From: a virus | Lineage: Duplodnaviria > Heunggongvirae > Uroviricota > Caudoviricetes | Virus record (IMG/VR): IMGVR_UViG_3300032046_000003 | Location: 1 to 64,000 of that record | DNA length: 64,000 bases | Direction: 5' to 3' (one strand) | In this document: positions 1 through 64,000 of the stretch, in pieces | How the letters are laid out: every line of letters starts with the position of its first letter | Position numbering within the stretch: the first letter of the stretch is position 1 | Program-made: the position numbers and the translations under genes | Notes under the pieces: model-generated | What the model was told of the DNA's origin: nothing | The model's input: the letters and a program-made list of their open reading frames with translations, nothing else | Database searches by the model: none

Positions 1-231
1 GCAATAGGCGGAATTCTTGTATTTGTGGGGATAATCGTAGGCCTATACGTTGGAGTTTGGTGGGCTTTTATTGGAGGCATAATTCAAATAATAAATGCCG
101 TTAAAGCAACTCCAGTAGAGGCAATGCCGGTTGTCATAGGCATAGCCAAAATAGTGTTCTCAGGAACATTAGGCTTTATAGCTGGCGCTGTATTATGTAT
201 TCCAGGAATGTTTTTGACACAGTATAAATAG
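1..231 (+). CDS. membrane protein, 5' partial (reading frame open to window start)
   Basis: Hydrophobic 77-aa ORF with no stop upstream in frame; track ORF 25..231. Confidence 0.4.
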   Translation, partial: AIGGILVFVGIIVGLYVGVWWAFIGGIIQIINAVKATPVEAMPVVIGIAKIVFSGTLGFIAGAVLCIPGMFLTQYK

Positions 232-244
232 GAGGTGAAGTAAA

Positions 245-469
245 GTGGGTGAGCTAGCGATATTGAGTTCTAACGGTGATGATAAGTTGATGTGGGACAT
301 TAATAACAAAGATGAAGTTGAAAAAGCTCATAAAGAGTTTGATAAGCTTAAGGATAAAGATTATACTTTCTTTGAAGTATTAAGAAATGGCGATCAAGGC
401 AAAGAAATAAAAAAATTCGATCCTAAAGTAGAGTCTATAATCTGTATTCCTACAACTAGGAAAGGATAA
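245..469 (+). CDS. hypothetical protein
   Basis: GTG start 8 nt after AGGAGGTG SD; 74 aa. Confidence 0.4.
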   Translation: MGELAILSSNGDDKLMWDINNKDEVEKAHKEFDKLKDKDYTFFEVLRNGDQGKEIKKFDPKVESIICIPTTRKG

Positions 470-471
470 AA

Positions 472-630
472 ATGATTTGTCCCAATTGCAAAGAAAAACA
501 ATGGTCTATTATGGACAAGAAATATCTAGAACTTTTTGGTCGTTGCTGGTCCTGTGATAAAAAAGATTGGGAAGCAGGTAAATTAACACTTGAAGAGTTT
601 GAACAAAGAGAAATCGAGGCCTTGAAATGA
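472..630 (+). CDS. small C4 zinc-ribbon protein (52 aa)
   Basis: Own translation MICPNCKEKQW...RCWSCDKKDW; two CxxC pairs; stop overlaps next ATG (ATGA); below track length cutoff. Confidence 0.45.
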   Translation: MICPNCKEKQWSIMDKKYLELFGRCWSCDKKDWEAGKLTLEEFEQREIEALK

Positions 631-1049
631 AAATGTATGAAAATATTTTGATAATGACTGTAGGTTTGCCCAGAAGCGGAAAAAGCACTTGGGCGAAAAA
701 ACAAAATATTCCTATAGTCAATTGTGACAGTATCAGGTTGGCCTTACACGGTCGAGCTTTTATCAAAGAGGCAGAGAAAATGGTATGGACGATAGCTAAA
801 TATATGGTAATAGCTTTATTTTACGCAGGACATAAAAAAGTGATATTAGACGCGACTAATTTTTCACAAGCAAGAAGAGACGAATGGGTTGATGGAAGAT
901 GGTCATGTAAATATATTAATTTTAAAACTTCAAAAAAAGTTTGCTTAAAAAGAGCAGAAGATAATGAAGATTTAAAAGATATTATTGATTGGATGTCAGA
1001 GTTTATAAAATTTCCTACAAAAGATTTATATAATAGGAAAAGAACATGA
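627..1049 (+). CDS. P-loop nucleotide/polynucleotide 5'-kinase-like protein (T4 Pnk kinase-domain-like)
   Basis: Walker A GLPRSGKSTWAKK near N-terminus resembles T4 Pnk kinase domain; no phosphatase domain. Confidence 0.6.
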   Translation: MKMYENILIMTVGLPRSGKSTWAKKQNIPIVNCDSIRLALHGRAFIKEAEKMVWTIAKYMVIALFYAGHKKVILDATNFSQARRDEWVDGRWSCKYINFKTSKKVCLKRAEDNEDLKDIIDWMSEFIKFPTKDLYNRKRT

Positions 1050-1342
1050 TAACTGAAATTTACTGTTCAATTTGTAAAGGCTATAATACAGTCGATATCC
1101 CGGAGCACGTGAATGGTTTACATATTATTATATGTGGCAAATGCAAACATGAGCATTATAGATGCATAAATGACGGGGTTATAACAGATAAAAGATATGA
1201 ATGTGAAGTTTTGGAAAAATTCAAGATAAATTCTTTTAGATATGAAGGAGTATGGAGAGAGAAGCCTTGGGAAAGACCAAAAGAGAGCTTATTTTTAAAT
1301 CAATTATGGGCAAGAGGTGAAGTATATGGTCACGCTAACTAA
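1046..1342 (+). CDS. Cys-rich zinc-finger protein
   Basis: CSICKG...CGKCKHEHYRC motifs. Confidence 0.4.
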   Translation: MITEIYCSICKGYNTVDIPEHVNGLHIIICGKCKHEHYRCINDGVITDKRYECEVLEKFKINSFRYEGVWREKPWERPKESLFLNQLWARGEVYGHAN

Positions 1343-2507
1343 TAATACCCGACTCTATATAGATACTTCAACCACAAATGTTTTTCGTGGTGAAGACGAC
1401 ACTACTGCTCATTGGCAACATGCAGATGCTGGATGGGTGACTTTAGATGGCACTCAAGCTACAGGTGGAACAATAACTAATATATATACTACAGGAACAA
1501 CTTGTTATACATCACCTCAACATCTTCCAGCTAATATAGATATTGATTTAAGAATAAGACGAAATGAAATAGGAATGGCCGAATTGGAAAGTAGAGTTAA
1601 TGTTGAAGGTCTTAAAACTCCATTTTCTAATCATGATTCTATAAGAAGAAGTTATGCTAGTAAAGGTGCTGTGGGATTATCTAATGCTGATTTATATTCT
1701 TTAAAAGAATTATTTGCTGCCCATTTAGTGCAATCAGCTCAACAACACGGTAAAGAAATAGCTAAAGATTTAGCTAAAAATGGATTAAAGTCTTTAGGAA
1801 TTAGTAATAAAAAAGAGGCTATAGATACTGCAATAAAAGAGACGTCAATATCAATTCTTGTTAATGGTGAAATGGTAAAATTACCTCTTTCTCAATTAGT
1901 AAAAAGTAATAAAAATTTCGTTACTGATAGAGACGAATTAGTGTTTGATTTTGACGCAGTTAGATTGGCCATTAGAAAACATAAAAAAGGTATTTATTTA
2001 GATAAGGTAAAAACTATCAATATGAGTAATAATATCGTAAAGGCTCAGATTAAACTAGAAGATGCCTATAAATTCTGGGGCATAAAGACTGCAAAAGACC
2101 TTAAAAACTTCTCTGAAGAGATTATAAATAAAGAATTAAAAGCGTTAACATTATTAAGAAGACTAGTAAGAGATGAAGAGTTTACTAAATATATGATAGA
2201 GAAATTTATAGACGTTCCTGATATTATTAATAATAGGATTTATAGAATACATAGAGATAAAAGAATAGAAGTTATAAATTCAGTTAAAAGAGCAGAAAAT
2301 TGTAAAGAAGGTCAGTCAACTGGAATAGAAGAATATTTATGTATTCATTTAGATAATCCAGGAGGGCCTATAACAGATGAAGTCATAGCTAAGTTAATGT
2401 TTGCTAAAACAAATCCTCAACAATTATTAGATAAAAGTAATAAATATAAAGCAGGACAAAATGAACCATTGCCTCAAGTTGAAGAATTAATAGTCGCAAG
2501 AGCATAA
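1326..2507 (+). CDS. hypothetical protein
   Basis: Long ORF; first ATG at 1326 (track start 1317 is GTG). Confidence 0.5.
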   Translation: MVTLTNNTRLYIDTSTTNVFRGEDDTTAHWQHADAGWVTLDGTQATGGTITNIYTTGTTCYTSPQHLPANIDIDLRIRRNEIGMAELESRVNVEGLKTPFSNHDSIRRSYASKGAVGLSNADLYSLKELFAAHLVQSAQQHGKEIAKDLAKNGLKSLGISNKKEAIDTAIKETSISILVNGEMVKLPLSQLVKSNKNFVTDRDELVFDFDAVRLAIRKHKKGIYLDKVKTINMSNNIVKAQIKLEDAYKFWGIKTAKDLKNFSEEIINKELKALTLLRRLVRDEEFTKYMIEKFIDVPDIINNRIYRIHRDKRIEVINSVKRAENCKEGQSTGIEEYLCIHLDNPGGPITDEVIAKLMFAKTNPQQLLDKSNKYKAGQNEPLPQVEELIVARA

Positions 2508-2569
2508 TTTAACAAGAAGGAGGTTTTTGTTAATTAAGTAAAGTTCAAATAAAGTAAAGGAGTATTAAA

Positions 2570-3499
2570 ATGATAAGTTTTTTAGGATTTTTAGCATTTT
2601 TAGTTTGTATATATTTGGGATATGAGCCGTTCATTAAGGCTGCACGGCATTTGTTCGAGGGTCAAGCACGCGTAACAGTTGCTTATTCATTGCCAAAAGT
2701 GATTATGTTAACTGTTTTAGGAGTATTCGTTTGGTATATGTTCGCTTCAATCATAATAATTCAGGCTGGAGACAGAGCCGTTATATTTAACGCTTTCAAT
2801 GGAGTTCAGAATAAAGTGCTAAATGAAGGTATGCACATAGTACCAAGGTTAGTAAATTCTGTATCACACTATGATGTTTATACTAAAACATGGTCTGATA
2901 TAATTCCTTGTTTATCATCAGACGGACTTCAAATGACTATGGATGTTTCTATTCGATATAGAATCAATGCTCTTAAAGTTGCTGACATAAAAAGGCGAGT
3001 TGGTGAAGATGAAGATATATTGAATAAAATTCTCATCCCGACAGCCAGATCTAAAATGAGAGATGTCACGACAACGTTTACAGCGCAAGAAGGTTACGCT
3101 AGCAAGAGAATGCAATTACAAGAAAGATACAGGGAATTGTTAGAAGAATTCTTCAAAGGGGAGGATTACATCATAGCCGAACAAATTCTTGTAAGACAGG
3201 TTACGCCTCCTCAAGCGGTAACAGATAAGATAACAGAAACTAAGGTTGCCGAACAAGACGTTGTAAAGCAAAAGAACATTTTAGAAGCACAAAAAATGAT
3301 AAAAGAACAAACTATTGTAAAAGCTCAAGCCGAAGCCGAAGCACTAAGGATTAAAGGTAACGCAATAGCACAAAGCCCTAAAATTATTCAACTTGAATGG
3401 ATAAAAGTTTGGGACGGTCACTTACCACAAATCATGACAGGTAGTGGTTCTAACTTATTGCTAAATGTAGGCGACATAAATAAAACTGCCAAGGAATAA
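2570..3499 (+). CDS. SPFH/band-7 (prohibitin/HflC-like) membrane protein
   Basis: N-terminal TM helix then SPFH-like core (AGDRAVIFNAF...DVSIRYRI) and coiled-coil tail. Confidence 0.7.
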   Translation: MISFLGFLAFLVCIYLGYEPFIKAARHLFEGQARVTVAYSLPKVIMLTVLGVFVWYMFASIIIIQAGDRAVIFNAFNGVQNKVLNEGMHIVPRLVNSVSHYDVYTKTWSDIIPCLSSDGLQMTMDVSIRYRINALKVADIKRRVGEDEDILNKILIPTARSKMRDVTTTFTAQEGYASKRMQLQERYRELLEEFFKGEDYIIAEQILVRQVTPPQAVTDKITETKVAEQDVVKQKNILEAQKMIKEQTIVKAQAEAEALRIKGNAIAQSPKIIQLEWIKVWDGHLPQIMTGSGSNLLLNVGDINKTAKE

Positions 3500-3500
3500 A

Positions 3501-3920
3501 ATGAAAAAAATATTATTGTTAACGTTTTTGTTAATTTTGTGTGCAGGCTGCATGAGTTATAAAGACTCAGAAATAAAAGAAGAGACGGCAGAAGTTATAC
3601 AATTGTCCTATATACCAGAGCTTGTTAGCAGTGTCAGTGGAATGTCGATGGGAATGGACGGTAATATAGGTATTGTAGGTGGAACATCCAGACAAGACGA
3701 AGTATGGGCAGTTGTATTAAGATGTACAGCACATAGAAAAACCTTCGCTTTAAAATCTAAAGAGCTATATGACAAAGTAAAAGCCGGGGACATGGTCACA
3801 TTAAAATATTATGAGACTATAAAATACGATAAGGACAATCCGGGCTTAGAAGAGGTCGTAGATGTTCACACAAAGCAAATCATATTTAATGATTACAGCG
3901 TAATAGATAGGAACAGGTAA
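3501..3920 (+). CDS. lipoprotein
   Basis: Signal peptide with lipobox LCAGC; adjacent to SPFH gene (NfeD-like partner position). Confidence 0.55.
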   Translation: MKKILLLTFLLILCAGCMSYKDSEIKEETAEVIQLSYIPELVSSVSGMSMGMDGNIGIVGGTSRQDEVWAVVLRCTAHRKTFALKSKELYDKVKAGDMVTLKYYETIKYDKDNPGLEEVVDVHTKQIIFNDYSVIDRNR

Positions 3921-4139
3921 TGAAAAAAGAAATAAAACCTTGCGAATGTGGCGCAAATAGATGGAAGACAGTAAAAAAGAATAATAAGTATCAAAGAAAA
4001 AAATGTTGAAAACAGCCGAAATGTTTCTGGATGTTATGAACAAAGGAGGGTTGTCAGCTTGAAATCTGTAATATGTTTAAATCAGATTAAAATATTCAAA
4101 ATTAGATCGCCCTTTGAAGGCTAGAGCTGGTACCTGTCC

Positions 4140-4391
4140 ATGAGCAAATCTCTATTTGAGTTTAACGGTCATGTAATAGATTTAAACAAAATGGTCTTAA
4201 TGACTAAAATCATAAGAGACAGACAAGAAAACATTTACGAATTTAATATAGTTTTTGAGGGCGGTTTTAAGCAAGGATTTACACATAGTGACAAAGAAGC
4301 AATTGAAGGAGCATTCGAAATAATTAAAGGCAGTTGGGAGACTTATAAAAAAGACAGGGAAACAGCAGAACTAATAGATGCACCTATATAA
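4140..4391 (+). CDS. hypothetical protein
   Basis: ORF only. Confidence 0.35.
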   Translation: MSKSLFEFNGHVIDLNKMVLMTKIIRDRQENIYEFNIVFEGGFKQGFTHSDKEAIEGAFEIIKGSWETYKKDRETAELIDAPI

Positions 4392-4405
4392 CATTAAGTC
4401 TTCAT

Positions 4406-4434
4406 TTTACATTGTTTAAATTACATGTTATAAT
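4406..4434 (+). promoter_or_regulatory. sigma70-like promoter TTTACA-17nt-TATAAT
   Basis: Hexamers read directly, 17-nt spacer; upstream of ORF 4453. Confidence 0.5.
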
Positions 4435-4452
4435 ATATATAGGAGAGGTATA

Positions 4453-4686
4453 TTGAAACTCTATGAATGCGACAACGGGACTGTAATAGTTTTAGATAAC
4501 GTAGAATTTATAAATGGCGTTAATACGGAAAGATCCAAAACAGGCCATATTTTCTACGCTTTTAAGGTTAGGTTTGTTAGTGGGGAAGAATGTCTAATGA
4601 AAGCAGATTCAAAGAAAGAAGTAGATGAGTTCAGAAAAGACTTTCTTGCAGAATTAAAGAAATATAACATAGATCAATCCATATGA
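4453..4686 (+). CDS. hypothetical small protein (C-term ..IDQSI)
   Basis: TTG start after AGGAGAGG SD; stop overlaps next ATG (ATATGA). Confidence 0.4.
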   Translation: MKLYECDNGTVIVLDNVEFINGVNTERSKTGHIFYAFKVRFVSGEECLMKADSKKEVDEFRKDFLAELKKYNIDQSI

Positions 4687-4922
4687 ACAGATTATATTTT
4701 TTAGAGGATGACAGCTCGTTTATACTATCTGAAGTGCTCGGGGTCAGTGAGATTTATAAGTATAAAGGGATATACAAATATGACATTTATTGCAGAAGTA
4801 AAAGCTTAAATAATTTTCAATTTAATGATACTGAAAAAGAGAACGTAAAGAGATCAAGGGAAAAGTTGATAAAGGCTGTTGACAATTATTTAAGAGATGA
4901 AAAAATAGACCAAAGTATATAA
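4683..4922 (+). CDS. hypothetical small protein (C-term ..IDQSI)
   Basis: ATGA-coupled to previous gene; same C-terminal tetrapeptide. Confidence 0.4.
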   Translation: MNRLYFLEDDSSFILSEVLGVSEIYKYKGIYKYDIYCRSKSLNNFQFNDTEKENVKRSREKLIKAVDNYLRDEKIDQSI

Positions 4923-5001
4923 ACAAATAACAAGCAAAAAGCAGTTATTTCGGGCGGAATCCTGGAGTGACTGTTTTTTTGTTTTTAGAAAGGAGCAAAA
5001 C

Positions 5002-5607
5002 GTGTTAAAGGAAAAATTAAAAGACGAAAATTACTTAAAACAACAGATTAATAGCATTAGAAAAAAATGTGATAATCAAGACTATCAGAAATACAGCAAG
5101 AATGTCACATCTGAATTGGACGCGATATTGAGAAAATGTTACAGGGAAGACCACCCCGAAGAGATAGCCAAAATAGAGGAAGACCTAAAGAAGCAATATA
5201 GGGGCGTTCAATACAATCAAGAGTTCTTGAATAAATTGGTCGATCAAGAAATATTAGCCGATATTCTATTAGAGAGTGAGAGAGCCGCAGGGCAGAATCA
5301 CTCTTCATATGAATGCTTATTAGATAAAATAAACATAGTCACGATGCAGGAATTATCAACTAAATCGAAAGGAGGGGTATTAATGTATGAGTTATTAGAA
5401 GAATTTCTGGATGAACTTTCAATGGAGGACCGAGACCTTATACAAAAAATCTTAGGATTACCCCCATACGATAATCCAATAACTATGGGTGATATAGCAA
5501 CAGAAATGAAGGTAAGCAAAATGACAATATCTAACAAATATAAGCAAATAAAAGACAAATTAAAGCAGAGCTTAATGGAAAAATATGGTAATAAGCCTTG
5601 CCCATAG
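5002..5607 (+). CDS. sigma-70 region-4-like HTH protein (possible transcription factor)
   Basis: GTG start with SD; C-terminal ..DIATEMKVSKMTISNKYKQIKDKLK resembles sigma region 4 HTH. Confidence 0.45.
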   Translation: MLKEKLKDENYLKQQINSIRKKCDNQDYQKYSKNVTSELDAILRKCYREDHPEEIAKIEEDLKKQYRGVQYNQEFLNKLVDQEILADILLESERAAGQNHSSYECLLDKINIVTMQELSTKSKGGVLMYELLEEFLDELSMEDRDLIQKILGLPPYDNPITMGDIATEMKVSKMTISNKYKQIKDKLKQSLMEKYGNKPCP

Positions 5608-5761
5608 TTTTAGTGTAAAGTATGCTTTTTGTTAACATTATAACAAAAATCAATAAAACAGCTTTACAGTCATTACATTAGGATATATATTAGCAGGACA
5701 ATTAAAGTTTTTGTTGCAACGAGTGAAAAAAACATATGAAGCAAAAAGCATATAGAATACA

Positions 5762-6268
5762 ATGGTAAGAATATCTAAGGTAATAGAATTAGGCTTGAGC
5801 GAACAGGTATTAGAAGCGTATAAGAGAACTAATAACTATTCAAAAGTCGCAAAAGAATTCAATTTGGGTGTGAATCATATAAGGAACTTTATATTGAGCA
5901 CTGAAAACAAAACTGATGAACTAATTACACAAGACAAGGTTTCGGCTAAAAAGAATCTCGTTCATTCCAATAATGCTCTTGAAAAGCTAGTAGAAAAACT
6001 AGAGGACATAGAAGGCTTGTTGGTGCAAATGAAGGATGAAGACGGAACCGTGACAGAAGGCAGGATAAGGGAGTACATTGTTGCCTGGAAAGGGGCAACA
6101 GAAACTTTGCAATGGTTTATAGACAAAAAGATCAAACTGCAAGAGACAATCGAGAATCAAGTATTCAGGGACAAGATAATAAAGGCAATCGAGGAGGCGT
6201 CCCCCGAAGTAGCCGCCAAGATAAAAGACGCGATAGAGAAAGAGCGCGACAAGTGGGGACTCGTGTAA
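5762..6268 (+). CDS. HTH domain protein
   Basis: N-terminal YSKVAKEFNLGVNHIRNFI helix-turn-helix, coiled-coil remainder. Confidence 0.4.
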   Translation: MVRISKVIELGLSEQVLEAYKRTNNYSKVAKEFNLGVNHIRNFILSTENKTDELITQDKVSAKKNLVHSNNALEKLVEKLEDIEGLLVQMKDEDGTVTEGRIREYIVAWKGATETLQWFIDKKIKLQETIENQVFRDKIIKAIEEASPEVAAKIKDAIEKERDKWGLV

Positions 6269-6457
6269 ATGGTCATAGACATTGCAATAATACACGATGT
6301 AATTGCAAGTGCAAAGAACAACAACTATTTGGAAGTCAGCGAAGACGTATATACGATATTAGAAAAACACATGAAGAACGGGAAATACCTGGGAATCAAA
6401 GTAGCGCTAAATGCGGCCATGAAAGATGGCTCAGCTAAATTACAACTAGGAGATTAA
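6269..6457 (+). CDS. hypothetical small protein
   Basis: ORF abutting previous stop. Confidence 0.3.
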   Translation: MVIDIAIIHDVIASAKNNNYLEVSEDVYTILEKHMKNGKYLGIKVALNAAMKDGSAKLQLGD

Positions 6458-6458
6458 A

Positions 6459-6905
6459 TTGGCAGACTTAACAAACAGATTCGCCGTATTGTTCGCTAAA
6501 ATAAATCAAGCTCAGCAGCAATTTCAAAATCAGTCTGTTTCTAAATCGGTGCCTGACATGCCCAAGGACGATGCGGAGAACAGAAGAGAGCAGAATCTCT
6601 TATATCCTGAAAAAGTCGGCAAAAAGATACGAGAGAACAAGCTCAAAAAAGAAGCAGAGTATAAGGCATTTGTCAAATCCCTGACCGACGGAGAGATTTC
6701 CAATCTCATGTTGTTAGGTAAAAAAGGCCAGTTGGTTATTTCAAAGGATATGCTTAAATCAATAGGCGAAGACGGAACTGACCTAGAATTAGATAGGTTA
6801 GACGACTACAAATTAATAAAAAGAGAGATTATTCAGGATGACGGGCTGATTCAGTTCAGTCTCACCTCATTAGGTCGCAGAGTATTGGGAGATTTAAATT
6901 TATGA
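6459..6905 (+). CDS. hypothetical protein
   Basis: TTG start after AGGAG. Confidence 0.4.
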   Translation: MADLTNRFAVLFAKINQAQQQFQNQSVSKSVPDMPKDDAENRREQNLLYPEKVGKKIRENKLKKEAEYKAFVKSLTDGEISNLMLLGKKGQLVISKDMLKSIGEDGTDLELDRLDDYKLIKREIIQDDGLIQFSLTSLGRRVLGDLNL

Positions 6906-6983
6906 GCCGTCCAGTAAACAAAGTCATGTTAATGACAAACTATACCGGTTAGGTATAATACAAAGGACGACTCTTTAATAATT

Positions 6984-7613
6984 ATGAAAAATTTATTGCC
7001 AATATTAAAATCTGAAACTATAATCCCCCTTGAGGGTTTCACTCCCGAGCAGTCGGTGAGAATAGAAAAAATACTCGCTAAGGTTCCTAAAAATATTGTA
7101 GCCGGAACTTTCAGCAAGATAGCGATGGATGCCGATATGGGAGACGGCGAAAAGTATAGAGCATATGGACGATATGATTCAAAAACTAAAATCATGATGA
7201 TAAGTCCCAAAGCCTTTAAAACTAATCAAGAATTTGATGATGGCAAAAACAAGATGTCGAAACTTGAGCACGTAATAAGTCATGAAATTGCGCATTATAT
7301 TGATTTAAATCACGGCATATCAGAAGACCCCGAATGGCTAAAGCTCAGCGGATGGTCGCAGAAACCTGAAACTGATGAGCATGTGATGATGGTCATACCA
7401 CAAGAAGGAAAAGATAATTTAAAGAGCGGTTGGTATTACAACAAGAATTCTGATTTTCCGCGTTGGTACGGGAAACGGAGCCCCCGCGATGACTTCGCGG
7501 AGTGCTTTGCTTTTTATGTAGGTGGGCTATATGACAGGTTCAAGGACAAAAACAAATTAAACTATATCAAGAATAAAATGAATAAATTGGGATTAGCGGG
7601 AAATTCAGTATAA
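6984..7613 (+). CDS. HExxH zinc-metallopeptidase-like protein
   Basis: HEIAHYIDLNHG motif. Confidence 0.5.
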   Translation: MKNLLPILKSETIIPLEGFTPEQSVRIEKILAKVPKNIVAGTFSKIAMDADMGDGEKYRAYGRYDSKTKIMMISPKAFKTNQEFDDGKNKMSKLEHVISHEIAHYIDLNHGISEDPEWLKLSGWSQKPETDEHVMMVIPQEGKDNLKSGWYYNKNSDFPRWYGKRSPRDDFAECFAFYVGGLYDRFKDKNKLNYIKNKMNKLGLAGNSV

Positions 7614-7619
7614 AGGAAA

Positions 7620-7829
7620 GTGAAGTTAATGGATCTAGAATCTGCAGAAATTAGTTTTAAATTCAAGATCGCGGTGCTGGTCTTGAATAGGCGGATAACA
7701 GATGGTGATTATATGTTAATGCACGGCCGCATAAAGAGAGAACTGAAAGAATGGGCAGACACCTGCGGCGGCAAGATAATACTACCCAACAGGAAAGTTG
7801 CGGTCGCCAAGTTCGTGGCGAAGAGGTGA
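7620..7829 (+). CDS. hypothetical protein
   Basis: GTG start after AGGAAAGTG; ORF. Confidence 0.3.
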   Translation: MKLMDLESAEISFKFKIAVLVLNRRITDGDYMLMHGRIKRELKEWADTCGGKIILPNRKVAVAKFVAKR

Positions 7830-7838
7830 AAAATAGAT

Positions 7839-8123
7839 ATGTCAAACATACCTGAAGTGCCGTTTATATTCACAGACCGCGGTGATAACGCGGGCAATGG
7901 GATGACACCAGTGGCTATGACAGATAACACGCATAACTCGCAAGAAAAAACATTCATCAATTTCAACATAGAGAAAATACGCAACGGGTTCCTGTTGCAG
8001 CAATCTGATGGTATCAGGAACAAAGTTTACTGTTCTACTATAAGCAATCTTAATAACATCCTCATAGAGGCTATTAAGGCTGCGTTCAGGGAATCTGTTA
8101 TAAAAGAAGGCGAGAGCATATGA
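7839..8123 (+). CDS. small protein, member 1 of coupled array (C-term EGESI)
   Basis: Stop embedded in GAGAGCATATGA junction. Confidence 0.4.
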   Translation: MSNIPEVPFIFTDRGDNAGNGMTPVAMTDNTHNSQEKTFINFNIEKIRNGFLLQQSDGIRNKVYCSTISNLNNILIEAIKAAFRESVIKEGESI

Positions 8124-8533
8124 ACTTGGCAGGTGACTTCGATCCCTGGACAGAACACGAAATGAGACTTGAAAGAGAGCGGGTGACAAACCGAGCGCTG
8201 GACAGGCTGTTGAATGTGCAATTGCCCCAGGAACGTGACAATGATGTAGACAGGTACGGTGCCATAAGGGACGCCATCAGGGGCGGCGCCATGGACAACG
8301 TGCCCTTGAGCCTGGGGAGCAGGCCTTGGCGGACCGAAGAGGCCCTCAAGAAAAGAGACGCCAAAAACAAGACTTTCAACATAGACGCGGAGACGATCAA
8401 GAACGGCTATATCCTGTACTTGGCCGGAGAAAAACTGTTTTGCAGGAGCGTTGACGAGATAATAGCCTGCATAGGCGAGCACATAAGGAAGAGCTACAGC
8501 AACGAGATCGTGAAAGAGGGAGAGTCCCTTTAA
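8120..8533 (+). CDS. small protein of coupled array (C-term EGESL)
   Basis: ATGA overlap upstream, TAATG overlap downstream; GC-rich. Confidence 0.4.
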   Translation: MNLAGDFDPWTEHEMRLERERVTNRALDRLLNVQLPQERDNDVDRYGAIRDAIRGGAMDNVPLSLGSRPWRTEEALKKRDAKNKTFNIDAETIKNGYILYLAGEKLFCRSVDEIIACIGEHIRKSYSNEIVKEGESL

Positions 8534-8757
8534 TGGCATCAAGCGAGAATTTTGCAGTGGAATCACCCGAGGTAGATCCAGACGGCGGAAGGGTGGAAGC
8601 GGCAGACCTTAGGTTTGAAGTCAGGGAGTTCTCAAACGGCTTGAACGTATCAGGTAAAATAGTAATAGGCAGTCTGGACGATTTGATGATAGGCAACAAG
8701 CCTATAATCGAAGCTATAAAAGAAGCCCTATGTAAACCGTTAGACGAGAGCATATGA
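8533..8757 (+). CDS. small protein of coupled array (C-term DESI)
   Basis: Junction GACGAGAGCATATGA. Confidence 0.4.
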   Translation: MASSENFAVESPEVDPDGGRVEAADLRFEVREFSNGLNVSGKIVIGSLDDLMIGNKPIIEAIKEALCKPLDESI

Positions 8758-9143
8758 TAGTCAAAGAGTTCGAAGAGAACAGCTTCGCGCTTGCCGATAT
8801 GTCTAAGATGATAAAAGAGCTCTGGCACTCAGGACTTACCAGAGAAGACATCTATTTTACAATAGGCACCGAAATAGCGAAACATTTAGAATTATTAATA
8901 GGAATGAATTTTTCATATACGTCCAATCCTCATGGTTTATCGCGAGCATTATTGCCCGGCGAGATAGACCGAATCTGGGGGGTCAAGGTGCTGTTGAACT
9001 CATCGCCGGAATTCGCCTGCAGGGTGAAGCTTGACGTCATTTACGACATGCAGAATTTCATTGATGACTTGAATCATGAATTGAAATTCACCGCCTCAAA
9101 GCAGAAAATGAGCGATTGGTGCATCATGGAGGAGAGCCTATGA
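8754..9143 (+). CDS. small protein of coupled array (C-term EESL)
   Basis: Junction GAGGAGAGCCTATGA. Confidence 0.4.
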   Translation: MIVKEFEENSFALADMSKMIKELWHSGLTREDIYFTIGTEIAKHLELLIGMNFSYTSNPHGLSRALLPGEIDRIWGVKVLLNSSPEFACRVKLDVIYDMQNFIDDLNHELKFTASKQKMSDWCIMEESL

Positions 9144-9403
9144 GTTATATGAGTGCTTTGGACGTAGACAGAAGAAACGATGCAGTTTATTCAGACCCTA
9201 TGACTAACGCGATAAAAGACATCGCGATTGACGCTAACGGTTTAATAGAACATAATTTCATCAGGAAAATAGCTCCTATTGAACCATTAAGTAGATATTA
9301 CGCCAAGCCCGTAGAAGAGGTATTATTAGTGATCAGGGCCAAATTGAACGAGATAATCAGGCATGTCAATAAAAACGTAGAGACGCTGGACGAGAGCCTA
9401 TAG
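9116..9403 (+). CDS. small protein of coupled array (C-term DESL)
   Basis: ends GACGAGAGCCTATAG. Confidence 0.4.
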   Translation: MVHHGGEPMSYMSALDVDRRNDAVYSDPMTNAIKDIAIDANGLIEHNFIRKIAPIEPLSRYYAKPVEEVLLVIRAKLNEIIRHVNKNVETLDESL

Positions 9404-9411
9404 GAGGATTT

Positions 9412-9822
9412 ATGAGCACAGCAGACCCAAAAGACACGGAAGCGATAACAGCAAGCATGAGTTTCAGCTCGGCGTCGCCACGCTATCATGCATATACCGA
9501 CACAGGTACAGAGCCTCATACTTATGGGGAATACATAGACAGAAGCAATGCAAATTCCATACAGGACAACAGCAACACAGACTGGACGGTTGCGAGGGAC
9601 AACACGGCAAACCCAAGGGACTACACCATTACGCCCTGGAGACCCGACAGGCAAAGAGAGCAAACAGCCGCAGAAGAGCAATATGCTCCCTATCAAGTCC
9701 CTTATATCGCGCCCAACGTACCGTCGAGAGTGGAAGAGCTGATATTGGAAGAGCTGAAGGCCATAAGGAAATTACTGGGGGAAAGCAAAACCCCGATAAT
9801 CATACGCGATGAGGCTATTTAA
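9412..9822 (+). CDS. small protein of coupled array (C-term DEAI)
   Basis: Next ATG embedded in GATGAGGCT. Confidence 0.4.
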   Translation: MSTADPKDTEAITASMSFSSASPRYHAYTDTGTEPHTYGEYIDRSNANSIQDNSNTDWTVARDNTANPRDYTITPWRPDRQREQTAAEEQYAPYQVPYIAPNVPSRVEELILEELKAIRKLLGESKTPIIIRDEAI

Positions 9823-10129
9823 ATTGCCGAGTGAACAGATAGAACTGAAAAGAGTGCAAGACTCCTTCGAGGGGGAAATGCAGCATCAAGAGTGGATAAG
9901 ACAACAATTAATTGAGCGACAGCAGTCTGCAGAGAGTGAAAGAGAAAAATGGGAACTGAGGCGGGGAATGCAGTTACAGCAAAGATTCTTACCTGAAACA
10001 AGAGAAGAGACGGCTAGACGATTTGAGATAGATTGGAACGCGGCATGGGACGAGGGAAACAAGGCTTTAAATAAGCCCCCTCAAGTAGACAAGCTGAAAG
10101 AGCTGGGTATTGCAGATGAGTCCATCTAA
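9809..10129 (+). CDS. small protein of coupled array (C-term DESI)
   Basis: ends GATGAGTCCATCTAA. Confidence 0.4.
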   Translation: MRLFKLPSEQIELKRVQDSFEGEMQHQEWIRQQLIERQQSAESEREKWELRRGMQLQQRFLPETREETARRFEIDWNAAWDEGNKALNKPPQVDKLKELGIADESI

Positions 10130-10403
10130 TATAGAATCGCTTAAGTGGACGGCCACGGCCTATCAGCCCAATTTGAACGTTTCGCCCGAATTGACAGAGA
10201 CAAACCTGCGAGACGCCTTGGACAACATGAGAGACCAGATGCAGAATCACACGATGACATATGGCGGAGTGCAATTGATAGTGAGTCCCGCCTTAGCAAA
10301 TGAAATAGCTTATTTAATGAATGATAGATCTGTTATTAAAGCAGAGTTCAATAAAAAGGTAGACAATATGACAAAGTATGGAATACAAGATGAGTCAATT
10401 TAG
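10116..10403 (+). CDS. small protein of coupled array (C-term DESI)
   Basis: ATG 10116 embedded in previous DES codons (track start 10110 is TTG). Confidence 0.4.
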   Translation: MSPSNIESLKWTATAYQPNLNVSPELTETNLRDALDNMRDQMQNHTMTYGGVQLIVSPALANEIAYLMNDRSVIKAEFNKKVDNMTKYGIQDESI

Positions 10404-10758
10404 AATAGATTATATTGGTCACAATATGGAAGTTGATTACCATCAAGGCGAACCTGAAACTGAATTAGAGTTTTATAGAGAGCAAGTTGAACTGCTAAGA
10501 CGGGAAAGAGATTCATTAAGTGAAACAGTCGCCAAATTAAGTGTGACTGGCAATGAGGATATTGAAACAGGTAGATTAAGACAAATTGTAAGGATTATGT
10601 ACAAATATCTGTTTCAATACCCCAATCTTATGGACGCGATAAGCAAAGAGATGGAAGAGAGGGAGCTCTTAGTGGACAACAAGTTCAACGTGGGCACGTT
10701 TGACATGTTGAACAAAATGTTCAAGTTAAACATTCTGGCAGAAGACGAAAGCATATGA
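10378..10758 (+). CDS. small protein of coupled array (C-term DESI)
   Basis: Alternative in-frame ATG at 10390 embedded in previous DES codons. Confidence 0.4.
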   Translation: MEYKMSQFRIDYIGHNMEVDYHQGEPETELEFYREQVELLRRERDSLSETVAKLSVTGNEDIETGRLRQIVRIMYKYLFQYPNLMDAISKEMEERELLVDNKFNVGTFDMLNKMFKLNILAEDESI

Positions 10759-11018
10759 CATATCGCACTTTGCCCGACAGACAGGTTGATATGGACTCGA
10801 TACAGAAAGCCTTGGTGCACAGCATAGACGCAGACGCCATAGGGATTATAATCAAGATGAAGGAAAACGCGCCTGAAGGGTATTTAAACATGTTCAGAGA
10901 GTATGTAAACGCCTGTTTCCCGCAGCTCAAGGACAAGATCCTGATAACAGCGGGAGTAGACTACGACATAATACAGATACGCAGCAGGCACCCGCATCTG
11001 TTCGAGGAAAGCCTATGA
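10755..11018 (+). CDS. small protein of coupled array (C-term EESL)
   Basis: Junction GAAAGCATATGA then GAAAGCCTATGA. Confidence 0.4.
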   Translation: MTYRTLPDRQVDMDSIQKALVHSIDADAIGIIIKMKENAPEGYLNMFREYVNACFPQLKDKILITAGVDYDIIQIRSRHPHLFEESL

Positions 11019-11197
11019 CAAAAAGCTTTTATTGCATTGATTGCTTATGTTATTGTGAAATCGAAAGCACAAAAAACGATCTTTCTTATTGTCCCAAATG
11101 CGGAAGCAGCATGATTGAAAAAATAGAAAATAATATTTACAAAGAATACGAAGAAAGTAAATATAGCAGGTATGGTATCGTGCAGGAAAGCCTGTGA
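11015..11197 (+). CDS. small zinc-ribbon protein of coupled array (C-term QESL)
   Basis: CIDC..CYC..CPKCG; junction GAAAGCCTGTGA. Confidence 0.4.
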   Translation: MTKSFYCIDCLCYCEIESTKNDLSYCPKCGSSMIEKIENNIYKEYEESKYSRYGIVQESL

Positions 11198-11388
11198 ACA
11201 AGATAACCCGGTTCCTGCTGGAGAAAGAGATGGAGAAAAACACGGAGGCCATAGAAAAGCTTCAAATTGAACTTGGAGAAGTCACTGTGAACAACCCCAA
11301 ACTAGTCCAAATTGAATCTTTGATAAAATCTAATGAAGCAATGCAGAAAGTCCTAAGCAAAGAGGAGCGGACATGCGAGACACGATAG
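11194..11388 (+). CDS. small coiled-coil protein of array
   Basis: GTG start overlapping previous stop. Confidence 0.35.
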   Translation: MNKITRFLLEKEMEKNTEAIEKLQIELGEVTVNNPKLVQIESLIKSNEAMQKVLSKEERTCETR

Positions 11389-11795
11389 AGCTGATAAGAA
11401 CAAGTAGTGAGAATACTTTTACGGGACACAATACTCAATTAAAGATCAACGGTGTTTTAGTTAGTGGTATAATATCTTTTAATTACGCCTCTAGAGAACA
11501 TGAGTTAGATTCAAGGTATAGCGTTCCTAATGAACCTAGAATAACTTCTTGGGGATTTGATTCAACTGCGCCTATAATATCTCTTGAGGGGGTACATGTT
11601 AATCGTAATGAGAGATTGGAACAATATTTCAAACCTGAGAATATAAAATCTTATAATTACAGGTCAACTGCAGAGAACGTAAATAGAGAATACATAGAAT
11701 TATACGCTAATAGAATAGACATGATATGGTATAAAAACAAAGTTGATATTAAAGAGTATCTTAGGGGCAGTGGCATTCTAGATGAAAGTGTATGA
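11373..11795 (+). CDS. small protein of array (C-term DESV)
   Basis: ends GATGAAAGTGTATGA. Confidence 0.4.
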   Translation: MRDTIELIRTSSENTFTGHNTQLKINGVLVSGIISFNYASREHELDSRYSVPNEPRITSWGFDSTAPIISLEGVHVNRNERLEQYFKPENIKSYNYRSTAENVNREYIELYANRIDMIWYKNKVDIKEYLRGSGILDESV

Positions 11796-11800
11796 TATAG

Positions 11801-11828
11801 GAGGGGGTGCCTAATCACTCCCTCTTTT
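11801..11828 (+). terminator. rho-independent terminator-like hairpin GAGGGGGTG..CACTCCCTC + TTTT
   Basis: GC stem with internal mismatch followed by T tract. Confidence 0.45.
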
Positions 11829-11846
11829 ACCTATTAGGAGGTAAAT

Positions 11847-12221
11847 ATGTTTTGTAAAATATGTGGAATATTTATAAATAAAAATAGTAATAGGCAATTA
11901 TATTGTAAAAAATGTGCTAGATTAAGTCATAATGGAAGTGTGAGAAAATATCGTTATGGTAAATGTGGTCAGGCTTATAATTTAACAGTAGAGCGATATG
12001 AAGAAGCTTTAAGAGCACAAAATAACGAATGTTTAATTTGTGGAATTAATTTTTCAATATTACCAAGCTGTGCTATATGCATAGATCATTGTCATAAAAC
12101 AAATGCAATACGTGGTATTTTATGTAAGAATTGTAATATAGGATTGGGGCTTTTTAAGGATAATATTATAAGTTTACAAAAAGCAGCTGAATATTTAAAA
12201 AAATATGTCCAAATTGGCTAA
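11847..12221 (+). CDS. recombination endonuclease VII (T4 gp49-like Holliday junction resolvase)
   Basis: CxxCG..DHCH..GILCKNCNIGLG signature of Endonuclease_7 family. Confidence 0.75.
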   Translation: MFCKICGIFINKNSNRQLYCKKCARLSHNGSVRKYRYGKCGQAYNLTVERYEEALRAQNNECLICGINFSILPSCAICIDHCHKTNAIRGILCKNCNIGLGLFKDNIISLQKAAEYLKKYVQIG

Positions 12222-12390
12222 GAATAATTGTTTCAAAAAACGATATGATTAGATGCTTTAATCGTATCATAGTACGATTACCCAATCACCTACACTTGTT
12301 GCTAACTGTACATAGTCAGGGAAATCAATATGTTTGAAAAATTCCAGTATTAAACAAGAGAGAGCAAAACAAAGGTGTTATATAAATACG

Positions 12391-12463
12391 CACTAAACTC
12401 CGCTCAGACTCTCTCGAATGCGGTACTGGCAGACTGATTAACTTTATAAAGCGGAGCTTAGTG
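12391..12463 (+). other. structured 5' leader upstream of hsp20 (candidate RNA thermometer / regulatory RNA)
   Basis: CACTAAACTCCGCT pairs with AGCGGAGCTTAGTG (1 mismatch) enclosing about 45 nt with repeated CAGACT. Confidence 0.3.
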
Positions 12464-12472
12464 TAAAAATAG

Positions 12473-12974
12473 CCGCCAGGAGAATACATAAGGAGGCTAA
12501 CATGATTAGAAGTTTAATCCCATTCGGGTCGTTTGACCGAATGGAGAATGAATTTGCAAAAATGGAAAGATTAATAAATGATGTATTCTCAAACGGAAGC
12601 ACGTTCTGGAGTTCAGATTACTCAAACTTCCCTAGAATAAATATAGTGGAAGATGCAAATAGATTCATTATAGAAGCTGGACTAGCAGGATATAATAAAG
12701 AAGATGTAAAGATTACACTGACAAGCAGAGGATTAAAGATTAGTGGAAAGCAGAAAGAGAGCTCAGAGATTAAGAGTGATAATGCAAAATATCACCTTAA
12801 AGAAATGACTTCAAGAGCTTTCGAGAAGCTAATTATAATCCCTGAAACAGTAGAAAAGAAGTTAATTAAATCTAAGCTGAAAGATGGTATCTTAATAATT
12901 GAGCTCCCTAAAAAAGATGCTCAAAATGATACTATAGAGCTTAAGATAGACTAAAGGTAAAAAACTCCTGGCGG
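12473..12974 (+). repeat. perfect 10-bp inverted repeat pair CCGCCAGGAG (12473-12482) / CTCCTGGCGG (12965-12974) flanking hsp20
   Basis: Exact reverse complements read directly; bracket whole Hsp20 ORF plus SD. Confidence 0.55.
12502..12954 (+). CDS. Hsp20/alpha-crystallin family small heat-shock protein
   Basis: ACD core ..VKITLTSRGLKISG..DGILIIELPKK; strong SD AAGGAGG. Confidence 0.8.
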   Translation: MIRSLIPFGSFDRMENEFAKMERLINDVFSNGSTFWSSDYSNFPRINIVEDANRFIIEAGLAGYNKEDVKITLTSRGLKISGKQKESSEIKSDNAKYHLKEMTSRAFEKLIIIPETVEKKLIKSKLKDGILIIELPKKDAQNDTIELKID

Positions 12975-13273
12975 TGACTCATTTTAAAGATACCTTACCT
13001 GAAAGATTGTTGCAAGAACTATTAAATAAATTAGGTATTAAATATAGAAAACATGAACCTATAATCGGGCAACCCGATTTATTCATTGAACCGAATATCT
13101 GTATTTTTGCTGACGGCGATTATTGGCACAATAGACCTGAAGCGATTGAGAGAGATAAGTTGGTTAATAAAGAGTTGATTAATAAAGGATATAAGGTTTT
13201 ACGTTTCTGGGAAAATGAAATAAGGTCGAATATAGATAATTGTGCTAATAGGATTAAGACTGAGGTGAAATAG
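12974..13273 (+). CDS. Vsr-like (DUF559-type) homing endonuclease, nuclease domain only
   Basis: FIEPNICIFADGDYWHNRPE...KVLRFWENEI matches Vsr DGxFWH core; GTG start. Confidence 0.7.
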   Translation: MTHFKDTLPERLLQELLNKLGIKYRKHEPIIGQPDLFIEPNICIFADGDYWHNRPEAIERDKLVNKELINKGYKVLRFWENEIRSNIDNCANRIKTEVK

Positions 13274-13527
13274 TGGCTAAATCGTTGTTTGTAGGTAATC
13301 TTCCGTATTCAGCGACCGAGAATGAGATTAAATCTGCGTTTGAACAACATGTCGAGGTGGTGGCTGTAAGGCTTATTACCGACAAGATGACTGGGAGAGC
13401 GAAAGGATTCGGTTTCGTTGAGGTTGCGGATGGAGATATGGAGAAGGCTGTGACGGCTATGAACGGCATGAAGATAGGGGACAGGGAGATCATTGTGAAT
13501 GAGGCTAGGCCTCGTGTGACCCGCTAA
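13273..13527 (+). CDS. RRM-type RNA-binding protein
   Basis: RNP-2 LFVGNL and RNP-1 KGFGFVEV; GTG start; locally higher GC. Confidence 0.8.
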   Translation: MAKSLFVGNLPYSATENEIKSAFEQHVEVVAVRLITDKMTGRAKGFGFVEVADGDMEKAVTAMNGMKIGDREIIVNEARPRVTR

Positions 13528-13540
13528 GGTAACTTAGAGT

Positions 13541-13568
13541 GAGGGGGTATTAATTTATCCCCTCTTTT
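13541..13568 (+). terminator. rho-independent terminator GAGGGGG-loop-CCCCTC-TTTT
   Basis: 6-bp GC stem, 11-nt loop, T tract. Confidence 0.55.
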
Positions 13569-13571
13569 AAA

Positions 13572-13856
13572 ATGTATAAGGAGAATATGTACGACCTAAA
13601 GAAAAAGATATTGAGGAAAAGACACGACCAAGTAGAGGACGTAATAACACATTACTACCTGATGGAGAGAATGTTCAGTACGGAGTTTACAGTCGAAAAG
13701 CATCCCAATAAGGACAAGCTGATAGAGAGGGCGAAGCTTCACAACAAGATGGGCGAAGGCTTGAAGCAGCACTCTACTTACAGGGTCATAGACAACCTGG
13801 AATACAATCAGATACAAAGAGAGAGAATGGATGAGTTCCTCAAGCAAAAAAAATAG
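13572..13856 (+). CDS. hypothetical protein
   Basis: ORF after SD AAGGAGAAT. Confidence 0.4.
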   Translation: MYKENMYDLKKKILRKRHDQVEDVITHYYLMERMFSTEFTVEKHPNKDKLIERAKLHNKMGEGLKQHSTYRVIDNLEYNQIQRERMDEFLKQKK

Positions 13857-14082
13857 GTTCAAGCAGAAGTTGCTGCCTAGAATTACCCATAAAAAAAGAG
13901 AGGCCGAAAAGCAGGCTCTAAAGACCGTGCTCAACAGCATAAGAACAGATCGTTACGATCAGATAAACAATAAAGAGCTTAAACTCATAATAGAGAACTA
14001 CAGGATAGAAGCTATTGACTTGCTGGAGTGCGTGAGCTTCTTGTTAAGGATAGCCCAAGAATTGGAGAAAATAGGAGGATAA
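13831..14082 (+). CDS. hypothetical protein
   Basis: ORF. Confidence 0.35.
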   Translation: MSSSSKKNRFKQKLLPRITHKKREAEKQALKTVLNSIRTDRYDQINNKELKLIIENYRIEAIDLLECVSFLLRIAQELEKIGG

Positions 14083-14084
14083 AA

Positions 14085-14270
14085 ATGCTATTTCAAAGAG
14101 AAGAGCTGTGGAGAATAAGAGAGGACGCATTAAAAGAGGCCAATGTTCAGGGCTTGAACCTGCAGTGGAAACGTGCTTTTGAAAAATTGGCGGATGCGGC
14201 AGACTATGTAGACGCAATGATAGCGAGGACAGAAGATAAATCGATTACTGAAATAGAGGATATAAAATGA
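14085..14270 (+). CDS. hypothetical protein
   Basis: ATG 14085 after AGGAGGATAAAA; track start 14028 overlaps previous gene. Confidence 0.4.
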   Translation: MLFQREELWRIREDALKEANVQGLNLQWKRAFEKLADAADYVDAMIARTEDKSITEIEDIK

Positions 14271-14467
14271 CATTAAAGAAATTTAGAATTGACGAGAATG
14301 ATAATATAGAGAAGGTAAGAAAAGATACCTATCATTGTTCTAAATGTCAAAAAGAGCATGAATTTAATAGTAAAAAGGGTAGAGAACATTTAGAATATAA
14401 AAATACAAACAAATTTAAAGGTTTTAAGGGAAATCCTAACGCAGATAAACAATATAAGGATAATTAA
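14267..14467 (+). CDS. small zinc-binding protein (MTLKKF.. N-terminus family)
   Basis: ATGA-coupled; HCSKCQKEH. Confidence 0.4.
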   Translation: MTLKKFRIDENDNIEKVRKDTYHCSKCQKEHEFNSKKGREHLEYKNTNKFKGFKGNPNADKQYKDN

Positions 14468-14490
14468 TGAATTTCTGGAAAGATATATAA

Positions 14491-15240
14491 ATGACATCAG
14501 GTAAATATATAAAAACTAAACGGCACATATTAAATCAAATTGCTTCTAGAAGAGAACATGGCTGGAATAAAAACCCTGAAGAGGTTAATAAGAAAATAAG
14601 TAAATCATTAAAAGGGATTAAATCTTCTAAGAAAAGTAAAACTTATGAAGAATTTTATGGTGTGGAAAGATCAAAAGAAATAATAAAAAAACAAAGTGAA
14701 GTTAAATTTATTCCTAGGGAAACTCGAGTTTGCGCGTGTGGATGTGAACAATCATTTAGATGTAAAATTAATTCTATAAAGAGATTTTCTCAAGGTCATT
14801 ATAATAAGGGTAAAACTTATGAACAACTATATGGCATTGAAAAAGCTAAAGAATTAAAATTAAATTATAAAAAGAATAGAGCAATTAGACAATTTCCTTA
14901 TAATGACACAAAGCCAGAATTAGCGTTGGACAAAATTTTACAACAATTAAAATTAAGATATGTTAAACAAAAGTATGAATTAGAGGGCACTCCCGATAGA
15001 TTTATAGAGCCTAATATCTGTATTTTTGTTGACGGTGATTACTGGCATGCTAATCCTAAGTTTTACAAGTCTAAAGATTTAATAGCTAATAATTATACTG
15101 CACGAGAAAAATGGAGCAAAGATAATAAAATAACTAAAGATTTAAAGTCTCAAGGTTTTAAGGTTTTAAGGTTTTGGGAGTATGACATTAAGAATGATAC
15201 AAATAAATGTATTGAGGAGATAAAAAGTTGTTTGACTTAA
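14491..15240 (+). CDS. homing endonuclease: NUMOD3-like repeats + CxCGC zinc motif + Vsr-like nuclease
   Basis: ISKSLKGIK / YGIEKAKEL repeats, RVCACGCEQSFRCKINS..FSQGH, C-term FIEPNICIFVDGDYWH..KVLRFWEYDI. Confidence 0.7.
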   Translation: MTSGKYIKTKRHILNQIASRREHGWNKNPEEVNKKISKSLKGIKSSKKSKTYEEFYGVERSKEIIKKQSEVKFIPRETRVCACGCEQSFRCKINSIKRFSQGHYNKGKTYEQLYGIEKAKELKLNYKKNRAIRQFPYNDTKPELALDKILQQLKLRYVKQKYELEGTPDRFIEPNICIFVDGDYWHANPKFYKSKDLIANNYTAREKWSKDNKITKDLKSQGFKVLRFWEYDIKNDTNKCIEEIKSCLT

Positions 15241-16142
15241 AAAGTATTGCATTAAATGTAGTTAAATGGATAGCAATCGTATTGTTAGCCTTGTTCTTGG
15301 GTTACCAAGGGTGGAGACTCGTGGTTACGTATTACAATCCCTTTACTTTTGTGCAAGAGATACAGAACGCATTGGCCAACAATCATCAGACTGAAGTCGC
15401 CTATGAGAAGCTAAAGGGCGAATTGTCCCAGGCCCAGACTGTTAATACGACCAACAAGAAGTTGTTGACCGAGAAAATCAATCAGATAAGCTTGCTGGTC
15501 AAAGACAAAGAAGCCTTAAAAGCGCAGTTGGACAAGATGAACGCCGAAGGGCAGATTATCAGCGAAGCCGAGACAGGACAAGGAAGCGTCACATTAGAGG
15601 CCTGGCTGGAGAGCAAGATGCCTTTCAAGTTCCATGATGGATGGCAGGACATAGACGTAATAGGACCCAACAAATTACATTATAAATGGCACTTTGATAT
15701 TCATGATATATCGATACAGACCAAGGACGAGAACAACAACGTAACTACCATTTATACTGTGTATCTGCAGAATCGAGACGGAGCCAAACTGTACTTGGAC
15801 TATAAGAAGAGTTTTGTCGATCAAAAACCCGAGTATCATCTGTTGAACTGGTGGGATCCGAAGATAAGAATGACTAATTTTGCTGGAATTAAAGGAGTGG
15901 AGTTCGGAGGAGCTTTATCTTTATGTTCAGTATCACTTTCACAAAAACAAAAAGATTATCTATTAGTTTTTCCAGAAATATCAATGTCATCTAATTTCAG
16001 AGAAGGCATGGATATAGGAATTGGCGGCGGAATAAATATTGCGCACTGGCTCCCACTTTTTGAAAATCTTTGGGTAGACGGTAGACTAGTTTTAACAGAT
16101 TATGATAAAACTTCAGTAATTGGCATAGGAGTTACATTATAA
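15228..16142 (+). CDS. membrane-anchored protein with coiled coil
   Basis: N-terminal TM segment then coiled-coil; function unknown. Confidence 0.45.
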   Translation: MFDLKSIALNVVKWIAIVLLALFLGYQGWRLVVTYYNPFTFVQEIQNALANNHQTEVAYEKLKGELSQAQTVNTTNKKLLTEKINQISLLVKDKEALKAQLDKMNAEGQIISEAETGQGSVTLEAWLESKMPFKFHDGWQDIDVIGPNKLHYKWHFDIHDISIQTKDENNNVTTIYTVYLQNRDGAKLYLDYKKSFVDQKPEYHLLNWWDPKIRMTNFAGIKGVEFGGALSLCSVSLSQKQKDYLLVFPEISMSSNFREGMDIGIGGGINIAHWLPLFENLWVDGRLVLTDYDKTSVIGIGVTL

Positions 16143-16252
16143 ATGCCCCAATGGTGGAACGGGAGACACACTAGCCTTAGAAGCTAGCGCCTTAGCGGGC
16201 ATGCTAGTTCAAATCTAGCTTGGGGTATTGCTTCTAGGCTTGGAGACCTAAT

Positions 16253-16465
16253 TTGAAAAATATCAAAGAACTCTTAGGCCCTATTCTTTTATTTTGTTCG
16301 TTCATATTGCTTATATATATAGTTATATGGGGATTCCGGCTGAAGCAGTGGTATGATTTTAATCAAATGCCCAACGTGTGGCAGATTGATAATGGAAATA
16401 TAATGCAAATTAAACAAGATGGTAAATGGTTAAATAATGGCCCTAAGATTAGTCTAATTAACTAA
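16253..16465 (+). CDS. small membrane protein
   Basis: TM helix ORF. Confidence 0.35.
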   Translation: MKNIKELLGPILLFCSFILLIYIVIWGFRLKQWYDFNQMPNVWQIDNGNIMQIKQDGKWLNNGPKISLIN

Positions 16466-16514
16466 TCGACGGTGCTTGTACACCAAGGGCCTTAATCTAT
16501 ACAAGGAGATTAGC
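16439..16514 (+). repeat. HEG-associated conserved structured element, copy 1
   Basis: ..CTAAGATTAGTCTAATTAACTAATCGACGGTGCTTGTACACCAAGGGCCTTAATCT..AAGGAGATTAGC; outer stem GGCCCT/AGGGCC. Confidence 0.55.
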
Positions 16515-17129
16515 ATGAAATTATGTGAATGTAATTGTGGACAATTAGCTAAAAACAGATTCATTAATGGCCATAATAATAGAGGAAAGCCTTCTACATT
16601 TAAAGGAAGACACCACACAGAAGAAGCAAGAATGAATATAAGTAAAGCTTTAATGGGACATAAATATCCTAAAGAAAGAAACGAAAAAATTAGCAAAACA
16701 ATGAAAGGCAAAAAGAAAGCGCCTTTTACTGAAATACATAAGAATCATATAAGTGAGGCTCGTAAAGGTATTAAATTTTCTAGACAACACACAAGAAAGC
16801 TAAGATTAAAAACTATTGAAAGAATAAATAAAAATTTTGGTATTTGTTTTCCAGCTTATAATAAAAAAGCTTGTGAATTCTTTAAAAGTTATGATAACAT
16901 ACACAACACTCAAGGCCATTATGCAATGTATGGCGGCGGGGAATATCTTATTAAAGAGCTTGGCTATTGGCTAGATTACATCAATTTTGACAAGAAGATA
17001 ATTATAGAGTGGGACGAAATAAAGCATTATAATGAAGGAGGGGAGCTAAAAAGTAAAGATAAAATTAGGCAACAAGAGATTGAGCAAATGTATCCCGATT
17101 TCAAATTTATAAGAATAAGAGAGGTGTAA
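16515..17129 (+). CDS. homing endonuclease-like protein (CxC zinc motif + NUMOD3-like repeats + C-terminal nuclease-like domain)
   Basis: MKLCECNCG..NGHNN; HTEEARMNISKALMG, NEKISKTMKGKK, HISEARKGIKF repeats; ATG 16515 after AAGGAGATTAGC. Confidence 0.6.
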   Translation: MKLCECNCGQLAKNRFINGHNNRGKPSTFKGRHHTEEARMNISKALMGHKYPKERNEKISKTMKGKKKAPFTEIHKNHISEARKGIKFSRQHTRKLRLKTIERINKNFGICFPAYNKKACEFFKSYDNIHNTQGHYAMYGGGEYLIKELGYWLDYINFDKKIIIEWDEIKHYNEGGELKSKDKIRQQEIEQMYPDFKFIRIREV

Positions 17130-17133
17130 TTAA

Positions 17134-17349
17134 ATGGTTATGAGAGACGGAATTTCGATTCAGAGGGACATGAATCTGGTGAACAAGGAATTGGCTAAGC
17201 TGACTGTAGACATGAACAAGTGGAATACAAGAAGGGCGGAGCTTGAATTAGAAGCCGCAGAGATTAGAGAGGTAATGTTTAATCAGCAAGTAGAGGAAAT
17301 GAAGAAAAAGCAGGCCGCAGAAGCTGCTCCTAAGACAGAACAAAAGTAA
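17134..17349 (+). CDS. coiled-coil protein
   Basis: ORF. Confidence 0.35.
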   Translation: MVMRDGISIQRDMNLVNKELAKLTVDMNKWNTRRAELELEAAEIREVMFNQQVEEMKKKQAAEAAPKTEQK

Positions 17350-17364
17350 GGAGTAAAAATAAAA

Positions 17365-17559
17365 ATGTTGAACATAACAGCGTTAAGAGCCGAGCTTCTC
17401 CAGGAGAAAAGAAAGGAGCTCCTTAAAGAGCTCATCAATATGGACATTAAGTCCAGGTTGGACGAATGGATAGACAAAGACTTATATGAGAAGGCCAAGA
17501 AGTCTATAAATGTGATAGAGGACATGCTGCATGACCAGCCCACTCCGCTCGAAAAGTGA
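17365..17559 (+). CDS. hypothetical protein
   Basis: ORF. Confidence 0.35.
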   Translation: MLNITALRAELLQEKRKELLKELINMDIKSRLDEWIDKDLYEKAKKSINVIEDMLHDQPTPLEK

Positions 17560-17725
17560 CTTTGTAAGATACGGAGTTTGCACCGAGTGCGGGAAGCTGT
17601 TCAAGGCCTCTGCGGACAATAAAGAGGCTGAAATAACTATTTTAGACACGATAAGGGAATTCTGGAAGCCCGGCATTTGCGAGACGTGTAAGAAAGAAAA
17701 GGAGGAGTACAGTGGAAGAAGATAA
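17531..17725 (+). CDS. small zinc-ribbon protein
   Basis: CTECGKLF...CETCKK. Confidence 0.35.
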   Translation: MTSPLRSKSDFVRYGVCTECGKLFKASADNKEAEITILDTIREFWKPGICETCKKEKEEYSGRR

Positions 17726-18158
17726 AGCTTTTGATATTGGCGAATTTGTAGTAAGAAATGAGCATTTTGCCGCCACGTATTTTATAGACGCTTTTCTCGA
17801 CCCTACTCTTCTTAAAATAAAGATGAACGATCTGGGACTAAATAAGACCGATTGGACTTTAGATGGTACGCTGTTAGATACAGCAATAAGCGATACGTTA
17901 TATGATATAGACCCTGCTACAATGCTTGATTCTAAATGTAAGATTATCAAGAAAAAAGTGCATAGGGTGATATTAAAGTTTAAAAGATCAGCTAGGGTTA
18001 AGCTCGAGATGTTTAATATTTATTCAATGGGCGACAACGACAAAAAAGAGTACATATTAGAGTCTCTGAAAGAACCTTCAGTTGCTCAAGCAGAAGCCTT
18101 TGTTAAAAAAGTGGTTAATATGTTAATAAAAGAATACGAGGAGTACATAAATGGTTAG
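17712..18158 (+). CDS. hypothetical protein
   Basis: ORF. Confidence 0.4.
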   Translation: MEEDKAFDIGEFVVRNEHFAATYFIDAFLDPTLLKIKMNDLGLNKTDWTLDGTLLDTAISDTLYDIDPATMLDSKCKIIKKKVHRVILKFKRSARVKLEMFNIYSMGDNDKKEYILESLKEPSVAQAEAFVKKVVNMLIKEYEEYING

Positions 18159-18402
18159 GGTTTTAGCATCTATAAGATTCAAAGACGAGGTAATGTTGGA
18201 CAGCGGTAATCCTGCAAGAGACATGAGACAAGCGTATATTGACAAAGCCATATTGACTTTGACAGAGAAAATCATAATTGTCTCGTCTGAGAACAAGGTC
18301 ACCAAGACGGACGTTTATGTGCCTTGGACCAATGTGGTTTCTATGAAGATATACCAGACAATAGAAGGTGATTTGGCTAAATTTCTAGATAATAAGTTAT
18401 AA
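18151..18402 (+). CDS. hypothetical protein
   Basis: ORF. Confidence 0.35.
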   Translation: MVRVLASIRFKDEVMLDSGNPARDMRQAYIDKAILTLTEKIIIVSSENKVTKTDVYVPWTNVVSMKIYQTIEGDLAKFLDNKL

Positions 18403-18407
18403 AATAT

Positions 18408-18704
18408 ATGAGCATTCTCAACATAAAAAACGAAATATCGTCCCTAATATCGACCAAATATGCTGGCAGATTTAATGAGGACATCGAGTCTTCTATCGCG
18501 GCTGACATGACCCAGATATTGGTAAAATATCAGAAAGCGGCGCAGATAAACAATTTTTCAAACGTGACTGTAAAGAAAATGAGCGATATAATAGTCAAGA
18601 GTAGAGTGGTGAAAAGCTATACCAACACGGTTAAAATAAGGGCGGCTATATACCCTTCTTTCGTAGGGTCTATAATCAAGTTTGACTTTGATGTTAGGCT
18701 GTAA
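18408..18704 (+). CDS. hypothetical protein
   Basis: ORF. Confidence 0.35.
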   Translation: MSILNIKNEISSLISTKYAGRFNEDIESSIAADMTQILVKYQKAAQINNFSNVTVKKMSDIIVKSRVVKSYTNTVKIRAAIYPSFVGSIIKFDFDVRL

Positions 18705-18707
18705 TAT

Positions 18708-18736
18708 TTTACAAATAGACAGTTATAAGGTATAAT
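18708..18736 (+). promoter_or_regulatory. sigma70-like promoter TTTACA-17-TATAAT
   Basis: Hexamers and spacing read directly; 20 nt upstream of REC gene. Confidence 0.5.
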
Positions 18737-18756
18737 ATATATATTAGGAGATTATA

Positions 18757-19152
18757 ATGCGAATTTTCATCCTCGAAGACAACAGTGAGAGAGTAAAATC
18801 TTTCAAAAAAATATTCAAAGACCACGAATTGACCATTACAGACAGATCTGACGATGCTATAAAACTCGTCAAAGACAGCAAATACGATTTTATATTCTTG
18901 GACCACGATCTGGGCGGAGAGCAATACGTAGACAGCAAGGAATACGACACGGGCTTTAGAGTGGCCTGCGCGATTCCTTCATCTGTAAATGAGGGCACAG
19001 ACGTTATAATACACTCTTTTAATCCAGTGGGGGCCAAGAACATGCAGAATATCTTGCCTAACGCCAGGTGCATGCCTTTTGGGACATTTAATGAGAACAC
19101 AATACTTGAAATGAAGAAAGACGACTATGAGCAACTGAGGCTGATGATGTGA
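18757..19152 (+). CDS. stand-alone response-regulator receiver (CheY-like REC) domain protein
   Basis: FILEDN..DFIFLDHDL (phospho-acceptor Asp) ..K pattern, 131 aa, no output domain. Confidence 0.7.
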   Translation: MRIFILEDNSERVKSFKKIFKDHELTITDRSDDAIKLVKDSKYDFIFLDHDLGGEQYVDSKEYDTGFRVACAIPSSVNEGTDVIIHSFNPVGAKNMQNILPNARCMPFGTFNENTILEMKKDDYEQLRLMM

Positions 19153-19637
19153 GCAGGTCGGACATAATTCAGCTTATATTTATAGTATTATTCTTAATTA
19201 ATCTCATATGGGCTACCAGAAAAGATTGGTATGCGATGTTTATTATCTGCATGCCTTTTAACGTAGCCAAGTTCATGATGAGGACTCCCGAACTAGTAAG
19301 TTGGGTAATGTCAAAAATACCTTATGCATCTGACAAGACGGTCTATGGCGAGGCGGAGCATTGGGCGACACCACAAGAATTCTGGGATCACAAAAGCGGT
19401 GATTGCGAAGATTATGCAGGATTTGCCATAGGAATACTGAAAGATTACGACTATCAAGGAAATATATACACATACACGGTAGACCCGGTCAAAGGAATAG
19501 GGCACGCTCTCGGCGTGGTCAGCAAGGACTTGAGGAACTGGTATGTGTTTGACCTTAACGAGGTTACGTTAGTTAGGGCAGATAACTGGCAGGCCGCCGG
19601 AGACTGGTATGTCGCGAACGTCTCTAGATTGGTGTAA
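19149..19637 (+). CDS. transglutaminase-like cysteine peptidase with N-terminal TM anchor
   Basis: GDCEDYAGFA (Cys), GIGHALGVV (His), FDLN (Asp) core. Confidence 0.6.
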   Translation: MSRSDIIQLIFIVLFLINLIWATRKDWYAMFIICMPFNVAKFMMRTPELVSWVMSKIPYASDKTVYGEAEHWATPQEFWDHKSGDCEDYAGFAIGILKDYDYQGNIYTYTVDPVKGIGHALGVVSKDLRNWYVFDLNEVTLVRADNWQAAGDWYVANVSRLV

Positions 19638-19771
19638 TGCAAAGCTTCTTAATAGGCGCCTTGTGTTATGCTGTAGGTATAATAATCTATTTATATTTTG
19701 TGCATTTGGCCATTACACAAAAGATCAATAGTGTTATAAAAGATATAAAAAGCAGGTTCAAAAGGAGATAA
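19637..19771 (+). CDS. small single-TM protein (44 aa)
   Basis: Own translation MQSFLIGALCYAVGIIIYLYFVHL..; TAATG overlap with previous stop. Confidence 0.3.
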   Translation: MQSFLIGALCYAVGIIIYLYFVHLAITQKINSVIKDIKSRFKRR

Positions 19772-19773
19772 GT

Positions 19774-19929
19774 ATGAGAAGAGCGAAAGTAAAGCAGCAG
19801 AACAAGAAAAAGTTGTATGAGAAGTGGAAGAAAGAAAGAGGAGAGGCCAGGACAAAGGGTGAGAAGCTGACCGGCATATTAAAGGACTGGGGCGGGTATT
19901 ACTCTAAGAATAAATCAGCAACGAAGTAA
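19774..19929 (+). CDS. small basic protein (51 aa)
   Basis: Own translation MRRAKVKQQNKKKLYEKWKKERGE..; SD AAAGGAGATAAGT. Confidence 0.35.
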   Translation: MRRAKVKQQNKKKLYEKWKKERGEARTKGEKLTGILKDWGGYYSKNKSATK

Positions 19930-20006
19930 AGATAGCGGTAGAGCCTGAATAGCCCCGCTATACACATAAAAAATAGGAGGTGATTTTTTTCTAAGAGGTG
20001 ATATAG

Positions 20007-20189
20007 ATGTCAAATGGTTTTGGTAATAAGAATAGAATGCACTTAAAATTCACTGCTTTCAGATTATGGGGAACTAAAGACGAACGAAAAGAAACCTATC
20101 GTGGTATAAGAAGATATATAAAGCAAACATTGAACAAGATTAAGTTTGATTATAAGGAGAAGCAAAATGAACGACTATACAGAAGGTAA
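20007..20189 (+). CDS. hypothetical small protein
   Basis: ORF. Confidence 0.3.
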   Translation: MSNGFGNKNRMHLKFTAFRLWGTKDERKETYRGIRRYIKQTLNKIKFDYKEKQNERLYRR

Positions 20190-20598
20190 AGATATAGAGG
20201 AAATCGCCGTCCAATTAATAAAGGACAATGAATTATTAAAGAGTAATAAAGCTGATCAATGCAAGATTTATTACTTATTTAAGAACAAGCAAGCGGCCTA
20301 TTTGGGCAAATGCTCGCTGGCGGCAGGCAAGTGGAAGTACCTTACAGGGGCCAACTTCGTCATTGAATTCGTAAAGCCTCAATGGGACGACCTGGATGAC
20401 AATCAGAAAGAAGCCGCCGTATTCCACGAATTGCTGCACATAGGGTTCGATGAGAAAGAAAAAGACGGAAAGCTCGAAATAAAATGGGGAGTCGTAAAGC
20501 ACGACATAGAGGAATTCGGAGCGGTAGTCAAGAAATACGGTGCCTGGCACGATGCTTTACACAGCTTTATAGAAGATGCTAAAAACTCTGATAAGTAA
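20167..20598 (+). CDS. HExxH metallopeptidase-like protein
   Basis: FHELLHIGFDEKE; ATG 20167 after AGGAGAAGC. Confidence 0.45.
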   Translation: MNDYTEGKDIEEIAVQLIKDNELLKSNKADQCKIYYLFKNKQAAYLGKCSLAAGKWKYLTGANFVIEFVKPQWDDLDDNQKEAAVFHELLHIGFDEKEKDGKLEIKWGVVKHDIEEFGAVVKKYGAWHDALHSFIEDAKNSDK

Positions 20599-20875
20599 CA
20601 TATTCTATTTTACATTGCCCCTTATATCCGATAAGGATGTGACAGGGTGGAAAATAAGCCTGGGCAGAATATCGTGGTGGCTGTTGCTCTATACGGCGAC
20701 TAAATACAGCTGGGCATTGTGCAAAGACGCCCCCTCGACGCTGATAGCGGTAATGGGCTTTCTGCTCACGTATATATTCACAGGCAAGGTGCCCGACATG
20801 GCCACTGCGATTAAGGCCAAATTGAATGGCAACGGAAACTCCGCAAAGGGCGTAGACGACAACGCGGCGAAATAA
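20576..20875 (+). CDS. membrane protein
   Basis: Two or three TM helices. Confidence 0.3.
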   Translation: MLKTLISNIFYFTLPLISDKDVTGWKISLGRISWWLLLYTATKYSWALCKDAPSTLIAVMGFLLTYIFTGKVPDMATAIKAKLNGNGNSAKGVDDNAAK

Positions 20876-20876
20876 C

Positions 20877-21044
20877 ATGCTGTATGATTATGAATGCGCT
20901 AAATGCGGCAAGATAGAGATAGACAGAAAACTGGACGAAGAGATCAAAAAGTGCCCTGAATGCGGAAGCAAGATCAAAAGGCTGTACTTCCCGGTATCTG
21001 CCGTTTTCAAAGGCAAGGGGTTTTACAAGACGGACCACAAATGA
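20877..21044 (+). CDS. FmdB-family zinc-ribbon protein (55 aa)
   Basis: Own translation MLYDYECAKCGK...CPECGSKI; below track cutoff. Confidence 0.55.
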   Translation: MLYDYECAKCGKIEIDRKLDEEIKKCPECGSKIKRLYFPVSAVFKGKGFYKTDHK

Positions 21045-21161
21045 AAAAATTATGGGAAAAATTTTTAAACTGGTATTTTTGGAATGTTTTGGTTAAAAGA
21101 GACTTGGAATTTTGGAAAAAAGAAAACAGCCTCCAATGTGAGTTGAGGAAAACAATATAAA

Positions 21162-21467
21162 ATGAGAAGATTAATTTTTATATGTCTGCTGTGTCTGCTG
21201 TCTGTGCCCGCAAGCGGCATGATGTTGACAGGTTGGTATTACACAAGCGAGGCTTCGTATGAAAAAGACTGGCATCCCCAGAATGATTGTAAATATCTCA
21301 TAACTATTTACTGCCACACTAGGGAAGTTCAAGTGTCCAGGTGGCTGCCCGAGAGCAAATTCGAGGTTAAAGATTATAAAGAAAACGGATGCGGCGGCAT
21401 AATATTCTATACGACGAATAATGAGATAATAAATTACAATGGGATTTACACGATAGAAAAAAAATGA
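21162..21467 (+). CDS. secreted protein (signal peptide)
   Basis: MRRLIFICLLCLLSVPASG. Confidence 0.4.
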   Translation: MRRLIFICLLCLLSVPASGMMLTGWYYTSEASYEKDWHPQNDCKYLITIYCHTREVQVSRWLPESKFEVKDYKENGCGGIIFYTTNNEIINYNGIYTIEKK

Positions 21468-21566
21468 ACAAGCAAGAAAAGAAAATGTTTATAGAAGACA
21501 TGAAATGCCTCATTGTGCGAAGAATTTAACGTGATGGATGAAAGCATATAAAGCAAAGGAGACAAT

Positions 21567-21782
21567 ATGAAAGATTTTGATAAATTAGATTTCGGGGATA
21601 TATATATAATAAATGATAGAGGCTTGGGAATGTCTATATACAACAAAAGTGATAATAAAAAATTATGCATTTTCAATGAATTCGGATGTAGAGAATTAAT
21701 GTTATTTTTAACAAGAAAATTTATGCCTATAGGCGCCGAAGAACAGAACGACAAATTTGTATATGATATACACCAAAAATGA
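21567..21782 (+). CDS. hypothetical protein
   Basis: ORF after AAGGAGACAAT. Confidence 0.35.
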   Translation: MKDFDKLDFGDIYIINDRGLGMSIYNKSDNKKLCIFNEFGCRELMLFLTRKFMPIGAEEQNDKFVYDIHQK

Positions 21783-22294
21783 GAGTCACAAGCATTAAAT
21801 ATAACGAACCAGGAGTAAGCAAGTTTTTAATGGCGCTTGCTGAAAATTTCGCTCAAGATAACTTTGTGTATGTTAAGGAGTTCAAAAAACACCTTAAACT
21901 GGGCCCCAAAGATTCGGTAGACGTGATAGTCCTGTTGGAAGATGACAAGAAAATAACGCATCTGTACGACGGCTTGAACTACAAGCTGGGATTTAACGCC
22001 AAAGTGCCTACGTTTTTCAGGGGCAAAGACGGGAAGAGCCTCATGTTCCCGGGCGGATTTAACATATTGTTCGTTAATATAAATCAATTCAGAGCCTTGC
22101 ATCACAGATGGCATATAATCGCCGCAGTCGTAGAGAAAGATTTAATTTCAATAATTAGGGGCCGTATAATAGATGGCTATAAGGAAAGCATGCTGCTGGT
22201 GTTGGACCACAATTCTTATTTTAACGAGGACAAAGAGGTCATAGAGCTGTTCGCAGCCAAGCCCGCGAAAAAGGACTTACGCGAATATCTATGA
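21779..22294 (+). CDS. hypothetical protein
   Basis: ATGA-coupled ORF. Confidence 0.4.
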   Translation: MRVTSIKYNEPGVSKFLMALAENFAQDNFVYVKEFKKHLKLGPKDSVDVIVLLEDDKKITHLYDGLNYKLGFNAKVPTFFRGKDGKSLMFPGGFNILFVNINQFRALHHRWHIIAAVVEKDLISIIRGRIIDGYKESMLLVLDHNSYFNEDKEVIELFAAKPAKKDLREYL

Positions 22295-22497
22295 TAGACT
22301 ATAAAAAACTGAATATAAAGCCGAACACAACGATACACAAGGCGTTCACGGCGATAATCGCGCAATGCGAGCCCGAACTGGACATCAGGGGTATCAACAA
22401 AATATATGAAATAACTTTAAAAGACAGAGAATGCAGAATAGCAATGTTTATGATAGTTATGAAAGCATTAGAAGCAAACAAGGAGGAGCTAAGATGA
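22291..22497 (+). CDS. hypothetical protein
   Basis: ATGA-coupled ORF. Confidence 0.35.
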   Translation: MIDYKKLNIKPNTTIHKAFTAIIAQCEPELDIRGINKIYEITLKDRECRIAMFMIVMKALEANKEELR

Positions 22498-22604
22498 CAT
22501 TAAATAAATATAAAATAGACGTAAATGTCGTTGAAAAATCAACTGAAAACGAAGATAATGAAGAAGAGTCCTCCGTAGAAAAAAGTGAAGAAAATGAAAA
22601 ATAA
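22494..22604 (+). CDS. small acidic protein (MTLNKYKIDVN.. N-terminus family)
   Basis: Own translation; ATGA overlap with previous stop; below track cutoff. Confidence 0.35.
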   Translation: MTLNKYKIDVNVVEKSTENEDNEEESSVEKSEENEK

Positions 22605-22643
22605 TGTAAATCAGTGTATAGAAAAGATAAAGGAGGAAATGTT

Positions 22644-24749
22644 ATGAGCGTTGGACTTGACGTGGGAACTATGTTTGTTTGTTCAGCTAGGAAGACTCAG
22701 GACGGCAGAGTCTCATACAGGAAAGACAGGGATATATTCGTAGAGCTGCCGGCAGATACATCAAATTCTAAACAATTCATGGACATGGCGGGGGCAAAAT
22801 TAGTTACGATAGACAACAAGAATTACGCAGTAGGAGAAGAAGCAGTCAACTTTAGCTCTTTCTTCGGTGAGGATTTTAAGAGACCCTTAAAGAACGGCAT
22901 GATCAACCCCTCAGAAGAAGACTTGGCTATTCAGATATTAGACAACATTATAAGGGGTGTTTTAGGCGCTCCTAAACAGCCTGGAGAATTATGCGTGTTC
23001 TCAGTACCAGCAGAGCCTATAGACGAAAAGAGGAATGTCGTGTATCACCAGAAGACGCTTGAGTATTTAATTAAAAAGCAGGGGTTCACAGCAAAGCCTA
23101 TTAACGAATCTCTAGCCATAGTATACTCGGAACTGGCCAAGAACCAGCTTACGGGATTTGGTATATCATGGGGAGCAGGTTTATGTTTAAGTGGAGATAC
23201 AAAAGTGCCTTTACTTAATGGTCAAATTAAGACAATGAGAGAATTATCTGAAGAATATAAAGATAAAGAGTTTTGGTTATACTCCTGTAAAGAAGACGGG
23301 CAAATTGTTCCAGGGTTAGCTTCTAATCCTCGTAAAGTAAAAGAATCAGAAGTTATTAGAATATGGCTTGATAACAATAAATATTTAGATTGCACTCCAG
23401 ACCATAAAATAATGATGCGCAATGGTGAGTATAGAGAGGCTCAGATGCTAAAAGAAAATGATTCTATAATGCCTTTATATAAAGAAGTTGCGTATAAAGA
23501 AAACAAATATAATAAGGGATATTTGAGAGTAAAAAACAACAAAACAAATAGATTTAATTTTGTTCATAGATTGGTTGCTAGTTTCTTCAATAAAATACCT
23601 AAAAATTATATAGTTCATCATAATGATTTTAATAAACTAAATAATGAACCTAATAATTTATATATTTGTTCTATTATAAAACATGGAAAACTTCACAATG
23701 CCGATCATGTGAGGGGTAGAACATGGGAACAAATACTCGGTAGCGAAGAAAGGTCTGAAGAAAGAAAATTGAAACTTTCAAAATCATTAAAGAAAACATA
23801 TAAAGAGCATCCAGAAATTATAAAGAATGCTGCTGAAAAGAGAACAATAAAAAGAGAAGAAAGAATTTGCTTGTGTAAATGCGGTGAAACATTTATTTGT
23901 AAAGAAAATTCAAAACAAAAATATATACACGGGCATGCTATAAGGTTAAGAGAATATAATGAGAATGCTTATAAAAAGGTGATAGCTACTAGAAGATTGA
24001 AAGATAATTATAAACAATCGGATATCACTAAAAATAAAATAAGCGAAAGTTTAAAAGGCAATATTCCCTGGAATAAGGGCTTAAATGGTAATAATTATTT
24101 ATCTCATTATAAAAATGGAATAAAAAACCAAAACTCTTTATATAATCACAAGATTACCAAGATAGAAAAATTAAATAATAAAATTGAAGTTTATGATTTA
24201 TCAGTAAAAGATTATCATAATTTTGCCATAGACGCTGGAATATTTGTGCATAATTGTAATATAAACTTAAGCTATAAAGGATTTCCAGTGTTTGCTTTCT
24301 CGGTTGCTCGCTCAGGAGACTGGATTGACGAGCAGGTCAAGCAAGCCACTGGCAAGCCCACATCAGAAATTGCCGTTATAAAAGAGAATGAGCTTGACTT
24401 GACTAAAGAAGGAGACAACAGAACATTAAGATATTTGAAGAATTATTATGAGGAGTTGGTAGATTATGTTCTTCGCAACATTGTTAGGAAATTTGAACAG
24501 ACTAAAAGGATTCCTCCTACTTTGGATGCCAAGATGAAGACCGCGGAGGCGATACCGATCGTGCTGGCGGGCGGGACATCTCTTCCGAAAGGGTTCCCCG
24601 AGATGTTCAGGGACAGGTTGGAGAAGATAAACTTCCCGTTCAAGATCAGCGAGATTATAATCGCAAAGGAGCCTCTCTTCACGGTCGCTAAAGGCTGCCT
24701 GATAAGCGCAGAAGCGGAAGAGGGTATAACAGAGGCCAACAAGGTTTAA
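22644..24749 (+). CDS. actin-fold ATPase (ParM/MreB/Alp-like) interrupted by an intein
   Basis: Phosphate-1 GLDVGTMFV, phosphate-2 ISWGAG|..|NINL split by intein, adenosine motif VLAGGTSLP; ATG 22644 after AAGGAGGAAATGTT. Confidence 0.7.
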   Translation: MSVGLDVGTMFVCSARKTQDGRVSYRKDRDIFVELPADTSNSKQFMDMAGAKLVTIDNKNYAVGEEAVNFSSFFGEDFKRPLKNGMINPSEEDLAIQILDNIIRGVLGAPKQPGELCVFSVPAEPIDEKRNVVYHQKTLEYLIKKQGFTAKPINESLAIVYSELAKNQLTGFGISWGAGLCLSGDTKVPLLNGQIKTMRELSEEYKDKEFWLYSCKEDGQIVPGLASNPRKVKESEVIRIWLDNNKYLDCTPDHKIMMRNGEYREAQMLKENDSIMPLYKEVAYKENKYNKGYLRVKNNKTNRFNFVHRLVASFFNKIPKNYIVHHNDFNKLNNEPNNLYICSIIKHGKLHNADHVRGRTWEQILGSEERSEERKLKLSKSLKKTYKEHPEIIKNAAEKRTIKREERICLCKCGETFICKENSKQKYIHGHAIRLREYNENAYKKVIATRRLKDNYKQSDITKNKISESLKGNIPWNKGLNGNNYLSHYKNGIKNQNSLYNHKITKIEKLNNKIEVYDLSVKDYHNFAIDAGIFVHNCNINLSYKGFPVFAFSVARSGDWIDEQVKQATGKPTSEIAVIKENELDLTKEGDNRTLRYLKNYYEELVDYVLRNIVRKFEQTKRIPPTLDAKMKTAEAIPIVLAGGTSLPKGFPEMFRDRLEKINFPFKISEIIIAKEPLFTVAKGCLISAEAEEGITEANKV
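23184..24254 (+). mobile_element. intein (357 aa) with HNH endonuclease and CxCxCG zinc motif
   Basis: Starts CLSGDTKV (block A), ends ..FVHN followed by extein Cys (HN/C junction); internal HHNDFNKLNNEPNNLYICSIIKHGKLH (HNH) and ICLCKCGETFICKENSKQKYIHGH. Confidence 0.7.
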
Positions 24750-24759
24750 GGAGTAATAC

Positions 24760-25047
24760 ATGACAGATAAAATATGCTTTACTAAAGAAGAACTTATAAA
24801 AGAACATAGTAAATTGGTTCATACGCTTAAACAACAGCCTAATAAAACTACTGAATTAAAAGAAGAGGCCGCCGACCAGTCAAAAGAATTAGGTCGTTAT
24901 AAGAGAGGCCAAAAGTCAATTGAAGACCTGCCCTTGTTAAAGTCAGACGGTGGAATGAGTGGATTAAGCACGGCCCAGGGCAGCGGTGGGGCAGTGACGA
25001 CGGTAGGAATGGGAAGCTATCCCCGCAGAAGAAAGAAACGAAAATAA
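24760..25047 (+). CDS. hypothetical protein with basic C-terminal tail (RRRKKRK)
   Basis: ORF after AAGGAGTAATAC. Confidence 0.4.
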   Translation: MTDKICFTKEELIKEHSKLVHTLKQQPNKTTELKEEAADQSKELGRYKRGQKSIEDLPLLKSDGGMSGLSTAQGSGGAVTTVGMGSYPRRRKKRK

Positions 25048-25050
25048 CAG

Positions 25051-25079
25051 TTCAAATCTCCTGAAATATACATTATAGT
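25051..25079 (+). promoter_or_regulatory. sigma70-like promoter (CAGTTCAAATCT family) TTCAAA-17-TATAGT at head of tRNA array
   Basis: Shares extended motif with promoters at 29883, 49143, 51318. Confidence 0.5.
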
Positions 25080-25167
25080 ATATAAAGTATATACTTTGTG
25101 GTGTATAATAATAACGTTGTACAAAATCACAATTACGTGTTATAATATATATGAGGCAACAATTCAT

Positions 25168-25253
25168 CTGGGTGTGGGTCAACTTGGTAGATCACTCGGC
25201 TTGGGACCGAGAGCGTATACGCTTTAATGCAGGTTCAAATCCTGTCACCCAGA
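25168..25253 (+). tRNA. tRNA-Pro(TGG)-like carrying a 12-nt palindromic hairpin (AGCGTATACGCT) in the variable loop
   Basis: Hand-folded cloverleaf: 7-bp acceptor CTGGGTG/CACCCAG, D arm, anticodon loop CTTGGGA, T loop TTCAAAT; removing 25212-25223 restores a 5-nt V loop. Confidence 0.5.
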
Positions 25254-25264
25254 TAAATTAGTAA

Positions 25265-25343
25265 AAGTCGGCTTAGTGTAACGGTAGCATCCAGAATGCT
25301 CGCAAGAGCCAACTGGAGAGTGGTTCGATTCCACAGCCGAAAC
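25265..25343 (+). tRNA. tRNA-like sequence, aberrant fold (possible pseudo-tRNA)
   Basis: T arm GTGG-TTCGATT-CCAC and GCTCGCAAGAGC GNRA hairpin, but no clean acceptor/anticodon arms by hand. Confidence 0.3.
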
Positions 25344-25351
25344 GAATTTAT

Positions 25352-25423
25352 CGCAGGGTGGAGCAGTGGCAGCTCGCTGGGCTCATACCCCGGAGGTCGC
25401 GGGTCCGATTCCCGTCCCTGCTA
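25352..25423 (+). tRNA. tRNA-fMet-like (CAT), initiator features
   Basis: C1:T72 mismatch, three GC pairs in anticodon stem, loop CTCATAC, T loop TCCGATT. Confidence 0.7.
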
Positions 25424-25437
25424 TAAATTAAATATAC

Positions 25438-25505
25438 GGCAGAAGACGTAAGGTGGGATTCCTTACAGCGGCAATAGCTGCTTAGTTTAGTATAGAACGT
25501 CTGCC
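25438..25505 (+). other. structured intergenic RNA candidate (three-helix element)
   Basis: GGCAGA..TCTGCC outer stem enclosing GTAAGG-TGGGATT-CCTTAC and CAGC..GCTG hairpins. Confidence 0.3.
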
Positions 25506-25528
25506 ATTGAATTGAAAAGGAGATTGAA

Positions 25529-25603
25529 ATGAACTCGAACGATTGTTGTAGATTGACCTGGTGGCTGAATGGCCTAGGCGACGATCTGCAAAATCGTATA
25601 TGA
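25529..25603 (+). CDS. leader-peptide-like ORF MNSNDCCRLTWW.. (tandem Cys and Trp codons) preceding/overlapping tRNA-Cys
   Basis: SD AAAAGGAG 6 nt before ATG; TGT TGT at 25544-25549, 5 nt before tRNA-Cys 5' end. Confidence 0.5.
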   Translation: MNSNDCCRLTWWLNGLGDDLQNRI

Positions 25604-25626
25604 GAGTTCGATTCTCTTCCAGGTCT
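25555..25626 (+). tRNA. tRNA-Cys(GCA)
   Basis: Acceptor GACCTGG/CCAGGTC, anticodon stem ACGAT/ATCGT, loop CTGCAAA, T loop TTCGATT. Confidence 0.75.
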
Positions 25627-25639
25627 CAAAAAATAAATT

Positions 25640-25728
25640 AACTAGGTGTGAGGCCGACGGTAATGCGGCAGGGGTAGTTGAAGGCTACATAAGTGATGCT
25701 TCACATCAACCTTTTGTGACACCTAGTT
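25640..25728 (+). other. structured intergenic element bounded by perfect 10-bp inverted repeat AACTAGGTGT / ACACCTAGTT
   Basis: Exact IR read directly; internal GCCG..CGGC and TGATG..CATCA hairpins; not tRNA-like. Confidence 0.35.
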
Positions 25729-25750
25729 TAAAATAAGGAGTAATATAAAA

Positions 25751-25801
25751 ATGTTTTACAAGGGTTACACGACGACAACAACTACGGGGACCAGCAACTA
25801 A
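25751..25801 (+). CDS. leader-peptide-like ORF MFYKGYTTTTTTGTSN (six consecutive Thr codons) preceding tRNA-Thr
   Basis: SD AAGGAG upstream; ACG ACG ACA ACA ACT ACG at 25769-25786. Confidence 0.55.
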   Translation: MFYKGYTTTTTTGTSN

Positions 25802-25821
25802 GCTGGCGTAGTCGACTGCGT

Positions 25822-25902
25822 GCCGGTGTAGCTCAAAATAAAAGGCAGAGCAACGGTTTTGTAAACCGAAGGTTGGGGGTTCAAGTCCTCTCGCCGGCCC
25901 CA
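25822..25902 (+). tRNA. tRNA-Thr(TGT) with encoded CCA
   Basis: Acceptor GCCGGTG/CGCCGGC, anticodon loop TTTGTAA, T loop TTCAAGT, long D loop; CCA at 25900-25902. Confidence 0.6.
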
Positions 25903-25922
25903 AATTTAAAGGAGATTACAAA

Positions 25923-25979
25923 ATGAATTCGACGGATTATCATCATAGCACACTTGCCATCATGGTGAGCGTAGCTTAG
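25923..25979 (+). CDS. leader-peptide-like ORF MNSTDYHHSTLAIMVSVA (His-His) preceding/overlapping tRNA-His
   Basis: SD AAAGGAGATT; CAT CAT at 25941-25946; N-terminus and SD near-identical to the Cys leader. Confidence 0.5.
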   Translation: MNSTDYHHSTLAIMVSVA

Positions 25980-26036
25980 TGGTAAAGCGCCTGCCTGTGA
26001 AACAGGAGAGGTGAGTTCGATTCTCGCCGTTCACAT
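25964..26036 (+). tRNA. tRNA-His(GTG) with G-1
   Basis: Extra 5' G before GTGAGCG, anticodon loop CTGTGAA, T loop TTCGATT. Confidence 0.8.
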
Positions 26037-26041
26037 AAAAT

Positions 26042-26494
26042 ATGAATAAGAAAAAAGATATGGTAATTGTTTCTGGAATTGATGCTTTAAGCCCTTTACT
26101 TGAACAATATAATAAGCGGTTTAAAATTTATAGAGACAGATACTATAAGTTATCTAAGCAGAAAAAAGAAATGATTGATGTACATACAAGTGAAATTATA
26201 GGTATATATAGCCTTAAAAAAGAGTTTAAAAAAATTGGTTTTGTGGTTGAGGATATGAAAAAAACATTAGAGGATGACACTCTAAAACATATTCCTAAAC
26301 TTCGTAAATCTTTAATGAAAGATTTTAGCAAAGATATAATATTTAAGTTAAAACTCGACGAATTAGATAATTGTTTCGGGAAATCTAAAGTAATTTTAAC
26401 ATCGACATTTGAAACATATATTAGTGATGAAGCAGTAAAAAAAGATTTTATTTTAGTGGTGATATTAAAATTAACTGAATGGGTGAAAAAATAA
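26042..26494 (+). CDS. hypothetical protein embedded in tRNA array
   Basis: 150-aa ORF. Confidence 0.45.
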   Translation: MNKKKDMVIVSGIDALSPLLEQYNKRFKIYRDRYYKLSKQKKEMIDVHTSEIIGIYSLKKEFKKIGFVVEDMKKTLEDDTLKHIPKLRKSLMKDFSKDIIFKLKLDELDNCFGKSKVILTSTFETYISDEAVKKDFILVVILKLTEWVKK

Positions 26495-26508
26495 AGGAGA
26501 GTAGTAAA

Positions 26509-26622
26509 ATGAGTATCGAACCATATTATACTGAGGGTAGTTGGCAGAGTGGTCAATTGCAGCTGCCTGTAGAGCAGCCGGCTTTACGCCTTCAGAGGTT
26601 CGAATCCTTTACTACCCAATAA
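26509..26622 (+). CDS. leader-peptide-like ORF MSIEPYYTEGSW.. (Tyr-Tyr) reading into tRNA-Tyr
   Basis: SD AAAGGAGAG; TAT TAT at 26524-26529, 5 nt before tRNA-Tyr. Confidence 0.5.
   Translation: MSIEPYYTEGSWQSGQLQLPVEQPALRLQRFESFTTQ
26535..26618 (+). tRNA. tRNA-Tyr(GTA), class II (long variable arm)
   Basis: Acceptor GGGTAGT/ACTACCC, anticodon stem GCTGC/GCAGC loop CTGTAGA, T loop TTCGAAT. Confidence 0.8.
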
Positions 26623-26634
26623 ACATAGGAGAAC

Positions 26635-26730
26635 ATGATAATGGACACAGACGATAATAATCGAATTAGTAGCAACTCATTCCTGAGTAGAACAATGGTA
26701 GTTCAATGCACTGTTAATGCATCTATGTAG
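26635..26730 (+). CDS. leader-peptide-like ORF MIMDTDDNNRISS.. (Asp x3, Asn x2) preceding tRNA-Asn and tRNA-Asp
   Basis: SD TAGGAGAAC; GAC ACA GAC GAT AAT AAT at 26644-26661. Confidence 0.5.
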   Translation: MIMDTDDNNRISSNSFLSRTMVVQCTVNASM

Positions 26731-26751
26731 GTTCAATTCCTGCCTCAGGAG
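26681..26751 (+). tRNA. tRNA-Asn(GTT)
   Basis: Acceptor TCCTGAG/CTCAGGA, anticodon stem ATGCA/TGCAT loop CTGTTAA, T loop TTCAATT. Confidence 0.8.
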
Positions 26752-26764
26752 TTGGTCGTTACCT

Positions 26765-26836
26765 GGGGTCATGGTATAACGGTTATTACGACTGATTGTC
26801 GATCAGTAAATCGGAGTTCAATTCTCCGTGGCCCCG
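26765..26836 (+). tRNA. tRNA-Asp(GTC)
   Basis: Acceptor GGGGTCA/TGGCCCC, anticodon stem ACTGA/TCAGT loop TTGTCGA, T loop TTCAATT. Confidence 0.8.
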
Positions 26837-26908
26837 TTAAAGCGTTGTTTTAATCTAGTTGATAGGGTAAAAAATTAAAGCTTATATAAGAGTATCAACA
26901 CAATACAT

Positions 26909-26980
26909 TCTCGAGTAGTTCAGCGGGAGAATAACTCCCCTACAAGGAGAAGGTCGCTGGTTCGATCCCAGCCTCGAGAA
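26909..26980 (+). tRNA. tRNA, anticodon TAC (Val?) with unusual C33
   Basis: Acceptor TCTCGAG/CTCGAGA, T loop TTCGATC; anticodon loop read as CCTACAA. Confidence 0.5.
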
Positions 26981-26985
26981 TTTAT

Positions 26986-27056
26986 GGGCCAATAGTTCAG
27001 TGGTAGAACACTCGGCTCATAACCGAAATAGCTTGGTCCGATTCCAGGTTGGCCCA
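26986..27056 (+). tRNA. tRNA(CAT), Ile2(LAU)-like (or elongator Met)
   Basis: Acceptor GGGCCAA/TTGGCCC with C4:G69, C5:G68 and anticodon-stem C29:G41 (TilS-type identity set); loop CTCATAA. Confidence 0.7.
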
Positions 27057-27080
27057 GTTAAATTAAAGGAGATGGTAAAA

Positions 27081-27152
27081 ATGATAGACATAGGAAACAT
27101 AAATATATATAACATTATTGCCGTATCCTGGTCGAGCTCAAGTAGTAATTAA
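27081..27152 (+). CDS. leader-peptide-like ORF MIDIGNINIYNIIAVSWSSSSSN (Ile x7 incl. 4 ATA, Ser x5, Trp) between tRNA-CAT and tRNA-Trp
   Basis: SD AAAGGAGATGG; own translation. Confidence 0.4.
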   Translation: MIDIGNINIYNIIAVSWSSSSSN

Positions 27153-27160
27153 TTACTTTT

Positions 27161-27231
27161 GGGTTCGTAGTTTAATGGAAAAATCATCGTCTCCAAAACG
27201 ATAGTTGTAGGTTCGATTCCTACCGAGCCCG
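27161..27231 (+). tRNA. tRNA-Trp(CCA)
   Basis: Acceptor GGGTTCG/CGAGCCC, anticodon loop CTCCAAA, T arm GTAGG-TTCGATT-CCTAC. Confidence 0.8.
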
Positions 27232-27245
27232 TAATATTTGGAGAG

Positions 27246-27848
27246 ATGGCAGAATGGCTATTGCGCTAACTAAGGAGTAATATGGCTAAAAAGGGTTGCA
27301 TTCCCTGGAATAAAAATTTAACCAAAGAAACAGACGAGAGAGTTAAGAAAAACGGAGAAAATGTTAGTAAAGCAATGACTGGTAGAAAATGGAAACCAAA
27401 AACTTCAGAATCGGCTTTATTACGAATTGAAAGAATTAAAAACGCTGCTAAGAAATATGGAAGAATGGGCGGATATAGAGAAAGAAGTGGTAGGGGTAAA
27501 CAAGGCAGATATAAAGGATATTGGTGTCAAAGTAGTTGGGAATTAGCTTATGTTATTTATAATTTAGAACATGCAATAAAATTCGAAAGGAATAAAGAAG
27601 GGTTTGAATATATTTTTGAAGGCAAAAAACATCTTTATTTCCCAGATTATATAGAAAATAGTTTTTACGTAGAGATTAAAGGTTATTTAACTAAACAAAT
27701 GCAAGTAAAAATAGCTAGTTTTAATAAACCATTAAGAGTTTTGCGAGAGGAAGATATACGGTCTATTTTAAATTATGTGACTCAAAAATATGGTAATGAT
27801 TTTATAAGACTATATGAGCCGTAGGTTCGAATCCTTCTCTCTCCGCCA
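27246..27848 (+). tRNA. class-II (Ser-like) tRNA gene interrupted by a 0.56-kb insertion carrying a homing-endonuclease ORF; 5' part 27246-c.27283, 3' part c.27806-27848 (GCCA end)
   Basis: 5' GGAGAGA-TG-GCAGAATGGCTATTGC and 3' GTAGG-TTCGAAT-CCTTC-TCTCTCC-G-CCA; acceptor halves perfectly complementary; closely resembles neighbouring tRNA-Ser(GCT). Confidence 0.45.
27282..27824 (+). CDS. homing endonuclease-like protein (NUMOD-like N-terminus + PD-(D/E)xK-like nuclease) inserted in tRNA gene
   Basis: GCIPWNKNL motif; FPDYIENSFYVEIKG (PD..ExK); SD AAGGAG. Confidence 0.6.
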   Translation: MAKKGCIPWNKNLTKETDERVKKNGENVSKAMTGRKWKPKTSESALLRIERIKNAAKKYGRMGGYRERSGRGKQGRYKGYWCQSSWELAYVIYNLEHAIKFERNKEGFEYIFEGKKHLYFPDYIENSFYVEIKGYLTKQMQVKIASFNKPLRVLREEDIRSILNYVTQKYGNDFIRLYEP

Positions 27849-27851
27849 ATT

Positions 27852-27936
27852 GGAGAGGTGGCCGAGCGGTTTAAGGCGCTTGTTTGCTAAACAAGTATAT
27901 CGAAAGGTATCATAGGTTCAAATCCTATTCTCTCCG
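27852..27936 (+). tRNA. tRNA-Ser(GCT), class II
   Basis: Acceptor GGAGAGG/TCTCTCC, D loop GCCGAGCGGTTTAAGGC, anticodon loop TTGCTAA, long V arm, T loop TTCAAAT. Confidence 0.8.
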
Positions 27937-27954
27937 TTTTTTTAAAGGAGTAAT

Positions 27955-28734
27955 ATGCCTGGTACTTCAAATGGTAATTATGGAAGAAGTATGTATTCCG
28001 ATCCAAAATGGAGAAGAAAAATAGCAGTAGGACATGTATATAAGAGAATAAATATTAAGAAAATATGTTCTAAATGCAATAATATATTTATAATTGAAAG
28101 AAAAATAGATAAAAATGGTAATGAAGTAGTTTATAATAAAGAAAAGAAATATTGTTTTAGGAAGTGTGCCAATTCTCACGTTCAAACAAAAGAAATAAAT
28201 GATAAAAGAGCAATAAAATTAAGAAAAAAACAGCATAAAATACACTATATAGAGTGTAAATTTTGTCATAAAATTTTTATAGGTAAACTTAAAAGTAGAT
28301 TTTGTAGCAGAAAATGTGTTAACTTAATGCGTAGAATTGAACTTGATGAATATAATAAATACAAAGCAAATTGTCAGTTTAAATTTTCTTTAAATGAATA
28401 TAAAAATAGATTTAATTTTTTATTAATTGAAAAGTTTGGTTGGTATAAGGCTAAAAATAGAGGTAATAATTTAAAAGGTATTTCAAGAGATCATATTATT
28501 TCTATAAATTATGGATTTGAAAATAATATTTCTCCTGAAATTATTTCTCATCCGGCTAATTGTCAACTATTAAGACATAACGAGAATATTTCTAAGGGTA
28601 AAAAATGTGGCTTAACACTAGATCAGCTATTGGACAAAATAGCAAAATGGGATTGTGGTGTAAATGGGAACACTTCTGACTTGCAATCAGAGGATCCGAG
28701 TTCGAGCCTCGGCTATTCCAATAATAGCGTATGA
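27955..28734 (+). CDS. HNH homing endonuclease with Cys-rich zinc fingers; ORF reads through tRNA-Ala at its 3' end
   Basis: CSKCNN..CFRKCANSH zinc motifs; GISRDHIISINYG..NCQLLRHNENISKG HNH; true stop may be earlier than track. Confidence 0.6.
   Translation: MPGTSNGNYGRSMYSDPKWRRKIAVGHVYKRINIKKICSKCNNIFIIERKIDKNGNEVVYNKEKKYCFRKCANSHVQTKEINDKRAIKLRKKQHKIHYIECKFCHKIFIGKLKSRFCSRKCVNLMRRIELDEYNKYKANCQFKFSLNEYKNRFNFLLIEKFGWYKAKNRGNNLKGISRDHIISINYGFENNISPEIISHPANCQLLRHNENISKGKKCGLTLDQLLDKIAKWDCGVNGNTSDLQSEDPSSSLGYSNNSV
28649..28720 (+). tRNA. tRNA-Ala(TGC) (G3:U70 present; one acceptor mismatch)
   Basis: Acceptor GGGATTG/CTATTCC, D stem GTGT/ACAC, anticodon stem TCTGA/TCAGA loop CTTGCAA, T arm CCGAG-TTCGAGC-CTCGG. 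Confidence 0.6.
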
Positions 28735-28754
28735 AATTAAAAAAGAGAATTAAA

Positions 28755-28883
28755 ATGAGAGTATGGGGATTGCCTTGCACAAGGAAAGTTGGTACTCAAG
28801 TCATAGAATCTAAGAAGAATAAACTTAATACGCGTAGAGCACTTAAGAGGAAACTTCAAAAAGAAATTGCGGGTATAGTATAA
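28755..28883 (+). CDS. small basic ORF (42 aa) ending inside tRNA-Gly
   Basis: Own translation MRVWGLPCTRKVGTQ..; weak SD. Confidence 0.25.
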   Translation: MRVWGLPCTRKVGTQVIESKKNKLNTRRALKRKLQKEIAGIV

Positions 28884-28940
28884 TTGGAAGTATACTTGCC
28901 TTCCAAGCAGGTGGAGCAGGTTCGAAACCTGTTACCCGCT
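28870..28940 (+). tRNA. tRNA-Gly(TCC)
   Basis: Acceptor GCGGGTA/TACCCGC, anticodon loop CTTCCAA, T loop TTCGAAA. Confidence 0.8.
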
Positions 28941-28946
28941 TAAAAT

Positions 28947-29017
28947 GCGGATGTAATTTAATGGTAGAATTCCTGGTTGCCAACTAGGATATACGGGTTC
29001 GAGTCCCGTCAACCGCT
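28947..29017 (+). tRNA. tRNA-Gly(GCC)
   Basis: Acceptor GCGGATG/CAACCGC (1 mismatch), anticodon loop TTGCCAA, T loop TTCGAGT. Confidence 0.7.
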
Positions 29018-29043
29018 CAAATAAAGTAGAAGGGGGTGTTAAA

Positions 29044-29136
29044 ATGGTAGACGCTGCCCCAGAAGATTACAAGTTGGCTGAGGAACAGATGAACGAAGAG
29101 TTATTAAATTTAGCAGAAGTAGAAATAATAGAATAA
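29044..29136 (+). CDS. leader-peptide-like ORF MVDAAPEDYKLAEEQMNEELLNLAEVEIIE (Glu x8)
   Basis: Own translation; no Glu tRNA seen downstream in window. Confidence 0.35.
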   Translation: MVDAAPEDYKLAEEQMNEELLNLAEVEIIE

Positions 29137-29145
29137 GGAGATAAA

Positions 29146-29202
29146 ATGTTCCAATTAGTTATAAAGCGAAAACGCAGGAGATGCGCTCGAAAGAGCGCAT
29201 AA
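29146..29202 (+). CDS. leader-peptide-like ORF MFQLVIKRKRRRCARKSA (Arg x5 incl AGG AGA, Lys x3) preceding tRNA-Arg(TCT) and tRNA-Lys(TTT)
   Basis: SD AAGGAGATAAA; 3' end folds as TGCGCTC-GAAA-GAGCGCA hairpin. Confidence 0.5.
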   Translation: MFQLVIKRKRRRCARKSA

Positions 29203-29210
29203 TGCGTCAC

Positions 29211-29283
29211 GCCCATATAGCTCAATTGGATAGAGTATCGGATTTCTAATCCGAAAATGTAAGTTCAAGTCTTACTATGGGCA
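29211..29283 (+). tRNA. tRNA-Arg(TCT)
   Basis: Acceptor GCCCATA/TATGGGC, anticodon loop TTTCTAA, T loop TTCAAGT. Confidence 0.8.
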
Positions 29284-29291
29284 TACTTTTT

Positions 29292-29362
29292 GTGCCTATA
29301 ACTTAATGGTAAAGTAGGTGGCTTTTAACCATCAAATGAAAGTTCGATTCTTTCTAGGCACA
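29292..29362 (+). tRNA. tRNA-Lys(TTT)
   Basis: Acceptor GTGCCTA/TAGGCAC, anticodon loop CTTTTAA, T loop TTCGATT. Confidence 0.8.
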
Positions 29363-29370
29363 TAAAAAAT

Positions 29371-29877
29371 ATGAAATTTAAATACATAGATCAATACATA
29401 TCTAAAAATAGAGAAGATAGAAGAAAACATTTAAATCTTAAAGAAAAGTGCATTGAAATAGGCGGAAATTCTACGAAATTTCAAGCTTTATTGGCTTACT
29501 TTCTTAAAACGACTATTCCTATTAACAAGAAAATTAACTTATGCCATGCATGTAATAACGGTAAATGTTCAAATGTTAAACATTTATATTGGGGCACCTC
29601 ACAAGACAATGTTCAAGATATAAAAGAAAGTGGTAAATGGAGCTCTTTATATTCAAGAACTGTTAAAAAATATGGTATAAATTATATGAAAGATATTTGT
29701 AGGAAAAACGGCCAAAATAATAAAGGCAAAAGATTATTGAAAAAAGATGAAATAAATAGAAGATTAAATTTAATAGAAAAAATTAATTTAAATGAATGGG
29801 GTTCTACAAATAAAGTAGCAGAAGTATTAAATATTAGTCACACTCAAGCCAGAAGATTTATTAATAAATATATATAA
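29371..29877 (+). CDS. HNH-type homing endonuclease with C-terminal HTH
   Basis: LCHACNNGKCSNVKHLYWGTSQDN; C-terminal WGSTNKVAEVLNISHTQARRF. Confidence 0.6.
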   Translation: MKFKYIDQYISKNREDRRKHLNLKEKCIEIGGNSTKFQALLAYFLKTTIPINKKINLCHACNNGKCSNVKHLYWGTSQDNVQDIKESGKWSSLYSRTVKKYGINYMKDICRKNGQNNKGKRLLKKDEINRRLNLIEKINLNEWGSTNKVAEVLNISHTQARRFINKYI

Positions 29878-29882
29878 ATCAG

Positions 29883-29911
29883 TTCAAATCTTCCAATATA
29901 TGCATTATAAT
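29883..29911 (+). promoter_or_regulatory. sigma70-like promoter TTCAAA-17-TATAAT; predicted start at or next to the ATG (leaderless)
   Basis: -10 ends 7 nt before ATG 29918. Confidence 0.5.
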
Positions 29912-29917
29912 ATATAT

Positions 29918-31096
29918 ATGGAAAACAAACTAAGTAAATTTATAATCGAAAGACATAAGAAGGATGGGACAGAAATTGCCCCAGTCAAGGTTAAGAAAGG
30001 CTATTGGATAGAGCTTCATAAAGAGAAGCAAGAAGGATTCATTTATTATCCTGGAACATTGGTACCCCACATACACTTCATGGAATGCAAAAAACACGAC
30101 AAGTATAACCAGCTCAAAGGCGGACCGATGCCTTGGACCAATCCCGAGACTATTGAGATAAACAAAGAGCTTTTGGCCACGCCTAATATATATGAAAAGA
30201 TGCTGAAAGCACAGAAAGATAACGACACTAAAACAATCGAATTCCTTTCAAAGCCTCTGGTGACCTGGGTATGCCCTCAAACATTAGGTAAAAAATCAAT
30301 ATATGCAGCTGATGTCACAGTGCATAATCGAAACGCCAAGAGTGAATATGTATTCGATCAAATAGATAGATTCGAAGAAGGCATAAAGAGGCTTGAAGGC
30401 ATATACAATAAAGAACGAGTAAAGACAACTCGAGGAATTGCCGCATTGGTCAACTTGCTATCAGCCAAATTCTGCTTCAGGGTCGGGAACAACACAGACA
30501 AAAAGACCTCCGGCATAGGAGTCACGACATTCAGGCCGCACAACATAAAGGTGGATAAGCGTAGCATAATACACTTTGTATTCAGAGGCAAGAAGAAAGT
30601 CAAGTGGCACAAGGTGCTGAGGCCTCATACAGACCTCGAGAATAAAATGTATGATGATTTAGTAGCCCTTAAGAACAGAGACAAAGAGTTCCTATTCACG
30701 AATGGTGAAAGAGTAGATAGTGGAGTAGCAAACGAACTGTTCAGAGAGGCAATGGATGTCAAAGAAGACGAAAGAGACTTCTTGTCATTCCACAGTTGGA
30801 GGCATTGGAACGCCTCTAAAGCCATCACTGAACAGGTCGCCAAATTGAGACTCAACAGGAAGCTTAATAAGATAATGAGAAGCAAACGTTCAGGCAACAA
30901 GGACCTCTCCAAGGCGCGATTAATAAATAAGAGTATAAATACATTATTCAAGAAGGTTGCAAAGATTCTGAATGATACGCCGGGAGTTGTTAAGTCGACC
31001 TACGGTGGAGCTCAACCGATCAGGAAATTATATGAGGACAATGGAATAAAATACGACGAGAAACGCAGATCGTTTGACAAGGAGATAATAAAATGA
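29918..31096 (+). CDS. type IB DNA topoisomerase (poxvirus/bacterial type)
   Basis: Blocks VHNRNAKSEY, ..FCFRVG, GVTTFRPHNIKV..FVFRGKKKV, EFLFTNG, HSWRHW, VKSTYGG align with vaccinia TopIB conserved blocks (recalled from memory). Confidence 0.65.
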   Translation: MENKLSKFIIERHKKDGTEIAPVKVKKGYWIELHKEKQEGFIYYPGTLVPHIHFMECKKHDKYNQLKGGPMPWTNPETIEINKELLATPNIYEKMLKAQKDNDTKTIEFLSKPLVTWVCPQTLGKKSIYAADVTVHNRNAKSEYVFDQIDRFEEGIKRLEGIYNKERVKTTRGIAALVNLLSAKFCFRVGNNTDKKTSGIGVTTFRPHNIKVDKRSIIHFVFRGKKKVKWHKVLRPHTDLENKMYDDLVALKNRDKEFLFTNGERVDSGVANELFREAMDVKEDERDFLSFHSWRHWNASKAITEQVAKLRLNRKLNKIMRSKRSGNKDLSKARLINKSINTLFKKVAKILNDTPGVVKSTYGGAQPIRKLYEDNGIKYDEKRRSFDKEIIK

Positions 31097-31698
31097 CACT
31101 TAAAAAATATACGATTAATATAAATTCAGCGGAAAAGTCTCAAAAGCAGCATATCAGAGTGTCCTCAACAGGAAAGCCATTTAGTGCCGGTAAAGGATCA
31201 AGTAAAATTATTGGGACTACTAGAGATGGTAGAACCAATGTTATAGCTAATACTTCTCGTGTTTCATATGATGAATTTATAGCATCATCACAGAAAAAAA
31301 ATGAATATAATGATACTAAATCTTTTATAAAAGACCCTATAATGGAAGCAATTGATGAAGCTATTATGGCAAAAGAAGACTGGAAGAGTTTAGTAGACAA
31401 TTTGGACTATGATATAGTTGAACAAATAATGACTGAAAACGAAGTACCAGAAAAGACTGCTCAAAATATCGTTGATGAAGCTAAAAAAGAATTGATTGAA
31501 TATGGTAATGAAAGAATGAATGCTAAAATAATTAAATTTGACGACCTTATGGATTCAGTTAAATATGTGGCTAAACCAATGAGAAGCGGTGAAGAACCTT
31601 TCTATATGTTTAGATTAGGTGGCAAAAGCTATAGGGTTCAGGACACTGCAGAAGTGCCTAAGATTGCTAAAAAAATGGGCTATAAGATAATATACTAG
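31093..31698 (+). CDS. protein of KQHIRVSSTGKPFSAGKG family (MTLKKY N-terminus)
   Basis: ATGA-coupled; shares 25-aa module with ORFs at 34641, 50316, 52520. Confidence 0.5.
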   Translation: MTLKKYTININSAEKSQKQHIRVSSTGKPFSAGKGSSKIIGTTRDGRTNVIANTSRVSYDEFIASSQKKNEYNDTKSFIKDPIMEAIDEAIMAKEDWKSLVDNLDYDIVEQIMTENEVPEKTAQNIVDEAKKELIEYGNERMNAKIIKFDDLMDSVKYVAKPMRSGEEPFYMFRLGGKSYRVQDTAEVPKIAKKMGYKIIY

Positions 31699-31744
31699 TC
31701 CCCTGCAAACGTTCAACCGGAGTGACCCCAGAGGCATCTAATAA

Positions 31745-31942
31745 ATGATTAAATCAGACATATACCTTATTGATATAGCCAGGACCTCAAAAAGACATCA
31801 TGACATTATAGACAGATATTTCAATCCTAATCATGCTTGTTTTGGATGTTTGCCTTTAGCGTACGCGACCTTAAAGAACGCATGCGAGATTAGAGGATAT
31901 AATATAGAAGAGATACTAAAGGAGCTCAATAATGACTCTTAA
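31745..31942 (+). CDS. hypothetical small protein
   Basis: ORF. Confidence 0.3.
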   Translation: MIKSDIYLIDIARTSKRHHDIIDRYFNPNHACFGCLPLAYATLKNACEIRGYNIEEILKELNNDS

Positions 31943-32153
31943 AAAGTTTAAATTTGATGAAAATTCAACCAAAATAGAAAAATCTAAAACTTATTTTTGC
32001 AATTCTTGTCAAGAGAATCACGAAATTGATAGCGCAATTGGTAAGAAACACGCTAACAAAATTAAAAACAAAATGAAACCAAAATTAGAAAGTAAAGAAT
32101 TTAGAGCTGGTTATATGAAAGAAAAATTAGAGGACACAGTTAATGAAAGATAA
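31932..32153 (+). CDS. small zinc-binding protein (MTLKKFKFDEN N-terminus)
   Basis: Paralog of 14267 ORF (FCNSCQENH). Confidence 0.4.
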   Translation: MTLKKFKFDENSTKIEKSKTYFCNSCQENHEIDSAIGKKHANKIKNKMKPKLESKEFRAGYMKEKLEDTVNER

Positions 32154-32457
32154 ATTGCTTATACTTAAATCATCTCAAAGAATGCATAGACGTGTCAGTA
32201 AAAACGGCAAGGTGTTCTATGCAGGTACGGATGCAAACGAGGAATACGAGGAAGAGAAGCTTAAGCATCCTGTAAATTATAAAGTTAAACCTTTATCGGG
32301 TTTTGATAAGGGTGATAAAGTAGTTGTTGATGGTAAAAAAGGCGAAATACAGCACAAAAGTACTTCATTATTAGGTTATTCAGAATATGCTGTAGACTTT
32401 GAAGACGGAACTAGAAGATGGGTTAAAGAGGAAAAGTTGCGTTCAGAAGGAAAGTGA
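32143..32457 (+). CDS. hypothetical protein
   Basis: ORF. Confidence 0.4.
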   Translation: MKDKLLILKSSQRMHRRVSKNGKVFYAGTDANEEYEEEKLKHPVNYKVKPLSGFDKGDKVVVDGKKGEIQHKSTSLLGYSEYAVDFEDGTRRWVKEEKLRSEGK

Positions 32458-32696
32458 TTAACGTGGATAACAAAGAACATTGCTTCGCGTGCCCGTTTTG
32501 TAGATGCTCTAAAGATATGAATAAATTTAAAGGCATTCCCGGCATAGCAGAACTTGGATGTTATACGTGTCCTAATAAAACATGTTCATATTTATGGGGT
32601 GAAGACGCCTTGAAAAAACATTTAAAAAATGTGCATAATATTCATGAACCTCATCATATGAGAATAGATGGCCAGATTCACACTATAGACGATTAA
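32454..32696 (+). CDS. zinc-ribbon protein
   Basis: CFACPFCRCS..CYTCPNKTCS; GTG start. Confidence 0.4.
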   Translation: MINVDNKEHCFACPFCRCSKDMNKFKGIPGIAELGCYTCPNKTCSYLWGEDALKKHLKNVHNIHEPHHMRIDGQIHTIDD

Positions 32697-32706
32697 AGGA
32701 TAAATT

Positions 32707-33348
32707 ATGACAGAGAACATATTGACACTATTTGGATTATGGACCGGCAACTTGATTCCTGAACTATTGAAAGGATTGGGTTTCGGTCTCATAACATTAA
32801 TACCTCTTTATATTGTAGGCGGATTAATAGGCAAAATCACCTATACAATAGGAGCTCTTAAAGATTGGATTGATGGTTTAATTTTAACTGCCAGTGGATT
32901 GCTGACAGCAATAGGGGAAGAAGTAATATTCAGAGGCGTTGTAATGCACCTACTGTTCTATATTCTAGGGGTAATGCTTGTAATATCAAATATAGATTCA
33001 GGAATAGCGGTTGATGTTTCGATATTTATAACGGCTTTGTTATTCGCATGGGCGCATTTCACCTTGGGCATGTACAAGGACGAAAATGCACTAAGTCCTA
33101 AAGGATTAGGCCTGACAATTCTAGGAATAGTATTAGGATGCTCGGTCGCGATAACAGGAAACATATGGACAGGTGTGGGAATACATTGGGGATGGATAAC
33201 AGTTGTTTCAATAATGCCTAATTGGTTTTGCGCAAAAGTTGACAAAGGCTGGACAGAGTGGTTCAATGAAACTCATCCAGTTGTAGGAACTATAGGCGGA
33301 ATATTGGCCGCTGTTATTGCCTGGGTAACTCTTCGAGACTCCATCTAA
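32707..33348 (+). CDS. CPBP (CAAX protease/Abi) family intramembrane metalloprotease
   Basis: EEVIFRG, FAWAHF, IHWGW motifs across multiple TM helices. Confidence 0.65.
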   Translation: MTENILTLFGLWTGNLIPELLKGLGFGLITLIPLYIVGGLIGKITYTIGALKDWIDGLILTASGLLTAIGEEVIFRGVVMHLLFYILGVMLVISNIDSGIAVDVSIFITALLFAWAHFTLGMYKDENALSPKGLGLTILGIVLGCSVAITGNIWTGVGIHWGWITVVSIMPNWFCAKVDKGWTEWFNETHPVVGTIGGILAAVIAWVTLRDSI

Positions 33349-33431
33349 ACTAATAAGTGTAGGTTAATAGACTGCACAAATCGACAGTTGTAAAACCGTC
33401 ACACCAAGCTTTCTTTAGAAAGCCCTCAGCT

Positions 33432-33482
33432 CAACTGTATTGTAAACTATTGTAAACTTCATATCAACTGTATTGTAAACTA
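33432..33482 (+). promoter_or_regulatory. direct repeats CAACTGTATTGTAAACTA x2 plus TTGTAAACT (operator/promoter-like)
   Basis: Repeats read directly; further GTTGTAAAAC copy at 33388. Confidence 0.4.
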
Positions 33483-33504
33483 ACTAGTAAAGAGGGGAGT
33501 AACT

Positions 33505-34644
33505 TTGAATTATAATGTATTGATGTGGAAGGCAGATTTAGCGGGATGCGGTTGGGCACGCATAGAGATGATAGCCAAGTACTTGAACAAGTACTGTAGT
33601 GGCGACATCAAGGCCACATCTTCAATGGTAATGGACCCTGCTAGTTGGGTCGTAACAGACAATAAGGGCCAGGTTGTAAAGAGAAATTACGATCTAACGG
33701 TTCATCAAAGGCAATATGGGGACAACAACTTAAGGAATTTTAACTTTTTAAAAAACACTTTAAAGATACCCTGCATATACGAGATAGACGATTATCTGCA
33801 CGGTGTCAGCAAAGAGAGCACGGCTTATTTCGCTTATAATCCCAATAGGAATCCGGAGAGATTCGCAAACATAGAGGCCTATCTGAGGCAGGCGGACCTC
33901 GTTACCGTTACGACGGAATATTTGAAAAAACTGTATTCGTTGTACAGCAAAAACATAGTCGTTCTTCCCAACTGCATTGATTTCGAGGATGTGTTCACCG
34001 AAGAGGCGACCAAAAAGACTGATCACGGGGACGAAATATGGCTGGGCTGGGCCGGAAGCAACACCCACCTGCCGGACATAAAACTGATAAATGACGTTAT
34101 AAAGCAGATTCTAGATGACTATCCCAACGTGAAATTGGCCCTGGGCGGTTGGGACGGCAAGATGAGGGACAAGGAAGGCAAGTTCGTTTTAGAGAATCTT
34201 TATCCTTGGAAAGACATACCCGACAGCAGGATAGTTAACATACCATGGGCCAAAGAGATGAAAGACTACCCCAAGATGATAGCCCAGTTTGATATAGGTA
34301 TCGCTCCACTAGAAGACACTGATTTCAATAGAGCTAAATCTAATATTAAGTTCTTGGAATACGCCTCGTGCGGGGTTGCGGTGGTGGCCTCAGATGTCGA
34401 GCCTTATACTGCAACTATAATAAATGGTGAAACTGGTTATTTGTGCAAAACCAGGGGGGCGCTATTTGCAGACTGGTATAAAAAGCTCAAGAAACTAATA
34501 GAGAGCAAGGAATTAAGATTGACAATGGGCGCTAATGCCAAAAAATATGTTAAAGAGAATTTTGACATTAAAAACAATATTTATAAGTGGAAGGACTGCT
34601 ATACAGAATTAATAGAGAAATTTCGCAAGGAGAATAACTTATGA
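33505..34644 (+). CDS. GT-B fold (GT1/GT4-like) glycosyltransferase
   Basis: C-terminal FLEYASCGVAVVASDVEPYTATIINGETGYL typical of GT4 nucleotide-sugar site; TTG start. Confidence 0.6.
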   Translation: MNYNVLMWKADLAGCGWARIEMIAKYLNKYCSGDIKATSSMVMDPASWVVTDNKGQVVKRNYDLTVHQRQYGDNNLRNFNFLKNTLKIPCIYEIDDYLHGVSKESTAYFAYNPNRNPERFANIEAYLRQADLVTVTTEYLKKLYSLYSKNIVVLPNCIDFEDVFTEEATKKTDHGDEIWLGWAGSNTHLPDIKLINDVIKQILDDYPNVKLALGGWDGKMRDKEGKFVLENLYPWKDIPDSRIVNIPWAKEMKDYPKMIAQFDIGIAPLEDTDFNRAKSNIKFLEYASCGVAVVASDVEPYTATIINGETGYLCKTRGALFADWYKKLKKLIESKELRLTMGANAKKYVKENFDIKNNIYKWKDCYTELIEKFRKENNL

Positions 34645-35708
34645 CAGTAAAAACTTACAGATCACGTGAATTCAGCGCTTATCAAGATAACAGGGGCATA
34701 GAAAAGTCCAGCGGTATTTCCACGGACGCCAGGGAGCTGAAACTGGGTGCTGATTCTGACAGACCAAAAAATATATTAGAAAGTTTACTGAACGCATATA
34801 GAGGGCAGTCGCAAGGCGCGAACCTGAAAATGAGGGCTTTTGAGATAGCCACTTCGGCCTTTAACGATCCTGGGCTGAGGGACGAACTGTACAAAAAGTG
34901 GGGGACCGCGGACAAAGTTAAAGTTATTGACAGTTTAGCTCAGCTCATATATGATGTGTTCTTTGAAAGTAAACCCGAAGCGCCTGGAGTAGTTGTTCAA
35001 CCTGAGATGGTCATGCCCAAATTGAATATTGATATAACCGTCAGGCAGGAGCCCACCGAGAAGGCCCAAAAGAGGCATATAAGAGTGTCATCCACAGGTA
35101 AACCTTTCAGCGCTGGCAAAGGCGCGAGTAAAATCAAATTCAATTGGACTGAAACAGATGTAATACCAGTTAGAGGACTATCGAACAAAGAAGATAAAAA
35201 AGAACCATTAGTTCACCCAGCAAAAAAACAATCTGGTAATGGACCTCTTCCTAAAAATGCTTTGCAATATAAAGATGTACCATTAGATCGTTTACCTTTT
35301 GATAAATGGTTAGAGAAAATCGACTCCACTCCTGAAACAGGATTGAGAGAATATTTCAAACAACATGGTATGGAATACATAGACACTCCCGGTAATTATC
35401 ACGAAGAGAAAGATCAATATGAAAGTATACAAGAGTTCATGGAACAAGGAATGGGAACAGAGGAATTTAATAAATTGAAAGATGCTTATAATAAGATACG
35501 AGAAAAATCAATTGATGATTTAGATGTAGAAAAAGTATATTCAAAGAAACAAGCCAGATTATTTGGTGCAATTGCCGGTGGAGTAAAAGTTCCTGGAGTT
35601 GATATATCTCCCTCTAAAGCAAGAGACGAATTGAGAGATGTTAAAGTAAGTAAGCTGCCTGAAACATCACATAAGAAAAAATCATTGCCAGTGTTAAAAG
35701 GAAATTAA
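34641..35708 (+). CDS. protein with internal KQHIRVSSTGKPFSAGKG-like module
   Basis: EKAQKRHIRVSSTGKPFSAGKGASK at mid-protein. Confidence 0.5.
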   Translation: MTVKTYRSREFSAYQDNRGIEKSSGISTDARELKLGADSDRPKNILESLLNAYRGQSQGANLKMRAFEIATSAFNDPGLRDELYKKWGTADKVKVIDSLAQLIYDVFFESKPEAPGVVVQPEMVMPKLNIDITVRQEPTEKAQKRHIRVSSTGKPFSAGKGASKIKFNWTETDVIPVRGLSNKEDKKEPLVHPAKKQSGNGPLPKNALQYKDVPLDRLPFDKWLEKIDSTPETGLREYFKQHGMEYIDTPGNYHEEKDQYESIQEFMEQGMGTEEFNKLKDAYNKIREKSIDDLDVEKVYSKKQARLFGAIAGGVKVPGVDISPSKARDELRDVKVSKLPETSHKKKSLPVLKGN

Positions 35709-35709
35709 T

Positions 35710-35883
35710 ATGACACTTAAAAAACAAATATCTACATATTGGAACAGCTCATTTGAGAAGGCACGCGGGGTAGAGATGAAGAAATATGGAGATAAAATCA
35801 AAATAGAAGGTTATCCCAATTATACTTTCCCTGATGTTAAATCAGCAAAGGAATTTTTAGACAAAGCAAGCAAGATTAAGTAA
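35710..35883 (+). CDS. small protein (MTLKKQ N-terminus), 57 aa
   Basis: Own translation; ATGA-coupled. Confidence 0.35.
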   Translation: MTLKKQISTYWNSSFEKARGVEMKKYGDKIKIEGYPNYTFPDVKSAKEFLDKASKIK

Positions 35884-35978
35884 AGAGGAGTGAATGATTT
35901 ATCGAATACACGTTCAACGATGCAATTAACGATATTGGAGTTGTATTAAGAAAGAAGTCCTCTTTTAGTCAAGAAACA

Positions 35979-37442
35979 ATGCCTATAGATTTAGAGACTT
36001 TCTTATACGCCGAAGATTATCTTCATATGCCTAAATTATCTGCAGAACAGTTCAGGGTTCTCAGGGAACTGGACGATGATAATCCTGACACCAACAAGAT
36101 ACTAGAGGCTGTTTTGGTATGGGGTAAAGGTGGCGGTAAGGACTGGATTTCTGCTATATTCATATCGCGCAGAGTGTATAAGTTATTATGTAGAGCCAAT
36201 CCTCAAGCTTTTTACGGGCTGCCGCAAGGCGAGCCTATAGACATTTTGAATGTTGCTGTTTCAGCAGAACAAGCAAATTCCGTATTCTTTACGAAATTAA
36301 CCAACATAATAAAACACGCAGGTAAAAAGACATTCATTGAGTTTGGTTTCGATCCTATTAAAGACATCAAGGCCAATAAGATAGTTTTCCCGAAAGAAAT
36401 AAGAGTCTTCTCAGGTCACTCAGAACAAGAGTCAATGGAAGGTAAAAACTTATTTGCCGCAATAATGGACGAAGCGGCTGCTTTCAAAACAGAATCTGAA
36501 CTGAAAGGCAAAGGCCCTAGAGCTAAAAGAAGCGCTAAAGCTCTATATGATTCTTTGTCTTCCTCTATCAGGTCTCGTTTTCCTAAAGTTGGCAAACTAG
36601 TAATAATCTCATATCCTAGGTTTACTAATGACTTCATACTACAAAGATATGATGCCTGTAAAAACAAGCCTGATGCTTTAATTAGTTTTGGAGCTACATG
36701 GGACATTAATCCTCTTGTTAAAAGAGAAGATTTTACTAAAGATTACAGAGACAATCCCGAACAGTCTAAATCAATGTATGAGTGCGTTCCCCCTAAGGCT
36801 AAAGAGCCGTTCATACGAGAGCAAGAGAAAGTAGACTTAATAATAGACAGGACGGTAAGAACGCCTTACGATATGTGGGGGCAATACTTTCCTGAGTTCA
36901 GAGGCAAGCCATTCTCTTATTCAATAGGGATAGATTTATCATTAACGGGCGACTCTACCGGATTCGCTCTATTGCATAAAGAGAAAAGACAGGACAAAGA
37001 CATTGTTGTTATCGACCTGTTAAAGAAATGGACTGCCGAGCCCGGCAGAGAAATAGACTTGGAAGAGATCAAAAGGGAAATTGTATTTTTAAGGTCCAGG
37101 GGGTTCAATATAGCCTCTATATTATTCGATCAATTTCAATCTGCTCACATGATCCAGGAACTCAAGAAACAAGGTTTCAACGTAGACACCCAGTCTATAG
37201 AGAGAAACTTGGACATATGGAATTCGGTCAAGGCCTTGATTTATAACGGTGAACTGAAAATATACGACAGCGAAATTTCTTACGAGCTAATCGAGGAACT
37301 GAAAGGGCTCAGCCTGATAGCCGGCAATAGAGTAGACCACATAGGGGATTTTAGTGCTAAGGATTTATCTGATGCAGTTGTAAGAGCAGTTCACGGATTG
37401 GTTCAAACGCAAGGCAACGATTTTTCATGGAAAGTTATGTGA
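35979..37442 (+). CDS. terL: terminase large subunit
   Basis: Walker A-like WGKGGGKD, Walker B IMDEAAAF, nuclease domain IGIDLSLTGDSTGFALL. Confidence 0.8.
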   Translation: MPIDLETFLYAEDYLHMPKLSAEQFRVLRELDDDNPDTNKILEAVLVWGKGGGKDWISAIFISRRVYKLLCRANPQAFYGLPQGEPIDILNVAVSAEQANSVFFTKLTNIIKHAGKKTFIEFGFDPIKDIKANKIVFPKEIRVFSGHSEQESMEGKNLFAAIMDEAAAFKTESELKGKGPRAKRSAKALYDSLSSSIRSRFPKVGKLVIISYPRFTNDFILQRYDACKNKPDALISFGATWDINPLVKREDFTKDYRDNPEQSKSMYECVPPKAKEPFIREQEKVDLIIDRTVRTPYDMWGQYFPEFRGKPFSYSIGIDLSLTGDSTGFALLHKEKRQDKDIVVIDLLKKWTAEPGREIDLEEIKREIVFLRSRGFNIASILFDQFQSAHMIQELKKQGFNVDTQSIERNLDIWNSVKALIYNGELKIYDSEISYELIEELKGLSLIAGNRVDHIGDFSAKDLSDAVVRAVHGLVQTQGNDFSWKVM

Positions 37443-37451
37443 GGAGTTAAA

Positions 37452-38558
37452 ATGGAGCAAATAAATCTTTTTAAAGTGTTCATGGCCGAATCCGTTATAG
37501 ACGAGTTAAAGCAGGTTTTATACTCTGGATTCATAGGCGAAGGCAAGAAAGTAATTGAATTTGAAAAACAAATATCCGAAAAATTCAATACTCCTTATGC
37601 TTTGGCGGTTAACAGCGGCACATCAGCCTTACATTTAGCGTATCAGATTATAGCCGATTATGATGAAGACTCGGAGTTTATAGTAAGTCCTCAAACATGC
37701 TCAGCCACTCTTACGCCTATTATTGCCAATAGATGCAAGATTGTTTGGGCGGATATTGACCCTATTTCTGGTAATATAGACCCTATGGATATTGAAAGAA
37801 AAATCACTCCGAAGACCAAGGCAATCATAATGGTGCACTGGGGCGGCAATCCTTGCAATATAAAAAAAATAAATGAAATAGCCAAAAAATATAACATTAA
37901 AACAGTGGAAGACGCGGCTCACTCATTAGGTACTAAATATGATGGACAGTATTTGGGTAAGTTCTCTGATTTTACAATGTTTTCTTTACAGGCCATAAAG
38001 CATATTACAAGCGTAGACGGCGGAATATTGTGCTGTAAGGATAAAGATAATTATGACAGAACTAAATTATTGCGTTGGTATGGAATTGATAGGTCAGAAA
38101 ATAGACAGGTCAAAGACTTAAGATGCGAATTGGACCTAAAAGAATGCGGCCACAAATTCCATATGAATGACGTAAACGCGACTATAGGCATAGAGAATTT
38201 AAAGCATTTAGACACAACGGTCGCGGCCCACAAAGCTAACGCTGAATTTTATAATGAAGCATTTAAAGACAAGATTCAATATGCTAAGCCAGAAGAAAAC
38301 GTAGAGTGTTCTTATTGGCTTTACACTATTCATGTTAACAACAGAGATGAGCTGATGGAGAAACTAAAAGAGAACAACATAATGTCTTCTAAGGTTCACG
38401 CCAGAAACGATGTTCACAGCTGCTTTAGCCGATTCAACAAGATACTGCCAAACGTAGATTTATTCAACAAAACTCATCTATGCATTCCGGTTCACTGGGG
38501 AATAACCCACGAACAAAGAGAATATGTGGCAGAACAAGTCTTAAAATATGCGAGATGA
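37452..38558 (+). CDS. DegT/DnrJ/EryC1-family PLP-dependent sugar aminotransferase
   Basis: Fold-type I aminotransferase blocks (..SGTSALHLA.., ..VDGG lysine region). Confidence 0.8.
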   Translation: MEQINLFKVFMAESVIDELKQVLYSGFIGEGKKVIEFEKQISEKFNTPYALAVNSGTSALHLAYQIIADYDEDSEFIVSPQTCSATLTPIIANRCKIVWADIDPISGNIDPMDIERKITPKTKAIIMVHWGGNPCNIKKINEIAKKYNIKTVEDAAHSLGTKYDGQYLGKFSDFTMFSLQAIKHITSVDGGILCCKDKDNYDRTKLLRWYGIDRSENRQVKDLRCELDLKECGHKFHMNDVNATIGIENLKHLDTTVAAHKANAEFYNEAFKDKIQYAKPEENVECSYWLYTIHVNNRDELMEKLKENNIMSSKVHARNDVHSCFSRFNKILPNVDLFNKTHLCIPVHWGITHEQREYVAEQVLKYAR

Positions 38559-39286
38559 GCATGAAGATAAACTATTTTTGTAAAGTATACAACGAAGAAA
38601 GAATCTTACCGTATGTATTTAGGCATTATGACCAATTTGTAGATCACTACTTTATTTGGAATCACGCGTCAACGGATAAGACTAGAGAACTATTAGCTAA
38701 AAATCCAAAAGTTACCATAATCGATCTGTCTGCAGGACTATTTGACGACACAGAAAATATGAATATAAAGAATAGCGGCTGGCAGCAATATGCCAAAGAT
38801 TGCGACTGGGTCATCATTTGCGATTTTGACGAGTTTTTATATCACCCAGATTTGCTCAATATACTAGAAAAATACAAAACTGAAGGAATCACTTTTCCTT
38901 ATATAGACGGTTATCAAATGTTCGCCGAAGAGTTCCCCAAAACAGACAAGCAGATTTATGATGTCGTTAAGACTGGTAAAAAGGCTTCAAACTATTGCAA
39001 ACATATGATATTCAATCCTAGCGTATCTCCTAACTATTATTACGGAGCGCACCAAGCTTTTCCAACGGGGCTTAATGTAAAATACAGTGCCAGCGCCGAA
39101 TTGAAGCTTTTGCATTATAAAATTTTTGGAGAAAGCTTTGTTAATGAAATGATGCAGAGAAATGATAGATTAAGCCCAAAGAACAAGTCTCTAGGACAAG
39201 GGGCATACAGTTTAAATCCCGGTTGTTTGTTTAATCCAAAAACTGAATATGAATTGTTAAAAAAAGAGGCAGTGCAGATAATATGA
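38555..39286 (+). CDS. GT-A glycosyltransferase, GT92/DUF23-like (DxDEF motif)
   Basis: RHYDQFV.. and DWVIICDFDEFLYHP blocks; ATGA overlap with DegT stop. Confidence 0.55.
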   Translation: MSMKINYFCKVYNEERILPYVFRHYDQFVDHYFIWNHASTDKTRELLAKNPKVTIIDLSAGLFDDTENMNIKNSGWQQYAKDCDWVIICDFDEFLYHPDLLNILEKYKTEGITFPYIDGYQMFAEEFPKTDKQIYDVVKTGKKASNYCKHMIFNPSVSPNYYYGAHQAFPTGLNVKYSASAELKLLHYKIFGESFVNEMMQRNDRLSPKNKSLGQGAYSLNPGCLFNPKTEYELLKKEAVQII

Positions 39287-41112
39287 AAATTGTTTCAAAG
39301 ATAAAGTTACTGTTGAATTGGAAACACCCTAAAAAAACCTATTCATTTTTACCCAACCTAGAATACGATCTATCAGAAGATATAGTCAATTATTTGTTAT
39401 GTGCATATAAAGATAAATTTGTAAAGACTATTGAAATAAAACAAAAAAAAGAAGAATCACTTTTTCTTAGAAAAAACTACGTAAAGCCTACGATAAACAA
39501 CAAAGAGATTTTATGGACAGTAGGAATAGTCAACTACAAAAGTCTAGATTTTATAAAGCACCAATTGAAGATTTTGCACAACTTTAATTCTTTGCCGTTT
39601 AAATTGATTATTGTAGATAATTCCATTCCTTCAGAGAAAAAGCAGCTAATGGAAATGTGCAGCGAGTATAACGATGTTACAGTTGTAACAAACAAACCCA
39701 AGCAAAATGAGACCAGCAATCAACATTCTGAGGGCTTAGAGATAATTTTAAGCCTTACAAACACCAAGTACTTATTAGTAAACGACCCAGATTTTTTCTG
39801 GGTTCAAAAAGAATATTTATACACTCTTCAAAAATTGCTAGAAGAGGGATATGTTTGCGTCGGGGCTCCTTTTTACAGAGCAACGTTCACTAAAAATGAC
39901 ACGCCTGCTGTTTGGGGATGCGCTTATCAAACAAGAATTTTAGAAAAAGGCATTTTTGAAACTTTTAAGGGTTGTTCACATGATGATATTCATAGACTGT
40001 TAACAGAAGGCAAAGATACGGCCTGGAGATTAAGAGAAAAATATCTAAACGAGAATCTAAGAACATTTTCATTTGAGGATCATTTAGGCATCACACTTGA
40101 TAATGACTTTTCTGCGAATATAAAACATTTTTCAGACGCCACTGTAAAAGACATTCACGAGTACAGATATAATGGAAAAATAATAGCTTATCATTTATAT
40201 CACGCCTGTCATGACGACCCAGACCCATGGCCGTCTAAATCCAAAAGAAGAAAAACAATAGTGCCTGCAGAATGGCAGGACATAAGAAAGCAGTATTCAA
40301 ATTTTTTTTATAACGTTATTTGTAAAGAAGTAGAGATAAAGCCACTTAGAATACACTTGCATTTTCTTTGCAAAAATGAAGAAGACGTGCTGCCTTTCTT
40401 TTTTAGGCATTATGACCAATTTGTAACGCAATATTTTTGCCACTTCAATATTCACTCTACTGATAAAAGCTTAGAAATATTAAAAAACAAAAAGAGCTTA
40501 AAGATTATAGAATACAATAATAAGCTAATTGACGACAGGCTTTATTTAAACATCAAGAACTACATATGGAAGGAATATTCAACAAGAGATAACTGCGACT
40601 GGGTTATTATATGCGACGCAGATGAATTTCTATACCATCCAAATATATTGAATTTACTAAACAGATATGATAACGCGGGAGTGGATATTCCTAAAATTAG
40701 GGGTTATCAAATGTTCGCCGAAGAGTTCCCGATTGACGATAAACAAAGTCAGATTTATAAATTAGTCAACAAAGGAGTTTATGCTCCAAGCTATAACAAA
40801 TACATTTTGATGAAACCGCATATATTTCCAGAATACGCGTACGGATGTCATTCTCTTTCTCCTTGTTCCATCAAACTAATAAAATTTAGCGATGATTACC
40901 ATATTGATAATACAGAAAAAGCGGAATTAAAATTATTTCATTATGCTGTTTTTGGAGAAAAATTTGTGAAAGACATGATGAACAGAAATAATAAATTGAG
41001 CGAATTAAATAAAGCAATAGGATTAGGTGTTTATTCTTTAGAACCTGGTACGAAATTTAATCCACAAAAGATATATGAAGATGTAAAAAAGAATTGTGCA
41101 GTAGTAGTATAA
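39283..41112 (+). CDS. two-domain glycosyltransferase (N-terminal GT2-like + C-terminal GT92-like paralog)
   Basis: N-term IVNYKS..IIVDNSIP; C-term FFRHYDQFV, DWVIICDADEFLYHP, GYQMFAEEFP. Confidence 0.6.
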   Translation: MKIVSKIKLLLNWKHPKKTYSFLPNLEYDLSEDIVNYLLCAYKDKFVKTIEIKQKKEESLFLRKNYVKPTINNKEILWTVGIVNYKSLDFIKHQLKILHNFNSLPFKLIIVDNSIPSEKKQLMEMCSEYNDVTVVTNKPKQNETSNQHSEGLEIILSLTNTKYLLVNDPDFFWVQKEYLYTLQKLLEEGYVCVGAPFYRATFTKNDTPAVWGCAYQTRILEKGIFETFKGCSHDDIHRLLTEGKDTAWRLREKYLNENLRTFSFEDHLGITLDNDFSANIKHFSDATVKDIHEYRYNGKIIAYHLYHACHDDPDPWPSKSKRRKTIVPAEWQDIRKQYSNFFYNVICKEVEIKPLRIHLHFLCKNEEDVLPFFFRHYDQFVTQYFCHFNIHSTDKSLEILKNKKSLKIIEYNNKLIDDRLYLNIKNYIWKEYSTRDNCDWVIICDADEFLYHPNILNLLNRYDNAGVDIPKIRGYQMFAEEFPIDDKQSQIYKLVNKGVYAPSYNKYILMKPHIFPEYAYGCHSLSPCSIKLIKFSDDYHIDNTEKAELKLFHYAVFGEKFVKDMMNRNNKLSELNKAIGLGVYSLEPGTKFNPQKIYEDVKKNCAVVV

Positions 41113-41870
41113 TGACATTAGAAGAAAAAATAAAAAATAAAGCTTTACAGTTTAAATTAGAAAGAAACGATGAAGTAGATCATTGGTGGAATTATAGAAA
41201 TCATTTTTTGAATAATATTCAAACAAAAGATCTAACAAATTTTTTAAATTGGGAAGAATGCATAAATGCATTTGTAGTTACATACGAATCAACAATGAAA
41301 GTTGAATTTGATTCATTAGATGAAAATTATTGGAAAGAAATTATAAAAGAATCGAATACGGGAAATCCAGTATTAGCTTCTTTTGCTCCATATACGAGTC
41401 CGAACATGATTCATTATGCATATCATGTAGATGTTTTTCAAAAAAAATATGATAAAAAAATAATAGATTATAACACTATTATTGAATTTGGTGGTGGATA
41501 TGGAGGAATGTGTCGTTTAATTAGAAAGATGGGATTCAAAGGCAAATATATTCTTTATGATTTGCCTGAATTAAATTTATTACAAGAGTATTATTTAATA
41601 AAAGAAAATTGTATGGAAAATACTGTTATTACAAATAATTTTTCTATTTTTAATGATAAATATGATTTATTAATTGCAACATGGAGTTTAAGTGAAATAC
41701 CCCTTTCGATAAGAGAAAAAGTAGCACAGAGCGCCAAAAATTTTATAATGGCCTCTCAATTTGAATTTGCTGGAATAGATAATATAAAATACTTTAATTC
41801 ATTGAAACTAGATGTGTTTAATATTGAGCATTTGCTTGGTAATTTTTACATTATGGGAGTAAATAAATGA
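41112..41870 (+). CDS. class I SAM-dependent methyltransferase (MTLEEK N-terminus)
   Basis: EFGGGYGGM glycine-rich motif; ATG 41112 overlaps previous stop. Confidence 0.5.
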   Translation: MTLEEKIKNKALQFKLERNDEVDHWWNYRNHFLNNIQTKDLTNFLNWEECINAFVVTYESTMKVEFDSLDENYWKEIIKESNTGNPVLASFAPYTSPNMIHYAYHVDVFQKKYDKKIIDYNTIIEFGGGYGGMCRLIRKMGFKGKYILYDLPELNLLQEYYLIKENCMENTVITNNFSIFNDKYDLLIATWSLSEIPLSIREKVAQSAKNFIMASQFEFAGIDNIKYFNSLKLDVFNIEHLLGNFYIMGVNK

Positions 41871-42649
41871 GAGTGCACGTGCATTCGGTTATTAGAAACG
41901 AGGAAGTAATGCTTCCATATTTTTTAAGACACTATGAAACATTCTGCGAAAAGATTTTTTTAAGAATACAACCATCTACAGACAATACTTTAAATATCGC
42001 TAAAGCTCATCCAAAAGTAATTATTATTGACTATAAAACCGAGTTTTCAGGCACTGAAGACATGTATCACATTATGGACATGATGGAAGTAAGAAATAAT
42101 GATTGGAAGAAATATTCAACTTCAAAGAATTGTGATTGGATTATAAATGCTGATTGCGATGAGTTTTTGTATCATCCAAACATTCTTGATATATTAAAAA
42201 TATATACAGACAAAGGAATTACTTTTCCTAAAATAAATGGATTCCAAATGTATTCAGAAAAACCGCCAACTACAAATAAACAAATATATGATGAAATTAA
42301 AACAGGCTTTCCTTTATATGAATATTGTAAAAGAGCCATAATTCATCCTGATATTGATCCAAATTATTCTCCAGGAAGTCATGATTGCACCCCTAAAGGA
42401 AACATCGTTGAAAGTAGTGTAGCTGATTTAAAGTTTTTGCATTATTCAAAACAAATTTTTGGTAAAGATGCTTTAATAAATTTTTGGAAGTTCCGCTTAA
42501 GACATAGCGGAAAATTTAAAGAAGAGAATATGAGCAGCGACTTGCTTGATGGGGTTTATTATCTATATGAATTAACTATGAAGAGTTTTATGAGGTACGC
42601 AAATACAGGTAAGGTTGATTATAAACAAAAGTTTTTGGAAGTTATATAG
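41867..42649 (+). CDS. GT92/DUF23-like glycosyltransferase paralog
   Basis: MLPYFLRHYETF, DWIINADCDEFLYHP. Confidence 0.55.
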   Translation: MRVHVHSVIRNEEVMLPYFLRHYETFCEKIFLRIQPSTDNTLNIAKAHPKVIIIDYKTEFSGTEDMYHIMDMMEVRNNDWKKYSTSKNCDWIINADCDEFLYHPNILDILKIYTDKGITFPKINGFQMYSEKPPTTNKQIYDEIKTGFPLYEYCKRAIIHPDIDPNYSPGSHDCTPKGNIVESSVADLKFLHYSKQIFGKDALINFWKFRLRHSGKFKEENMSSDLLDGVYYLYELTMKSFMRYANTGKVDYKQKFLEVI

Positions 42650-43401
42650 TGATCGTAAGTAAAGTTTATGGTGGGATCGGCAATCAACTGTTTATGTACG
42701 CCTTCGGACTCTCACAAGCAAGAAGATTAAATACTGAACTTAAATTAGATATAGATATTTTGTTATACAATCCTTATCATTATACTCCATATAATTTTGA
42801 ATTAGTAAATTTCACTGGAGTTGTAGAACAACTAGCAAGCAATGTTAAAGGATTAATTTCAGTAGAAGAAAGCAAGATGGGGACTAATGAAATTAAAAAT
42901 AACTCTATCTTAGACGGATATTGGCAAGATGAGAATCTTTTTGATAATATAAAAGCTGAGTTAAGAAATAAGTTGATATTTAAACAGAAGCCTATATTAA
43001 ATATAAACTCAAATTCAGTCTCTATACACGCCAGAAGAGGCGACTATTTAAATGGTGATTATTTCGTAGACTTGGCTAAAACAGATTATTATAAGAAAGC
43101 GATTGAATACGTTTTAAGTAAAGCTGAAAATCCAACATTTTATATCTTTTCTAATGATATTAATTGGGCTAAAGAATATTTTAGTTTTATAAAACAAAAC
43201 AAAGTATTTTTAAACAATAATACTATAGAAGATTTGTATTTGATGAGTTTATGTAAACATAACATAACAGCAAATAGTACTTATAGTTGGTGGGCAGCTT
43301 GGCTTAACAGTAATCCTGATAAAATTGTTATACAGCCGCATAAGTGGTATGAAACAAAGAATATAGAAAAATTAAAGCAAAGAGGAAGTGTTATAATATG
43401 A
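42649..43401 (+). CDS. GT11 alpha-1,2-fucosyltransferase
   Basis: N-terminal GGIGNQLFMYAFG motif; HARRGDY block. Confidence 0.75.
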   Translation: MIVSKVYGGIGNQLFMYAFGLSQARRLNTELKLDIDILLYNPYHYTPYNFELVNFTGVVEQLASNVKGLISVEESKMGTNEIKNNSILDGYWQDENLFDNIKAELRNKLIFKQKPILNINSNSVSIHARRGDYLNGDYFVDLAKTDYYKKAIEYVLSKAENPTFYIFSNDINWAKEYFSFIKQNKVFLNNNTIEDLYLMSLCKHNITANSTYSWWAAWLNSNPDKIVIQPHKWYETKNIEKLKQRGSVII

Positions 43402-44084
43402 AAAAAAATGCTGCTTTAAAAGTCGTCATTTGTAAAAAATGTAACATAACTTTTCAGGTAAAAGATACAAAGAGAAATATTAACAGACAATTTTGTTCAT
43501 CATTTTGTGCTAAATCTTCAAATGGTAAATTAAATAAGGGTAGAAAGCACTCAAATAGAGTAACTCCGCTTATTACAATAATATGCTTACAATGTAAAAA
43601 TAATTTTGAAGTTAAATATAAACAAAGAAATAGAAAATTTTGTTGTAGAAATTGTTCAGATAAGTTTTATTCTGGTGATAAAAATCCTTCTAAAAGACCT
43701 GAAGTAAGAGAGAAGATTGGTAAAAGAGTGTCAGAAACGCATTGGGATTCATCAGGAAAAAATAATCCTATGTTTAATAAAGGTTATAAATTAAGGGGAA
43801 ACAAAAATGGTGCATGGAAAGGCGGAATAAGTTTTGGAGAATATGGTGAAAATTTTTCAAAAGAATTAAAAACACAAATTAGAAAAAGAGATAATTTTGT
43901 TTGTAAAATATGTGGTAAAAATGGATTCATTATCCATCACATTGACTATGATAAGAAAAATAATGAAGAAAATAATTTGATTAATTTATGTAGATCTTGC
44001 CACGCTAAAACAGGATTTAATAGAAAATATTGGGTAAATTATTTAAAAGGAAAAGAATTATGTCAAAGTCAAAAACTTGTTTAA
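43398..44084 (+). CDS. HNH homing endonuclease with zinc fingers, inserted in glycan island
   Basis: CKKCN..CSSFC, CLQCKN..CCRNC; RDNFVCKICGKNGFIIHHIDYDKKNNEENNLINLCRSCH. Confidence 0.65.
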   Translation: MKKNAALKVVICKKCNITFQVKDTKRNINRQFCSSFCAKSSNGKLNKGRKHSNRVTPLITIICLQCKNNFEVKYKQRNRKFCCRNCSDKFYSGDKNPSKRPEVREKIGKRVSETHWDSSGKNNPMFNKGYKLRGNKNGAWKGGISFGEYGENFSKELKTQIRKRDNFVCKICGKNGFIIHHIDYDKKNNEENNLINLCRSCHAKTGFNRKYWVNYLKGKELCQSQKLV

Positions 44085-45070
44085 TAACCGGGGTGACAGG
44101 CCAAGATGGAAGTTATCTTACTGAATTACTTCTTGACAAAGGATATGAAGTCTGGGGAGTGAAAAGAAGATCAAGCTCTTTTAACACCGCCAGAATAAAT
44201 CATATTTTTGATAAAATACAATTATTATACGGCGATTTAACCGATTCAAGCATAGTTTCTATTATTCAAGACGTAATGCCTGATGAGATTTACAATCTAG
44301 CGGCTCAAAGTCACGTTAAGGTCAGTTTTGATATTCCTGAATATACAGTGAACTCTATAGCTCTTGGAACCTTAAGAATTTTAGAGACTATTAGGTCTAT
44401 TAAAGACAAACAAATAAAAATGTACCAGGCTTCAAGCAGTGAAATGTTCGGCTCAAGTCTTCCGCCCCAAAACGAAAATACTCTTTTCAATCCACAGAGT
44501 CCGTATGCCTGTGCAAAAGTCTTTTCATATAACCTTACAAGAAACTACAGGAAAGCTTATAACGTGTTTGTTTCTAACGGTATTTTATTTAATCATGAAA
44601 GTCCAAGAAGAGGAGAGACTTTTGTTACCAAAAAAATAACAAGAGGGTTGGCAAGAGTCGCAGCGGGATTAGAAGATAAAATAACTTTAGGAAACTTGGA
44701 TGCCAAAAGAGATTGGGGGCATTCTAAAGATTACTGCGAGGCGATGTATTTAATGTTGCAGCAAGATACGCCAGATGATTTCGTTGTAGCTACTGGTGAA
44801 AGTCATTCAGTTAGAGAGTTTTTAATAAAGTGTCTAGAGTGGATAGGCACAGATTACGAGTTTGTAGGAACCGGACTGCAGGAGAAAGTGGTAGACAAAA
44901 AGACCGGACAGGTAATCGTAGATATAGACGAGAAATTTTTTAGGCCGTCTGAGGTTAATTATTTATGCGGTGATTCAAGCAAAGCGAGAAAATTGTTAGG
45001 CTGGAATCCAAAAGTAACTTTTGACGAATTGGTCAGCTCAATGATGGAAGAAGACTTTAAAAATGTTTGA
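44060..45070 (+). CDS. gmd: GDP-mannose 4,6-dehydratase
   Basis: LITGVTGQDGSYL Rossmann motif; SDR YxxxK region; overall Gmd-like. Confidence 0.85.
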   Translation: MSKSKTCLITGVTGQDGSYLTELLLDKGYEVWGVKRRSSSFNTARINHIFDKIQLLYGDLTDSSIVSIIQDVMPDEIYNLAAQSHVKVSFDIPEYTVNSIALGTLRILETIRSIKDKQIKMYQASSSEMFGSSLPPQNENTLFNPQSPYACAKVFSYNLTRNYRKAYNVFVSNGILFNHESPRRGETFVTKKITRGLARVAAGLEDKITLGNLDAKRDWGHSKDYCEAMYLMLQQDTPDDFVVATGESHSVREFLIKCLEWIGTDYEFVGTGLQEKVVDKKTGQVIVDIDEKFFRPSEVNYLCGDSSKARKLLGWNPKVTFDELVSSMMEEDFKNV

Positions 45071-45989
45071 ACAGACTAAAAAAACGCTCATTACGGGCGC
45101 TCACGGAATGGTGGGGAACTGCCTAACCGAAAAGCTAAAAGAGTTCGGGTACAATGATTTGCTAACTCCAACAAGACATGATTTAGATTTAACCGATTCA
45201 AAGCAAGTAGATAATTACATATATGAAACTAGACCGAAATACGTTTTTCATCTGGCAGCGGTTGTCGGAGGCATTCAATTTAACATTGACAATCCTGTTA
45301 AAATGCTAAAAGATAACTTAAAAATAAATATAAACGTGTTTGAATCCTGTAATAAATACAAGATTGAAAAAATGTTATATTTGGGTTCATCTTGCACATA
45401 TCCCGCCGAATGCAAACAACCTATGAAGGAAGAATACTTGCTGACAGGCAAATTAGAACCCACTAATGAGGGATATGCCTTGGCAAAGATTATAGGTTTA
45501 AAATTGGCAGAATATTATAAAAAACAAAACGGTTTGAATGTTGTATGCTTAATACCCCCCAATTTATATCACGAGAATAAAATAGCAGATTCAAAATCTC
45601 ATGTTCTTGAAGCTTTAGTAAAAAAAATATGTGAAGCAAAGATCAACAGTTTTTCAAACGTAATTGTATGGGGAGATGGAGAATCACGCAGAGAATTAAT
45701 GCACGCAGATGATATAGCAGATGCAATGTTATATTTCATAGATAAGAATCCCGGTTTAATAAACGTTGGAACTGGTTTAGACTGCTCAATAAAAGAATTA
45801 ACGCAAATGATCGCCGAAGAGACTGAATACGCCGGTGAGATTACCTGGGATAAAACGAAGCCAAACGGAATGCGCAAGAAGCTAATGAATGTAGACAAAA
45901 TGAAGAGTTTTGGATTCAAACCAAAAATTAGTATTCGCGAGGGTATTAAAAGAAGCATTAAAAAATATATGGAGTTGAGCAAAGTATGA
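45063..45989 (+). CDS. fcl: GDP-L-fucose synthase (GDP-4-keto-6-deoxymannose 3,5-epimerase/4-reductase)
   Basis: LITGAHGMVG; immediately downstream of gmd. Confidence 0.8.
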   Translation: MFEQTKKTLITGAHGMVGNCLTEKLKEFGYNDLLTPTRHDLDLTDSKQVDNYIYETRPKYVFHLAAVVGGIQFNIDNPVKMLKDNLKININVFESCNKYKIEKMLYLGSSCTYPAECKQPMKEEYLLTGKLEPTNEGYALAKIIGLKLAEYYKKQNGLNVVCLIPPNLYHENKIADSKSHVLEALVKKICEAKINSFSNVIVWGDGESRRELMHADDIADAMLYFIDKNPGLINVGTGLDCSIKELTQMIAEETEYAGEITWDKTKPNGMRKKLMNVDKMKSFGFKPKISIREGIKRSIKKYMELSKV

Positions 45990-47152
45990 TACCATTAATG
46001 AAAAATGCTTTTAGCAATGAAGTAGACACCTGCCAAAAACTTTCGCAGTTTATTGCATCTGTCCCCAAATTATCTATGGGTGATAAATGCGAACAATTTG
46101 AGCAAGAATTCGCCAAGTATCAAGAAAGAAAATATTGTATATTAGTTAACAGCGGTGGAAGCGCCAATCTTCTTTTAATACAAACGCTAAAGAATATGGG
46201 CAAAATAAAGAAACACGCAAAAGTTGGATTTTCTTCTTTAACCTGGTCTACAAACGTGATGCCTATAATACAACAGGGATTAATTCCAATTCCCATAGAC
46301 TGCTCAATAAAAACCTTGAATGTGATGTCGGATGAATTAGAAAAGACAATAAAAAATCATCATATAGACGTGTTCTTTTCTACGAATGTTCTAGGCTTTA
46401 TGGGTGATTTATATGCGATTAAGAGGATATGCGAAGAAAACAATGTATTATATATTGAAGATAACTGCGAAGCATTAGGTTCGGAATCTAATGCAATTAA
46501 AGCCGGCAATTTTGGCTTGGCCTCTACATTCAGCTTTTTCGTAGCGCACCACCAAAGCTCTATAGAAGGTGGTATAATTGCTACTGACGATGAAGAGCTG
46601 GCCATGAATTTAACATTAAGCAGAGCTAATGGGTGGGATCGTAATTTGCCGGCTGATAAGCAAGAATTGCTTAGAAAAAACAATAACATCAAATCTGAAT
46701 TTCACTCAAAATATATATTTTATGATTTGGGCTTCAATTTTCGTCCTACAGAAATTACAGGCTTTCTCGGATTAAATCAATTAGTATATTTAAAGTCTAA
46801 CTTAAAAATACGTGAAAATAATTATAAAGAGATAGATGCCGTTATTAAAAACAACGACGAACTGGCGTCTATTAATACAAATTATTACGATTTTATTCCT
46901 GCATTCTCTACTCCAATTGTTGCTAAAACTAAAGAATTAAGAGACAAGTACTTTGAGCGATTTAAAGATAACGTAGAAATAAGGCCTATTATTGCGGGTA
47001 ATATAACCAATCAGCCATTTTGGAATAAATATGTCAATGCCAATTACGATTTGCCTGGCACAGATTTTATTGATCAAAATGGGTTTTACTTCACTAACGA
47101 CCCGGCGCTTAAGCGAAAAGAAATAGATTTAATAAAAGATTTATTGAGGTAA
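45986..47152 (+). CDS. DegT-like PLP-dependent aminotransferase (second copy)
   Basis: ..VNSGGSANLL..; DegT-like length and block order. Confidence 0.65.
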   Translation: MIPLMKNAFSNEVDTCQKLSQFIASVPKLSMGDKCEQFEQEFAKYQERKYCILVNSGGSANLLLIQTLKNMGKIKKHAKVGFSSLTWSTNVMPIIQQGLIPIPIDCSIKTLNVMSDELEKTIKNHHIDVFFSTNVLGFMGDLYAIKRICEENNVLYIEDNCEALGSESNAIKAGNFGLASTFSFFVAHHQSSIEGGIIATDDEELAMNLTLSRANGWDRNLPADKQELLRKNNNIKSEFHSKYIFYDLGFNFRPTEITGFLGLNQLVYLKSNLKIRENNYKEIDAVIKNNDELASINTNYYDFIPAFSTPIVAKTKELRDKYFERFKDNVEIRPIIAGNITNQPFWNKYVNANYDLPGTDFIDQNGFYFTNDPALKRKEIDLIKDLLR

Positions 47153-47160
47153 AGCTGGCA

Positions 47161-48000
47161 ATGGCACCACTGTGGACTATTGGAACGGTTAATTATAAAA
47201 CAGAATCCTATTTGCCTTGGAAGCTCAAAATGATGTATGAAAACGAAGACAGCTCCAAGTTTGAATATGTAATTGTAGACAACTCCCCGGTACACAATGA
47301 ACAATTCTTTAGTTTCTTAAAGCAAAAATATCCTCTGATAAAAGTTATTCCATTCGTTCCAAAAGACGTTAACAGAACTTCAGGAGAACATGGCGAAGGA
47401 TTAAACGTAATATTAGACGAAGCGAGAAAAAACGGTTCTACATATTTAATGGTATACGACCCAGACTTCTTTTGGGTACAAAAATATCTATTAGATTATT
47501 TCGAAAGAGCAATCAAGATTGAAAATTACGTTGCGATAGGCGCTCCGTATACTATTCATATAGGACACGGTAATCCTTTATTTCCTGTAGCATTTGGGTG
47601 TGTTTATCCTGTGAAAGCTTTGGACGGGCTAGATTTTTCAACCTCTAAAGACCCACATGAATTGCTGATTGGTGGTAAGGATGTCGGCTGGAAAATAAGA
47701 GTCAATTTATCTGACAAAAAGTTTTTAACATTTATTCAATCAGATGTTCCAGCTAATGAAAGAATGCCAGGACAATATAGCTTCGAATGTATTCTTAGAC
47801 AATATTTTTTATACGGAAAAAGAATAGCATATCATTTACATAGGGGCTCGTTTGATGATGGTTTGGCAAAATTTCAAGCAGAAAATTGGCGTTCGGATAG
47901 AAATAAAGATTTACACGAACCTCCAACAAATTGGATTGCATTAAGAGAGGCCTATTGCCAAAAATATTATGAGGAGTTAACCAAAAGTGCAAGATTTTAA
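47161..48000 (+). CDS. GT2-like glycosyltransferase
   Basis: WTIGTVNYK..YVIVDNSP; paralog of N-domain of 39283 ORF. Confidence 0.55.
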   Translation: MAPLWTIGTVNYKTESYLPWKLKMMYENEDSSKFEYVIVDNSPVHNEQFFSFLKQKYPLIKVIPFVPKDVNRTSGEHGEGLNVILDEARKNGSTYLMVYDPDFFWVQKYLLDYFERAIKIENYVAIGAPYTIHIGHGNPLFPVAFGCVYPVKALDGLDFSTSKDPHELLIGGKDVGWKIRVNLSDKKFLTFIQSDVPANERMPGQYSFECILRQYFLYGKRIAYHLHRGSFDDGLAKFQAENWRSDRNKDLHEPPTNWIALREAYCQKYYEELTKSARF

Positions 48001-48505
48001 AATTAGATTAATTGAAAGAGAAGACTTAGATTTTATAAGAGAAATTAGAAGTAACCCGGAAACTACAAAATATCTTGGTACATTTGAATTATTAAGCAAA
48101 GAAAAACAAGAAAAATGGTTTGAAGGTTTGTTGAATGACAATAGCAGAATGTATTTTATATTCGAGCTTAATAAAAAAAGAATAGGCTACCTTAGAATAA
48201 CAGCTATTGATTATATAAATCGTTCAATGTGCGTCGGGGGAGATATACACAAGAAGTTTAGAGGCAAGGGCTACAGCAAGAAAATGTTTGACTTGATATT
48301 CGATCTTGGATTTTATAAAATGAATTTTAATAAGATGTGGCTTTATGTGCTTGAATCAAACGCAAGAGCCCGACACATTTATAAAAAACTCGGATTCAAA
48401 GAAAATGGAATATCCCGCGAAGCTGTATATAAAGATGGTAAGTATTTGGACTATATCTATATGGATATTCTTTGTAAGGAAATGCAAATAGAAAAGGAGA
48501 GATAA
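47987..48505 (+). CDS. GNAT family N-acetyltransferase
   Basis: GNAT-like motif A region (..VGGDIHKKFRGKGYSKKM..); GTG start. Confidence 0.6.
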   Translation: MQDFKIRLIEREDLDFIREIRSNPETTKYLGTFELLSKEKQEKWFEGLLNDNSRMYFIFELNKKRIGYLRITAIDYINRSMCVGGDIHKKFRGKGYSKKMFDLIFDLGFYKMNFNKMWLYVLESNARARHIYKKLGFKENGISREAVYKDGKYLDYIYMDILCKEMQIEKER

Positions 48506-48507
48506 AA

Positions 48508-48759
48508 ATGGAAGAACAAAAGATAGAAAAGAAAGAGGTAAAGATTGAGTCTAAAGAGGACGCAATAAAAATCCTGGAGAATCTGCACATTACTATATAT
48601 TCAAGAATGAAGGGCAAAGGATTGGGACTTATAGAAAAAATAATGGGAGAAAGTGACGAGGCATTAGAGGCCAACAAGACGCTATATACTTCTTATGTAA
48701 GCTCGGTGGCTAACGACGTGTCTAAGACCATAAAGAAAGCTCTCGAGTTCTTAAAATAG
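48508..48759 (+). CDS. hypothetical protein
   Basis: ORF after SD GGAGAGATAAAA. Confidence 0.4.
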   Translation: MEEQKIEKKEVKIESKEDAIKILENLHITIYSRMKGKGLGLIEKIMGESDEALEANKTLYTSYVSSVANDVSKTIKKALEFLK

Positions 48760-48760
48760 C

Positions 48761-49147
48761 ATGCCGCTAAATAGATTCAATAATTTTGATAATGCCGGAG
48801 AACACAAGCTCTCAGAACTTTTTGATATACAAAAAAGAGACGGAGAAGGTCCATCTCAGTATAGACAAAGATTAAGAGGAGTCGCAGACCATTACCAAGC
48901 GACATACGAGGTGAAAGCAATGCCAATGATCGAGCAAATTCAAGACGTAGAATACGAGGTTACCGGGCACGATACCCATTTGTCGGAATATATTAGGAAA
49001 AGGGGCATAACTTTAAAGTCGGTTACGATAGGCACGAGAAGACCTGCCGAAAAGGTTTTAACCAGTCAATTGGCTAAAGAGAATAAGCCTCGAATGTTTA
49101 TAGACGCTTTCGGGAACATATGGGAGGCTAGAAAAAAGTTAGTTTAA
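48761..49147 (+). CDS. hypothetical protein
   Basis: ORF. Confidence 0.4.
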   Translation: MPLNRFNNFDNAGEHKLSELFDIQKRDGEGPSQYRQRLRGVADHYQATYEVKAMPMIEQIQDVEYEVTGHDTHLSEYIRKRGITLKSVTIGTRRPAEKVLTSQLAKENKPRMFIDAFGNIWEARKKLV

Positions 49148-49171
49148 ATCTTCAAACAAGTGCATTATAAT
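49143..49171 (+). promoter_or_regulatory. sigma70-like promoter TTTAAA-17-TATAAT (CAGTTTAAATCT family)
   Basis: Conserved extended motif. Confidence 0.5.
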
Positions 49172-49205
49172 AGTAATATAAGCAAAGTAAAGGAAGGTGG
49201 ATAAA

Positions 49206-49520
49206 ATGAACAAAGGCGTAAAAGAGTTGAAGTCGGAGTTGAAAAAATATTTTCCTGAACATAAATTCAGTTTGAAATATGATAAATATGCCGGCGGCTC
49301 AAATATTGCTGTTTTTGTAGATCCCCCTTTTATGTATAATAATGGAGAAAGTGATGATAAAAAAATAGATAGAGTAGAAGCGATATGTAAGCAATATCAA
49401 GCGTATAAAGATACTAATGCTGAAGACGATTCTATAATTTATGCTACTGAAAATGAGCGTCCTAAAAAATGTGCAACTTATGTTACTTTTCATAATTTCA
49501 CTAAGAGTGTATGTATATGA
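49206..49520 (+). CDS. hypothetical protein
   Basis: ATG 49206 after AAGGAAGGTGG. Confidence 0.4.
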   Translation: MNKGVKELKSELKKYFPEHKFSLKYDKYAGGSNIAVFVDPPFMYNNGESDDKKIDRVEAICKQYQAYKDTNAEDDSIIYATENERPKKCATYVTFHNFTKSVCI

Positions 49521-49708
49521 TAAATTGCAGTAAAAAGAAAAAGTTAAGTGGCGGATTATTTTGCATGAAAAGACTAGAAAGAACAATCGAGGAAGATTGC
49601 GCTAAATGTGAATTAGCCGATGGCGGAAAATATAAAGAAAAGAAAGCTCATAGGCGAAGAAAGATTGGTAGAGAATACTCCCTAGGTGGAAAAGTTATAA
49701 AAGTATAA
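49511..49708 (+). CDS. small basic protein
   Basis: ORF. Confidence 0.3.
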   Translation: MYMINCSKKKKLSGGLFCMKRLERTIEEDCAKCELADGGKYKEKKAHRRRKIGREYSLGGKVIKV

Positions 49709-49723
49709 AGGAGTTGAAGTAAA

Positions 49724-50314
49724 GTGGCTATAAGAGACGGATCGAATTTAATGAATAGAAGCTGGAACTGCAGGAATTGTAGTAGAGAACCAAACTGGGG
49801 AAAAAGAAATTGTAAAAAATGTGCTAACTATTATACTTCAGAATTTAAAGACGCATCTAAAATAAGAGCAATAAAAGATCGAAGAGAAAAACGAGAAGCT
49901 AGAATAAATTCACCTAAAGAGCTTATAGATGCGTATAATTATATAAGAGATGCTTTAAATTTACAAGGTTATCTGCCTGTTGCTGAATCGATAACATTTA
50001 GGTGGAATAGCAAAAGAGCAACCACGGGATTAGGAACATGTTGGAAAGATAAGAAGCTTATTGCGGTAACGTGGAAATACAGAGATTTTGCAGATAGAAT
50101 GGAAACATACAATAGACAGAATTTACTTGAGACAATGTTGCACGAGGCGCTTCATTTAAGAATGCCTCATCACAAGAAATCATTTAAGAGAAAAGAGCAA
50201 GAACTAATAATCAAATTGAGAAAAATAACCGGGCATACGGGACATATCGAATTCAAAACAGAAAACAATGAAGTACTAGAACAACTAGAACAAATCGTAC
50301 AAGGAGCAAACTAA
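49724..50314 (+). CDS. zinc-ribbon + HExxH metallopeptidase-like protein
   Basis: CRNCSREPNWGKRNCKKC; MLHEALHLRMPHH; GTG start after AAGGAGTTGAAGTAAA (same start context as ORF 245). Confidence 0.5.
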   Translation: MAIRDGSNLMNRSWNCRNCSREPNWGKRNCKKCANYYTSEFKDASKIRAIKDRREKREARINSPKELIDAYNYIRDALNLQGYLPVAESITFRWNSKRATTGLGTCWKDKKLIAVTWKYRDFADRMETYNRQNLLETMLHEALHLRMPHHKKSFKRKEQELIIKLRKITGHTGHIEFKTENNEVLEQLEQIVQGAN

Positions 50315-50315
50315 A

Positions 50316-51314
50316 ATGGCATTAAGTAAATATACAACTAGCGATAATACATTTGAAGATTACGTTGCAAAGTCGGGTATAAACTTGGAGAAATCTAAAG
50401 GTCCTTGGAAAAAGGGAAAGAAGTATATAGATTCAGATAGAATATCTAGTGATGAAGATAGAAAGGCAGATAGATTATTTGTAAAAGAACATGAAAAAGA
50501 ATTTAATAAGATTCCAGAACGTAAATTTAGACAACAACAGGAAAAATGGGTTAAGGAGCATTTTCAAAAAGAGTCGGGTGAGACATTGGAAGTAGAGAAA
50601 GCTCAACAAGAGGCGCATATTAGAGTCTCCTCAGCTGGTAAACCTTTTTCTGCTGGTAAAGGAGCTAAAAAAGTAGAAGTTCCTATTAAATTCAAAAAGT
50701 TGGTTGATGATGTAATATTAACAGAATTTTCCGGACATCATATCATAAAAGAAAAGTTACAAGAAACCCACGCTAAAATAGGTAATTACTCTTTGAGAAG
50801 TTATGATAATAGTCAATATTTAGTTAGAAGTTTAAAAAATGCAGGTTTTCCAGATTTGAATAAAATAAATGCCTCTCTTGAGAAAAAAGGTTATACACTA
50901 GATGAAGGCTGGCAAGATGACAAAGGCAGGATTAACGAAGAGCAGTTTAACAATCTGTTTTGGGATGACGTAAGAATAACCGCCGAAGAACTAGAACAGA
51001 AATATCCCGGATTTGCAGTAGTTGGTAGAACAGGCGGATGGTGGGGAATTAATGCCGATGAAATAGAATCTTATGTAGACATATTTGTCAATTACAATAA
51101 AATACTTAAACAAATGGGCCCTAATGCAACTTATGATGATATATATGAATATGTTCAAGGCCATCAAGATAACGTGTTAGGAAACATTACTTTACAAGAA
51201 GGCGCAAAACTCAAAGCCTTAGATTTAGACCTAAATTCAATGGTAAAGCATTTTGAATCAACTGACCGATGGGTAGAACAGCTTATAGAAAACAATTACG
51301 CAACAAAAAATTAA
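50316..51314 (+). CDS. protein with internal KQHIRVSS-like module (AHIRVSSAGKPFSAGKGAKK)
   Basis: Own alignment to 31093/34641/52520 ORFs. Confidence 0.5.
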   Translation: MALSKYTTSDNTFEDYVAKSGINLEKSKGPWKKGKKYIDSDRISSDEDRKADRLFVKEHEKEFNKIPERKFRQQQEKWVKEHFQKESGETLEVEKAQQEAHIRVSSAGKPFSAGKGAKKVEVPIKFKKLVDDVILTEFSGHHIIKEKLQETHAKIGNYSLRSYDNSQYLVRSLKNAGFPDLNKINASLEKKGYTLDEGWQDDKGRINEEQFNNLFWDDVRITAEELEQKYPGFAVVGRTGGWWGINADEIESYVDIFVNYNKILKQMGPNATYDDIYEYVQGHQDNVLGNITLQEGAKLKALDLDLNSMVKHFESTDRWVEQLIENNYATKN

Positions 51315-51317
51315 CAG

Positions 51318-51346
51318 TTTAAATCTTGCAATAAGTGCATTATAAT
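51318..51346 (+). promoter_or_regulatory. sigma70-like promoter TTTAAA-17-TATAAT (CAGTTTAAATCT family)
   Basis: Conserved extended motif. Confidence 0.5.
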
Positions 51347-51387
51347 TAATATAGATTATAATGTTGACCCAAAAGGAGAGAATAAAA

Positions 51388-52518
51388 ATGGTATTAAATG
51401 TAAACAGATCGAGAGAGGCGAACATACATCAAGAGAATGAGTTAAGTATTGAGAAATCAGCTAGGACACAGACTATAGAGAAGGCAAGTAAGTATGGAGA
51501 GGGCAAAAAAGAGGTTTCAGTTACAGTTCATCCATCAGAAGGTTTACCATTCCAAAGGAAGCAAAAGGTTGGTAGAGCTAATTCAAAGCATCAAGATAAT
51601 TACGAATCAAGAGTAGATGATGCTAATAAAAAAATGGCTAAAGAATATTTAAAGAAAAACTATCCTAATACATATTTATCAGATAAAAAAATAATGTCAA
51701 TAGCACAATTATCTATGAAAGTTCCTCCTAAACCACAATATGAAGGCGATACTGTTTTATTAAAACATGAAACTGCAACAAAAGAAACTCGTTTAGCTGC
51801 AACAATGACTAATTTTATCTCAGTGCTTACACATGCAAATAATGAATTGGCTGAAAATGGCATTATAACAGCTATATATGATGAACTTGGAATTAAGCAT
51901 AAAGAAGGCTGGAGTGGAAAGCCAGATATGGACACAGAAGAAAATTATAAAGACAACGAGCCAAATACAAATAAATGGTATAGTCCTAAAAAACTAGTTA
52001 CAGTTACAGATATTCAAACTAAATATAATGGATTACCTTTCGAAAAGGTAGAAGATAATTATAATTATAGACAACATGTTGAATATTTTACTAAACAAAA
52101 AGCTAGAGACGAAATGGTTGATATGAAGAAAATAAAGAATCCAAAGTATTATAATAGATTATCTGGGTCAATACCTAAATTAAACAGATTAGTTTCAAAT
52201 GCTTTAGGAATGGATATTAAATTTGAAATGTTTGATGCTGAAGAAGATAGACGCGGTGGTTTAAGTGGTTATTTAAAAAGCAAAACATTTGCAGGTAAAG
52301 AATCATTAGGAATAATGTCTCATTCATTATCAAAAGTAGAATTTAATGTTCGCTTTGAAAGAACTAACGAGCATAATAAAGTATGGTGTCCTTTGCACAT
52401 GAGTTGGGAACATCATGATCGTGGTTCAAACGGTTCAGATGCATATACAACAGATGGCAAAAGATTAACCGCATATTACGATCAAATAGCTAATACATGG
52501 ACTTTGGAGGGAGAATAA
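51388..52518 (+). CDS. hypothetical protein (376 aa; possible virion protein)
   Basis: ATG 51388 after AAAAGGAGAGAATAAAA; first gene after promoter. Confidence 0.5.
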   Translation: MVLNVNRSREANIHQENELSIEKSARTQTIEKASKYGEGKKEVSVTVHPSEGLPFQRKQKVGRANSKHQDNYESRVDDANKKMAKEYLKKNYPNTYLSDKKIMSIAQLSMKVPPKPQYEGDTVLLKHETATKETRLAATMTNFISVLTHANNELAENGIITAIYDELGIKHKEGWSGKPDMDTEENYKDNEPNTNKWYSPKKLVTVTDIQTKYNGLPFEKVEDNYNYRQHVEYFTKQKARDEMVDMKKIKNPKYYNRLSGSIPKLNRLVSNALGMDIKFEMFDAEEDRRGGLSGYLKSKTFAGKESLGIMSHSLSKVEFNVRFERTNEHNKVWCPLHMSWEHHDRGSNGSDAYTTDGKRLTAYYDQIANTWTLEGE

Positions 52519-52519
52519 G

Positions 52520-53071
52520 ATGACACTTAAAAAATATAAAACTGACGATAATATTTCAATTGAGAAAACTCAAAAGCAGCATGTAAGGGTTTCATCTACA
52601 GGTAAACCATTCTCGGCCGGCAAAGGAGCTTCTAAGACTCAAGATAAATTAGAGAAAGAATTTACTAATAAAGAAGCTCACAGAACGTCTGGTACATTAT
52701 ATTGGCCAGGAGATAAGACAGTAGTACCTGATACTAGAGAACTTTTTAATGATAAGATGGATAGAAAAGAAGAGTTTGAAGATACTAATGAAAGATCGTA
52801 TAAATTGCATGAATTTACCTCTGAACAAATTGAAGCATTAAGACATATATACAAACACAGATTGCTATTAGTTGGTGAAAAAACTTCAGCATTTGATAAT
52901 ATATTTGTTGAAGACACTTCCGATCCAAAGAATCCTCATGTTAAAAGTCTTGAATGGATTATAAATCATCCTGCAAAAGGATATTTCTATGTTGATAATG
53001 AAGGTTATAAATATTCAAGATATTCTATTCCTTTAAGTAAAGAAGTAATTGATGAAATAAGCAAGGTTTAG
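52520..53071 (+). CDS. protein of KQHIRVSSTGKPFSAGKG family (MTLKKY N-terminus)
   Basis: N-terminal 40 aa nearly identical to 31093 ORF. Confidence 0.5.
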   Translation: MTLKKYKTDDNISIEKTQKQHVRVSSTGKPFSAGKGASKTQDKLEKEFTNKEAHRTSGTLYWPGDKTVVPDTRELFNDKMDRKEEFEDTNERSYKLHEFTSEQIEALRHIYKHRLLLVGEKTSAFDNIFVEDTSDPKNPHVKSLEWIINHPAKGYFYVDNEGYKYSRYSIPLSKEVIDEISKV

Positions 53072-53075
53072 TTTC

Positions 53076-53489
53076 ATGTATTATGTCTGCGCCGGCAAGG
53101 TGAACTATTACTCCACAACAAGCAAGCCGCTTTACAATTTCGGCAACCTGCAGGGATTCAAGGGAAAGTTCATAGACTACAAGGACGATATGGCGGGCTA
53201 CAAGAAAACTCCCCAAGAATTAAATGCGGTCCAACCATATCCCGGTTCTATTACTGATGGCGATGGAAGACTTTGGATAAAACAAGACGGAGAATTAAAC
53301 TCTAGAAGCAATATACAGTTCAATTATGTCGGCAGACAAGGCCCGTTCAACAGGGTGGGCTCGCACGGAGACACTTTTATCCCAAGAACCAGGGTGAAGC
53401 TTAATCAGGACGACGATCCTTTTCCTGATACTTTTAACTTTAGTAATACAATTGCTAATCTAAAAAGACGAGGATTATTAAAAAAATAA
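53076..53489 (+). CDS. hypothetical protein
   Basis: ORF. Confidence 0.4.
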   Translation: MYYVCAGKVNYYSTTSKPLYNFGNLQGFKGKFIDYKDDMAGYKKTPQELNAVQPYPGSITDGDGRLWIKQDGELNSRSNIQFNYVGRQGPFNRVGSHGDTFIPRTRVKLNQDDDPFPDTFNFSNTIANLKRRGLLKK

Positions 53490-53670
53490 AAAGATCATCT
53501 TTTTAATCTTTTGCAGACCTTCCATTTTTCACACCAGCTTCATCCAATATCACAGGATTAGCTTAAAAAATCTCATAAAATCATCCAGGTCACTCCAGGA
53601 GCATCTTTAATTAAAAACAATATATGTCTACATACTTCAATAAAAACATAACCGGGGTCATTTAATAATT

Positions 53671-54351
53671 ATGAAAAAATCAATAGTTTATGACAATTAC
53701 GGAATCATGTTAGGACGAATAGAAGTTCGCGGAAGCGAAACTTTTGTATATGATAAGAATGGAGTTTATCAAGGAATGACAAGCAATGGAAATACTTATA
53801 ACGAAAATGGAGTTTTAGTAACAATAGGCGAAGCACCTGGAATTTTATTAAAATCTAATAAGGAGGAAAGGAACATGTTAGTAAACGAATTGCCGATCGA
53901 AAAATCTAAAAAGCCAACTAGATCAGCGGAAAAGAAAGCCGGCAGATATATAGGGTTTCAAAAGTTGGTGTCTAAATTAAAAAATAAAAAAGGTATACAA
54001 GAACAATCACTAGAAAAATCTATAAATGATCTGACTGTTGATGACTTTATGCAAGTTATGTTTGAAGAGAATTATGACGGAGTTATAATGAATGCTCCAG
54101 AACAAATATCAGAATTTGGAAAGGCTCAAGTGAAAGATCCTGCAGCTTTGGCAGCTTATATTGGCAGAAAGAAATACGGCAAAGAAAAATACACAAAAAT
54201 GTCAGCTGAAGGTAAAAAGAAAAGTATTGAACCAAATCCAGAGTCAGACACCGCGGACATAAAAGATATGACAGCTAAACCTGTAACAAATGCTGACCTA
54301 GTCGAAACCGCCAAAAAAGTTCCTGTAAAAGACCCAAAGATGACGGAATAG
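53671..54351 (+). CDS. hypothetical protein
   Basis: ORF. Confidence 0.45.
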   Translation: MKKSIVYDNYGIMLGRIEVRGSETFVYDKNGVYQGMTSNGNTYNENGVLVTIGEAPGILLKSNKEERNMLVNELPIEKSKKPTRSAEKKAGRYIGFQKLVSKLKNKKGIQEQSLEKSINDLTVDDFMQVMFEENYDGVIMNAPEQISEFGKAQVKDPAALAAYIGRKKYGKEKYTKMSAEGKKKSIEPNPESDTADIKDMTAKPVTNADLVETAKKVPVKDPKMTE

Positions 54352-54353
54352 TC

Positions 54354-54755
54354 GTGCCTTACATGGATGGGAGAGCACCAATAACACCCATTCAATCTTA
54401 TGGGAAACCTAGATTAGATACTTCAGATTTTTTATTTGATAAGTGGGTTCAGCACGGACCCCATTCTCCAGATAGATTGAAAATGGGTGTGACATATGAT
54501 AATGTGAAACAAGTTAATCCTATAGTTCATGACCAAACGAGATTCGATTTGGGACAATCTTCCAGCATTCAAGGTTATGAAAAAAGAGGTTTTCCTATAG
54601 GTGATTTGAACGGACCGCCTACTGCGCACGAAATAAATCCACAACTTTCAAAATTTGATTTTTATAAACCAAGATTTGCTCCCCCGGCCGCAGCAGTAGG
54701 AGATTTACACGGATCGAGATTAGATGAAATGAAAAAACGAGGCCTTATAAAATGA
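54354..54755 (+). CDS. hypothetical protein
   Basis: ORF. Confidence 0.4.
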   Translation: MPYMDGRAPITPIQSYGKPRLDTSDFLFDKWVQHGPHSPDRLKMGVTYDNVKQVNPIVHDQTRFDLGQSSSIQGYEKRGFPIGDLNGPPTAHEINPQLSKFDFYKPRFAPPAAAVGDLHGSRLDEMKKRGLIK

Positions 54756-55177
54756 CTTTGGCAAAATTCAAAATAGATTTAAATATAGAAAAAGGAAAGC
54801 CTTGGATATTACAATTAAGAAAACCTGGTAAAGGTAAAGGTAAATTAGGTAGTGAGCGAGAACAAAAGAAAATTTCAAGATATTTAAGAAAAGAACATAA
54901 TCTTTTAGAAAAAAAATATCAAAGGTGGAGAGGATCTTGGGAAGTAGAAAATATGCCAGTTTCAATTTATGAAAGTTATGTTAAAGATTTAAAAAGGCAC
55001 TATTTAGATACTGTAAAATTATTAGGAGAATTTCGTACTGAGATAATTAATAATAGATTCACTAAGGTTGATGAACATTTTTACAAAGGGCATACTACAA
55101 CTGCTATGGGATTATTAGAAAGTATCATAATGGATATACACGAAAAAATAAGAAAACACTATTTGGAGATTAATTAA
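54752..55177 (+). CDS. hypothetical protein (MTLAKFKIDLN N-terminus)
   Basis: ATGA-coupled. Confidence 0.4.
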   Translation: MTLAKFKIDLNIEKGKPWILQLRKPGKGKGKLGSEREQKKISRYLRKEHNLLEKKYQRWRGSWEVENMPVSIYESYVKDLKRHYLDTVKLLGEFRTEIINNRFTKVDEHFYKGHTTTAMGLLESIIMDIHEKIRKHYLEIN

Positions 55178-55579
55178 ATGACACTACGACAATGGACACG
55201 CGATATGTTTTCAATAGTAACCGATAAAGTAGGAGTCAAAACTCCGACGTTCGATCCTGCTCCAGACTATTATAAAAGAAAAAACATAATAGACAAAGTA
55301 ATCTATTTAAGAGACACGTCTAGAGACAGGGGGTCAATATATGGCTACAATATAACATTTAATGAATTACAGAATTTCGCGATTCCCCTATCAGATATAA
55401 AAATGAATTTAGAATCTCATATTGCCGCAGCGAAAATTAAAGAAAAAGAGGCTAGAGCGACAAGAGGAATGGATGACGCACTTTATTACCAAAATTCCAT
55501 AAAAGCCCTAGACAACATTTTAAAGTTTGTGGAAGACAACATGATGGGAGAAGAAAAACGTTTGTATTCCAAAGGATGA
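55178..55579 (+). CDS. hypothetical protein (MTLRQW N-terminus)
   Basis: ORF. Confidence 0.4.
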   Translation: MTLRQWTRDMFSIVTDKVGVKTPTFDPAPDYYKRKNIIDKVIYLRDTSRDRGSIYGYNITFNELQNFAIPLSDIKMNLESHIAAAKIKEKEARATRGMDDALYYQNSIKALDNILKFVEDNMMGEEKRLYSKG

Positions 55580-55583
55580 GAAT

Positions 55584-56309
55584 ATGCCAAAAATAGGATA
55601 TAAACAAACTGAAAATCATAGAAAAATACACTTGGGTGAAAAGCAATCACAGGAAACTATCCAAAAAAAAGCTAATAAACTTAGAGGACAAATAAGAGTA
55701 AAAAGAGAAATAAGAACTTGTATTTGTGGTTGTAAAGAGATATTTGAATGCAGAAAAACATCTAAGCAAAAATATAAAAATTCAAATCATTATAATCACA
55801 AAACAATGTTGGGAAAAATCTTCACCAAACAACATTGTAAAAATATAGCAAAAGAAACTAAAGGTAAACATTTTGATAGAAATAATAAAACTTATGAACA
55901 AATAGTAGAAATAGAAATAGCTAATCAATGGAAAAGAAAACAAAGTGAAGTTCATAAAGGTATAAAATTCACTGAAGAACATCATAAAAATTTAAGTAAA
56001 TCTAAAAAACTACAAAATCATCCTAATTGGCTAGGCGGAAAATCTTTTGAATTATATGGTTTAGAATTTAACAATAACTTAAAAAAACAAGTTAAAGAAC
56101 GTGACGATTATACTTGTCAAATATGTAAATTGAATGAAAAACAATTAAAATTTTTATTTAAAAGAAATAAGCAAATTTTTCACGCACATCACATAGACTA
56201 TAACAAGAAAAACAATAATGAAAATAATTTACTTACTCTTTGCTATTCTTGTCATCCAAAGACTAATTCTAATAGAGAATATTGGATTAGTACTTTAAAA
56301 AGGAGATAA
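55584..56309 (+). CDS. HNH homing endonuclease with CxCGC zinc motif
   Basis: RTCICGCKEIFECRKTSKQKYKNSNH; YTCQICKLNE..FHAHHIDYNKKNNNENNLLTLCYSCH. Confidence 0.65.
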   Translation: MPKIGYKQTENHRKIHLGEKQSQETIQKKANKLRGQIRVKREIRTCICGCKEIFECRKTSKQKYKNSNHYNHKTMLGKIFTKQHCKNIAKETKGKHFDRNNKTYEQIVEIEIANQWKRKQSEVHKGIKFTEEHHKNLSKSKKLQNHPNWLGGKSFELYGLEFNNNLKKQVKERDDYTCQICKLNEKQLKFLFKRNKQIFHAHHIDYNKKNNNENNLLTLCYSCHPKTNSNREYWISTLKRR

Positions 56310-56312
56310 TTC

Positions 56313-57008
56313 ATGACATTACAGTCTTACGTTTTACACGAAAATTTTCTATCAAAATGTGATGGAACCGAAACAAAAACTTTAGACGTTTCTATGTGGC
56401 TTCCTCCAAAAATGTTAGGAATTCAATATAGTCCTGATGACGTAGTTGAAACGCCAGGCGCGCCTTTAGACGCAATTGAATTAAAACAAAGGCAATTAGA
56501 TCAAACTGCAAAAAAACTAGACGAGCCTAAAGAGCATATAGACGAAGTATCTAATAAACTTCCTTACGCTAAAGACGATTCAAGAGTTCTTTTAGAAAAC
56601 AAGTTTCCAACCTCATTAGAATTAGAAGATCAAAATGAAATTAGATCAAAATTTATAACTCTAATAACTGAAGCAGCCAACGATACGGAAAGAAACAAAA
56701 TGCAAGCTTATAATGATAAACGAAAAATAGCTTATGTCCTGGGCGTAAAAGAAGCTTTATTATCCGCGCAAAAAGATATGCAGGAGGGATTTAATTTATA
56801 TACTCTGGTTAATAAATACGCTGAGTTGTCTGGTAAATTTAAAAACGTGTTAGATAGCGAGCAAGACAGCGAGGAATTAAACTACCCTCAATCCAGGCAC
56901 AAAGGTTCTGCAAGCGCTTATTTAAACTTAAGTAATATATTGAGAGATAAATTAGCTGAATATGAACTAATGAAATTTAAGCAAAATATAAAGCCGTCAG
57001 TTCGATAA
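56313..57008 (+). CDS. hypothetical protein (MTLQSY N-terminus)
   Basis: ORF. Confidence 0.4.
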   Translation: MTLQSYVLHENFLSKCDGTETKTLDVSMWLPPKMLGIQYSPDDVVETPGAPLDAIELKQRQLDQTAKKLDEPKEHIDEVSNKLPYAKDDSRVLLENKFPTSLELEDQNEIRSKFITLITEAANDTERNKMQAYNDKRKIAYVLGVKEALLSAQKDMQEGFNLYTLVNKYAELSGKFKNVLDSEQDSEELNYPQSRHKGSASAYLNLSNILRDKLAEYELMKFKQNIKPSVR

Positions 57009-57011
57009 TTT

Positions 57012-57089
57012 GGGGCTAAGATTGAATTAATTACTCAATCGACGGTGCCTTTAACACCCAGCCCCGTAATCTTTAAAGGAGATTAAAAT
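57012..57089 (+). repeat. HEG-associated conserved structured element, copy 2
   Basis: GGGGCTAAGATTGAATTAATTACTCAATCGACGGTGCCTTTAACACCCAGCCCCGTAATCTTTAAAGGAGATTAAA. Confidence 0.55.
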
Positions 57090-57761
57090 ATGATTAAAAC
57101 AACTAGAAAAGGTAAGACTTATGAGGATATTTACGGTGTAGAAAAAGCCAAAGAAATAAGAAAAAGCTTAAGTAAATCTATGAAATCGAATCCTAAAATT
57201 ATTGGTAAAAATAATAGCTTTTATGGAAAGCATCACACTAAAATAGTTTGTAAAGCTATAAGTGAAGCTCATAAAAATAAATTTGGTTCAGAAAGTTCTC
57301 ATTGGGTATCTAGAGAGATTAGAATTTGCAAATGCGGTTGTAAACAAACATTTGAATGCAGAATAAATTCTAATCAAAAATTTATACACGGACATCATAG
57401 AAAAGATAAGTGTCATACAAAAGAAACAATAAGAAAACAAAGACTTGCTGCTATTAAACGTATAGAACAAAATAACGGTCAATGTTGGCCCAATTATAAT
57501 TTAAAAGCCTGTGAATTTTTTAAGAGTTACGACGAGAAATATAATACAAAAGGATTTTACGCCATTTACGGTGGCGGAGAATACTATATAAAAGAGTTAG
57601 GTTACTGGCCGGATTATATTAACTTTGACAAGAAAATTATAATTGAATATGATGAAAATCATCATAATAAACTAAAAGATAAAGACGTTAAAAGACAGCA
57701 AGAAATCCAAGATTTATATCCTGACTTTAAATTTATAAGAATAAAGGAAAATGAATATTAA
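57090..57761 (+). CDS. homing endonuclease-like protein, paralog of 16515 ORF
   Basis: RICKCGCKQTFECRINSNQKFIHGHH; C-terminal block near-identical to 16515 ORF. Confidence 0.6.
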   Translation: MIKTTRKGKTYEDIYGVEKAKEIRKSLSKSMKSNPKIIGKNNSFYGKHHTKIVCKAISEAHKNKFGSESSHWVSREIRICKCGCKQTFECRINSNQKFIHGHHRKDKCHTKETIRKQRLAAIKRIEQNNGQCWPNYNLKACEFFKSYDEKYNTKGFYAIYGGGEYYIKELGYWPDYINFDKKIIIEYDENHHNKLKDKDVKRQQEIQDLYPDFKFIRIKENEY

Positions 57762-57788
57762 ACCGAGTGTAAAATAGGAGGTAAAATC

Positions 57789-58094
57789 ATGTCAATGACA
57801 AATTCTAGTATTACGGCAACCCAAGTTACAAGGCCTACCCAAAGGCTAAAAAGTACAGACGAGAAGATAGAAGAATTAAAACAGCATTTTGCAGAAAATG
57901 CTATAAAAATGGACTTTATGAGGAAGTCAGATGGCTATTTCTATGTTTTAGGACGTATTGGATTAACAGAAAACGATTCTGATTGGCGCATATGGAAAAC
58001 AATTGACGCATCTAAACAAAAAAATGTAGAATATTTATTTAAAAGTAATAATAAAGAAGATGCAAATAATAAATTTAATGAAATAATTAAGTAA
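57789..58094 (+). CDS. hypothetical protein
   Basis: ORF after AGGAGGTAAAATC. Confidence 0.4.
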   Translation: MSMTNSSITATQVTRPTQRLKSTDEKIEELKQHFAENAIKMDFMRKSDGYFYVLGRIGLTENDSDWRIWKTIDASKQKNVEYLFKSNNKEDANNKFNEIIK

Positions 58095-58173
58095 GGGGCT
58101 AAGTTTAAATTGGCTATTTAAACGATGGTGCCTCTAACACCCAGCCCCCAAATCTTTAGAGGAGATAAATAAG
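58095..58173 (+). repeat. HEG-associated conserved structured element, copy 3
   Basis: GGGGCTAAGTTTAAATTGGCTATTTAAACGATGGTGCCTCTAACACCCAGCCCCCAAATCTTTAGAGGAGATAAATAAG. Confidence 0.55.
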
Positions 58174-58863
58174 ATGCCAAAATTAGGATATAAGCGATGC
58201 GTAGAACATCAAATAAAATTAAACCAATCGCACACTTTACCTAGAGAGTCTAGATTTTGTGAGTGTAAATGTGGTAAAACTTTTATATGTCGAGTAAATT
58301 CCACACAAAGATTTATTAGTGGGCATAATACTAAACTTAGGACAAAAGAAGAATATATAAAAATAGGTAAAAAAGTAAGTAAATCTAAAATTGGACATGT
58401 TGTAATTTTAGAAACAAGAGAAAGAATAAAATTAAAACTCAAAGGACATATTTCTCTTAGAAAAGGTTTAACTAATGTAGAATATTATGGCTTAGAAAAA
58501 GCTGAATCAATAAGTACAAAAATTAGAGAAAAGCGAGTTAAACAAAAATTTCCTTTTACTAATACTAGTATTGAGGTTGCTTTACAGAAACAACTTAAAA
58601 TAAAAGATATAGATTTTATTACTAATTATTATAAATTAAAAGGAACTCCAGATATATTTATAGAATCAAATAATGTCAACTATAAAGGAGTTTGTATTTT
58701 TGCTGACGGCGATTATTGGCATAGTAGACATGGGGCGCAGCAATATGATAAACAGATAAATGAATATTTATTTTGTAAAGGATATAAGGTTTTAAGGTTC
58801 TGGGAAAAAGACATAAAACAAGATATAAATAAGTGTATAAACATAATAGAAATAAATTTATAA
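58174..58863 (+). CDS. homing endonuclease: CxCxCG zinc motif + Vsr-like nuclease
   Basis: RFCECKCGKTFICRVNSTQRFISGHN; C-term FIESNNVNYKGVCIFADGDYWHSRHG..KVLRFWEKDI. Confidence 0.7.
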   Translation: MPKLGYKRCVEHQIKLNQSHTLPRESRFCECKCGKTFICRVNSTQRFISGHNTKLRTKEEYIKIGKKVSKSKIGHVVILETRERIKLKLKGHISLRKGLTNVEYYGLEKAESISTKIREKRVKQKFPFTNTSIEVALQKQLKIKDIDFITNYYKLKGTPDIFIESNNVNYKGVCIFADGDYWHSRHGAQQYDKQINEYLFCKGYKVLRFWEKDIKQDINKCINIIEINL

Positions 58864-58882
58864 GAATAAAGGAGGAGTATAA

Positions 58883-59290
58883 ATGCGAATATACAGAGCG
58901 ATAGAGAATGGTAGTGGCACTACAATCCAACAGCAAGATGGAGTATTTGGTCCTAGGACAGAAAAGAGCATTGAAAAATTATCAGGTGATGGGGAGTGGG
59001 TGCATTTACACGGTGTTAAATTAATGGTAGACCCATCTGGTATAATAATTAAGGGGCCAGATGTATTCATAGGCAGAAAATTTGAAGACGTGAAAAGACT
59101 CAACTATTCAGATACGTTCGGAGTTATGAGATCGGTTGCAAGAGCCACCATGCAGACCAACAAAGCTTATGAAGATGATATAGACAAACTGGCGAGACAA
59201 GGCGCATGGAAAGAAGCCCATGATCTTTTGGATTCCATGATTAAGGCGCATAAAGAAGCTGCAGAAAAATTTGAGAATTACAAAAAATAA
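58883..59290 (+). CDS. hypothetical protein
   Basis: ORF after AAGGAGGAGTATAA. Confidence 0.4.
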   Translation: MRIYRAIENGSGTTIQQQDGVFGPRTEKSIEKLSGDGEWVHLHGVKLMVDPSGIIIKGPDVFIGRKFEDVKRLNYSDTFGVMRSVARATMQTNKAYEDDIDKLARQGAWKEAHDLLDSMIKAHKEAAEKFENYKK

Positions 59291-59300
59291 GGGGTGTAAT

Positions 59301-59759
59301 ATGAGTAAAGAAAAGTTTAAGTGTTTGATATGCGGTACATTTTTCTATAAAACCAAGGAAGAATGGAATAAATACAACACAGAATTAGCCAAGGTTGACG
59401 ACCCCGATAAGATAACAAACAAGATAATGTGTCCTAATGAAACATGCAAAAGTACAAAGCTTCAACATTTAATAGCAGTGCCTAAGAACTATATTGATCA
59501 AATTGTGTTAAAGCCGGCATTTAAGATATGGGATTATATTACAGATGTTTTAGGTATGGTGTCTGCAGAAATAGTAATAATAATTAGATTTTTATGGGAT
59601 AAAACAATTGCCGAATCAATAATAAATATAGTCACGTTTTTTGCGTTTATCATAGCGATAAAAATTGTAAAGAATTACCTTTCGTTAGATACTCTATATA
59701 GCTGCGGTCTAGTTCTGATTTTCTACTTATTTAAAGTTCTATTAAAGTTTAGGCGATAA
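59301..59759 (+). CDS. zinc-ribbon protein with C-terminal TM helices
   Basis: CLICG..CPNETC; ATG 59301 after AAGGGGTGTAAT. Confidence 0.4.
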   Translation: MSKEKFKCLICGTFFYKTKEEWNKYNTELAKVDDPDKITNKIMCPNETCKSTKLQHLIAVPKNYIDQIVLKPAFKIWDYITDVLGMVSAEIVIIIRFLWDKTIAESIINIVTFFAFIIAIKIVKNYLSLDTLYSCGLVLIFYLFKVLLKFRR

Positions 59760-59771
59760 GGATAAAATAAC

Positions 59772-61454
59772 ATGGCATTTAATAAATCATTTAACAAAAA
59801 TATCAATAAATCATCAGCTTCTAGCAGTCCTATAAGTATTGACAAGTCTTATGAACCTAGTATGGCTAAGTCCATGACTGCGTATCTGCCCACGTACAAG
59901 GCAGAAAATTTATATGGTCAGAGTCAGGAAGCTGGATTTGAGTATAAATTACCATCATCTATGCTTAGAAAAATGTACGAAAGAAACGTTGTTGTTAGGG
60001 CCGCTATCGATACAATTATAAACGAAGTTGTGTCCGCGAATTGGGTTATAAAGCCTGTTAAAGAAGACGTTGAGCTGGATGAGGGCAAGAAGAAAGAACA
60101 ACAAGAGGCTATAGACAAAATAACAAATTTCTTACATCATCCGAACGAGAACAGGGAGAGTTTTAGGTATGTTCTTGAAAAAATGATGTGGGACCTTCTA
60201 ATATATGACGCCGGCGTGTTGGAAAAAGTAAGGAATATGGGCGGAGACAAGCTGAAAGAGCTATATGCTATTCCCGGAGACACAATAAAAATAAAGGTTG
60301 ACGAGCACGGCAAACTATTGGGATATTGGCAGGTTATTCCCGGCAGCAAATGGCAACCCAAGTTCTTTGGTCCTGATGATTTAACATATATCATAATGAA
60401 TCCGCGTTCACATACTCCTTATGGATTCTCACCTCTTCATACTTTAGAAAATATGGTAACTGCGTTCCTTTATAGCGAACACTACAATATTAAATATTTT
60501 GAAAATAACGCTACACCTCGAGGAATACTCGAAGTTGGCACAATGAATGAAACTCAGCTGGATAGGTTCAGAGAATATTGGAGACAAGAGCACATTCAGC
60601 AGCCTCACAGGGTTATGGTATTAAGTAATCCATACGCGCATGAGGGCAAGGGCGGAGTTAAGTGGGTTCCATTAGCAATGTCGTCTAAAGATATGGAATT
60701 AATGCAATATCTCAATTGGTTAATGAAAATGATATTGATGGTATTTGGCGTAACTCCCTCTGAAGTTGGTTGGACTGAAGACACTGCAAGGGCGCCAGGC
60801 ATGGGTCAAATGCTTCAATCACAGGCCTTTAAAAATAAAGCCATATACCCTATGATGCAAAGAATATCAACGTTTTTAACCGAAGAAGTTATACTAGAGG
60901 AGTTCGACAGAAAAGACCTTAAGTTTGAATTCGTAGAGGAACAATCTGCGCAAGACAAATTAATCAAGGCCCAGCTGGACACGCTATTAGTAAATGCAGG
61001 AATAATGACGGTTGATGAAATAAGAAAAGAAAGAGGATTAAAGCCCCAACAAGAAATGGGCGGAATGGGTGGACCTGGTGGGGGCGGTCTTGATGATATA
61101 TTGAGAGGCTTGCAAGGTAAAGGGCCTGAAGAAGATTTTGGAACCGAATCAGCCTTAAATATTGAAAACACTTCTAAAGAGCCTAACGTAGTCGATTTAG
61201 CGTTTAATCAAATAAAGACGGCGGTTTACGATCATCTTGGATTAAATGACGAGGCTGCGAAAAATCCAAAATTTCAAGACGCGATGACAAATGCCTATAA
61301 TGAATTGAAAAACTCCATAATGGATTATGTTGGCAAGAACAAAAAGGGCGAAACTGGTTCATTAATAAAAAATGCATTTAATAATTTAGTTAAAGAAATA
61401 AAACTGCTCACGTCTATGAAAACAATAGATAATATATTGGGAGGTGGCCAATGA
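59772..61454 (+). CDS. phage portal protein
   Basis: 560 aa; portal-like central blocks (..PRGILEVG.., ..VKWVPLAMSSKDMELMQY..) and Gly-rich C-terminal region. Confidence 0.7.
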   Translation: MAFNKSFNKNINKSSASSSPISIDKSYEPSMAKSMTAYLPTYKAENLYGQSQEAGFEYKLPSSMLRKMYERNVVVRAAIDTIINEVVSANWVIKPVKEDVELDEGKKKEQQEAIDKITNFLHHPNENRESFRYVLEKMMWDLLIYDAGVLEKVRNMGGDKLKELYAIPGDTIKIKVDEHGKLLGYWQVIPGSKWQPKFFGPDDLTYIIMNPRSHTPYGFSPLHTLENMVTAFLYSEHYNIKYFENNATPRGILEVGTMNETQLDRFREYWRQEHIQQPHRVMVLSNPYAHEGKGGVKWVPLAMSSKDMELMQYLNWLMKMILMVFGVTPSEVGWTEDTARAPGMGQMLQSQAFKNKAIYPMMQRISTFLTEEVILEEFDRKDLKFEFVEEQSAQDKLIKAQLDTLLVNAGIMTVDEIRKERGLKPQQEMGGMGGPGGGGLDDILRGLQGKGPEEDFGTESALNIENTSKEPNVVDLAFNQIKTAVYDHLGLNDEAAKNPKFQDAMTNAYNELKNSIMDYVGKNKKGETGSLIKNAFNNLVKEIKLLTSMKTIDNILGGGQ

Positions 61455-61783
61455 ATTTAGATATTGGATATACCAATTTATCGTGGTTTTTAATTAATAA
61501 AAACACAGCCATAGGACTTGGAGATTTTACAGGTTTAGTAGCCCACAAAGATGAAGTGCGCAAATTTTTTAAAGCGCAATTTGATGCAGAAAAACAAAAT
61601 TATGTAGGCTGCAAAACAGTGAACAAAGAACAGATAATGAGTGCCGTGAGAGTTTGCATTGATCAAAGCGTTAAAGCGCTAGACAATGCAGGAATAGACG
61701 CAGAAGAATTTATAGAGGAGTTATTGCACGATGAAACAGTCGGAAAAAATAACACCAGAAATAAAAAACATAAAACTACATGA
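61451..61783 (+). CDS. hypothetical protein
   Basis: ATGA-coupled to portal. Confidence 0.4.
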   Translation: MNLDIGYTNLSWFLINKNTAIGLGDFTGLVAHKDEVRKFFKAQFDAEKQNYVGCKTVNKEQIMSAVRVCIDQSVKALDNAGIDAEEFIEELLHDETVGKNNTRNKKHKTT

Positions 61784-61933
61784 AGATATAAAGTCAACCT
61801 ATTCTTCTTTCAATCAGTCTAAAGAAAGAGAACGAGTTGACGCCCCTCTGCAAAAATTAGAATCTTATTATTATAAATTATTATTAAGTAGCAAAGAAAA
61901 AATTAAGAAAGAGTTTAACAAATACATAAATAA

Positions 61934-62761
61934 ATGATAAAATTTCAATTCAATGACGCAATATTTTTAGCCAGCTTGTTTCTTCTTATGATGGATGATT
62001 TAATGGCAGAAACGCTAGATTTGCCCGAAAAGTCTTTTTTATTGGGGGCCCAGATTCTTCAAGAGCAAATTGAACCTAATTCTAAAATTGATATAGGCGA
62101 AATGAAAAAAAAGTATGAACCTGTGGTTGAACAGCTTAAATTAAAGCATTATTGGAATGTTCAAAATTTAACAGATTCTTCTCGTGATAAATTGATGAAG
62201 ATTTTAACACAAAGCAAAGAGAACAATTTAACTCCTAGTGAAATATCTAAACAACTTAATACAGAAGTTTTTGGTAAATATGATGCAAAGGCTTTATTAA
62301 TAGCCAGAACATTTGTTACAGAAGCCGAAACTTTAGGCAGAATATCTAACGCAGAGATTATGGCTGAAAAAAGAGGATTAAAAGAAGCCTATTTACAAGC
62401 CAACTCGGCACCTGATTGTTGCTTTTTATGTAAAACTTATTTAAATTATGTTGATGGAAATGGGAAAATAATAGAGGGTAAGATATTTCCTGTAAGTTTT
62501 TTAAAGAATCAAGATAGTAATTTAGGAAAAAATCCTAAAGAAATGAAATCCAATATTCCTCAGCATTTTAATTGTAGATGCGTTTTTAAACTGTCTACTG
62601 AAAGTGAATATAAAAAACAACAAGAACGCCTAAAGAATGGAGAATTAAAGAAGAGAAACTTAGAAGAAGTTACTTCAATATTAAAATCTTATGATATAGA
62701 CTTTATGAAATCTTTTGAAAATATAGTTCTAGAGAAAGCATTTGAGATAAGTAGTAAGTAA
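61934..62761 (+). CDS. head morphogenesis protein (SPP1 gp7 / Mu gpF family)
   Basis: C-terminal ..PQHFNCRCVF matches the NCRC motif of the gp7/F family; position just after portal. Confidence 0.6.
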   Translation: MIKFQFNDAIFLASLFLLMMDDLMAETLDLPEKSFLLGAQILQEQIEPNSKIDIGEMKKKYEPVVEQLKLKHYWNVQNLTDSSRDKLMKILTQSKENNLTPSEISKQLNTEVFGKYDAKALLIARTFVTEAETLGRISNAEIMAEKRGLKEAYLQANSAPDCCFLCKTYLNYVDGNGKIIEGKIFPVSFLKNQDSNLGKNPKEMKSNIPQHFNCRCVFKLSTESEYKKQQERLKNGELKKRNLEEVTSILKSYDIDFMKSFENIVLEKAFEISSK

Positions 62762-62780
62762 TAATAAACGAGGTAAATAA

Positions 62781-64000
62781 ATGAATAACGATTTAGAAAT
62801 AGCTTACAACGAAATAATGCAACAATTTTTCCCTGAAACTTTACATAGAATACCTATTGTAAAATCAATGCCTGTGCTCAAGGCTAAACAGGGAGTTCCT
62901 TTAACCGAGGTTCATAAGAGACACATAAGCGAGGCCCTTAAAAATAAATACGGAGTGGAATCTTATAATGATGTATATAAGAATTTTATAGAAGAACACT
63001 CAGGAATGATTAATAAAATAGTTAACAAATACGCGGGACTTGTTAAAGACAAACAAGATTTAATGCAAGAAGCATTAGTTAGAGTTTACGAAAACCTACA
63101 CAGATATAAACCCGAACTGGGGGCCCCGACCACTTGGTTGAATAAGGTCGTAGGCCTTCATTTACATAGCTATGTATTGCCCGAAACATTGAGAAAAAGA
63201 TCGGCATATGTCGCTTTATTAAAGCTTAGAAGAGCGGCAGAGGATTATAAAAAGAAAACGGGTAAAGAGCCCACATTGGAAGATTTATCTAAATTAAGTG
63301 GTATTCCTCTAGAAAAAGTAATAAATATAAAAACTATAGCTGGGGGTATGTTGAGTTTAAATGAGCCAACAAAATTCAAAGACGATGAGGGTTCATTATT
63401 GGGAGATTTTGTTGCTGACGAGAAGACTAGCACTCCTGAGCAGTTATATGAACATCTAGAATTAAAAGAAATGATTGATAGCGGATTGAACAAATTAGAT
63501 GAAAGAGAACAACATATTATAAAAGAAGAATTTGGAATGAATGATGGTGTTCCTAAAAATGATTCTCAAATTGCTAGAGAAATGAAAATAACAAGTACGT
63601 ATGTTGCTAAATTGAGAAAAAAAGCTTTTCAGCAATTAAGAAAATTTTATGAATCTGCGAATTATGTTTCTAAATCTGAAGATGAGATGAGGGTCGATGA
63701 CAGAATGATTCAAATATATTTAAAATATCTGAGTGATATAGAAAGAGATCTGGATAAAATGAATGAAACAGAAAATGTAAAGAATATGATAAAGACTCTA
63801 ATGAAAGCGATAGGCCCTCAATCAATGACAAGACCTGTAAATATATATGATACAAAAAAGAGACTTGACAGATTTAAAAAATTAACAGAGCCATATGGAG
63901 AAATACCTAAATCATATGACTCAATTAGAATACGACAAAGAGACCCGCAAATATTTGATAGAAAAACAATGAGAACAATAGAGCTGTCCAAATCCCTATC
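62781..64000 (+). CDS. sigma-70 family RNA polymerase sigma factor, 3' partial (runs off window)
   Basis: Own translation, no stop to window end; region 2-like ..QDLMQEALVRVYENL.. and region 4 ..EREQHIIKEEFGMNDG..IAREMKITSTYVAKLRKKAFQQLRK. Confidence 0.65.
   Translation, partial: MNNDLEIAYNEIMQQFFPETLHRIPIVKSMPVLKAKQGVPLTEVHKRHISEALKNKYGVESYNDVYKNFIEEHSGMINKIVNKYAGLVKDKQDLMQEALVRVYENLHRYKPELGAPTTWLNKVVGLHLHSYVLPETLRKRSAYVALLKLRRAAEDYKKKTGKEPTLEDLSKLSGIPLEKVINIKTIAGGMLSLNEPTKFKDDEGSLLGDFVADEKTSTPEQLYEHLELKEMIDSGLNKLDEREQHIIKEEFGMNDGVPKNDSQIAREMKITSTYVAKLRKKAFQQLRKFYESANYVSKSEDEMRVDDRMIQIYLKYLSDIERDLDKMNETENVKNMIKTLMKAIGPQSMTRPVNIYDTKKRLDRFKKLTEPYGEIPKSYDSIRIRQRDPQIFDRKTMRTIELSKSL

Follow-up and report, generated by a model that had tools for sequence, protein, structure and literature searches.

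A predicted class-1 intein with an HNH nuclease in the phosphate-2 motif of a volactin-family actin-like protein of a large tailed bacteriophage

The window analysed here, a 64,000-nucleotide stretch of viral DNA, contains an open reading frame of 701 codons plus stop (22644-24749; + strand, as for all features described below) in which actin-like motifs stand on either side of a 357-residue insertion. Two assemblies, an ENA contig of 178 kb and a Logan contig of 31 kb, encode an identical 701-aa precursor, and direct reading of the sequence placed a Shine-Dalgarno element, AAGGAGG (22630-22636), 7 nt 5' of the ATG. The window, whose parent contig is 178 kb, belongs to a tailed phage of a bacterium, since it encodes TerL, a portal protein and a sigma-70 factor; it also carries approximately 17-18 tRNAs. 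An archaeal virus, hinted at by the name of the family to which the host protein was assigned (Volactin, see below), was ruled out by the sigma-70 factor and the typical tailed-phage TerL and portal, and a family member on a bacterial chromosome (P0016) also counts against it.

Boundaries and domains of the insertion

The insertion lies in frame and occupies precursor residues 181-537 (23184-24254). It starts with CLSGDTKV, Cys1 being at 23184-23186, and ends with FVHN, of which the terminal His-Asn is at 24249-24254; the following residue is Cys (+1). The first-pass annotation had placed the reading frame and both ends of the insertion at these same positions, and we confirmed them to the base. 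Excision leaves a 344-aa host protein without interruption, with the fused junction of the exteins reading ...GGAGCAGGTTTA/TGTAATATAAAC... (also written CTTACGGGATTTGGTATATCATGGGGAGCAGGTTTA/TGTAATATAAACTTAAGCTATAAAGGATTTCCAGTG; the slash marks the point of fusion). When measured by hand, the spacing between GxG[ML] and GDWID was 20 aa in 11 spliced intein-bearing products and in 4 intein-free relatives. The fixed-spacing motif was also present in 115 intein-free proteins, the exception being P0011, which has a longer loop. The residue preceding the insertion is Leu here and Met in most relatives, and we counted this against the explanation that we favour.

Pfam Intein_splicing (PF14890) matched the insertion with an E-value of 4.7e-22, and the profiles TIGR01445 and TIGR01443 scored 40.7 bits (cutoff 24.5) and 21.9 bits (cutoff 15.6), respectively. 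With these profiles all four of the intein blocks suggested earlier from the sequence were found. The N-lobe of the Hint domain (23184-23498) contains block A, CLSGDT (23184-23201), and block B, T71-P-D-H74 (23394-23405), while the C-lobe (24141-24254; TIGR01443) contains an NHK motif (from 24144), block F, VYDLSVKDYHNFA (24189-24227), and block G, GIFVHN (24237-24254). In an alignment of 18 related inteins, residues C1, T6, T71 and H74 of the N-lobe and N321, H322, K323, V336, Y337, D338, H356 and N357 of the C-lobe were invariant, and the splicing residues (Cys1, the block-B Thr and His, the block-F Asp, the terminal His-Asn and the +1 Cys) are all present. The Hint lobes were modelled by AF2 at pLDDT >95, with values of 96-98 in the N-lobe and 92-97 in the C-lobe, and the best PDB matches of the modelled fold in Foldseek were solved inteins, namely PI-PfuI and the RecA, DnaB and DnaE inteins. 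The Hint fold, blocks A, B, F and G, the catalytic residues and the restored host frame together identify the insertion as a class-1 intein, which on its sequence would be expected to splice.

The core of an HNH nuclease, VHRLV...IVHHNDFNKLNNEPNNL...KHGKLH (23562-23696), lies between the two lobes. HNH_3 (PF13392) scored 27.9 bits against a Pfam cutoff of 24.8, PHROG HNH endonuclease families were matched down to E 7.6e-10, and H128, H145, H146, N154, N158, H167 and H171 were invariant among the 18 related inteins; pLDDT across the core was ~93-97. The nuclease is thus intact in its predicted residues. It is followed by a presumed DNA-binding region (23715-24083) comprising a GRTWEQILG helix module (23715-23789), a Cys/His finger, CLCKCGETFICKENSKQKYIHGH (23868-23936), and NUMOD3 (24030-24083; 30.6 bits against a Pfam cutoff of 20.4). 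This assignment was made from the NUMOD3 score, the alignment and the presence of like modules in several free-standing endonuclease ORFs of the window. AF2 confidence was low in this region, with pLDDT <50 at intein residues 215-256, and its role in DNA binding is therefore only presumptive. Both the HNH core and the finger (CLCKCG...HGH) are located inside the insertion, in agreement with the original description of an HNH-type rather than LAGLIDADG-type element with a Cys-rich zinc motif. No further inteins were detected in the window.

Identity of the interrupted protein

The N-extein (aa 1-180; 22644-23183), of which residues 1-178 align to Pfam Volactin, contains the phosphate-1 motif GLDVGT (aa 4-9; 22653-22670) and ends with the first half of phosphate-2, GISWGAGL (23160-23183), modelled by AF2 as a strand (171-176) and a loop (177-180). 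The C-extein (aa 538-701 plus stop; 24255-24749) opens with the +1 Cys (24255-24257) of the second half, CNINLSY, and further contains SGDWID (24312-24329) and the adenosine motif LAGGTSLPKGF (24564-24596). The three actin-fold signatures that had been noticed at the outset are thus all present. The spliced 344-aa protein matched Pfam Volactin (PF25216) from end to end (1-321 of 321 in one stretch, E 1.7e-82, 277.9 bits against a cutoff of 35), and the exteins retain every invariant residue of the family (D6, G8, G177, G179, D205, G286 and G287).

Searching PDB sequences with the extein gave no meaningful match (best E 0.22), and the fold was therefore established using AF2 and Foldseek. The spliced protein was modelled as an actin fold with a pLDDT of 95.3 and a pTM of 0.93, and the closest structure was that of MamK (5ljv; TM 0.70/0.74), followed by MreB, BeeR, actin and ParM. 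Profile alignment to MreB by hhalign gave a probability of 96.9% and positioned the junction inside DIGGG-T/T-E, between the equivalents of the two Thr. Within phosphate-2, where the annotation had also placed it, the intein occupies the tip of the beta-hairpin.

That annotation had likened the host protein to ParM, MreB and Alp. The fold was borne out; the family was not, since MreB_Mbl scored 21.4 bits (Pfam cutoff 27) and the MamK profile 30.4 bits (NCBIfam cutoff 400). By profile score the host is a predicted actin-fold ATPase of the volactin family and is neither MreB nor MamK, even though MamK, MreB and ParM are the best structural matches and share the phosphate-1, phosphate-2 and adenosine motifs with it. 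A role in segregation, as also suggested, found no support nearby. Profile searches including PHROG gave no family matches for the neighbouring ORFs and no ParR-like partner, there was no iteron array or centromere-like (parC-like) repeat around the gene, which is flanked only by two-copy short repeats, and comparison with the nearest intein-free relative, on contig L006, revealed no conserved synteny and no conserved neighbour. A ParM-type segregation locus was therefore rejected.

Volactin itself is known from VolA (HVO_2015) of Haloferax volcanii, also a PF25216 protein, which forms dynamic filaments and takes part in the change of cell shape from rod to disk (Schiller et al. 2024, PMC10869688); inteins and viruses are not mentioned in that paper. 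The spliced protein is ~41% identical to a haloarchaeal member (P0015) and, like Volactin, has a phosphate-2 motif (S-x-G-x-G-M) with Ser where Asp is usual. Its gene differs from that of Volactin in being interrupted by an intein and in lying in a bacteriophage genome and not on an archaeal chromosome. The part that VolA plays in the archaeal rod-to-disk transition cannot be transferred to the phage protein. No PHROG family matched the spliced protein, and in a phage genome collection only two uncultured-phage records matched the volactin-like family. The volactin-like actins of huge phages may be cytoskeletal elements of these phages, comparable to the tubulin PhuZ.

Splicing, mobility and competing explanations

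We consider it very probable that the locus is a volactin-family actin-fold ATPase gene of a large tailed bacteriophage that was invaded by a mobile class-1 intein with an HNH homing endonuclease, the splicing and homing steps being those expected of such an element. Splicing after translation would follow the standard class-1 order, with an N-S acyl shift at Cys1, trans-thioesterification onto the +1 Cys, Asn cyclisation and an S-N shift, so that Leu180 would be joined to Cys538 to give the 344-aa ATPase. As the phosphate-2 hairpin is split in the precursor, the latter would be unable to bind ATP or polymerise, which would make splicing indispensable for function. The spliced protein would most likely form dynamic filaments in the infected cell. 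The HNH nuclease, together with the NUMOD3, zinc-finger and helical modules, would recognise and cut intein-free alleles of co-infecting related phages, and recombinational repair would then copy the intein into the cut allele. For annotation, the 701-aa ORF should be split into a mobile element and an actin-like protein of 344 aa.

We infer site-specific cutting of empty alleles and homing from empty-site relatives, the low GC content of the intein (27%, against 44% in the exteins) and its sporadic distribution; relatives with a shifted intein and related inteins in other phage genes were also counted as signals of mobility. The strong GC difference suggests that the intein has resided in the gene for too short a time to reach the composition of its host. 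The nearest extein relatives are P0002 (64% identical), which has an intein at another position, and P0094 (54%), which has an empty site and is encoded on L006, a phage contig similar to that of the window. Related HNH inteins reside in phage portal, GyrB, RtcB, RNR and ThyA genes.

The intein could instead be decaying and immobile, splicing with an HNH nuclease that no longer cuts, late in the homing cycle. It has a single GKT-helix module, compared with two to four in relatives, and large deletions of the DNA-binding region in P0002 and P0010 indicate that decay does occur in the lineage. However, the invariant HNH residues are all present, both HNH_3 and NUMOD3 exceed their cutoffs, and the GC difference suggests short residence; we regard this explanation as unlikely. 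Quite improbable, in our judgement, is that the intein is retained as more than a parasite, namely as a post-translational switch in which conditional splicing, responding to redox or metals at Cys1 and the +1 Cys, gates filament formation. In its favour, a precursor interrupted in the catalytic phosphate-2 loop must be inactive, Cys serves as the nucleophile at both splice junctions, and conditional splicing is described for DnaB inteins (PMC6195587, PMC7360933). Nevertheless, no observation made here points to regulation. Selfish inteins as a general rule insert into nucleotide-binding loops (PMC4760082, PMC5050341), and the intact nuclease, low GC and empty-site relatives fit a mobile parasite. 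A splicing-dead intein in what is effectively a pseudogene for a dispensable actin-like protein has nothing direct in its favour beyond the absence of the family from PHROGs, and is very improbable with a 2.1-kb frame that is open behind a strong Shine-Dalgarno element, intact splicing residues and exteins that keep all invariant family residues. The several free-standing endonuclease genes with similar modules in the window might suggest that the locus is a chimera of assembly, or that a group I intron or a free-standing endonuclease gene has been mistaken for an insertion in frame. These readings can practically be discounted given the same protein on two assemblies, the continuous frame with Hint lobes on both sides of the nuclease, >25 homologous volactin genes with inteins at the same motif and an Rfam search that found no intron, group I included, in the window.

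The mobile intein thus favoured resembles known HNH-type phage inteins in having a class-1 Hint domain with a nested endonuclease, in occupying a catalytic nucleotide-binding loop of a phage protein, in having several insertion points 1-2 residues apart and in its sporadic occurrence among related phages. The TerL1-a and TerL1-b P-loop inteins of mycobacteriophages are inserted 1 aa apart (Kelley et al. 2016, PMC5050341), and DnaB has a pair of insertion sites separated by 2 aa (PMC4760082). Database matches among phage inteins were those of the Aphanizomenon phage CL131 dCTP deaminase, the Lactobacillus phage CL2 TerL and Bacillus phage SP-15, with identities of 27-35%. In contrast to HNH-type phage inteins, the host here has an actin (ASKHA) fold rather than a P-loop/Rossmann NTPase fold, the target is the phosphate-2 hairpin, and the intein has an extra CxCxC(G)...HGH finger. 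The actin fold would thereby join the ATPase folds in which inteins target the nucleotide-binding loop, extending the P-loop rule.

Inteins across the volactin-like family

Our literature searches for natural inteins in volactin, MreB, actin-like proteins and actin homologues found none, returning only purification-tag uses or unrelated papers. The intein allele described here is genuine and new, as is the host family, although the element itself is of a well-known kind. Inteins in such proteins had been called rare at first reading, which holds for the literature searched but not within the volactin-like family. This family has 1062 representatives, in huge phages and bacteria, and 14 of the top 150 (~9%) contain inteins, scattered sporadically. 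In the family representatives examined, inteins occupied six positions in two conserved motifs. The HNH inteins were found at four in-register positions within five codons, at offsets of 0, +2, +3 and +4 after GxGM. With its natural empty-site alleles, the window's compact HNH intein, which has Cys at either junction, offers a ready system for work on homing and site choice.

The window intein (offset 0) and that of P0002 (+4) are each other's nearest relatives, with 60% identity between the inteins and 64% between the exteins. Monophyly of the volactin HNH inteins with respect to the portal, GyrB and RtcB inteins was recovered in the point NJ tree; as its bootstrap was only 13% by a fast NJ method, it is not claimed. 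Inteins never clustered by offset (0 of 500 bootstraps), and P0178 (+3) joined the +2 clade with 100% bootstrap.

Classical homing copies an intein into one fixed site. We tentatively suggest that in the volactin-like actins of phages and bacteria the phosphate-2 hairpin may be an intein hot spot in which one HNH lineage has repeatedly shifted its insertion point within the five codons, each time to a position before an existing Cys of the recipient and with the 20-residue loop spacing kept. Such 'nucleophile-guided' ectopic homing, or junction sliding, is possible but doubtful; if true, it would be unpredicted by the classical scheme. The positions of HNH inteins track the location of native Cys residues in intein-free relatives. 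P0003 and the window's own intein do not fit this pattern. In several cases the nearest intein-free relative has a native Cys at exactly the corresponding position, for example P0149 (ANCAISY) compared with P0005 (AN/CAIAY), and P0138 (CNIAVMY) compared with P0004 (/CNIAILY).

The intein and its boundaries

The ORF at 22644-24749 (+ strand) is open over 701 codons, with AAGGAGG lying 7 nt 5' of its ATG. Since two independent assemblies, a 178-kb ENA contig and a 31-kb Logan contig, encode the same 701-aa protein sequence, the interrupted gene is no accident of assembly. The first-pass annotation had described a 357-aa insertion, and its boundaries were seen in the sequence exactly so: nt 23184-24254 (+ strand, residues 181-537), starting with CLSGDTKV, ending with FVHN and followed by Cys. 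Every actin-fold motif that it had quoted was also present where it had placed it. The GC content was 27% in the intein, 44% in the exteins and 35% in the window, and the fall and rise coincided exactly with the intein junctions.

The excised segment matched Pfam Intein_splicing (E 4.7e-22), HNH_3 (27.9 bits, cutoff 24.8) and NUMOD3 (30.6 bits, cutoff 20.4), and the NCBIfam models intein_Nterm (TIGR01445, 40.7 bits vs a cutoff of 24.5) and intein_Cterm (TIGR01443, 21.9 bits vs 15.6), while its PHROGs matches were to several HNH endonuclease families. Across 18 aligned related inteins, the invariant columns were C1 and T6 of block A, T71 and H74 of block B, N321-H322-K323, V336-Y337-D338 of block F and H356-N357 of block G, together with H128, H145, H146, N154, N158, L159, H167 and H171 of the HNH domain. 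Blocks A, B, F and G are thus present by Pfam, NCBIfam and invariant residues, and the HNH homing module proposed earlier is borne out by HNH_3 and the PHROGs families. An AlphaFold model computed from the same alignment was confident for the Hint lobes (pLDDT 96-98 and 92-97) and the HNH core (about 93-97), and residues 176-318 were poorly modelled. The top PDB structure matches of the model were solved inteins (PI-PfuI, then RecA, DnaB and DnaE inteins); direct sequence search against the PDB gave weak intein matches only. These features make the insertion a canonical class-1 intein that has an HNH endonuclease nested within it.

The stretch that connects the nuclease core to the C-terminal Hint lobe contains a helical 'GRTWEQILG' module, a Cys/His finger (CLCKCGETFICKENSKQKYIHGH) and the NUMOD3 motif. 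We take these to be DNA-binding modules, because of the known role of NUMOD3 and because the phage has the same modules in endonuclease genes that stand free. The window's Vsr/DUF559- and HNH-type endonuclease ORFs have helix and zinc-finger modules in common with the intein, the best example being ORF 57090-57761, which matched intein profile positions 178-329 (E 2e-9). This suggests module exchange between the intein nuclease and the other homing endonucleases of the phage. Six free-standing genes, at 14491-15240, 16476-17129, 43398-44084, 55584-56309, 57090-57761 and 58174-58863, resemble homing endonucleases and have Vsr/DUF559 or HNH catalytic domains; they share GKTYEEIYG helix repeats, an RxCxCGC...F.C...K(F/Y)xxGH zinc finger and NUMOD3-like motifs with the intein. 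The phage appears to carry one DNA-binding module kit, combined with different nuclease cores.

A volactin-family host protein

The spliced 344-aa product, with the intein removed in silico, matched Pfam Volactin (PF25216) in a single stretch over profile positions 1-321 of 321 (E 1.7e-82). Its AlphaFold model, built with 74 family sequences, had a mean pLDDT of 95.3 and a pTM of 0.93. Foldseek against the PDB matched this model to MamK (5ljv, TM 0.70/0.74) and to further filament-forming actins, namely many MreB structures, BeeR, actin, FtsA and ParM. The scores for MreB_Mbl (21 bits vs a cutoff of 27) and NCBIfam MamK (30 bits vs 400) fell below cutoff, and the host is therefore a member of the volactin family. 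The actin fold claimed in the first-pass annotation thus stands, but the family is not one of the ParM/MreB/Alp-like filament formers named there, and identity as MreB, MamK or ParM was ruled out.

Profile alignment with T. maritima MreB gave a probability of 96.9% and paired GISWGAGLCNINL of the host with VVDIGGGTTEVAV of MreB. The host model contains the corresponding phosphate-2 hairpin (strand 171-176, loop 177-180, strand 181-187). Alignment and modelled hairpin place the intein where that loop is predicted to end, between the residues equivalent to the two Thr in DIGGGTT, and the earlier assignment of the insertion to phosphate-2 was correct. Ser replaces the usual actin phosphate-2 Asp (S-x-G-x-G in 111 of 115 family motifs). 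Volactin shows filament dynamics in Haloferax (PMC10869688), and a function for the phage protein may be proposed solely from its fold and this analogy.

Intein positions across the family

When the spliced protein was used as query, an exhaustive search recovered 1062 family representatives at E <= 1e-3, including members on a bacterial chromosome (P0016), in haloarchaea (P0015) and on huge-phage contigs (LR745208, LR756511 and the 383-kb contig of P0021). No PHROG family matched the spliced protein, and its only matches in the phage genome collection were LR745208 and LR756511, which are uncultured huge-phage records. Inteins interrupted 14 of the best 150 of the 1062 representatives. The earlier statement that inteins in actin-like proteins are rare agrees with the literature searched, in which we found no such report, but not with this frequency. 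There is ample precedent for inteins in general, for HNH and phage inteins and for insertion into nucleotide-binding loops; the novelty lies in the host fold and family. No natural intein in volactin, MreB, actin-like proteins or any actin homologue turned up in our literature search, which lacked InBase and much subscription literature.

The distance from GxG[ML] to GDWID was exactly 20 residues wherever checked, in spliced products and intein-free proteins, the sole exception being P0011, whose loop is longer; this constancy makes the comparison of insertion points unambiguous. The volactin HNH inteins all start with C[LIV]xxxT, end with F[VIL]HN and occupy four offsets after GxG[ML]: 0 (window, P0003, P0004, P0011, P0204, P0224), +2 (P0005-7, P0009, P0010, P0012-14, P0202, P0210), +3 (P0008, P0115, P0178) and +4 (P0002). 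LAGLIDADG-type inteins occupy two further sites, one four residues upstream (S|CGxGM; P0163, P0222) and one in a second motif (R|CGDWID; P0021, P0023, P0157, P0216), giving six positions in two conserved motifs. The offset-0 intein of P0224 ends in FVHN followed by Ser (SNVSLCY), which shows that family members can have a +1 nucleophile other than Cys. The phage contig of P0004 carries a second intein-containing gene (802 aa, LAGLIDADG type, 13226-15634, - strand) and encodes a 2358-aa protein with a Vint (Hint-like) domain (1-4002, + strand). Several PF07230 portal proteins among the matches, such as P0019, P0020, P0026 and P0038, contain two inteins each.

In a neighbour-joining tree of 68 inteins (354 columns), inteins grouped by offset in 0 of 500 bootstraps; P0178 (+3) joined the +2 clade P0005-10 at 100%, and the window intein paired with P0002 (+4) at 58%. 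P0002 was the closest relative of both the window intein (60% identity) and its extein (64%), the next extein being the empty-site P0094 (54%). Intein and extein identities were alike for the compared pairs (60/64 and 56/57), as would follow from shared divergence of intein and extein. Outside the family, the closest relatives of the intein lie in phage T4-type portal, GyrB, RtcB, RNR and ThyA genes, and its identity to inteins of isolated phages was 27-35%.

Among 115 intein-free proteins, native Cys occurred upstream of GxG in 34%, and at p1, p3, p4 and p5 after the motif in 17%, 3%, 63% and about 2%; these are exactly the positions that serve as +1 residues. The Cys of intein-free P0149 (ANCAISY), P0138 (CNIAVMY) and P0016 (ISCGGGM) matches the intein sites of P0005 (AN|CAIAY), P0004 (|CNIAILY) and P0163 (S|CGGGM), respectively. 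However, the match is not universal, since P0098 misfits P0003 and P0094 misfits the window. Related inteins may repeatedly have entered alleles ahead of whichever Cys was present, or the Cys in 'empty' alleles could be scars of precise intein loss. TerL P-loop (PMC5050341) and DnaB (PMC4760082) inteins are already known to use insertion points that differ by 1-2 residues, so the offset pattern has precedent, though not in the actin fold. Of all the results, this site-shift pattern most deserves further study.

Alongside the observed anatomy, catalytic residues, fold, position and family distribution, established intein chemistry would predict that the intein splices autocatalytically and links Leu180 to Cys538. 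The unspliced precursor would probably be inactive, because its phosphate-2 motif is split. Homing into intein-free alleles during co-infection is likely, given that the HNH motif is intact and in view of the base composition and the relatives with empty sites.

Genomic context

The window comes from a large tailed phage of a bacterium. It encodes a large terminase (35979-37442), a portal (59772-61454; PF04860, E 1.5e-44), a sigma-70 family factor (62781 to the window end), a eukaryotic-type type IB topoisomerase (29900-31096), glycosyltransferases and 17-18 tRNAs. Neighbouring ORFs of the actin-like gene had no family matches and included no recognisable partner, only short two-copy repeats were found in its flanks, and the nearest intein-free relative (P0094 in contig L006) has different gene neighbours. 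The surroundings of the gene therefore lend no support to a ParMRC-like segregation role.

Further genes include endonuclease VII (11847-12221, E 1.7e-19), a cREC_REC receiver domain protein (18757-19152) and a phage metallopeptidase (20146-20598, PF18894). About 420 nt 3' of the actin-like gene begins an array of 16-17 tRNA genes (25167-29363, plus 16144-16228; ARAGORN and Rfam) with small ORFs interleaved; the tRNA at 25822-25899 was found by Rfam and missed by ARAGORN, which called a tRNA-Cys with anticodon ACA at 26908-26981. Eight + strand ORFs (14267-14467, 22494-22604, 31093-31698, 31932-32153, 52520-53071 and 54752-55177, and more weakly 55178-55579 and 56313-57008), each with its own SD, begin with the same ~15-aa motif, MTL(K/N/A)K(Y/F)xxDxNxx(I)EK, which may serve as a common N-terminal signal or propeptide or else mark a paralogous family. 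One of them, a 36-aa acidic ORF, lies directly upstream of the actin-like gene. A topoisomerase IB gene is also found near the intein-free homologue in L006.

Follow-up and report, generated by a model that had tools for sequence, protein, structure and literature searches.

Within a window of 64,000 nucleotides of DNA from an uncultivated virus of the Caudoviricetes (IMG/VR record IMGVR_UViG_3300032046_000003, positions 1 to 64,000), a tRNA array is interspersed with short open reading frames whose tandem codons appear to spell the amino acid of the tRNA gene that follows. This arrangement raises the question of whether these frames are leaders that respond to the supply of the tRNAs they precede and, if so, what the ribosome on such a leader controls.

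We determined tRNA boundaries and anticodons using ARAGORN plus Rfam, which confirmed every anticodon of the array, including those assigned in an earlier sequence-only reading; tRNA-Thr(TGT) was confirmed by Rfam (Table 1). The starts given for the Cys, His, Tyr, Asn, Asp, Arg and Lys genes are those called by ARAGORN. The tRNA-Ser(TGA) gene is split by a 555-bp insertion that carries a 180-aa ORF (27282-27824), and is intact at the same place in L021 (287-377) and L022 (1526-1616). The array also contains leaderless tRNA genes for Pro, Met (two genes), Ala and Gly (two genes), as well as an odd tRNA at 26908, likewise without a leader. Close upstream of its first tRNA gene is a promoter-like site (25118-25146), from which a polycistronic tRNA/leader transcript might start.

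Table 1. Features of the tRNA array and of the mini-ORFs within it
Feature	Coordinates	Strand	Details
Promoter-like site	25118..25146	+	TGTACA-17-TG-TATAAT; 10/12 consensus matches, extended -10
Cys leader	25518..25603	+	AGGAG 25518, ATG 25529; ORF MNSNDCCRLTWWLNGLGDDLQNRI; TGT TGT 25544-25549
tRNA-Cys(GCA)	25555..25626	+	ARAGORN; Rfam 56.8 bits
Thr leader	25735..25801	+	AAGGAG 25735, ATG 25751; ORF MFYKGYTTTTTTGTSN; ACG ACG ACA ACA ACT ACG 25769-25786, extra ACC at 25790
tRNA-Thr(TGT)	25822..25899	+	long D loop; Rfam 52.4 bits; missed by ARAGORN
His leader	25910..25979	+	AGGAG 25910, ATG 25923; ORF MNSTDYHHSTLAIMVSVA; CAT CAT 25941-25946
tRNA-His(GTG)	25965..26035	+	ARAGORN; Rfam 64.9 bits
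Tyr leader	26495..26622	+	AGGAG 26495, ATG 26509; 37-codon ORF MSIEPYYTEGSW...; TAT TAT 26524-26529
tRNA-Tyr(GTA)	26535..26618	+	ARAGORN; Rfam 55.7 bits
Asn/Asp leader	26627..26730	+	AGGAG 26627, ATG 26635 (or 26641); ORF MIMDTDDNNRISSNS...; GAC ACA GAC GAT AAT AAT 26644-26661
tRNA-Asn(GTT)	26680-26752	+	ARAGORN, Rfam; leader common to tRNA-Asp(GTC)
tRNA-Asp(GTC)	26764-26837	+	ARAGORN, Rfam; leader common to tRNA-Asn(GTT)
Trp/Ser leader	27067..27152	+	AGGAG 27067, ATG 27081; ORF MIDIGNINIYNIIAVSWSSSSSN 27081-27152; TCC TGG TCG AGC TCA AGT AGT 27126-27146
tRNA-Trp(CCA)	27161..27231	+	ARAGORN; Rfam 64.1 bits
tRNA-Ser(TGA)	27240..27848	+	disrupted in window strain; 5' part 27240-27268, 3' part 27824-27848
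tRNA-Ser(GCT)	27851..27937	+	third tRNA of Trp/Ser group; ARAGORN; Rfam 59.3 bits
Glu-rich SD-led mini-ORF	29044..29136	+	ORF MVDAAPEDYKLAEEQMNEELLNLAEVEIIE; 8 Glu in 29 codons, P ~ 1e-3
Arg/Lys leader	29136..29202	+	AGGAG 29136, ATG 29146; ORF MFQLVIKRKRRRCARKSA; AAG CGA AAA CGC AGG AGA 29164-29181
tRNA-Arg(TCT)	29211-29283	+	ARAGORN; Rfam 74.7 bits
tRNA-Lys(TTT)	29291-29363	+	ARAGORN; Rfam 71.2 bits

Seven mini-ORFs led by a Shine-Dalgarno (SD) site carry in-frame runs of cognate codons for the one, two or three tRNAs that come next, with the specificities Cys, Thr, His, Tyr, Asn+Asp, Trp+Ser+Ser and Arg+Lys. The sequence-only reading had described six of these units, and all the runs it quoted for them do occur, in the frame of an ATG that follows an SD site, but it had overlooked the Trp/Ser unit, which precedes tRNA-Trp, tRNA-Ser(TGA) and tRNA-Ser(GCT). 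The N-termini that it saw in common between the Cys and His leaders (MNSND and MNSTD) are real, whereas the TGG TGG that it added to the evidence for the Cys leader (25560-25565) lies inside the tRNA-Cys body and thus is not evidence. AGGAG is found 5-9 nt before each ATG, although the reported AAGGAG does not hold for the Asn/Asp site. The coding strand has 102 AGGAG sites compared with 21 on the opposite strand, and 9/9 of the non-tRNA AGGAG sites of the array have an ATG 5-9 nt downstream.

The units share a recurring layout, in which the run begins after 3-15 codons and the tRNA lies within 5-33 nt downstream. The Cys and Tyr units have the same geometry, with the cognate doublet at -11/-8 from tRNA +1, the ATG at -26 and a gap of 5 nt to the tRNA, and the His and Asn doublets are both at -24/-21. 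The overlap of leader ORFs with tRNA bodies, initially described as general, is limited to four units: the Cys ORF enters tRNA-Cys, the His ORF extends 15 nt into tRNA-His, the Tyr ORF spans all of tRNA-Tyr, and the Asn/Asp ORF enters tRNA-Asn. The Thr, Trp/Ser and Arg/Lys leaders instead stop 23, 11 and 11 nt upstream, respectively, so placed that in the latter two the leading edge of a terminating ribosome would touch tRNA +1. The stop codon of the Thr leader is in the loop of a hairpin (25791-25806) that is followed by a second hairpin (25807-25820), and that of the Trp/Ser leader also falls in a hairpin loop. In the Arg/Lys leader, the run itself makes up the 5' side of an extended hairpin (29167-29211, z = -5.6), the inner stem of which (29181-29198) is the TGCGCTC-GAAA-GAGCGCA element noted earlier.

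Of the SD-led mini-ORFs, 7/8 carry a doublet cognate to the tRNA or tRNAs that come next (Poisson-binomial P ~ 1e-9, given the phage's own amino-acid composition; p = 5e-5 in an exhaustive permutation of the ORF-to-tRNA assignment). A chance match of leader runs to tRNAs, already called extremely unlikely in the sequence-only reading, is excluded statistically. The eighth, Glu-rich mini-ORF has no cognate tRNA, with no tRNA-Glu nearby, is present in L024 and missing in L021, and may be an orphan leader. Where one leader serves a group (Asn+Asp, Trp+Ser+Ser, Arg+Lys), it holds codons for each tRNA of the group. Moreover, the Trp/Ser leader draws its Ser codons from both families (TCC, TCG, TCA and AGC, AGT, AGT), the Arg/Lys run mixes CGA/CGC with AGG/AGA, and the Thr leader uses all four Thr codons. 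Only decoding explains such mixing of unrelated codon families (TCN with AGY, CGN with AGR), which points to selection at the decoding level.

Comparison of strain variants at 97.5-99% identity showed that every run codon is kept while flanking codons change. In L022 and L023, the Thr leader has 3 non-synonymous changes outside the run and 0 in its seven Thr codons, and the tRNA-Thr anticodon stem has undergone three compensatory pair swaps with the anticodon unchanged. The window, L021 and L024 agree fully in the KRKRRR run, and the Arg leader hairpin occurs as two alleles of different sequence that fold equally well. The tRNA-Arg anticodon of L021 is ACG, and its leader holds both CGN and AGR codons. 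Relatives at 47-60% protein identity did not yield the pattern, so that deep conservation is not demonstrable. The statistics, the genuine ribosome-binding sites, the retention of the runs in strain variants and the mixed codon families together strongly support the view that these mini-ORFs would be translated leaders, with regulatory codons that track the adjacent tRNA.

The pattern is absent from the T5 tRNA array and from three matched AT-rich phage arrays (0/34 tRNAs), and among 31 SD-led ORFs adjoining tRNAs in about 60 unrelated viral loci, there was 1 cognate doublet. One independent case is seen in the unrelated high-GC phage contig L156, where a Thr-rich leader, MRTAFTTTTLTTTTR, ending in a stop codon, is located directly before tRNA-Thr(TGT), with a stop-in-loop hairpin, ACGCGC-TAG-GCGCGT, and then TTTC between the two; broader scans recovered no other. 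Full-text literature searches yielded no earlier description of cognate leader ORFs before phage tRNAs, which, along with the arrays tested directly, agrees with the original impression that the arrangement is undescribed.

What such leaders might control is suggested by their predicted pairing with the tRNAs. In a leader x tRNA matrix, the diagonal had a ddG of -5.7 compared with -1.3 kcal/mol for non-cognate combinations (permutation p = 2e-4). Individually, the Cys leader (-13.8 kcal/mol versus -1.5 for shuffled leaders), the His leader with its own tRNA (-7.9 versus -2.1) and the Tyr leader (-7.9 versus -0.3) stood out from shuffles; the ddG of the Thr unit was not significant against shuffles, and no significant pairing was predicted in the Asn/Asp unit. 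Leader positions 25539-25555 are complementary to the anticodon arm of tRNA-Cys, the UGU UGU segment pairing with both loop and stem of that arm, and the T arm finds its complement in ATGAACTC. In the Tyr unit, pairing with the acceptor 3' strand and T arm involves GAGUAGUAAA and AUCGAACC of the leader, and in the Trp/Ser unit GAGCUCAAG pairs with the acceptor 5' strand of tRNA-Trp.

In thermodynamic models, which leave out tRNA tertiary structure, modifications and co-transcriptional folding, all favouring the cloverleaf, the acceptor-stem probability was about 0.95 for the tRNA alone, 0-0.07 with the free native leader in 6/7 units, and 0.4-0.9 with shuffled leaders; for tRNA-Cys, the respective values were 0.996, ~0 and 0.87. 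A ribosome footprint placed on the cognate codons returned this probability to 0.94-1.0 for Thr, Trp and all three Arg alleles (for tRNA-Trp, 0.95 alone, 0.00 with free leader, 0.95 with the ribosome on the last Ser codon) and gave a partial recovery for tRNA-His. In the Cys unit, 6/7 acceptor pairs re-form in the minimum-energy fold when the A site is on the first TGT. These models support a post-transcriptional switch, in which leader-tRNA pairing would be undone by a ribosome on the cognate codons.

We consider it somewhat probable that the seven mini-ORFs are cis-acting leader peptides that sense the supply of cognate aminoacyl-tRNA and act as a gate on how the neighbouring tRNA precursor folds or is matured at its 5' end. 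Either the leader RNA is specifically complementary to parts of the tRNA that it precedes, or it folds into a hairpin whose loop contains or adjoins the stop codon and which extends to the 5' end of that tRNA. In a ribosome-free leader, pairing would lock away the 5' strand of the acceptor stem together with the RNase P site, such that the tRNA would misfold and mature poorly. When cognate charged tRNA is scarce, possibly through a mismatch with the codon usage of the host, through starvation or through anticodon nucleases of the host, the ribosome would dwell on the run, holding the leader inside its mRNA channel, and the cloverleaf could form and be processed, yielding homeostatic feedback. 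The direction of control (low supply giving more tRNA) is an assumption. In the Cys and Tyr units, a ribosome whose A site is at the second cognate codon covers tRNA +1 to +4 with its footprint; stalled there, it would block RNase P, which could reverse the sign of control. Furthermore, it is not obvious how a switch in the fold of the first tRNA would account for codons that match the later members of a group, its second and third tRNAs, and the tRNA genes of the array that have no leader also count against this reading.

The same components might operate by an opposite or different logic, which we regard as unlikely: either leader translation needs the tRNA made downstream, and the passage of the ribosome into the tRNA body or as far as its edge sets precursor fate as a feed-forward or quality check, or the precursor is kept from RNase P, or protected from 5'-3' or endonucleolytic decay, by a ribosome that has stalled. 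Compatible with this are the leaders that run into tRNA bodies, the second-codon footprints and the Trp and Arg stop codons that set a terminating ribosome exactly against tRNA +1. However, there is no evident gain in positive feedback on a tRNA that is scarce, the tRNA sequence determines those parts of the ORFs that lie inside it, where the frames run on to the first stop codon met by chance, and a simple roadblock does not need significant leader-tRNA complementarity.

Quite unlikely, too, is control of transcription, whereby ribosome position on the run decides entry of RNA polymerase into the tRNA group through classical attenuation or Rho- or pause-dependent termination. Leader ORFs with cognate runs typify attenuators of the trp/his/thr type, one leader per 2-3 tRNAs fits read-through better than folding control of a single tRNA, and the hairpins that end the Thr, Trp and Arg leaders, with the stop codon in or beside the loop, speak for it, as does that of L156 with its TTTC. 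Nevertheless, in a scan of 24700-29950, none of the intervals from leader to tRNA contained a terminator-like hairpin with a U-tract; the only 2 matches in the array were weak, both inside tRNA genes and no more than in shuffles. The Cys and Tyr gaps leave no room for a terminator, and short leaders followed by structured tRNA RNA make a poor Rho substrate. The phage units thus share cognate-run leaders with trp-type attenuators but not the terminator on which read-through control depends, and of the regulation originally envisaged, the tracking of the tRNA by leader codons stands, but read-through of the trp type is not supported and the attenuator label needs revising; for the same reason, we propose RNA folding or processing as the output.

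It is very improbable that the leaders act purely as RNA, as anti-tRNA or processing structures, perhaps with codon-anticodon-like pairing, and with incidental ORFs. The significant complementarity of leaders to their own tRNAs, including that of the Cys run, would fit, but 7/7 runs are in frame, the multi-amino-acid leaders match tRNAs 80-700 nt away without pairing to them, and the runs are kept as amino-acid and codon families rather than as sequence, so base pairing cannot explain them. Functional micropeptides, or coincidence through selective reading, are hardly credible: phage tRNA regions such as that of T5 commonly hold small ORFs and the first examples were picked by eye, but the objective enumeration and the control arrays contradict coincidence, residues outside the runs differ between near-identical strains, and the C-terminal parts are translated tRNA sequence.

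Sensing of charged-tRNA supply by leaders that gate maturation of the adjacent tRNA is thus the reading that we prefer and, as far as can be told from its sequence, the array looks like a ribosome-based gauge that would match production of each phage tRNA to demand.

The tRNA array lies within a 178 kb tailed-phage contig (ENA ERZ27247683) whose genes, including those for a portal, a capsid and a sigma factor, are all located on the plus strand at a GC content of ~35%. Bordered by a volactin-like gene and a topoisomerase IB gene (see table), the array comprises 18 tRNA genes: 16 predicted by ARAGORN (25167-29363) and confirmed by Rfam, tRNA-Thr(TGT) (25822-25899, 52.4 bits), which was supplied by Rfam, and a disrupted tRNA-Ser(TGA). 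The tRNA assignments of the sequence-only reading that prompted this analysis thus stood up to dedicated prediction. A promoter-like site ahead of the array suggests a single polycistronic transcript. By direct reading of the sequence, tRNA-Met is of the initiator type, with a C1-U72 mismatch and three G-C pairs beside the anticodon loop, which points to a bacterial host.

Several other features of the array and its border deserve mention. The tRNA at 26908-26981, called 'Cys (aca)' by ARAGORN, has an unusual anticodon loop and no leader; if this loop is read CCUACAA, the gene is a tRNA-Val(UAC) with C32 and C33. The spacer between tRNA-Pro and tRNA-Met (25300-25345) holds a T-arm-like hairpin, GTGG-TTCGATT-CCAC, probably left over from a decayed tRNA gene. 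Two structured non-coding elements that had been proposed to sit between units do fold, the first (25438-25505) as a cloverleaf-like three-hairpin junction (z = -3.4) and the second (25640-25728) as a long closed multi-branch fold (z = -2.2). Neither matched an Rfam family, and both are reminiscent of RNAs annotated in the tRNA region of T5 as small stable or tRNA-like. The intein of the volactin-like (actin-fold) gene contains HNH and NUMOD3 motifs; volactin homologues from three related phages (L007-L009) lack the intein, their extein parts being contiguous in the DNA, and in another homologue (L010) just part of the intein segment is missing.

Positions of the array features, leader ORFs and related loci (window coordinates unless another locus is named)
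Feature	Position	Strand	Sequence or content	Context
Volactin-like gene, intein-containing	22614-24749	+		left border of tRNA array
Promoter-like site	25118-25146	+
Leader ORF, Cys unit	25529		MNSNDCC...	then tRNA-Cys
Leader ORF, Thr unit	25751		MFYKGYTTTTTTGTSN	then tRNA-Thr
Leader ORF, His unit	25923		MNSTDYHH...	then tRNA-His
Leader ORF, Tyr unit	26509		MSIEPYY...	then tRNA-Tyr
Leader ORF, Asn/Asp unit	26635		MIMDTDDNN...	then tRNA-Asn, tRNA-Asp
Leader ORF, Trp/Ser unit	27081		...AVSWSSSSSN	then tRNA-Trp, tRNA-Ser, tRNA-Ser
Split tRNA-Ser(TGA)	27240-27848	+	5' part 27240-27268; insertion 27269-27823; 3' part 27824-27848	ORF 27282-27824
Glu-rich ORF	29044-29136		SD-led, 30 codons	no tRNA-Glu nearby
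Leader ORF, Arg/Lys unit	29146		MFQLVIKRKRRRCARKSA	then tRNA-Arg, tRNA-Lys
Topoisomerase IB gene	start 29900	+		right border of tRNA array
RNA ligase	L145 (contig 18930-39352) 599-1786		PF09414	upstream of window region
RNase T-like exonuclease	L145 5762-6256			upstream of window region
Fic-domain protein	L145 7472-8062			upstream of window region
AAA_33 kinase	L145 10001-10423 (window 627-1049)			upstream of window region
Thr-run ORF, L156 (unrelated high-GC tailed phage)	2345-2298; tRNAs 2288-1910	-	MRTAFTTTTLTTTTR, then stop	9 nt ahead of Thr(TGT)-Gln-Met-Val array
Thr-run ORF, L159	2532-2642		MFRTTTTL, then stop	9 nt ahead of tRNA-Thr(TGT); weaker case than L156

Listing every array ATG behind a Shine-Dalgarno (SD)-like motif yielded eight mini-ORFs of 16-37 codons, plus two larger ORFs. 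All six leader units claimed from the sequence, in which an SD-led mini-ORF carries an in-frame run of codons cognate to the adjacent tRNA or tRNAs, were correct in this objective listing (6/6), which also revealed a seventh, the Trp/Ser unit, that had been overlooked. Two details of the earlier description needed amendment: the TGG TGG pair counted with the Cys leader sits within the body of tRNA-Cys, and the statement that leaders overlap or enter tRNA bodies applies to four leaders only and not to the rest. AGGAG occurs 102 times on the coding strand of the genome versus 21 times on the other; within the array, 9/9 such sites outside tRNAs precede an ATG, with a spacing of 5-9 nt in the leaders. 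Judged from sequence, AGGAG is a genuine initiation signal in this genome. The Glu-rich mini-ORF contains 8 Glu in 29 codons (P ~1e-3), including two EE doublets; present in L024 and absent from L021 (two near-identical strain fragments), it may be an orphan leader remaining after loss of a tRNA-Glu. Pfam returned no match for the in-array ORFs.

The cognate codons occupy ORF positions 4-22 and form doublets to sextets, mostly doublets, in 7/8 leaders. Synonymous codons are mixed in the runs, with all four used for Thr and both for Lys and for Asp. Ahead of tRNA-Ser(TGA) and tRNA-Ser(GCT), the Trp/Ser run combines TCC, TCG and TCA with AGC, AGT and AGT, and ahead of tRNA-Arg, the Arg/Lys run combines CGA and CGC with AGG and AGA. 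Leaders that precede tRNA groups (Asn+Asp, Trp+Ser+Ser, Arg+Lys) hold codons for each tRNA of their own group. Because the unrelated codon families found together in these runs are linked by the genetic code alone, it is decoding, not sequence alone, that appears to have been selected.

A chance match between runs and anticodons, which the sequence-only reading had considered extremely unlikely, is indeed very improbable. Under a null model based on the amino-acid composition of 55 long window ORFs, a leader had a probability of between 0.001 (Cys) and 0.3 of containing a cognate doublet ahead of its tRNA, and the probability of finding one in at least 7/8 leaders was ~1e-9. Exhaustive permutation of the leader-to-tRNA assignment gave p = 5e-5 both for the doublet count and for total cognate residues. 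Among 31 SD-led ORFs abutting tRNAs from ~60 unrelated IMG/VR loci, a cognate doublet was present in one, the small ORFs beside tRNAs in the T5 tRNA region were not enriched in cognate codons, and three other AT-rich phage arrays (34 tRNAs, with a homologue of the homing-endonuclease-like gene beside tRNA-Ala) contained no cognate leaders. Elsewhere on the same contig, no convincing leader was found for tRNA-Leu(TAG) at 16144 or for the Phe, Gln and Leu(TAA) tRNAs in L145; neither a Gln-rich ORF of 62 aa nor a 22-aa ORF containing three TTA codons, considered as leaders, reached significance.

When each leader was folded together with its own tRNA, the cloverleaf gave way to leader-tRNA pairing. 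The Cys leader forms 16 bp with the anticodon arm, UGU UGU codons included, plus further pairs with the T arm; the Tyr leader resembles the 5' strand of the acceptor stem and is likewise paired with the T arm; the tRNA 5' end is bound by the Trp/Ser run, which imitates the 3' strand of the acceptor; and the Arg/Lys run constitutes the 5' arm of a long hairpin extending to tRNA +1 (z = -5.6). Across a 7 x 7 matrix of leaders and tRNAs, the extra stability was -5.7 kcal/mol for cognate pairs versus -1.3 for non-cognate pairs, the true assignment ranking best among 5040 (p = 2e-4), and the Cys, Tyr, His and Trp leaders individually exceeded shuffled leaders in pairing with their own tRNA. In the folding model, the acceptor-stem probability was ~0.95 for the tRNA alone, 0.4-0.9 with shuffled leaders, and 0-0.07 with the free native leader in 6/7 units, Asn being the exception.

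Modelling the ribosome as a 27-nt footprint on the cognate codons restored the acceptor-stem probability in silico to 0.94-1.0 for Thr, Trp and all three Arg alleles; with the A site on the first TGT of the Cys leader, 6/7 acceptor pairs returned in the minimum-energy fold, and the His acceptor stem was partly recovered. The geometry of the units is also repetitive. In the Cys and Tyr units, the ATG is at -26 and the doublets at -11/-8 relative to tRNA +1, so that the run ends 5 nt ahead of the tRNA; for His and Asn, the doublets occupy -24/-21; and in the Trp and Arg units the stop codon falls at -11, from which a ribosome's leading edge would just touch tRNA +1. The leader peptides vary between strains and contain no conserved arrest motif.

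Taken together, the sequence statistics, strain variation and folding models make it somewhat probable, in our view, that the leaders sense cognate aminoacyl-tRNA and gate folding or 5' processing of the adjacent tRNA. In the proposed sequence of events, the leader ORF would be translated and, under shortage of the cognate aminoacyl-tRNA, a ribosome lingering on the run would keep the 5' portion of the tRNA, or the RNase P site, free of leader pairing, such that the tRNA folds and matures. With ample supply, the ribosome would depart fast and an anti-tRNA structure would form, resulting in little maturation. Control could also be of the opposite sign, given that tRNA positions +1 to +4 would lie beneath any ribosome standing at the second codon of the Cys or Tyr doublet. 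Control of transcription read-through into the tRNA group by the leader, which would be in keeping with a single leader serving an entire group, appears to us quite improbable. A scan for intrinsic terminators found none between any leader and its own tRNA, and a cmscan search of 15000-32000 (E <= 1) detected tRNAs and weak opposite-strand matches to plastid UTRs only, with no T-box (RF00230) or other known leader. The lack of terminators and the 5-nt gaps between run and tRNA in the Cys and Tyr units lead us to reject transcription attenuation of the trp type, and the lack of an Rfam leader match leads us to reject a T-box riboswitch.

Beyond gating by leader pairing as such, a broader interpretation can be offered tentatively, and we regard it as possible rather than probable: phage tRNA genes might be under ribosome-read feedback from the charged level of the same tRNA, with the precursor as the competing structure and maturation, not termination, as the output.

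Four fragments from other samples (L021-L024), 97.5-99% identical to the window, show how the units vary between strains. In L022 and L023, the Thr leader carries three non-synonymous changes (F2L, G13R, S15G), and its seven Thr codons are unchanged. In L021 and L024, the Arg/Lys run AAG CGA AAA CGC AGG AGA is unaltered, and the hairpin that follows it reads GCTCTT-AAT-AAGAGT, versus TGCGCTC-GAAA-GAGCGCA in the window, and folds equally well. The L021 tRNA-Arg has the anticodon ACG, not TCT, and its leader differs at the N-terminus (MIQLSNM...), contains codons for both isoacceptors and still base-pairs with this tRNA over the same 5' portion.

The Trp/Ser unit has a history of its own. An insertion of 555 bp takes the place of the anticodon and variable arms of tRNA-Ser(TGA) in the window and contains a 180-aa ORF that has an AAGGAG site of its own and a PD-(D/E)xK-like motif (FPDY...VEIKG). 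Rfam detects no group I intron, so the tRNA appears to have been lost to an invading homing-endonuclease gene. The tRNA-Ser(TGA) gene is intact, right after tRNA-Trp, in the sibling fragments L021 (287-377) and L022 (1526-1616), which accounts for the TCN codons of the Trp/Ser leader. Separately, a 259-aa HNH-like ORF (27955-28734) lies between tRNA-Ser(GCT) and tRNA-Ala, its 3' end reading through tRNA-Ala; it is a presence/absence polymorphism, missing from L024 (252-417). Two of its closest homologues, from two unrelated phages (P0027, P0029; loci L308 6001-6768, L309, L310 6001-6687 and L311) end in or beside tRNA-Ala(TGC) in 4/4 loci read, which suggests that this is a family of homing endonucleases targeting the tRNA-Ala gene. 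In L023 (1120-1279), a further pair of tRNAs, Ile(GAT) and Leu(CAA), directly follows tRNA-Asp (after window position 26841) with no leader, which shows that the array content is fluid.

Substitutions among these strains concentrate in the tRNAs, where the anticodon stems are the most variable positions. The anticodon stem of tRNA-Thr (25855-25867) displays three compensatory pair swaps and a change at loop position 32, tRNA-Gly(GCC) (28956-29004) differs by eight changes, and in tRNA-Arg (29211-29283) both the anticodon arm and the T arm are exchanged (TCT vs ACG). Either diversifying selection or recombination, as has been suggested in connection with escape from host anticodon nucleases, could account for this variation of anticodon arms. 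The known targets of anticodon nucleases include tRNAs for Tyr, His, Asn and Asp (colicin E5), Arg (colicin D) and Lys (PrrC), and tRNAs for all six amino acids are among the leader-bearing set.

The runs are kept in the near-identical strains, and SD-led leaders are absent from more distant relatives, including those at 47-60% protein identity. These relatives, retrieved at 47-72% identity through topoisomerase IB homologues in metagenomes and IMG/VR, have their tRNA arrays elsewhere, upstream of the volactin gene. The only close kin recovered in the collections searched were the four near-identical fragments. GenBank phages (megablast, blastn and tblastn) showed similarity at the tRNA level only; no homologues were found for an in-array 150-aa ORF; and the shared start of the Cys and His leaders and the unusual D loop of tRNA-Thr, used as patterns in IMG/VR, retrieved nothing. 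Pattern scans for His leaders returned mostly matches inside neighboring tRNAs, none of them His (SD + 2xHis + T arm), or tRNA-linked matches of which 0/37 were His (SD + 3xHis); 5xThr + T arm found no tRNA-Thr in IMG/VR, and SD + 5xThr + T arm gave 0/5 tRNA-linked matches to Thr in 185,579 bacterial and archaeal genomes.

The SD + 4xThr scan produced two matches that precede tRNA-Thr, in L156 and L159, and in both an ATG-led mini-ORF with a Thr run ends shortly ahead of tRNA-Thr(TGT); those matches beside other tRNAs that were read through had no ATG-led run ORF. In L156, a GC hairpin, ACGCGC-TAG-GCGCGT, holds the stop codon in its loop, and a -35/-10-like pair is located just upstream. A relaxed screen of 827 short ORFs beside 669 tRNAs detected 11 cognate-rich cases versus ~7 expected. 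The leader principle thus seems rare, yet not confined to one genome, and because a Thr leader also occurs in the unrelated L156, feedback on tRNAs of this kind would have at least two origins. The suggestion that the arrangement had not been described is in line with a full-text literature search, which found no description of tRNA genes with cognate-codon leaders, and we know of no tRNA genes controlled by such leader peptides.

Among known systems, the attenuators of amino-acid operons and pheST (trpL, hisL, thrL, leuL, pheL, ilvL, pheM) likewise have an SD-led leader ORF directly ahead of the target, with tandem codons cognate to the regulated function (trpL/hisL/thrL type), and thrL and ilvL mix codons for several amino acids, as do the Asn+Asp and Arg+Lys leaders. 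In both cases ribosome dwell time would be read via alternative RNA structures. However, attenuators target amino-acid biosynthesis enzymes or aminoacyl-tRNA synthetases, whereas the targets here are tRNAs, the sensed molecule itself; attenuators employ a Rho-independent terminator, an antiterminator and a U-tract, which these units lack; and the competing structure here involves the tRNA body or 5' end, with four leaders overlapping the regulated gene. In translational attenuation of ermC and cat, a paused leader ribosome remodels downstream RNA post-transcriptionally and without a terminator, as proposed here, but the element released there is a protein gene's ribosome-binding site, whereas here it would be an acceptor stem or an RNase P site; pausing there depends on a drug and the nascent peptide and would depend here on a shortage of cognate aminoacyl-tRNA. 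The label attenuator-like therefore suits the SD-led leader ORF and the cognate codons and does not extend to the terminator or the protein-coding target; on sequence features and folding models, the units would fit leader-peptide attenuators in other respects, with an erm-like output in which the sequestered element is a tRNA.

T-boxes also sense a specific tRNA by codon-anticodon identity, regulate the same amino-acid system and have a matching codon in the leader, but they bind uncharged tRNA without a ribosome, through Stem I, a specifier loop and the T-box sequence, and control a terminator or SD, whereas the codons here are in frame and predicted to be translated. The tRNA regions of T5-like and T4-like phages resemble this array in placing tRNAs among small ORFs, homing endonuclease genes and small stable structured RNAs, with some ORFs overlapping tRNA ends; T5 shows no sequence homology to the array, and its small ORFs beside tRNAs have 27-114 codons. 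The lambda bar minigenes are likewise phage SD-led mini-ORFs with an effect tied to one tRNA species, but consist of 2-3 codons, or ~2-6 for the bar type in general, with tRNA sequestration set by the last sense codon; they deplete host tRNA by peptidyl-tRNA drop-off and are unlinked to tRNA genes, unlike the leader ORFs described here, which have 16-37 codons and lie directly against their cognate tRNA gene.

Attenuation by leader peptides belongs to textbook knowledge and, as far as we are aware, has been described only for genes making or charging amino acids. If the proposed mechanism is correct, it would be the first ribosome-based, gene-specific regulation of tRNA maturation, joining tRNA supply and tRNA production in a closed loop, and units of ~120-170 nt could be reused as amino-acid- or tRNA-specific sensors. 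The phage also encodes an RNA ligase and a kinase of the tRNA-repair type, the kind of pair that T4 uses to repair nuclease-cut tRNA. The proposed mechanism would also bear on the use that phages make of tRNA arrays, whether codon-usage compensation or countering host tRNA-cleaving defenses; if the leaders work as proposed, the phage would turn on just those tRNAs that the infected cell is short of, for example after anticodon nuclease cleavage.
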